A stretch of DNA of 45,071 nucleotides from Alphaproteobacteria bacterium (GTDB taxonomy: Bacteria; Pseudomonadota; Alphaproteobacteria; SHVZ01). This document shows, piece by piece, positions 1 through 45,071 of this stretch (positions are counted from its first letter, which is position 1; the number at the start of each line of letters is the position of its first letter). Where the stretch lies: contig CAXNIC010000003.1 of assembly GCA_964201945.1 (NCBI GenBank), forward strand, positions 1 through 45,071, read 5' to 3'. The position numbers were made by a program, and so were the translations under genes. The notes under the pieces are model-generated. The model had not been told where the DNA came from, did no database searches, and saw only the letters and a list, made by a program, of their open reading frames with translations.

Positions 1-16694: not shown

Positions 16695-17222
16695 TCAGAC
16701 GTCGCCGCGCGAGATCGCTTCATGGAGCGGCACGGCGGCGTCGACCATCTTTCCTGCGAGCTCCTGAGCCTCCTCGATAGTCAGAGGCTCCCGGAGATTG
16801 TGCAGGCGGTTGGCGATCGGACCGAAGGCTCGGATCACCCCCTCCAAGATTGAGCGTGGAGTAGGGCGAGGCGGGGCGACGACCGGTATCGCGCGGCCCT
16901 TCTCATGGGCAGCGACCAGCGCCTTGAACTCTGGCCTCGCGGCCAACCAGTTGCAGACGAGCCGCACGTTGGTGTCGGTCGTCGGCGCCAGAGCTGTACC
17001 GGGGTCAGACACGAATGCGATGATCTTTGCGGCCGCCTCGTCGTAGTCCGGTCCCGCATGTATCAGCGCAGTATTTGCCAGCATCTCCTCGTTCGGTCGG
17101 GGAGCGAGGTCGAAGCCAGTGGCCGTGGCGATGATGCTGCCGGTGGCATCGTTCGAGTAGACTTTGCCTGGCAGCGTCGGGTCTAGCAACCACGGTCCTT
17201 TGGTGAACTTTGGCAGGGACAT
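16695..17222 (-). CDS. Hypothetical protein, T.GPW...AN..LI family
   Basis: FTKGPW and ANTALIHAGPD. Confidence 0.75.
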   Translation of the reverse strand: MSLPKFTKGPWLLDPTLPGKVYSNDATGSIIATATGFDLAPRPNEEMLANTALIHAGPDYDEAAAKIIAFVSDPGTALAPTTDTNVRLVCNWLAARPEFKALVAAHEKGRAIPVVAPPRPTPRSILEGVIRAFGPIANRLHNLREPLTIEEAQELAGKMVDAAVPLHEAISRGDV

Positions 17223-17230
17223 TTCGTCCT

Positions 17231-17264
17231 CCTCATCAGTTGGAGACCGGCTAGGCCGGTTTCG
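17231..17264 (-). ncRNA. Hammerhead-like element 32
   Basis: Consensus copy; TAG in loop III. Confidence 0.65.
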
Positions 17265-17625
17265 GTGTGGTGAGCCTGGCGCTCTTGAAGAACTCCGCGG
17301 ACTGCTCCGGGATGTCGGAGGTGTCGATCGCCTCGTGCCGCAGCAGCTGCTTGGCGCTGACCCACGCCGTGAGGGCGTCGGCCACCGTCGCCCTTTTGTC
17401 GCCGAGCATGGCCCGGGCAACGGCATCAGACAGGTCATCGCCCGCCTTGAGCAGCTGGGGAGCCGCCATGATCAGGTGAGCGTTCTCGATGTCGGTATCG
17501 GTGATATTGCCACCGCCGCGGGGGAACACCGTCGCGTGCGGCATGTAGCCGACTTCTGCGATGGCGATCGCCTGCTTGGTCAATCGGATCTCCCATGGCA
17601 TGGGCGTGTGATTGACGTCGGGCAT
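17251..17625 (-). CDS. Hypothetical protein, T.GPW...NA.LI.AAP.LL family
   Basis: HTPMPW and ENAHLIMAAPQLL; ends PKPA*. Confidence 0.75.
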   Translation of the reverse strand: MPDVNHTPMPWEIRLTKQAIAIAEVGYMPHATVFPRGGGNITDTDIENAHLIMAAPQLLKAGDDLSDAVARAMLGDKRATVADALTAWVSAKQLLRHEAIDTSDIPEQSAEFFKSARLTTPKPA

Positions 17626-17632
17626 GTCATCT

Positions 17633-17669
17633 CCTCATCAGGTTGAACGACCGGGTCTCCCCGGTTTCG
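17633..17669 (-). ncRNA. Hammerhead-like element 33
   Basis: GAGA (GNRA) loop III. Confidence 0.65.
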
Positions 17670-17670
17670 A

Positions 17671-17883
17671 TCAGGCGATCGCCATCAGGAGCTCCTCGGC
17701 TCCGTAGACGAACGGCCCGCCGCACTTCGCGCAATCGTAGTCGCGCGCGTCCGGCTCGCACCCGTCAGCTTCGGTTCCGCAGCTGGTGCAGAAGCCGACG
17801 TTGTCGAGCCCCTGGTTCGAGCGCTGCACGCCGTCCATGATGACGTCCGGCGTGAGGCTCGCGTGCATAGGCTTGCACAGCAT
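17671..17883 (-). CDS. Small zinc-ribbon protein
   Basis: GFCTSCG...CEPDARDYDCAKCG...VYGAEE. Confidence 0.75.
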   Translation of the reverse strand: MLCKPMHASLTPDVIMDGVQRSNQGLDNVGFCTSCGTEADGCEPDARDYDCAKCGGPFVYGAEELLMAIA

Positions 17884-17894
17884 GGCTGTCTCCT

Positions 17895-17930
17895 AAAAGA
17901 AAAAGGGCCCGATGATCTCTCATCAGGCCC
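17895..17930 (-). terminator. Intrinsic terminator overlapping a hammerhead-like core
   Basis: GGGCCUGAUGA-GAGA-UCAUCGGGCCC followed by UUUUUCUUUU. Confidence 0.8.
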
Positions 17931-17958
17931 TCGGGCAACCGGGTTGACCCCGGTTTCG
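17918..17958 (-). ncRNA. Hammerhead-like element 34 (GUU triplet)
   Basis: CGAAAC CGGG/CCCG GUU GCC-CGAG-GGC CUGAUGAG; GUU still satisfies NUH. Confidence 0.62.
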
Positions 17959-17960
17959 AC

Positions 17961-18437
17961 TTATGCGGCGACGTCCAGCCGCTCGGGCTTGGACATCGAG
18001 CTCGGCTCGATCGTCGCCATCAGGTGGAACTCGACGAAGCGGCTGGGGTCCAGCATGAACCCCGGCCGGTCGAGATCGAGATTGACCAGCCCGGACGACG
18101 CCGGCGGGACTCCGTCGGCGACGCTGAGCGTGATGTGGTACGGCTTGCCGTCCTGCCGGAAGGGCTGTGCGCCCTCGAGCATGACGCCGAGCGAGTCCAC
18201 GCGGTCGTCGACGTGACGGCCGTAGATGGTGACCAGGATGGGCTTCCCCGTCCGGATCTTCTGAGCGATCTCCGCGGGCAGGCCCTGGAGCGCCTCCTCC
18301 CTCGACTTCGCCCCGTAGCCGAGCGTCACATGGAACGCGTGGCCGTTGGGGTGCCGAGGCGGATGGTTCTTCAGGACATGCGCCCGCAGGGTCTGCGGCA
18401 GAACCAGCTTCACGATGAAGGGTCTCTGCTTGCTCAT
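17961..18437 (-). CDS. 2H phosphoesterase family protein
   Basis: Two HxT motifs: FHVTL and YHITL(S...GVPP..S). Confidence 0.75.
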   Translation of the reverse strand: MSKQRPFIVKLVLPQTLRAHVLKNHPPRHPNGHAFHVTLGYGAKSREEALQGLPAEIAQKIRTGKPILVTIYGRHVDDRVDSLGVMLEGAQPFRQDGKPYHITLSVADGVPPASSGLVNLDLDRPGFMLDPSRFVEFHLMATIEPSSMSKPERLDVAA

Positions 18438-18446
18438 GGTGTAGCT

Positions 18447-18496
18447 CCTCATCAGATGCCAGCGGATTGCTGGTCGACCAGCCGAGGCTGGTTTCG
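18447..18496 (-). ncRNA. Hammerhead-like element 35
   Basis: Stem III CAGCC/GGCUG; stem I CCAGC/GCUGG. Confidence 0.67.
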
Positions 18497-18715
18497 TCAG
18501 GACCGTGCAGCCTTGACGAGCTGCACCATCGAGGTGAGCAGAAAGCGCTGCTCCTGCATGATGGCGTCGAGCACGATGTCGCGCACGTCGACCGGGACGA
18601 GCTCGGCGACCATTGACGATTTCGAGAAGGCCTCGTAGGCCCGCTCGCTCTCGGCGAAGCGCTTCGCGTCCAGGCACAGGCCGTTGGTGACATGGCTCGG
18701 CAATGGCTTAGACAT
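18497..18715 (-). CDS. Hypothetical protein
   Basis: 72 aa; TGA abuts CGAAAC. Confidence 0.68.
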   Translation of the reverse strand: MSKPLPSHVTNGLCLDAKRFAESERAYEAFSKSSMVAELVPVDVRDIVLDAIMQEQRFLLTSMVQLVKAARS

Positions 18716-18723
18716 TTCTGTCT

Positions 18724-18760
18724 CCTCATCAGGTTGTTCGACCGGCCGAAGCCGGTTTCG
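18724..18760 (-). ncRNA. Hammerhead-like element 36
   Basis: UUCG loop III; GAACAAC stem I. Confidence 0.65.
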
Positions 18761-19000
18761 TCAGTCGCCCGCGGCCGCTTGGGGAGCAGCCTTCGCGGCG
18801 ATGCGCTTCATGCGGCGCTGGAAGTTGCGGATGAATTGCCTGGTCACGTGGACCTCGCTGTCGAGGTCGTTGACCGCGTAGGCCAGCCGTTTCGTCGGCC
18901 AGCACTTGACCACGGCGGCGCCGGCTCCGGCCAGCCACTCCAGGCGCTGCAGCGTCTTCCGCAGTTCCTCCAGGAGCTGCTGCTCGGTGATTTTTGCCAT
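18761..19000 (-). CDS. Hypothetical protein
   Basis: 79 aa; GGAGG SD. Confidence 0.7.
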   Translation of the reverse strand: MAKITEQQLLEELRKTLQRLEWLAGAGAAVVKCWPTKRLAYAVNDLDSEVHVTRQFIRNFQRRMKRIAAKAAPQAAAGD

Positions 19001-19018
19001 ATTTGTCCTCCGGACGTG

Positions 19019-19053
19019 AAAAGGGCCGCGGTGAGATTATCACCACGGCCCTT
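19019..19053 (-). terminator. Probable intrinsic terminator/hairpin
   Basis: AAGGGCCGUGGUGA-uaauc-UCACCGCGGCCCUU-UU; short U tract. Confidence 0.6.
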
Positions 19054-19071
19054 GTCGGTTGTGCGCCAGGC

Positions 19072-19281
19072 TTAGTCGGCCTGGGCGGTCTCGGTCGGCG
19101 TCTTGGTCATCAGCGCCTTGCCGGCGCTGACCGCCTTGTCGAAGCCGCGCTGGGCGGCCTCGTAACCGCCGCTCGCCTGCACGGCCTTGTGAGCCAGGTA
19201 GGCGGGCGTCGCGACGATGGCGGCCGCGATCTCGGTCCCGTTGGAGGGCTTGAGGGCGGCGGCCAGCTTGTTGAAGTTCAT
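19072..19281 (-). CDS. Hypothetical protein (paralog of 19844..20077)
   Basis: MNFNK start with GGAG SD; LKPSNGTEIAAAIVATPAY. Confidence 0.7.
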   Translation of the reverse strand: MNFNKLAAALKPSNGTEIAAAIVATPAYLAHKAVQASGGYEAAQRGFDKAVSAGKALMTKTPTETAQAD

Positions 19282-19297
19282 GACTGTCTCCAGTTTT

Positions 19298-19373
19298 GAG
19301 AGTTTCGGTCCTTGCCGAGGACCTCGTCGGGCGACGTCTGCATCCGGGATGGATGCTGGCTGTCGCGACTCTC
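19298..19373 (-). ncRNA. Complete type III hammerhead-like fold (U4C core variant)
   Basis: GAGAGU-C-GCGAC[..GCAUCC/GGAUGC..]GUCGC-CCGACGA-GGUCCU-cggca-AGGACC-GAA-ACUCUC; all three stems are 5-6 bp. Confidence 0.75.
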
Positions 19374-19764
19374 TTCCTTTCGCGCGCTCCCTGCCCAGGG
19401 AAGGCAACGCCACGGCTTGCGGCTACCGTGCGCGACCGGCCGCCGAGAGGGCGTGGCGGATCATTTCGTCAATTTCTGACGAGATCTGCCACGAAGTCCT
19501 CGCGGGCTTGGTACTGGCCGGACCGACTGCATCTCGGCGCTTCTCGATCGAGGGTGGGTCTGCCGGAGCCCAAGATCGCGGTGGTCTGCGAAGGTGCTCC
19601 CATCGAAGGGCGCCTCCCGCGTGCGCTTCTGCACGCGGCCCAGGCGGCCGGTCACAATTCTCGATCTAGTCGGGTTTGGTTTCGGCACCTGCCAGGGTGC
19701 CCAAGGCTCGTCTAAGAGCTCGTCAGGCGACTTCGGATCGAGATACTCTGATCCAGGCTGTCAC
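19367..19764 (-). ncRNA. Putative ~398-nt structured ncRNA between two hammerhead-like cleavage sites
   Basis: No convincing ORF; many hairpins (e.g. 19452-19493); bounded by two GUC sites. Confidence 0.5.
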
Positions 19765-19773
19765 GACCGCCCA
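19671..19773 (-). ncRNA. Type III hammerhead-like fold with branched stem II region
   Basis: GGU-C-GUGAC[..GGAUC/GAUCC..]GUCGC-CUGACGA-[GCUC/GAGC]-[GGCACC/GGUGCC]-GAA-ACC; stem I homologous to 19298..19373. Confidence 0.55.
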
Positions 19774-19843
19774 TGTTGACCCTGGGCTGGTATCGTCCGA
19801 CGCTGTTGCGCGCCGGCACCGCCGGTCTGGCGGGTTTCAGCAG

Positions 19844-20077
19844 TCACTCGGCCGGATGCTTGGCATCGTACTCGGCGCGAGCGGCGGACATGCGCCGGTA
19901 GTGTCCGGCGGCGGTGGCGACCACCGCGTAGGCGGGGGGCGCCGCGATCATCGCGGCGACCTGGAGGCCGTTGGCGGGCTTCAGGTCTGCCTTCATCGTC
20001 TCGATCTTCACGTCGACCTTGGAAACGGCCAGGTAGCAGGACGCTTCGCGAGCGATGATGTGCTTGATCGGCTTCAT
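19844..20077 (-). CDS. Hypothetical protein (paralog of 19072..19281)
   Basis: GAGGAG SD; LKPANGLQVAAMIAAPPAY. Confidence 0.7.
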   Translation of the reverse strand: MKPIKHIIAREASCYLAVSKVDVKIETMKADLKPANGLQVAAMIAAPPAYAVVATAAGHYRRMSAARAEYDAKHPAE

Positions 20078-20101
20078 GATTGTCTCCTCGTTGTGGCGGC
20101 C

Positions 20102-20389
20102 TCAGCCGCCGGTTTGCTTGTTCGTCCGCTCCAGGGCCCACCTCATCCGCTTCTCCAGGCTGGGATCGGGGGGGATGCCCTCGATCTCGCCTTTCGAAGC
20201 CTGGTAGACCCCGCGGACCACCGGCATCACCCCGCCTTGCCGATCGGCGAAACCGCCCAGGGGGCCGAGGAACTCTCGGGTCCGGTGTGATTTCGTCATC
20301 TCGGTCAGGACCGTCTTCTCGAAGTCGTTCTTCGCGATCCGGTCAATGCGGGCTAGATGTCGGCGTACTTTCCGTTCCACTTCTGGCAT
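20102..20389 (-). CDS. Hypothetical protein, first gene of the leftward operon
   Basis: 95-aa basic ORF next to the AT-rich region. Confidence 0.65.
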   Translation of the reverse strand: MPEVERKVRRHLARIDRIAKNDFEKTVLTEMTKSHRTREFLGPLGGFADRQGGVMPVVRGVYQASKGEIEGIPPDPSLEKRMRWALERTNKQTGG

Positions 20390-20419
20390 GGGTTGAAGTC
20401 TCCAGGATGTGTGGGGGGA

Positions 20420-20509
20420 GCGTAATCACCCTTGATTACGCACTGTATATATTAGGATTTGTCGCGCTATTTCAAGTAGTTGGCGGTCAAGAATATGAGA
20501 TATTCTTGA
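20420..20509. promoter_or_regulatory. AT-rich divergent control region with two perfect inverted repeats
   Basis: GCGTAATCA-ccct-TGATTACGC (20420-20441) and TCAAGAATAT-gag-ATATTCTTGA (20487-20509). Confidence 0.6.
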
Positions 20510-20668
20510 GTATACAGAGTCATTACTGTCTCTGCGGCGTATTCGCGCACCAATACTGAACGGTATATGTGGTGCATGGTGACAAATTGCCACCGAAATC
20601 TGGTATCTAGCTGTGACTGACCAGTCGACCGCTCGGCAGGCGACGACGCTGGCTCAGGGGGTGGGTGA

Positions 20669-21301
20669 ATGGCAAAGAAGCGGTCCGGACACCGGGCCAG
20701 CAACCACAAGAACGTAGTGATCCAGCTCGTCCGCGACCGGACGACGGGGACGTATGTCGCCGCCAAGGCCAATGACGGCCCGACGCCCGAGCGGATGAAG
20801 AAGCAGGGCGGCTTCCGCAAGGTCCTCCGCGGCGTCTCCCGGTCCGGCGTCGCCATGGCCGAGGGCTATGTCGCGATCGGCGAGAACCCGATCGACTACC
20901 TGGACGAGCGCGGGCTGCTGGGATCAGGGGTGAAGCGCAAGCGCCGCCTCGCCGCCGCCGACTGGGCGCTCCGCATCTACCTGGAGGCCGGCTTCAACCC
21001 CCGCGTCATCATCCGCTATTCCGAGCCGACATCGGGCGGCACCGGCGAGATCTCCGACAGCCGGGCCCGCGCCATGACCAAGTATCGGCGGATGTGGAAG
21101 CAGCTGGTGCTCTCCGACGCCCTCCTCGTGGTGAACACCTGCTGCAAGTACCAGGGCCTGCCCGACAACCGCATCCAGGATCTCTGCGAGGCGCTCGACC
21201 TGGTCGCCCGGTGGCTGCGAATCGAGGGATACATCGCCGGCCGGCTCAAGGCGTGGCTCCCGCCCGGATCGCGGCCGACGTGGGGCGGCGGGAAATCCTA
21301 G
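20669..21301 (+). CDS. DUF6456-like phage protein (possible late regulator)
   Basis: Helical pattern ..RLAAA..AG.. / L.EALD.VA.W; position just upstream of the packaging genes. Confidence 0.5.
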   Translation: MAKKRSGHRASNHKNVVIQLVRDRTTGTYVAAKANDGPTPERMKKQGGFRKVLRGVSRSGVAMAEGYVAIGENPIDYLDERGLLGSGVKRKRRLAAADWALRIYLEAGFNPRVIIRYSEPTSGGTGEISDSRARAMTKYRRMWKQLVLSDALLVVNTCCKYQGLPDNRIQDLCEALDLVARWLRIEGYIAGRLKAWLPPGSRPTWGGGKS

Positions 21302-21323
21302 AGAATCCGCGGGATTGCGCCCC

Positions 21324-21352
21324 TTGACCGCGACACATAATTGCTTGACAAT
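21324..21352 (+). promoter_or_regulatory. Candidate sigma70-type late promoter
   Basis: TTGACC-N17-GACAAT, overlapped by the palindrome TAATTG-cttga-CAATTA. Confidence 0.45.
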
Positions 21353-21537
21353 TACTCCCACGCCCTCCTGCGCCCAAGCGGCATCAGGCGGTGCGCTTTC
21401 CACACCACCAAGCGCGATGTTGTCGCCAGGGCTAGATCTCCTGCCCGGGAGGGATCTCGCGTCTTGCTGTCCTCGCGCCCGCCGGCGACCGGGCCTGGGA
21501 CACTCTCTCGGCTCAGGGCGCCGGGGAAGCGGGCCTC

Positions 21538-21720
21538 ATGGCTGAAATCCTGGACTTCACCGGCGGCCGGCTTTGCGAGGTCTGCGAGCAGCAGATCCCG
21601 CCGAAGCGCTTGGCCGCCGTCCCCGGCACCACCCGCTGCGTCGGCTGTGAAGGGCGCGCGGAGCGCGAGCTCGGGTTCCAGGCAGAGACGATCGACCGGT
21701 CGGTGCGCCGGAATGGCTGA
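21538..21720 (+). CDS. TraR/DksA C4 zinc finger protein
   Basis: CEVCEQQIPPKRLAAVPGTTRCVGC. Confidence 0.85.
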   Translation: MAEILDFTGGRLCEVCEQQIPPKRLAAVPGTTRCVGCEGRAERELGFQAETIDRSVRRNG

Positions 21721-22012
21721 GGTCGTCGCCTTTACGGGCGGCCGCCGCTGCCGCATCTGCTCCGAGCAGATCGGTCATTCTCGGGCCCAGCGCCTGGAGG
21801 CTGTCGAGCAGTTTTACGCGGCTCGGCCCGGCCTCATCGACGCCGAGCGCATGGCCTGCGGCACCGACAACAAGCTGGACAAGGCACGCCAGTGCCAGCG
21901 ATGCCAGGACGCCGACGAGCCGTCGATGGTCCGCTATCTCGGCAGGGCGAACGCCCTGCGGCGCGGTTTTGGGATGTGGCCGGTCATTCCCAGCGATTTT
22001 CCAAGAGGCTGA
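21713..22012 (+). CDS. Divergent TraR/DksA-like zinc finger
   Basis: MAEVVAFTGGRRCRIC..I...RL.AV...CQRC; N-terminus resembles the preceding gene. Confidence 0.6.
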   Translation: MAEVVAFTGGRRCRICSEQIGHSRAQRLEAVEQFYAARPGLIDAERMACGTDNKLDKARQCQRCQDADEPSMVRYLGRANALRRGFGMWPVIPSDFPRG

Positions 22013-22016
22013 GCCC

Positions 22017-22688
22017 ATGGCCAAGGCCAAGGTGAAGCCCACCCCCAATCTCCCGGCCACGATCCTCGCGACCCGGCCGCGGCCTCCTCACCCGATGCTG
22101 GACCCAGCGGCCCCGCCGTTCTTCATGCCCGACAAGGCGCTGGTGAACTGGCTTCGGTCGACCTTCATCGACCCGCAGGGCACGCTCCCGAACCCCGACC
22201 ACGCCCACCTCATGGGGGTGTCGATCGGGGCGCTCTGGACCAACGTCGAGAACACCAAGCGCAACCGCCAGATCCTCGGCACCGCCGAGCTGATCTCCGT
22301 CGGGGGCGACAAATGGACCAAGGGGCGCTTCCTCCAGCAGCTCCGCCAATGGTTCGGGCTGATCCCGACCTTCCTCCTCACCTTCGACGCTCATGCTGCT
22401 GACCACAGCACGGATGCCGAATGGTGCCAGCTGGCCGAACACGAGCTTTATCACTGCGGACCAGAGCTCGATGAGTTCGGCAATCCCAAGTTCGACAAGG
22501 ACGGCTTCCCCTGCTTCGCGATGCGGGGGCACGACGTCGAAGAGTTCACCGGCGTGGTGCGCAGATACGGCGCCCTCCGCCCTGACGTGAAGGCCCTGGT
22601 CGAGGCCGCCAACCAGCCTCGTCCTGACATCGCGCCGGGCCGGATCGCCGCTGCGTGCGGCACCTGCCTCGTGCGCGTCGTCTCCTAG
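22017..22688 (+). CDS. Putative phage metallopeptidase
   Basis: EHELYH (HExxH) and HDVEEF.GVVRRYG. Confidence 0.8.
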   Translation: MAKAKVKPTPNLPATILATRPRPPHPMLDPAAPPFFMPDKALVNWLRSTFIDPQGTLPNPDHAHLMGVSIGALWTNVENTKRNRQILGTAELISVGGDKWTKGRFLQQLRQWFGLIPTFLLTFDAHAADHSTDAEWCQLAEHELYHCGPELDEFGNPKFDKDGFPCFAMRGHDVEEFTGVVRRYGALRPDVKALVEAANQPRPDIAPGRIAAACGTCLVRVVS

Positions 22689-22715
22689 ACGGGGCCGAGA
22701 CGACCGGGGCGTGCC

Positions 22716-23216
22716 ATGGCCAAGCTCAAGGACCACGTAAAGCTGTTCATCGTCGAGCGCTTGGCGTGCTTCGACACTCCGTCCGAGGTGGCCGAGGCTG
22801 TCTTGGAGGAGTTCAAGCTCAAGATTTCTCGCACCCAGGTTGAGGTCTACGACCCCACGAAGGCGGCCGGAGCCGACCTGAGCGAGAAGTGGCGGGTGAT
22901 CTTCGAGACCAGGCGCAAGGCCTTCCGCGAGAACATCGACGACATCCCGATCGCCAACAAGGCGGTCCGTATCCGGATGCTCGGGAAGATGGCCGCGGAC
23001 ACCCGGAGCCCGAAGATGCGCGCCGATCTTCTGTCGCAGGTGGCGAAGGAAGTCGGCGACGCCTTCTCGAACCGGCGCAAGGTCGAGCTGATGGGTGAGA
23101 ACGGTGGGGCGATCATGACCGCCCAGCCCGCGACACTGACGCCTGAGCAGATCGCGGGCATGTCGGTCGCGGAGCTGCAGGCGCACTACCAGGGCCAGGC
23201 CGGCCCCAAGAAGTGA
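22716..23216 (+). CDS. DUF2280 family protein, probable terminase small subunit
   Basis: MAKL...VK.FIV..LACFDTPS.V, YDPTK, IPIANKAVR; directly upstream of TerL. Confidence 0.8.
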   Translation: MAKLKDHVKLFIVERLACFDTPSEVAEAVLEEFKLKISRTQVEVYDPTKAAGADLSEKWRVIFETRRKAFRENIDDIPIANKAVRIRMLGKMAADTRSPKMRADLLSQVAKEVGDAFSNRRKVELMGENGGAIMTAQPATLTPEQIAGMSVAELQAHYQGQAGPKK

Positions 23217-24931
23217 CAGATCTGGCCGCAGGCCCGGCGCCGGCGGCCGCGCCTGACGAAGATCCCGCGGCGAGGGCCGCGCGACTTGCCGCCGAAGCTG
23301 TTGAGGTCGAAAGGGTTGCGGCTGAGGCGCTGCACGCGAGCCTGGTCCGTCGGACCATCCGGCTCCAGGAGTGCAACGCTGACCCGACCCGGCGCGCGAT
23401 CGAGCTCGAGCTGTGCCGGCGCGACCCGGTCTACTGGTTCAACACCTGGTGCTGGACCTACAACCCGAAGAACGCCGGCACCAGTGTCCCGGCCAACCTG
23501 CCCTTCGACCTCTTCCCCCGCCAGGAGGAGATGATCCGCTGGCTTGAGGAGCGCCTTCGCCAGAAGGAAGAGGGGCTGATCGAGAAGAGCCGAGACATCG
23601 GCTTCACCTGGCTGATGGGCGGCTTCGCGCTGCACCACTGGCTGTTCGTCTCGGGCTTCAAGACCGCGTTCGGGTCCAGGAAAGAGGACCTGGTCGACAA
23701 GATCGGCGACCCGGACTCGATCTTCGAGAAGATCCGGATGCTGCTGCGCGGGCTCCCGCACTGGATGCTGCCCGGCGGCTTCAACTGGCGGAAGCACTCC
23801 CACTTCTCCCGCCTGGTCAACCCGATCTCCGGCAACGTGATCACCGGCGAGGCCGGCGACAACATCGGCCGAGGCGGTCGAAACAGCCTCTACGTCATCG
23901 ACGAAGGCGCCTTCCTCGAGCACCCGGACACCGTCGATGTCGCGGTCAACGCGAACGCCGACTGCCGGATCTGGGGCAGCTCGGTCAACGGCATGGGCAA
24001 CCTCTTCGCGAGGAAGCGCCATTCCGGCCGCATCCCGGTCTTCACCTTCCACTGGAAGCACGACCCTCGGAAGACCGAGGCCTGGGCCGAGAAGAAGAAG
24101 CACGAGCTGATCGACGAGTGGAAGTTCGCTTCCGAGTACGATCTCGACTACTCGGCCTCGGTCGAAGGCATCTGCGTCCCGGCGAAGTGGGTCAAGGCCG
24201 CGATCGAGCTCGGCAAGCGGCTCCAGATCGTGCGCTCCAAGGATGGCGTCGGCGGTCTCGACATCGGCGCCGGCAAGGCCAAGTCGGTCTACGTCGAGCG
24301 CTGGGGCCCGATCATCACGATCCCGCAGGCCCGGAAAGACCCGGACACCACCGACACGGCCCTCTGGGCGCTCGAGTGTGCCGAGAAAGGCCACATCGAG
24401 GTCCTCAATTTCGACGCGCCAGGTGTCGGCGCCGGCGTCTCGAGCACGCTGTCGAAGAAGAAGATCCCCGGCTGCAAGACCCAGCCGATCAACACCGGCG
24501 TCCCGCCATCCGACATCACGGTCTGGCCCGACGGACGCAAGAGCTCGGAGACCTTCGCCAACCTCAAGGCCGAGCTCTGGTGGATCATGCGCGAGCGATT
24601 CCGCGCCTGCTTCGAGCACCTGCTCTGGCTGGACGCGAAAGAGGGCGGCAAGGAATACGCTCTCAACGAGCTCACGATCTTCCCTGAGTCGCCGGATCCC
24701 GAGACCCAGGCGCTGCAGGTCCAGCTGTCGACCCCGAAGTGGTTCAGGCGTCACGACGGCAAGATCATCCTGGAGTCGAAGGAGCAGCTGACCAAGCGCG
24801 GCATCTCCTCGCCCGACCACGCCGACGCCCTCGCGCTCACCTTCGTGCCCGAGAAGATCCCGCACCTGATCGGATTCCTCCGAGCAGCTGCCGAGGATCT
24901 CAAGCGGCGCCAAGAGGCCGGGGAAGCCTGA
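23213..24931 (+). CDS. terL: Terminase large subunit
   Basis: Walker A-like EKSRDIGFTW, Walker B YVIDEGAF, nuclease GLDIG, C-terminal ESK...KRG.SSPD.ADA. Confidence 0.92.
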   Translation: MTDLAAGPAPAAAPDEDPAARAARLAAEAVEVERVAAEALHASLVRRTIRLQECNADPTRRAIELELCRRDPVYWFNTWCWTYNPKNAGTSVPANLPFDLFPRQEEMIRWLEERLRQKEEGLIEKSRDIGFTWLMGGFALHHWLFVSGFKTAFGSRKEDLVDKIGDPDSIFEKIRMLLRGLPHWMLPGGFNWRKHSHFSRLVNPISGNVITGEAGDNIGRGGRNSLYVIDEGAFLEHPDTVDVAVNANADCRIWGSSVNGMGNLFARKRHSGRIPVFTFHWKHDPRKTEAWAEKKKHELIDEWKFASEYDLDYSASVEGICVPAKWVKAAIELGKRLQIVRSKDGVGGLDIGAGKAKSVYVERWGPIITIPQARKDPDTTDTALWALECAEKGHIEVLNFDAPGVGAGVSSTLSKKKIPGCKTQPINTGVPPSDITVWPDGRKSSETFANLKAELWWIMRERFRACFEHLLWLDAKEGGKEYALNELTIFPESPDPETQALQVQLSTPKWFRRHDGKIILESKEQLTKRGISSPDHADALALTFVPEKIPHLIGFLRAAAEDLKRRQEAGEA

Positions 24932-24944
24932 CCGGAGGTCATGA

Positions 24945-26870
24945 ATGGCTGACATCCCAGGCACTCGACCGGTCAACCCGACGGCGACCGACCGCGCGCA
25001 GACCCCGGGCGCCAAGATCGAGGCGATCGACCCGGGCCTGATCCGCCGCGCGCTCGCCGGCATGATGTATGCCGTCACCGGCCGGGCGCCCGACTGGTTT
25101 GGCCCTGGCCAGCCGCTGCCTCCGCAGGCGCCGGCGGCCGAGAAGGGTCGCGCGTTCGACTACCCGTACTCGGCCAACACGGTCGTCCGGCCGCGCTCGA
25201 ACGAGCCGGTCACCTTCGACGATCTCCGTGGTTTGGCCGAGCGCTGTGACTTGGTGCGCCTGGCGATCGAGACCCGCAAGGACCAGATCGAGAAGCTCGA
25301 CTGGAAGATCCAGCCGAAGCTCAAGCGGAACGAGAAGATCCGGGGTGAGGCCGACGAGCGCTGCGAGGCGCTGACCAAGTTCTTCCTCTTCCCCGATCGC
25401 CGCCTCGACTGGAACAGCTGGCTGCGGAAGGCGCTCGAGGACCTGTTCGTCATCGACGCGCCGACGTTCTACATGCGCTCGGACCGTTTGGGCCGGCCGT
25501 ACTCGCTCGACATCATCGACGGCGCCACCATTAAGCTCGTGGTCGACCACACCGGCCGACTGCAGGAGCCGCCGGACCCCGCCTATCAGCAGGTGCTGAA
25601 GGGACTCAACGCCACCGACTACACCCAGGACGAGCTGATCTACCGGCCCCGGAACCCCAGGCCGCACAAGTTCTACGGCTTCTCGCCGGTCGAGCAGATC
25701 ATCCTGACGATCAACATCGCGCTCAGGCGATCGCTCTCCCAGCTCAACTACTTCACCGACGGGCTGATGCCCGACCTGCTCATCGGCGTGCCGGAGACCT
25801 GGACGCCGGAGAACATCCGGGAACTGCAGACGTGGTGGGACGCGATGCTCTCGGGCATCGGCGCCAACAAGCGCGGCGCCAAGTTCGTGCCCGGCGGCAT
25901 GCAGCCGTATCCGATCCGCGAGCCGGTGGTGAAGGACGAGCTCGACGAGTGGATCGCCCGCGTCGTCTGCTACGCCTTCAGCCTCCCGCCGCTGCCGTTC
26001 GTCAAGATGATGAACCGCGGCACCGCCGAGACGTCGTTCGAGACCGCGCTGCAGGAGGGCCTCGAGCCCCTGATGCAGTGGGTGAAGGGCACGATCGACA
26101 CCGCGATCCAGAAGTGGTGGGGCTACACCGACCTCGAGTTCGTCTGGGACGACCACACCAAGCTGAAGCCGATGGAGCAGGCCCAGCTGAACTCGACCGA
26201 GATGGCGAGCGGCGTGCTGTCCGTCGACGAGTGGCGGATCGAGAAGGGCAGGGTGCCCTACGGCGTTCCGGCCATGATCAAGGGCATCGGCCCGTCCGGC
26301 TTCGTCTTCGTCGAGGACCTGGCTGACCCCGAGGTTCGGGCAGCTCTGAAGACGGCGCTGATCTCCGCCGCCTCCCCGCCGCCGATGTACGGGCCCGAGG
26401 GGCTGCCGGCCGCGAGTGCCGGCGCCGCGGATCCGCTCGCTGGTATCGACCCGACCCTCCTCGAGAGCGTCGGTCTCCACCCCGAGGTTCTGGCTGCCCA
26501 TGCCGGCGGTCTCCCGGCGCCAGGCAGCGTGCTTCACGGCGTGCCGAAGCCGATCCTCGACCACGTTGACCTTTCACCGGACGAGATCAGCGGTGGGACA
26601 CCATCCCCCGCCGCTGTGGCCGGCCCGGAGGACGGGATCATCGACCCACCGACGCAAAGGGGGGGCGACCCTGCCCTGCCGGCAGACGCTCTCGTCGGTG
26701 TGTCGCCCCGACTCCTCCGGGCCGTTGGCCTCGTCGCCAGGACCTACCCGCTGCCGCGCTTCGACCCCGCCCGCAACCCGCGGCCGACGCCGCTGGAAGA
26801 CCCGGTCGTGCAGGCAGCTCTCCGCCGCCCGCTCCACCGACCGAGCGCGCACCAAGCTCAGACCGACTAG
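24945..26870 (+). CDS. Portal protein with Pro-rich C-terminal extension
   Basis: Follows TerL; YGFSPVEQI, YF.DG..P, IARVVCYAFSLPP motifs. Confidence 0.88.
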   Translation: MADIPGTRPVNPTATDRAQTPGAKIEAIDPGLIRRALAGMMYAVTGRAPDWFGPGQPLPPQAPAAEKGRAFDYPYSANTVVRPRSNEPVTFDDLRGLAERCDLVRLAIETRKDQIEKLDWKIQPKLKRNEKIRGEADERCEALTKFFLFPDRRLDWNSWLRKALEDLFVIDAPTFYMRSDRLGRPYSLDIIDGATIKLVVDHTGRLQEPPDPAYQQVLKGLNATDYTQDELIYRPRNPRPHKFYGFSPVEQIILTINIALRRSLSQLNYFTDGLMPDLLIGVPETWTPENIRELQTWWDAMLSGIGANKRGAKFVPGGMQPYPIREPVVKDELDEWIARVVCYAFSLPPLPFVKMMNRGTAETSFETALQEGLEPLMQWVKGTIDTAIQKWWGYTDLEFVWDDHTKLKPMEQAQLNSTEMASGVLSVDEWRIEKGRVPYGVPAMIKGIGPSGFVFVEDLADPEVRAALKTALISAASPPPMYGPEGLPAASAGAADPLAGIDPTLLESVGLHPEVLAAHAGGLPAPGSVLHGVPKPILDHVDLSPDEISGGTPSPAAVAGPEDGIIDPPTQRGGDPALPADALVGVSPRLLRAVGLVARTYPLPRFDPARNPRPTPLEDPVVQAALRRPLHRPSAHQAQTD

Positions 26871-26927
26871 CCACCGGGGGGACGACCGCCCCGTCAGCCA
26901 CCACCATCCATCTGGAGGATATCCCCC

Positions 26928-27854
26928 ATGACCGTGAAGATGTTTGCTCCGTCCAACCTGCCGATCTTCCGCGCAAGCGACGGCACCCGCTACGACGTCT
27001 CGTCCACCGGCACCATCACCGTCGCCTCCGAGCACGTCGCCGAGGCGCTGAAGGCCGGCTTCGAGATCATGACGGTGACCGGCACGACCGCTCAGCGGCC
27101 GACCGTGGTCCCGACCGGCTATCGCTACTTCGACACGACGCTCGGTCGGACGATCCGCTATGACGGATCCGCCTGGATCGTCGAGCCGGACAGCAACCTG
27201 CTGCTGGACGAGGACTTCCTCGGCCCGGTCGCGGCCTTCGTCACCTCCGCCGGCACCCTGTCGCCGTGGATGTCCAAGATCGTTGGCGCCGCTCCGCCGA
27301 CGGCCGGCGTCATCGCTGGCGCTTCCGGCCTGGCCGGCGGCTGGTGTGCGCTCGCGCAGACCGCCGACAGCCAGAAGCAGGATGCCGTCCTCTACTTCGG
27401 CGACAACCTGGCCTTCTCGCTCGAGGAGCAGCCGGTCATCGAGTTCCGCGCCAAGGTGTCGGTGCTCCCGACCTCGGGCACGAAGCTGTTCATGGGCTTC
27501 GGCAGCGCCTGGGCCGATGGCCCGGATGCGATGACCTACTCGGCCTGGTTCGCGCTCAACGGCAGCGGCGCGGTCCTCTGCGAGACCGACGACGCCGTCA
27601 CCGACAACTCGGTGGCCTCCGGCGTCACGGTGCTCAACACCGAGATCCACACCTATCGGATCGACTTCGCCGATCTGACGTCGATCAAGTTCTACATCGA
27701 CGGCGTCCGGGTCGCGTCGGGCACCACCTTCGCCTTCACGGCGACCGGCGCCAACGCGCTGGTGCAGCCGTTCTTCAACCCCTACAAGGCGACCGGCACC
27801 TCGGTCGGCTCGGTTCAGATCGACAACGTCCGCGTCTGGTCGAACCGCTCGTAA
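26928..27854 (+). CDS. Hypothetical beta-rich (lectin-like) virion protein
   Basis: GGAGG SD; HTYRID...KFYIDGV resembles a ConA/GH16-like fold. Confidence 0.55.
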   Translation: MTVKMFAPSNLPIFRASDGTRYDVSSTGTITVASEHVAEALKAGFEIMTVTGTTAQRPTVVPTGYRYFDTTLGRTIRYDGSAWIVEPDSNLLLDEDFLGPVAAFVTSAGTLSPWMSKIVGAAPPTAGVIAGASGLAGGWCALAQTADSQKQDAVLYFGDNLAFSLEEQPVIEFRAKVSVLPTSGTKLFMGFGSAWADGPDAMTYSAWFALNGSGAVLCETDDAVTDNSVASGVTVLNTEIHTYRIDFADLTSIKFYIDGVRVASGTTFAFTATGANALVQPFFNPYKATGTSVGSVQIDNVRVWSNRS

Positions 27855-27908
27855 GGGATGGCGGGGCGCTGGGAAACTGGCGCCCCACCTCTACCGGTGG
27901 AGCCGACC

Positions 27909-29513
27909 ATGGACCTCAACAGCCTGGTCGGCGCCGCTCTCGCTGGGGCAGGGGTCGCCCTCGCCAAGCGCGCGCACGTCACCTCCGGCGCAGCCCTCGA
28001 TCGCGTGGCTGCAGCCACCAACAAGAACCCGACGCCGAAGCAGGCCGAGACCGGCCTCTACCTGAAGGCGCGCTGCCGCATCCACGGGCTCGACATCGCG
28101 ATCGAGAACGCCAGGGGCTCCTGGCGCCGCAAGTTCAACGCCGACGGCAGCCTGCGCTGGAAGTGCAAGGCGCCGGCGCACTACGGCTACATCGAGCGGA
28201 CTGTCGGCGCCGACGGCGACGCGGTCGACTGCTACATCGGCTCACACCTGAGCTCGCCCAAGGCCTTCGTCATCGACCAGCACTTCAGCAGCGGTGACTT
28301 CGACGAGCACAAGCTGGTGCTGGCGGTCCGGACCGAGGAAGACGCGATCAGGATCTACGATGCGGGCTTCGCCGACGGATCCGGCCCACGTCGCCGGCGC
28401 GCCGTCCGCGAGCTCACCTACCCGGCCCTCAAGGAGTGGCTGGACTCGGGCAAGACCAAGGAGCCGATCGGCGAGGTCCTGCAGAAGGCCGCCGGTGACG
28501 GCCGCCGCAAGACCCTCGACCAGGTGATCGCCGAGGTCGAGAAGTCGGTCGCCAAGCGGGTGGCTGAGACCCTGGCGTGGCTCAAAGGCACGCCTTCGAA
28601 CGACATGGCGGACTCGGCCCAGTATCGGCACGGCGACATCACCGCCGACGCGATGCCCCGGGCCGAGCTCGAGCAGCGCCTCGACCGGGCGGTCAAGCCG
28701 CTCGACCAGGCCTGGATGGGCGGAGGCCGCGACGCCACCCGGATCCCGGAGACGGGCGAAGGGGATAAGCGGGTCGCCTTCCAATTCGATGCCGGCAACC
28801 CGACGGTGCTCGAGGCGCTCGACGGCTACAAGCTGGGCCTGATCCGGGAGATCTCGGACGGCCAGCGCGACACCATCCGGGCCATCGTCAGCGACGGCCT
28901 GGCACGCGGGCTCCCGCCGGCGAAGATGGCCCAGGCCATCCGAGACAGCGTCGGGCTCACCGAGATCCAGGCCGGCCACGTCGCCAGCTACCGGGCCGAG
29001 CTCGAGTCCAGCGACGTCCGGCTGCGCACCAAGGCGCTGACCCGGGCGCTGCGCGATCGCCGCTTCGACCCGACCGTCATCTCGTCGGTCGGCAAGGGGG
29101 AGACGCTCGGCGCCGAGCAGGTCGACAAGATGGTCGACGCCTACCAGCGCCGCTACATCGCGCTCCGGGCCATGACCATCGCCAGGACCGAGGCCCTCAG
29201 GGCCGCGAGCCTGGGCTCCTTCGCCTCGATCGACGCCGCGGCCGCCAGCGGCAACCTCGACAACTTCGAGGTGGTCAAGACCTGGATCGCCACCGGCGAC
29301 GGCAAGACCAGGCCGACGCACTGGGACCTGAACGGCAAGTCGGTGATCGGCCTCGATACCCCGTTCGTCACGGCCGCGGGCGCCAGGCTGCTGCACCCGC
29401 ACGACATCTCGGCGCCGGCGGCTGAGACCATCAACTGCCGCTGCACCCTGAAGTTCAGCTTCCTGCCCAAGCGCAGCAACTCGGGCGAGCCGATCGCTTT
29501 GATCGCGGAGTAG
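27909..29513 (+). CDS. Inorganic-pyrophosphatase-like domain fused to MuF (head morphogenesis) domain
   Basis: N-term YGYI..T.GADGD.VD.YIG...FDEHK; C-term IARTE, TW...D.KTR..H, HP.D...INCRC. Confidence 0.8.
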   Translation: MDLNSLVGAALAGAGVALAKRAHVTSGAALDRVAAATNKNPTPKQAETGLYLKARCRIHGLDIAIENARGSWRRKFNADGSLRWKCKAPAHYGYIERTVGADGDAVDCYIGSHLSSPKAFVIDQHFSSGDFDEHKLVLAVRTEEDAIRIYDAGFADGSGPRRRRAVRELTYPALKEWLDSGKTKEPIGEVLQKAAGDGRRKTLDQVIAEVEKSVAKRVAETLAWLKGTPSNDMADSAQYRHGDITADAMPRAELEQRLDRAVKPLDQAWMGGGRDATRIPETGEGDKRVAFQFDAGNPTVLEALDGYKLGLIREISDGQRDTIRAIVSDGLARGLPPAKMAQAIRDSVGLTEIQAGHVASYRAELESSDVRLRTKALTRALRDRRFDPTVISSVGKGETLGAEQVDKMVDAYQRRYIALRAMTIARTEALRAASLGSFASIDAAAASGNLDNFEVVKTWIATGDGKTRPTHWDLNGKSVIGLDTPFVTAAGARLLHPHDISAPAAETINCRCTLKFSFLPKRSNSGEPIALIAE

Positions 29514-29514
29514 G

Positions 29515-31401
29515 ATGATGATCAACCCCGACGACGACATCTTCCAGAGGATCGCCGACGAGATCGACGGCCAGCCGCCGGCCGGCCAGGCGTTCCAGCT
29601 CATCAAGGTCGCCCACGGGACTCACCCGGAGTTGGCCAAGAAGGATGGTCGAGCTGGCCGGGATGGCGATGGCGACGGCAAGCTGAATGAGAGCGGCTCC
29701 CGATACGCACAGGGTGGCGGCCCGTCGGTCATGAAGGTCAAGACCGAGCTCGGCCACGAAGTCCCGTCGTTCAACCAGCTTGGCACTCTCCGCAGCGAGG
29801 GCAAGCTCTCCGATGCCGACTTCGGCCGGCACACGGCGAACGCGATGAGCGACATCCATACGCGCGCGCATGTCGCCGGGGCCAAGGCCTACAACGCGGC
29901 CAAGAAGCACGACGACTTCACCCCCTACATGGAGCACTACGCGGGCAGCCTGGTCGACTCCCTCAACGGGATCGACGACCCCGTCTATGTCCAGCACATG
30001 GCGGCCAGCTCGGTTCACGCCTCTGAGGGAGAAGCCTGGAAGCACGCCGAGAAGGTCCTCGGCGTCCACAACCGGCGCGTCTCGGCCGGCACGATCGGTG
30101 GCCTGGCCCTCGGTGTCGGCGCCGGCGTTCTCAGCTCGCTGCTGGCGAGCAAGGCCGGCAAGACGCGCCTGGCCAGGGATCTCGCAGAAGCGATGCCGCT
30201 TATGGGCACCGTCGGCGTCACCGCCGGCGCCGTCGGCGGCTGGATGTGGGGCAACCGGGCGGCGAACAAGACGCCGATGCACGAGAAGCCGTCCGCCATG
30301 TATGCCCACGCAGGGGACGTGAAGAAGTTCGATGGTCCGGCCACCTACGACGACCTGAGGAAGGCTGACCAGGACCGGGCCGAGATCGAAGGCTCCCTGC
30401 ACTACGGCTGGAAGGGCGTGAAGGTCGGCCTCCTCCTCAAGTCGGACGACGACACCCTCCTGGCCAAGAAGGACGGTCGGGCGGGGCGTGACGGAGACGG
30501 AGACGGAAAGCTGGACGAAGGTCGGGAGAGCGGAGTCAAGACGGCCGCTAAGATCGGCGGCGAGATCGCCGGCGGCGTGCTCTCGGTCATCGGTGCTGTG
30601 CATGGTGCCAAGATGCTCACCCGCGGCGTCTCTCACGCGGTCAGCCGCTACAGCGCCAACAAGCGGGCGCGCGCTGCCAAGGGCGGCTTCGATGTCGGCC
30701 GTGTGATCGGGCGCATCATCGGCCCTCGTGGGTCCTGGCGCCTCGGCAAGGCTGACGACGGCGAGCTGACCAAGCGGAAGCCGGGCGAGTTCCTCACCGA
30801 GGATCACGGCGACGGCACCAGCACCACCTGGAAGCGTCGCAGTTGGCTCGGCAGCAAGGCCGTCGACGCGGTGACGCCGGGCTTTGTCAACACCAGGCAC
30901 GCCAAGAGCTCGGTGTTGAAGTTTTCCTACCGGTACAAAAAGGTGAAGACCGGCGCCAAGGACACGACCGGCGGCGCGGCGGCGGCCAACGGCATCGCCA
31001 AGGCCGACGACGCCGAGGACCTGCAGAAGTTCCTGCCGATGATCGCCGGCGCCGCGAGGCTTGCCGCGCGCTTCATCCCCAAGGTGATCGGCGCCGGCGG
31101 CAAGGCGATCGAAGCGGCCAGCGGCTTCAAGACCAACGTCCAGGACGGGGCGACTCGGGCCCAGTTCAAGTCCGGCCTGGTCGCAGGCCTGGCGAATAAG
31201 CGCATGCGCGGCGCTGGCGCTGCGGTTCGGGCCTCGGCGCTCGGCCGCGGCTTCACCAAGGCCAAGGCGGTCGCCAACCATCCGGCCACCCAGATCGCGA
31301 CTGCGGCTCCCGCCTTCGCGGGCGGCGGCGGTGGTGCCGGCCGTGACGGCGACGGCGATGGGATTCTAAACGAGCGAGAGCGCCGGCGTACCGGCCTCTA
31401 A
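29515..31401 (+). CDS. Hypothetical head-associated protein with DGDGDG repeats
   Basis: Three (DGR)AGRDGDGDG.L.E motifs; Gly/Ala-rich hydrophobic helices. Confidence 0.75.
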   Translation: MMINPDDDIFQRIADEIDGQPPAGQAFQLIKVAHGTHPELAKKDGRAGRDGDGDGKLNESGSRYAQGGGPSVMKVKTELGHEVPSFNQLGTLRSEGKLSDADFGRHTANAMSDIHTRAHVAGAKAYNAAKKHDDFTPYMEHYAGSLVDSLNGIDDPVYVQHMAASSVHASEGEAWKHAEKVLGVHNRRVSAGTIGGLALGVGAGVLSSLLASKAGKTRLARDLAEAMPLMGTVGVTAGAVGGWMWGNRAANKTPMHEKPSAMYAHAGDVKKFDGPATYDDLRKADQDRAEIEGSLHYGWKGVKVGLLLKSDDDTLLAKKDGRAGRDGDGDGKLDEGRESGVKTAAKIGGEIAGGVLSVIGAVHGAKMLTRGVSHAVSRYSANKRARAAKGGFDVGRVIGRIIGPRGSWRLGKADDGELTKRKPGEFLTEDHGDGTSTTWKRRSWLGSKAVDAVTPGFVNTRHAKSSVLKFSYRYKKVKTGAKDTTGGAAAANGIAKADDAEDLQKFLPMIAGAARLAARFIPKVIGAGGKAIEAASGFKTNVQDGATRAQFKSGLVAGLANKRMRGAGAAVRASALGRGFTKAKAVANHPATQIATAAPAFAGGGGGAGRDGDGDGILNERERRRTGL

Positions 31402-31418
31402 GGACAAGGGGGACGCCG

Positions 31419-41602: not shown

Positions 41603-41874
41603 CCCAGGCCGGCCCCAACCTGCAGGCGGACAACGACATCCGGGCGCTGGCCAGGATCGGCGATCGCCTCCATCGCGCGAGCGAGTACGTCGAGGACATC
41701 CGCTTCCTCAAGAACAAGCTCCAGGCCGTCTCCAGGCAGGTCGGCCCGCTCCAGCGCGTGGCCGACGCTGCCTTCGAGCTCGAGGAGGCGCTGGGCAAGT
41801 CGCCGATGGCGCGCGACGCCAGGCGAAAGCTCGTCGCCGCGATCCTTGCCCTGAAGGGCATCGAGCTCCCGTAA
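41599..41874 (+). CDS. Hypothetical protein
   Basis: ATGA overlap; MTQAGPNL..., 91 aa. Confidence 0.6.
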   Translation: MTQAGPNLQADNDIRALARIGDRLHRASEYVEDIRFLKNKLQAVSRQVGPLQRVADAAFELEEALGKSPMARDARRKLVAAILALKGIELP

Positions 41875-41921
41875 GGCGTCGGCCTGACCCGCCGGCGTCC
41901 TCCCTTCGACCAGGAGACACC

Positions 41922-42221
41922 ATGCAAGTCACCCTGTCCTTCAAGGACGGCCAGACCACGCTTGTCGACAGCGCCACCGGCGAGGACCTGACCAAGAAGT
42001 TCTCGCTCATCGGCATCAAGCTCGATCTCGATAGGGACGGTTGGTTCATGCCGACCATCAAGCTCGAGCTCGGCCTGCATCGGCGGAACATCGGCGACTC
42101 TCTGGCAATCGACGTCCCCGCGGCCTTCGTCACGCTGGATCCGGCTACCGGTAGCCTGAAGGCGGTGAAGCGGATCGAGTTCGCCGACGGCACCTTCGCC
42201 GACATCCCCCAGCCCATCTGA
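41922..42221 (+). CDS. Hypothetical protein
   Basis: AGGAG SD, 99 aa. Confidence 0.65.
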   Translation: MQVTLSFKDGQTTLVDSATGEDLTKKFSLIGIKLDLDRDGWFMPTIKLELGLHRRNIGDSLAIDVPAAFVTLDPATGSLKAVKRIEFADGTFADIPQPI

Positions 42222-42235
42222 CCGAGGAGGTCTCG

Positions 42236-42502
42236 ATGCGTTTCCAGCCCCGCGCGCAAGCCCGGCCGGCTCCGGCCGCGCCGACCATGTACGAGGTCCT
42301 CGCCAGGTTCGAGGCCCATGACCGCGAGTATCAGCGCGGCACGATGCACACCTTCGAGGAATGGCCGGAAGGCTCGCGCTGGGCGGAGATCGCCGCCCGG
42401 GAGAAGAGCGGCCACATCAAGCTCTACGCCGCGATCGCGGCCGGGGTCGCAGACGAGAGCCCGGCGACGACCGAGCCGCTCACCCCGCCCGAAGCCGAGT
42501 AA
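42236..42502 (+). CDS. Hypothetical protein
   Basis: GAGGAGG SD, 88 aa. Confidence 0.65.
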   Translation: MRFQPRAQARPAPAAPTMYEVLARFEAHDREYQRGTMHTFEEWPEGSRWAEIAAREKSGHIKLYAAIAAGVADESPATTEPLTPPEAE

Positions 42503-42637
42503 CCCAGACCACGGGGCGGGCAACCGCTCCGTTAGCGGCACCGACCGGCCGCGCACCGCCCAACCAGATCCGGGGCCATGGGCAAGCCCTGAACGCCGCG
42601 CCGTGAGGCGCCGCCCCCCTCTTGATGGAGCCCCCTC

Positions 42638-43876
42638 ATGCCGTTCAGCACTGGCGTCTTCAAGACGCTTGCCTACCGAGTCGAATCCGCCTGGGCGACC
42701 GCGCCGGGAACGGGTAGCGCATCGCTGCTCCGGCGCGTTCGCTCCGGCCTCGATCTCTCCAAGAACAGCTACTCCTCGAACGAAATCCGGGCCGATCAGC
42801 AGATCGCTGACATGCGGCACGGCACGCGCCGGGTCGAGGGCCCAATCGATGGCGAGCTCAGCCCCGGCACCTATGCCGACTTCATGGCCGGCATCCTGCG
42901 CAAGAACTGGGTGGCCGGCGTCACCACCGGCGCCCAGACGGACGTCACCGCGGCCGCCGGCCCGCCCGGCACCTTCACCACCGCCGGCGCCTTCAACTGG
43001 CTGACCCTCGGCTTCAAGATCGGCGACATCGTCCGCTGGACCGGCTGGGCGACCACCGGAACCGGCAACAACACCCGCAACTATCGCATCACCGCCCTGA
43101 CCGCCACGGTCATGACGGTCGGCACCGCGGCGACCGGTGCTGCGGCCCAGCCCGAGGTCGTCGGCGCCAAGGCCGCCGGCGACAGCGTCACCTGCACGGT
43201 CGTCGGCAAGAAGACGATGGTGCCCTCCACCGGCCACATCGAGAAGAGCTTCTGGATCGAGCACTGGTTCTCTGACATCAGCCAGTCCGAGCAGTTCAGC
43301 GGCTGCGAAGTGGCCACCATGGCCCTCAACCTGCCGCCGACGGGCATGTCGACGATCTCCATGTCCTTCATGGGCAAGGACAGGGTCACCGACACAGCTC
43401 AGTACTTCGTGTCGCCGGCGGCCGTCACCACCAGCGGCGTGCTGGCTGCGGTCAACGGCATCATCCGGGTGAACGGCGCGGATCTGGCCTACCTCACCGG
43501 CCTCAGCATGAACATCAACGGCAATCTCGGCGGTGCCGAGGTCGTCGGCTCGAATGTCACGCCGGCGCTGTTCCCGGGCCGAGTGCTGGTCTCGGGCCAG
43601 TTCACGGCGCTCTTCACCGATGCGACGATGCGCGACTACTTCACCAACGAGACCGAGATCTCGCTGATCGCGCAGATGACCACGTCGAGCGCGATCAACG
43701 CCGACTTCATCAACATCATCCTGCCTCGCATCAAGGTCGGGTCCGCCACCAAGGACGACCAGGAGCGGCAGATCAGCCAGTCCTTCTCGTTCCAGGCCCT
43801 GCTGAACACCTCGGGCGGCACCGGCACCACCGGCGACGCCTCCACGATCATCATCCAGGACAGCCTGGCGCCGTAA
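42638..43876 (+). CDS. Tail tube (major tail) protein
   Basis: SNEIR.D.Q..D.R.G...V.G.I.GEL; SFWIE..F.DI; V.G.F.A.F.D. Confidence 0.82.
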   Translation: MPFSTGVFKTLAYRVESAWATAPGTGSASLLRRVRSGLDLSKNSYSSNEIRADQQIADMRHGTRRVEGPIDGELSPGTYADFMAGILRKNWVAGVTTGAQTDVTAAAGPPGTFTTAGAFNWLTLGFKIGDIVRWTGWATTGTGNNTRNYRITALTATVMTVGTAATGAAAQPEVVGAKAAGDSVTCTVVGKKTMVPSTGHIEKSFWIEHWFSDISQSEQFSGCEVATMALNLPPTGMSTISMSFMGKDRVTDTAQYFVSPAAVTTSGVLAAVNGIIRVNGADLAYLTGLSMNINGNLGGAEVVGSNVTPALFPGRVLVSGQFTALFTDATMRDYFTNETEISLIAQMTTSSAINADFINIILPRIKVGSATKDDQERQISQSFSFQALLNTSGGTGTTGDASTIIIQDSLAP

Positions 43877-44043
43877 GCGCCGAGCCGTCCTTCCGAGATC
43901 CGGCGACCGACCAATCTGCCGGAGAAACTGGGGAAGCCCTGGAGAGATCCGGGGTGGACCCAGCATGCGCGCATGGGAAGGCGGGCGTTTGGTCGGCGCC
44001 CGTCTTCCACCCTTCCGACCAACCAGACCAAAGGATGCCGACC

Positions 44044-44463
44044 ATGCAGATTCAAGGACTCCAGAGCCTCGAGCTCGTCGACGAAGGCTTCAAGATGTTC
44101 GTCGAGAACCCGGACGGCTCGAAGGCCGTCGTCCCGGGCACCGCCGAGCAGCTCTTCGTCATGGTGCGCTCGGTCCACTCCGACGCCGCCAAGGCCGCTC
44201 GTGACCGCATCAAGAACGAGCGCCTGAAGAAGCTGAGCCGGGGCACGCCCGTCTCGCTCAACACCAAGGTGACCGATGAGGAGGAGCTCGACCAGCTTGT
44301 CGCCTGCACCGCCTCGTGGAACCTGCCGATCACCGAGAACGGCACCGAGGTCGTGTTCAGCGAGGAGCTCGTCCGGATGGTCTACGCCAACCGGACCTTC
44401 GCCAACCTGCGCACGCAGGTCGAGCGGGCTGCCAACCAGGACGCCAATTTTACGAAGGGCTGA
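44044..44463 (+). CDS. Tail assembly chaperone (G-like)
   Basis: Follows tail tube; AAGGA SD; ends ANFTKG. Confidence 0.7.
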   Translation: MQIQGLQSLELVDEGFKMFVENPDGSKAVVPGTAEQLFVMVRSVHSDAAKAARDRIKNERLKKLSRGTPVSLNTKVTDEEELDQLVACTASWNLPITENGTEVVFSEELVRMVYANRTFANLRTQVERAANQDANFTKG

Positions 44464-44942
44464 TCGGGGCGCTGGTCGCGCACGCGCGACACGGCTACAT
44501 CCTCGACCAGCCTGACGGCGAGACCGGCAAGAACAAGGACGGCCAGGCCCAGGGGGGCGTCGCGTCGATCCGGGAAACCCTCGAGCGTGCGCAGTCGCAA
44601 GGCATGGCGGCGATCGATGGCGTCCCGATCGACGAGATCCTGACGCCTCCCGATGAGCCGGTGATCGTCTCGTACCTGCTCAGGCTCTTCCAGGACATCG
44701 CCCTGACCAGAGGGGTGATCGCCGGCGGCATGATGGTCATGCCGGCGGCGCTCTCCCACCAGGAGATCCTGGCCTGGCAGATCAACACCCGCCGCCGCCT
44801 TGAGCCATGGGAGGTTCAGGCGATCGTCCGCCTCGACCTCGCATGGAGATCCGCGAACGGAAAGAAGCTCACCACCGATTCTATCGTCCGGGAGTTGCAG
44901 GACCTCGGATTCCTAGGGAAACCGCGGGATCCAGGCGCTTGA
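44452..44942 (+). CDS. Tail assembly chaperone T-part (probable -1 frameshift extension)
   Basis: -1 frame open across the G stop; LSHQEILAW...LEPWEV..I..LD. Confidence 0.6.
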
Positions 44943-45071
44943 CCAGCCCCGCCCGGACCTTGACAATGGCAACCAGCCACGCGAGCGCTCGGGACGATAG
45001 AATCGCCCGGGCGCTCTTTCCTTGTGAGGAGATGGCTTGATCTAGCCAGCCCAAGCCAGATTTAGCCATCG

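Follow-up and report, generated by a model that had tools for sequence, protein, structure and literature searches.

This locus raises the question of whether a ribozyme-like RNA element that shares a strand with a terminator-like hairpin works as a transcriptional switch, or whether the hairpin is a plain terminator placed over a ribozyme copy. The window studied is a whole phage contig of 45,071 bases (C3), which belongs to a lake-water MAG of 5.0 Mb in 524 contigs. GC3-supported genes span 20389 down to 58 on the minus strand; the plus-strand genes from 20669 on include those for a transposase-like protein (phrog_513), the terminase large subunit, and the portal. Features described below lie on the minus strand unless the plus strand is named. 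Pattern search, Rfam, and folding identified an array of 36 type II hammerhead-like elements (23..18760), most of which sit immediately 5' of a gene's Shine-Dalgarno (SD). The original prediction concerned element 34 (17920..17958; sequence reading, pattern search, and Rfam). It held that the CUGAUGA core and the 3' strand of stem I of this element also form the 5' arm of an 11-bp hairpin followed by a U-run, that the two folds are mutually exclusive, and that the hammerhead-like fold allows read-through into the cassettes behind.

The double use of this strand was read directly in the sequence. The hairpin, T2, is a perfect 11-bp stem-loop (17930-17905; sequence reading and folding) made of GGGCCUGAUGA, the loop GAGA (17919-17916), and the 3' arm UCAUCGGGCCC (17915-17905); in folding the stem extends to 13 bp (17932-17903). 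The 11 pairs comprise 7 G-C, 3 A-U, and 1 G-U, and the folding energy is -20.4 kcal/mol, or -23.3 kcal/mol with the two further pairs. The loop is a GNRA-type tetraloop, and the U-tract UUUUUCUUUU (U5CU4; 17904-17895), with 9 U in 10 positions, stands directly 3' of the hairpin. Intrinsic terminators have a GC-rich stem of about 5-14 bp with a short loop, and T2 has 11-13 bp and a 4-nt loop; the U-rich tract that such terminators carry directly 3' on the transcribed strand is here UUUUUCUUUU. The site lies on the coding strand in a 77-nt intergenic gap, between the stop codon TAA of gene 6 (17963-17961) and the start codon AUG of gene 7 (17883-17881), with the gene 7 SD AGGAGA (17894-17889) directly after the U-tract. 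Gene 7 (17671-17883; ORF call and GC3) encodes a zinc-ribbon-like protein of 70 aa.

The T2 hairpin is both the MFE and the centroid structure of its region (z = -4.1; none of 200 shuffles folds as well), and no other stretch of 10 nt in the contig, on either strand, has 8 T or more, as its U-tract does. T2 ranks first among the 13 sites of a terminator scan of 1-20000, and scans of 20001-40000 and 35000-45071 returned weaker sites only. In a second scan, which covered the whole contig and scored the energy of the hairpin with a lenient rule for the T-tail, it comes second among 63 sites, behind a plus-strand site ending at 45016 that is also terminator-like. Scored in the same way, dinucleotide-shuffled contigs reach -20 kcal/mol or lower in 20 of 40 cases and -23.3 kcal/mol or lower in 5 of 40; likewise, the number of terminator-like sites in 1-20000 is not above that in shuffles (13 vs 12.5). 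These counts are in keeping with a decayed hammerhead copy that lies beside an accidental palindrome and has no role in transcription. Because energy with a lenient tail and site count alone match the shuffles, the case for T2 as a candidate terminator rests on a combination: the perfect stem, the tetraloop, the unique U-run, and the exact sense-strand placement within the 77-nt gap. This combination and the existence of a sister hairpin, described below, leave very little probability for chance.

T2 might instead act after transcription, as a protective stem-loop, an RNase III-type processing site, or a modulator of gene 7 translation whose U-run serves as a ribosome-binding enhancer. The U-run abuts the gene 7 SD, every other array gene has an RNA element rather than a terminator at this place, and stable hairpins arise easily in 66% GC DNA. 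However, a hairpin followed by 9 U in 10 is the classical signature of an intrinsic terminator, and this U-run is the only one of its kind in the contig. A second such hairpin with UUUU lies upstream, and the other high-scoring site, the one ending at 45016 on the plus strand, also resembles a terminator. We regard a post-transcriptional role as unlikely. From its anatomy, we infer that T2 (17932-17895) would act in vivo as a factor-independent terminator.

Whether the hammerhead-like fold could oppose this terminator is foremost a question of folding. The 5' arm of T2 uses all 7 core nucleotides of element 34 together with GGGC of stem I (17930-17927), and the two folds are indeed mutually exclusive. 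As long as the 3' arm has yet to be transcribed, folding predicts stem III together with a 3-bp stem I. For the full element, the terminator state lies at -32.9 kcal/mol vs -15.5 kcal/mol for the hammerhead-like state (-13.0 kcal/mol with a 2-bp stem II). The bias toward the terminator is thus 17-20 kcal/mol over the hammerhead-like secondary structure, as computed by folding programs whose models cover secondary structure and leave tertiary hammerhead contacts and proteins outside. The findpath barrier from the hammerhead-like to the terminator state is 2.4 kcal/mol. Pair probabilities are 0.956-1.0 for every T2 pair and 0.0 for stem I of element 34 in the full transcript; when 240 nt of upstream RNA are added, the T2 pairs remain at 0.96-1.0.

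The time available to the hammerhead would also be brief. Perreault et al. 2011 (PMC3088659) give natural hammerhead cleavage rates of the order of one per minute. The interval from synthesis of the core to synthesis of the 3' arm is about a dozen nucleotides, which would be short against such a rate. Given energies of -15.5 vs -32.9 kcal/mol, the low barrier, and a stem I probability of 0.0, unaided competition of the hammerhead fold with the terminator is implausible under these models. The locus resembles riboswitch and attenuator platforms in that two folds share a strand and a terminator stands ahead of the genes that would be regulated. Unlike those platforms, it has no sensor domain and no competitor of comparable stability: the only local alternative has a 3-bp stem I (-3.2 kcal/mol), and the RNA upstream holds no antiterminator strand complementary to either T2 arm beyond 6 nt.

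A second terminator-like hairpin, T1, occurs with no hammerhead attached. It lies after gene 3, 1.1 kb upstream of T2, and consists of GGGCCGUGGUGA, the loop UAAUC, and UCACCGCGGCCC (19051-19023; -24.2 kcal/mol; sequence reading and folding), followed by UUUUCACG; its UUUU tail was read at 19022-19019. T1 and T2 have in common the sequence GGGCC-[G]UG[G/A]UGA ... UCA[C/U]CG-[C]GGCCC-UUUU. T1 has an additional G-C pair and a different loop, and at one position the two show a compensatory G-C/A-U exchange; the U-G wobble is kept. Among 200,000 composition-matched 12-mers, only 25 came within the edit distance that separates T1 from the T2 arm; for the inner 7-mer alone, 2039 of 200,000 composition-matched sequences were as near. 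A pattern written from the two sites themselves, and thus post hoc and no independent test, matches only T1 and T2 in the window; in the whole MAG it has one further match, which lacks the closing GGCCC arm and the U-run and was read as chance.

On sequence reading, neither GAAAC nor a stem III is present in front of T1. The terminator module therefore exists apart from the hammerhead, which suggests that the overlap at T2 reflects how the site arose, or serves to silence copy 34, and is not a device for sensing. T1 (19051-19019) would be the sister copy of T2. Part of the attenuator claim stands: a terminator-type hairpin with a U-tract lies ahead of the bulk of the array and excludes the fold of element 34. 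The part that gave the hammerhead fold the role of antiterminator is not supported, given the bias of about 17 kcal/mol, the barrier of 2.4 kcal/mol, the 3-bp stem I, the lack of an upstream complement longer than 6 nt, and a T1 that has no hammerhead.

Element 34 itself has the type II core: CUGAUGA, CGAAAC, an A-U pair closing stem III, and U at position 17. Sequence reading places C11.1 and GAAA at 17958-17954, stem III (ACCGGG GUCAA CCCGGU) at 17954-17938, U17 at 17937, the stem I region GCCCGAGGGC at 17936-17927, and the core CUGAUGA at 17926-17920. Stem III has 6 bp (-10.8 kcal/mol), stem II has 2 bp (G-C and A-U), and stem I contributes -3.2 kcal/mol. It is the only one of the 36 copies with GUU in place of GUC and the only one with a 3-bp stem I. 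Its Rfam Hammerhead_II score, 19.7 bits vs a gathering score of 37, is below threshold (E = 8). The pseudoknot between loop I and the 3' tail that Perreault 2011 describes is absent; the tail is the 3' arm of the terminator, and loop I has at most 4 nt. In other copies A9 is about 10 nt from the AUG (e.g. copy 36); relative to these, copy 34 has a 25-nt insert between CUGAUGA and an otherwise typical SD. Copy 34 is the poorest hammerhead of the 36.

Taken with T1, these features suggest that element 34 is a hammerhead copy overwritten by a terminator. Once transcribed, the 3' arm would pair with the whole CUGAUGA core, so that copy 34 could neither fold nor cut, and the terminated immediate-early RNA would therefore keep its 3' hairpin. 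The overlap would be a by-product of terminator installation, since the T1-type arm UGRUGA resembles a hammerhead core, and not a sensor. That all seven core nucleotides serve again in a hairpin arm could nonetheless be more than incidental. We consider it probable that T1 and T2 are plain intrinsic terminators, to judge from their sequences, which close off immediate-early genes 1-6 from the 34 genes behind and leave copy 34 silenced.

The original prediction had also raised antitermination as a role for the whole motif family. The element pattern was CGAAAC, a hairpin, GUH, N3-40, and CUGANGA, with 36 minus-strand matches from 18760 to 23. CTGATGA occurs 35 times in the contig vs 6.2 +/- 2.4 expected (none of 100 shuffles reaches 35), and 32 of these matches lie at 19113 or lower on the minus strand. 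In order and core, the 36 elements agree with type II hammerhead ribozymes. CUGA-GA, GAAA (G12-A14), and A15.1-U16.1, the invariant letters of the core, are kept in 36/36 copies, a conservation that the search pattern itself required. Other positions were left free by the pattern: H17 is C in 35 of 36 copies and U in one; core position 7 varies (U 28, C 3, A 3, G 2); and stem III covaries at pairs 4-6, with pair 5 being G-C in 25 copies, C-G in 10, and A-U in one. These free features behave as a hammerhead allows. G10.1-C11.1 is found in 34/36 copies, and stem II is 2 bp long in 19 copies; 14 copies have a single pair there, one has 3 bp, and two have none.

At the gathering threshold, Rfam gave no match in the whole window; in E-value mode, 23 of 29 sub-threshold rows were Hammerhead_II on the minus strand. 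All copies score below the gathering score of 37, the best at 36.9 bits. Elsewhere in the MAG, the hammerhead search gave one weak match outside the contig (E = 0.83). The array elements are a known kind, the type II hammerhead (RF02276), because their order, core, and stem features match those of published phage type II hammerheads. As far as described in PMC3088659, the likeness extends to the order GAAA, stem III, H17, stem I, CUGANGA, to an open stem II of one or two pairs, and to the many copies flanking single phage genes; Perreault et al. 2011 report stem II of one or two pairs and clusters that flank genes in prophages. According to PMC10085705, bacterial ribozymes associate most strongly with Mu-like phage genes, and the transposase-like gene phrog_513 of this contig is in keeping with that link. 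Unlike the RF02276 hammerheads, every copy here is below the Rfam gathering score, 20 of the 36 have stem I cut to one closing pair around a 3-7-nt loop, and copy 34 is paired into a terminator. The free positions, the covariation of stem III, and the 23/29 Hammerhead_II rows fit a hammerhead, and a general role of the family in antitermination found no support.

The copies that lack a stem I (20/36, within 23-18760) form a group of their own. In these, GUC is joined to CUGAUGA by only 5-9 nt, and the first and last base of this linker can pair in 20/20 (G...C in 13, U...A in 7), leaving one closing pair around the 3-7-nt loop. Each has the invariant core letters at hammerhead spacing, and from their sequences they may be a natural minimal hammerhead variant. 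Searches with the stem-I-less pattern gave 6 matches in IMG/VR (3 ordinary hammerheads with stem I, 1 plausible case at locus L068, and 2 doubtful ones), 10 in metagenomes, and 2 in the genome collection, with none convincing in the latter two sets.

We also asked whether hammerhead cores are paired by a downstream strand in other phages. A pattern of hammerhead core, 3-6 nt, and UCAUCRG had 53 matches in IMG/VR. Of these, 28 proved to be genuine type II hammerheads whose core lies in a 7-bp hairpin, and a U-tract follows none of the 28. A UCAUCAG tail is present in 3 of 160 genuine type II hammerheads whose stem II is GGC/GCC, a sample taken from the IMG/VR matches listed. Core pairing by a downstream strand was thus rejected as a general design (0/28 with a U-tract, 3/160 sampled with the tail); it occurs elsewhere but is rare, and a link to termination was not seen in the IMG/VR sample. 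In the literature searched, no description of a natural hammerhead/terminator overlap was found. As a separate observation, the 28 loci (within L011-L062) come from several phage lineages, and in them a 3-bp stem II is followed at once by UCAUCAG or UCAUCGG, a tail that ViennaRNA folds onto the CUGAUGA core as the 7-bp hairpin. The tail could be a rare built-in off-state or a post-cleavage refold, as far as these predicted folds indicate.

These results bear on whether the locus could be a true attenuator after all, in which a factor or a fast tertiary fold holds the hammerhead of element 34, keeps CUGAUGA from its complement, and lets polymerase read through into the array. The exactness of the overlap (7/7 core nucleotides plus GGGC of stem I), the position at the head of 34 genes with no promoter found behind it, and an inner stem common to T1 and T2 that could be a protein recognition site all speak for it. 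The energetics argue the other way, with 17-20 kcal/mol in favor of the terminator and only 2.4 kcal/mol to be crossed, as do the 3-bp stem I of the weakest hammerhead of the array, the occurrence of the same hairpin without a hammerhead at T1, and the absence of an upstream complement beyond 6 nt. The IMG/VR counts, with no U-tract after any of the 28 core-paired hammerheads and a core-complementary downstream strand in only 3 of the 160 sampled, point in the same direction. An attenuator of this kind seems to us improbable. Slightly less probable still is that a ribozyme scaffold has been co-opted as a transcriptional switch, whether an early protein or a tertiary fold clamps the hammerhead or a protein binds the UGRUGA/UCAYCG inner stem of T1 and T2 and so opens the array; nothing points to a protein that clamps the hammerhead fold of element 34.

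Under the terminator reading, T1 and T2 lie within a leftward early operon that would start near 20490 and run to position 1. Its probable promoter/operator region (20430..20560) was delineated by sequence reading only; it has, at 20491, the single minus-strand CTTGACC near the array. A perfect 8-3-8 palindrome, AAGAATAT-CTC-ATATTCTT (20495-20513; sequence reading), ends where the TTGACC box of the probable promoter begins, and by its sequence it looks like an operator. The order on the minus strand is genes 1 and 2, a 562-nt leader, gene 3, T1, gene 4, hammerhead 36, gene 5, hammerhead 35, gene 6, hammerhead 34 with T2, and then 34 further GC3-supported genes (17883 down to 58). A scan of 1-20000 for sigma-70-like promoters found none, and the phage's own TTGACC-N17-GACAAT motif has no copy on the minus strand. 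All downstream cassettes thus lie behind T2, as had been claimed, and with no promoter-like site downstream of T2 on this strand, expression of the array needs read-through of both T1 and T2. T1 and T2 would set genes 1-6 apart, as a short immediate-early segment, from the 34 genes that follow.

Two side observations concern the plus strand and the array genes. The promoter-like motif CTTGACC-N15-CTTGACAAT has two plus-strand copies, at 21324-21352 and 44939-44967. The strongest hairpin-plus-U site of the contig (44982-45016, plus strand; -25.9 kcal/mol, followed by UUUCCUUG) begins 14 nt after the second copy; by sequence, this arrangement (44939-45016) might mark a very short RNA, or else a terminator of a late operon that awaits antitermination. 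The minus-strand array genes with family matches (402-14235) are of accessory type: DUF5983, DUF3846, DUF932, PAPS-reductase-like, a small methyltransferase domain, DUF6927, DUF6878, and GP88. No replication gene was recognized among them.

Polymerase would pass T1 and T2 either by constant leakage or after becoming termination-resistant, through a phage factor or an RNA element in the 562-nt leader. In lambdoid early operons, the intrinsic terminators tL1 and tR1 are overcome by processive antitermination through N/nut or, in HK022, through put RNA. The present locus is like these in having strong hairpin-plus-U terminators soon after an early promoter and ahead of a long delayed block, with a long untranslated leader upstream. 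The leader (19282..19843; GC3 and folding), between genes 2 and 3, is apparently non-coding, with no GC3-supported frame, and structured (z = -4.39; none of 100 shuffles folds as well); Rfam gave no match to it. GCTCTTA, a heptamer similar to the lambda boxA, occurs once in the window, in this leader (19719-19713), with a 6-bp hairpin (GGCACC-CUGGCA-GGUGCC) behind it. This also resembles the lambdoid arrangement, but the single heptamer match is not significant, as one or more matches turn up in the contig in 70 of 100 shuffles. A further likeness is that gene 1 encodes a small protein (95 aa) with an Arg-rich N terminus.

Unlike the lambdoid operons, the present one has its terminator fused to a ribozyme copy, and neither an antiterminator nor an N, Q, or put homologue was found among the early genes searched for them. 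Family searches matched none of genes 1-5, and the Atlas gave no usable match for gene 1. The boxA-like leader and the Arg-rich protein would be weak leads to an antitermination system, and we infer control of read-through from the layout. Genes 2 (19844-20077) and 3 (19073-19281) share the stretch LKPANGLQVAAMIAAPPAY / LKPSNGTEIAAAIVATPAY and look, by sequence, like paralogues flanking the leader.

The products of genes upstream of T2 had been put forward as read-through factors. The last of these, gene 6 (17961..18437; 158 aa), was examined by motifs, homologues, and a structural model. It has the motifs H36-x-T38 and H101-x-T103; in 36 remote homologues T38 is invariant and T103 is at least 90% conserved. 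PF08302 (tRNA_lig_CPD) is matched by 4 of these 36 and not by gene 6 itself, for which the Atlas feature score was 0.96, to tRNA_lig_CPD clusters. An alignment-based model reached a pLDDT of 93.4. In a Foldseek search of the PDB, every listed row is a 2H enzyme (CPDase, CNPase, Trl1 kinase-CPD, or LigT), with a best E-value of only 2e-3 and a TM of about 0.5. These features agree with the 2H superfamily, which has two H-x-T/S motifs on a duplicated alpha/beta fold. A word-based homologue search returned only gene 6 itself among 41 candidates, sequence searches of the PDB gave nothing relevant, and a single-sequence AlphaFold model was unusable (pLDDT 41.4). Rather than a read-through factor, gene 6 is by prediction a 2H-superfamily cyclic-phosphodiesterase-like protein of the tRNA-ligase CPD type, on the evidence of motifs, model, and Foldseek.

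Hammerhead cleavage leaves 2',3'-cyclic phosphate ends (PMC8782182). The modeled gene 6 enzyme could heal such ends where hammerheads cut, and an immediate-early enzyme of this type fits a phage that really cuts its RNA. An equal alternative is a role in anti-defence, in which the enzyme would degrade cyclic-nucleotide immune signals.

Searches for relatives covered phage records, IMG/VR, and the genomes of the order. The nearest cultured phages by portal protein are the Brevundimonas phages Polewnik and Strzyga, with 46% identity; Polewnik has no Hammerhead_II match at E <= 1. Phage records gave no match to the region by megablast and blastn, and genes 6 and 8 have no relative in IMG/VR. A TerL search of IMG/VR returned 2 distant loci; neither extends more than about 1.2 kb beyond the TerL match on its 5' side, and the early region is therefore not covered by them. 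The exact 22-mer of the commonest element copy had 0 matches. A DNA search that covered the 12 genomes of the order, with G000 among them, gave outside G000 itself two short weak matches, neither of them a hammerhead. In none of these three sources was a related phage found for the array and T2 region.

If T1 and T2 work as read here, the phage uses the classical logic of early terminators and read-through before an unusually large ribozyme array, and the two sites would offer an easy way to study the timing of transcription in such arrays. The overlap, as it appears in the sequence, would be one natural way to switch off a hammerhead copy, through pairing of its core by a downstream strand. 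The wider locus is of more value for bench work: the 20 nearly stem-I-less copies, the immediate-early cyclic-phosphodiesterase-like gene, and the structured 562-nt leader could help to test what phage ribozyme arrays are for.

Follow-up and report, generated by a model that had tools for sequence, protein, structure and literature searches.

Hammerhead ribozymes of mixed types flank single genes or short blocks in phages and prophages, and three such arrays cleave in vitro, as described in the part of Perreault et al. (2011, PMC3088659) available to us. In the corresponding part of de la Pena et al. (2017, PMC6155905) phage hammerheads are found to flank small, non-conserved ORFs, and their role is left open. 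The same partial source describes retrozymes and viroid-like circular RNAs, in which two type III hammerheads of the same polarity lie around a few hundred non-coding nucleotides. The locus described here can be compared with both kinds of system. As far as the available parts of the two papers go, it resembles the clustered phage and prophage hammerheads in that several hammerheads occupy the intergenic gaps of a single phage transcription unit and have the polarity of its coding strand, in that the permutation types are mixed, and in that cutting of a long transcript is the presumed outcome. It differs from them in that the segment bracketed by its two type III-derived motifs is non-coding, that one motif carries a U4C substitution and the other an 18-nt insertion in the core, and that the array is unusually dense. 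With the retrozymes and viroid-like RNAs it shares the layout of two same-polarity motifs around non-coding sequence, whereas its two ribozymes are not interchangeable, its setting is a phage, and there are no repeat or retroelement features.

The window analysed is a whole contig of 45,071 bp from a 524-contig, 75%-complete metagenome bin, and is the genome of an uncultured tailed phage. The terminase, portal, head-morphogenesis, adaptor and tail genes are on the plus strand from 20669 onward, while small genes, most of them without relatives, form a leftward series on the minus strand from 20389 to 58 (early arm); an AT-rich region at about 20400-20660 (45-51% GC) is the point from which the two arms diverge. 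The two type III-derived motifs, HH-A and HH-B, are in a 562-nt gap between the genes P0001 and P0002, within the first leftward (early) transcription unit. The features in and around the gap, in the direction of transcription, are:

19844..20077, minus strand: P0001, early gene of 77 aa upstream of the gap (GC3 0.88, codon score 0.83)
19790..19838, minus strand: decayed hammerhead of type II, following the P0001 stop codon directly, recognised by alignment with 8 array elements
19671..19773, minus strand: HH-B, paralog of HH-A with a canonical CUGACGA, predicted cut after C19765
19702..19719, minus strand: 18-nt insertion in HH-B between A9 and G10.1, recognised by structural comparison with HH-A
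19374..19670, minus strand: spacer of 297 nt without a convincing ORF in codon and homology analyses
19298..19373, minus strand: HH-A, type III hammerhead motif with U4C core, 17 nt upstream of the P0002 ATG, predicted cut after C19367
19072..19281, minus strand: P0002, early gene of 69 aa downstream of HH-A (codon score 1.05)
19019..19051, minus strand: likely terminator read from the sequence, a 12-bp hairpin followed by UUUU directly after P0002

P0001 and P0002 are partial paralogs of each other (13 of 28 residues identical, E 3e-7), and P0002 matched only itself among 5.8 billion clusters. The hairpin at 19019-19051 was missed by a consensus terminator scan because it is followed by only 4 U; it probably ends a short first early unit, consisting of three small genes and the gap, before the main array. 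A sigma-70-like promoter was not found in 17800-20700.

The HH-A/HH-B locus is the promoter-proximal head of a very dense array of type II hammerheads. A strict pattern identifies 36 elements on the minus strand between early genes (23-18759 of the window), i.e. 36 elements in 19 kb, and in nearly every early gap below 19000 the order on this strand is GAAAC, hairpin, GUC, linker or stem I, CUGANGA, GGAG and start codon. In Rfam 23 of the 36 were among 30 sub-threshold matches as Hammerhead_II, the best one scoring 36.9 bits against a gathering score of 37. The two motifs of the gap are real, paralogous and hammerhead-derived, and HH-A adds to the phage hammerhead population a member with a known attenuating variant. 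In the explanation that we prefer, and to which we would give roughly an even chance, HH-A cuts the early transcript, HH-B is crippled or conditional, and the spacer is an untranslated remnant.

The original prediction described HH-A as a three-stem hammerhead with a CCGACGA (U4C) core, and both its sequence and its MFE fold agree with that description. Stem III is GAGAGU/ACUCUC (6 bp) with the A15.1-U16.1 pair present, and C17 sits in a GUC cleavage site. Stem I starts with GCGAC/GUCGC (5 bp), continues in an asymmetric internal loop (AGCCA/AGAC) and ends in a 6-bp inner hairpin; stem II is GGUCCU-CGGCA-AGGACC, followed by GAA, with G10.1-C11.1 present. In HH-A, as in HH-B with its insert looped out, three helices meet at the core with the A15.1-U16.1, G10.1-C11.1 and N1.1-N2.1 pairs, of which I and II are closed by loops and III is open. 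The equivalent of CUGANGA is contiguous with the adjacent stems, within a limit of 1-2 inserted nt, and U4C is the sole deviation in the core, which places HH-A outside the strict hammerhead consensus. In tertiary-stabilised 'extended' hammerheads an internal loop in stem I faces a loop-capped stem II. HH-A has this layout, with 5 bp of stem I before the internal loop and 6 bp in stem II, and in both HH-A and HH-B a putative contact would be pairing between GCC of the stem I loop and GGC of loop II.

The MFE structure of the HH-A 76-mer is a three-way junction of -31.0 kcal/mol (z -3.4; 0 of 200 shuffles were as good). The probability of the hammerhead fold was 0.54 for the motif alone, 0.55 and 0.38 with flanks and 0.21 in a 594-nt context, and this is the dominant predicted fold. 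For orientation, the same probability was at least 0.003 in 34 of the 36 array elements, with a median of 0.66, in a control that constrained mostly stem III only and is therefore not strictly like for like with HH-A and HH-B. In a search with 101 nt the Rfam type III model RF00008 (Hammerhead_3) aligned to HH-A along its full length of 54 positions, with a score of 28.8 bits (E 8e-5). The score is less than the gathering score of 48.5, and the match was missed in larger searches; the low score is due to U4C and to the 25-nt insert in stem I (internal loop plus hairpin), which are the two differences from a family whose cleavage site, core order and three stems HH-A otherwise has. HH-B, in contrast, gave no match to RF00008 at all.

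It is possible that U4C inactivates HH-A. According to the available part of Perreault et al. (2011, PMC3088659), a viroid hammerhead with the U4C change lost much of its activity in vitro, yet kept enough in vivo for infectivity; the filter used in that study, as described in the same part, rejects core deviations. This natural variant has the same single core substitution as HH-A, the difference being that the viroid is a replicating plant RNA, whereas HH-A would be part of the transcript of a DNA phage. Taking the variant and the predicted fold together, we consider it fairly probable that HH-A is active in self-cleavage.

HH-A and HH-B have two blocks in common, GUCG(C/U)GACAGCC (direct repeat D1) and GUCGCC(C/U)GACGAG (D2), whose copies are 398 and 377 nt apart, respectively. 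The shift in spacing supports the 18-nt insertion in HH-B. The outer part of stem I is identical except for one G-C to G-U change, the AGCC of the internal loop is retained in both motifs, and loop II is CGGCA in HH-A and CUGGCA in HH-B. In stem II three of the six pairs are changed on both sides and all still pair. The core and junction positions are identical in 17 of 18 cases, the exception being U4. On these sequences HH-A and HH-B are paralogs under selection for hammerhead pairing, the covariation being that of just two sequences.

The same comparison bears on the question whether the motifs could be chance look-alikes without hammerhead ancestry. Loose descriptors do match chance sites: our type III descriptor, which HH-B matches with n1=5, n2=1 and n3=3, also found in the real window a chance-like site of the HH-B level at 33861-33718, where it is antisense to one of the late genes, and at 13890-13752 a site that matches less well; HH-B taken alone is at that level. 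In 100 dinucleotide shuffles of the 45-kb window, searched on both strands, the expected number of chance matches per window was 0.04 at the level of HH-B and 0.01 at that of HH-A. HH-B is credible mainly because of its homology to HH-A and its position, and not because of the descriptor. The two motifs share an intergenic gap, in which they are on the transcribed strand at a distance of 398 nt, and have more than 16 non-core nucleotides in common; the genome has 36 other hammerhead elements, and HH-A has its RF00008 match. With these observations we regard a coincidence as very improbable.

HH-B had been described as a homolog with the same stem I architecture, a canonical CUGACGA and a branched stem II. 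The first two parts of this description stand, and the supposed branching is better described as a normal 6-bp stem II plus the 18-nt insertion. The counterpart of stem II of HH-A is the 6-bp hairpin GGCACC-CUGGCA-GGUGCC (19701-19684). With the insertion looped out the helices have 3+3, 5 (plus 5+3) and 6 bp. The interruption of stem III is a 1x3 internal loop between GGU/ACC and GGG/CCC, and every core nucleotide is at consensus. The insertion can fold on itself into a hairpin of 4 bp (GCUC-UUAGAC-GAGC), and, since it repeats the heptamer GACGAGC, it has the appearance of a small duplication in tandem. It separates A9 from G10.1 by 18 nt, whereas in known hammerhead alignments never more than 1-2 nt are inserted next to CUGAnGA, as stated in the available part of Eckert et al. 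(2023, PMC10085705). When 126 nt with HH-B were searched against the Rfam hammerheads, there was no match at E<=10.

The fold probability of HH-B was 0.50 in isolation, but with flanks it fell to 1e-8 (161 nt), 2e-8 (244 nt) and 1e-4 (562 nt), because of two competing pairings. In one of these the upstream sequence GCCCAGGG pairs with CCUUGGGC, spanning the insert and stem II; in the other the downstream sequence GAUCGAGA pairs with the inner hairpin of stem I. Co-transcriptional folding could rescue HH-B if it cut before the competitors form. In view of the predicted folds we consider self-cleavage by HH-B doubtful, and HH-B, a form of the hammerhead without precedent, is probably damaged. 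Against the reading as a damaged copy it can be said that the core was kept in spite of heavy divergence elsewhere in the motif, which argues for recent or continuing selection. With HH-B nature provides a sequence on which one can ask whether an additional helix beside CUGANGA is tolerated by the hammerhead core.

The two motifs bracket 297 nt of non-coding sequence and not an ORF or a block of ORFs. The lack of a convincing ORF, which was part of the original prediction, was confirmed by the codon scores and the protein searches. With codon log-odds trained on the phage's own genes, 19 small early genes scored leave-one-out gave 0.30-1.05 per codon and off-frames -0.7 to -1.5, whereas the best frames of the spacer gave -0.25 to +0.18. 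A 75-aa ORF with a GTG start (19688-19461) had a codon score of -0.44 and 0 matches in 1.84 billion representatives, and an open stretch of 79 codons in frame 1 also had 0 matches; GC3 periodicity is weak and shifts between frames. The spacer was further said to be rich in hairpins, and this could be upheld only weakly. Its MFE of -141.1 is low compared with shuffles (z -3.2), with 66% of the bases paired and a 13-bp long-range helix between 19654-19642 and 19444-19432 (inverted repeat I1), which closes a domain of about 200 nt. Native windows of equal length from the early region, however, have a mean of -133.6 (sd 13.0), and the MFE of the spacer falls within their range. The only Rfam match of the spacer at E <= 10 was malK-III with E 0.95, no tRNA or tmRNA genes were found, and neither tblastx nor blastn-short detected a paralog of the spacer elsewhere in the window.

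A side observation in this region concerns the sequence TCTCGATC, which occurs 14 times in the window (4.3 expected; 0 of 100 shuffles reach 14). Three copies are in the gap (19542-19743), among them one with a perfect palindrome of 10 bp, CTCGATCGAG (19543-19552), and another is at 19999. The sequence might serve for protein binding or GATC methylation, or as an element of RNA self-pairing.

Elsewhere in the early arm, an interval between two hammerhead elements (10863-11012, minus strand) is filled by an ORF for 49 aa, hydrophobic in character, which starts with TTG and is provided with AAGGAGG as a strong site. The interval is thus not a second non-coding cassette, and the gap between P0001 and P0002 is the sole long non-coding stretch seen in the early arm.

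According to the explanation that we prefer, the 562-nt gap holds three hammerhead-derived elements in differing states of repair. HH-A, which is near consensus and looks tertiary-stabilised, would most likely still self-cleave after C19367. Such a cut would give the P0002 message a 5'-OH, with two hairpins at its beginning, and would leave a 2',3'-cyclic phosphate on the RNA upstream; HH-A would do what the 36 elements of type II downstream in the operon are presumed to do. HH-B, with its insertion, its interrupted stem III and its competing flanks, would most likely be a crippled copy or one with transient activity only. The intervening 297 nt would be an untranslated spacer or 3' UTR left from cassette turnover, and not a dedicated circular or trans-acting RNA. 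If so, the locus mainly documents the turnover of ribozymes, with a dead, a damaged and an attenuated copy next to one another where an array of exceptional density begins. It must be noted that a compact phage genome would be expected to delete 300 useless nucleotides, and that the 13-bp helix and the z-score of the spacer leave room for a functional RNA or DNA element.

A different explanation is that both hammerheads are active and release a linear, non-coding RNA of 398 nt very early in infection, which has a function of its own, e.g. as a decoy, a regulator or an anti-defence RNA. The core and junction positions were kept in spite of compensated divergence in stem II, in stem III and in the inner hairpin, and the insert of HH-B folds on itself and could be extruded. 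The spacer has its closing helix and is more stable than its shuffles, no other long non-coding stretch was seen between the early genes, which are tightly packed, and the spacer is in the first transcription unit, before the terminator-like hairpin. What makes us consider this explanation unlikely is that HH-B has no Rfam match, folds with probabilities of 1e-8 to 1e-4 when flanks are included, and carries an insertion of a kind absent from known alignments (PMC10085705, in the part available), that the stability of the spacer is within the native background, and that the spacer is recognised by no Rfam family (malK-III being the best match) and has no homolog in the phage records or same-family genomes searched. 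If it were true, a pair of hammerheads bracketing a non-coding RNA would mean that phage hammerheads can release RNAs besides separating messages.

The opposite possibility is that both motifs are inactive relics and the early transcript is left uncut here; the gap as a whole would then be a sequence in decay, or a region with a regulatory role at the level of DNA. Decay is in fact visible next door: the type II element at 19838-19790 has kept GAAAC, stem III (with a bulged C) and stem I, while position 17 is G and ACGAUAC replaces CUGANGA, and on this sequence the element is dead. U4C in HH-A, the insertion and the weak stem III in HH-B, the residual GC3 and codon signal that moves between frames as in an old pseudogene, and the enrichment of the palindrome-containing TCTCGATC, with its three copies in the gap, would all fit with such a state. 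The same dead neighbour, however, shows how fast an unselected core decays, whereas HH-A is otherwise flawless and has the hammerhead as its dominant fold; U4C is a documented viable natural variant (PMC3088659, in the part available), and the compensatory changes in stem II indicate selection after the duplication. On balance we give the explanation by relics a low probability, and continue to prefer a gap in which HH-A cuts and HH-B is crippled or conditional.

The original prediction went further and compared the pair with retrozymes and viroid-like RNAs, suggesting a possibly circular RNA that might act in trans on incomplete elements of the array. The layout itself was found as predicted, with type III-derived paralogs on the transcribed strand at the head of the array and non-coding sequence between them, and cuts after C19765 and C19367 would indeed give a product of 398 nt. 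A discrete RNA of this length depends on cutting by HH-B, and is made less credible by the insertion, the missing Rfam match and the low fold probability of HH-B with flanks. Circularisation in the manner of retrozymes and viroids needs ends that rebuild one hammerhead; at the circle junction the 5' strand of HH-A (GAGAGU) and the 3' strand of HH-B (ACCAAACCC) form only 2 bp of stem III, thus HH-A and HH-B are not interchangeable repeats. The opposite join, an exon-type ligation of GGCGGU with ACUCUC, allows 5 of 6 pairs. The predicted stability of the 398-nt product falls within that of native phage windows. RtcB was not found in the bin, which, at 75% completeness and with an uncertain link between bin and host, is no proof of its absence.

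The 398-nt RNA is no more complementary to the 36 elements than expected by chance: its longest complement has 11 nt, as long as or shorter than that in 21 of 100 shuffles, and on average the longest complement measures 7.17 nt, compared with 7.14 in shuffles. We also considered anti-core pairing of the spacer segment 19502-19476 with both cores (inverted repeats I3 and I4), and rejected it, as 27 of 300 and 118 of 300 shuffles were as good. The idea of a retrozyme- or viroid-like circle, formed by double cleavage and ligation and perhaps acting in trans on elements without stem I, is suggested by two same-strand hammerheads 398 nt apart around non-coding sequence, and circular or spliced products were raised as a possibility for phage arrays, none being detected, in the available part of Perreault et al. 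(2011, PMC3088659). With the 2-bp junction, the doubtful HH-B, no RtcB found in the bin, chance-level complementarity and spacer-core duplexes that are not significant, and with no plus-strand hammerhead found by the descriptor in the window, we consider both the circle and its action in trans very improbable.

The search for relatives covered several collections. In blastn the region 18700-20700 had no match among 50,697 phage records and, in the same family of genomes, one weak match of 56 nt among 11 others. Anchoring on the terminase identified two loci in IMG/VR (40-45% identity) and one metagenome contig (46%); 5 loose regular-expression matches in the terminase-anchored loci L002 and L003 had no hammerhead architecture, and L006 had 0. 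The stem I pattern shared by HH-A and HH-B had 0 matches in IMG/VR, a degenerate type III pattern found 9 loci, none folding as a hammerhead, and the RAGATH-1 hammerhead (RF03152) had no match in the bin. A look-up of RNA sequencing runs containing this DNA gave none. The patterns of the type II array had 0 matches in IMG/VR and 0 in 400 other genomes of the class, and in the GTDB representatives 8 matches, all single and chance-like.

Hammerhead cleavage leaves 2',3'-cyclic phosphate ends, and a cyclic phosphodiesterase encoded within a ribozyme array would fit with such ends. A 158-aa protein encoded in the early arm (17964-18437, minus strand) has no relatives and contains two H-x-T-x motifs (HVTL and HITL). 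In the ESM Atlas its nearest clusters with a name are those of PF08302 (tRNA_lig_CPD; score 0.96, 23 of 30 matches, TM 0.63-0.69), while Pfam, PHROGs and PDB sequence searches were blank or weak and a single-sequence structure model (AF2) was unusable (pLDDT 41). One can imagine that HH-B is active as a four-helix hammerhead of a form not in existing alignments, that together with HH-A it releases the 398-nt non-coding RNA from the earliest transcript of the phage, and that the cyclic phosphate ends, including those of about 36 downstream cuts, are handled by this protein as a CPD-like 2H phosphoesterase of the phage; we regard this combination as quite improbable.

Two further observations were made on the type II array. 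In 20 of the 36 elements there are only 5-9 nt between C17 and C3, with 1-3 closing pairs and no real stem I; GAAAC, GUC and CUGAUGA are intact in these 20, and stem III covaries. Their sequences suggest that the short elements are a stem-I-less working form of the hammerhead; a full-text search of the literature for hammerheads without stem I gave nothing relevant. The second observation concerns the element at 17957-17920 (minus strand), which overlaps a terminator-like 13-bp hairpin with a U tract at 17932-17903. The probability of the hammerhead fold at 17957-17920 is about 1e-7, so the hammerhead and terminator folds look mutually exclusive, and according to these predicted folds the segment 17903-17957 could be a cut-or-terminate switch.
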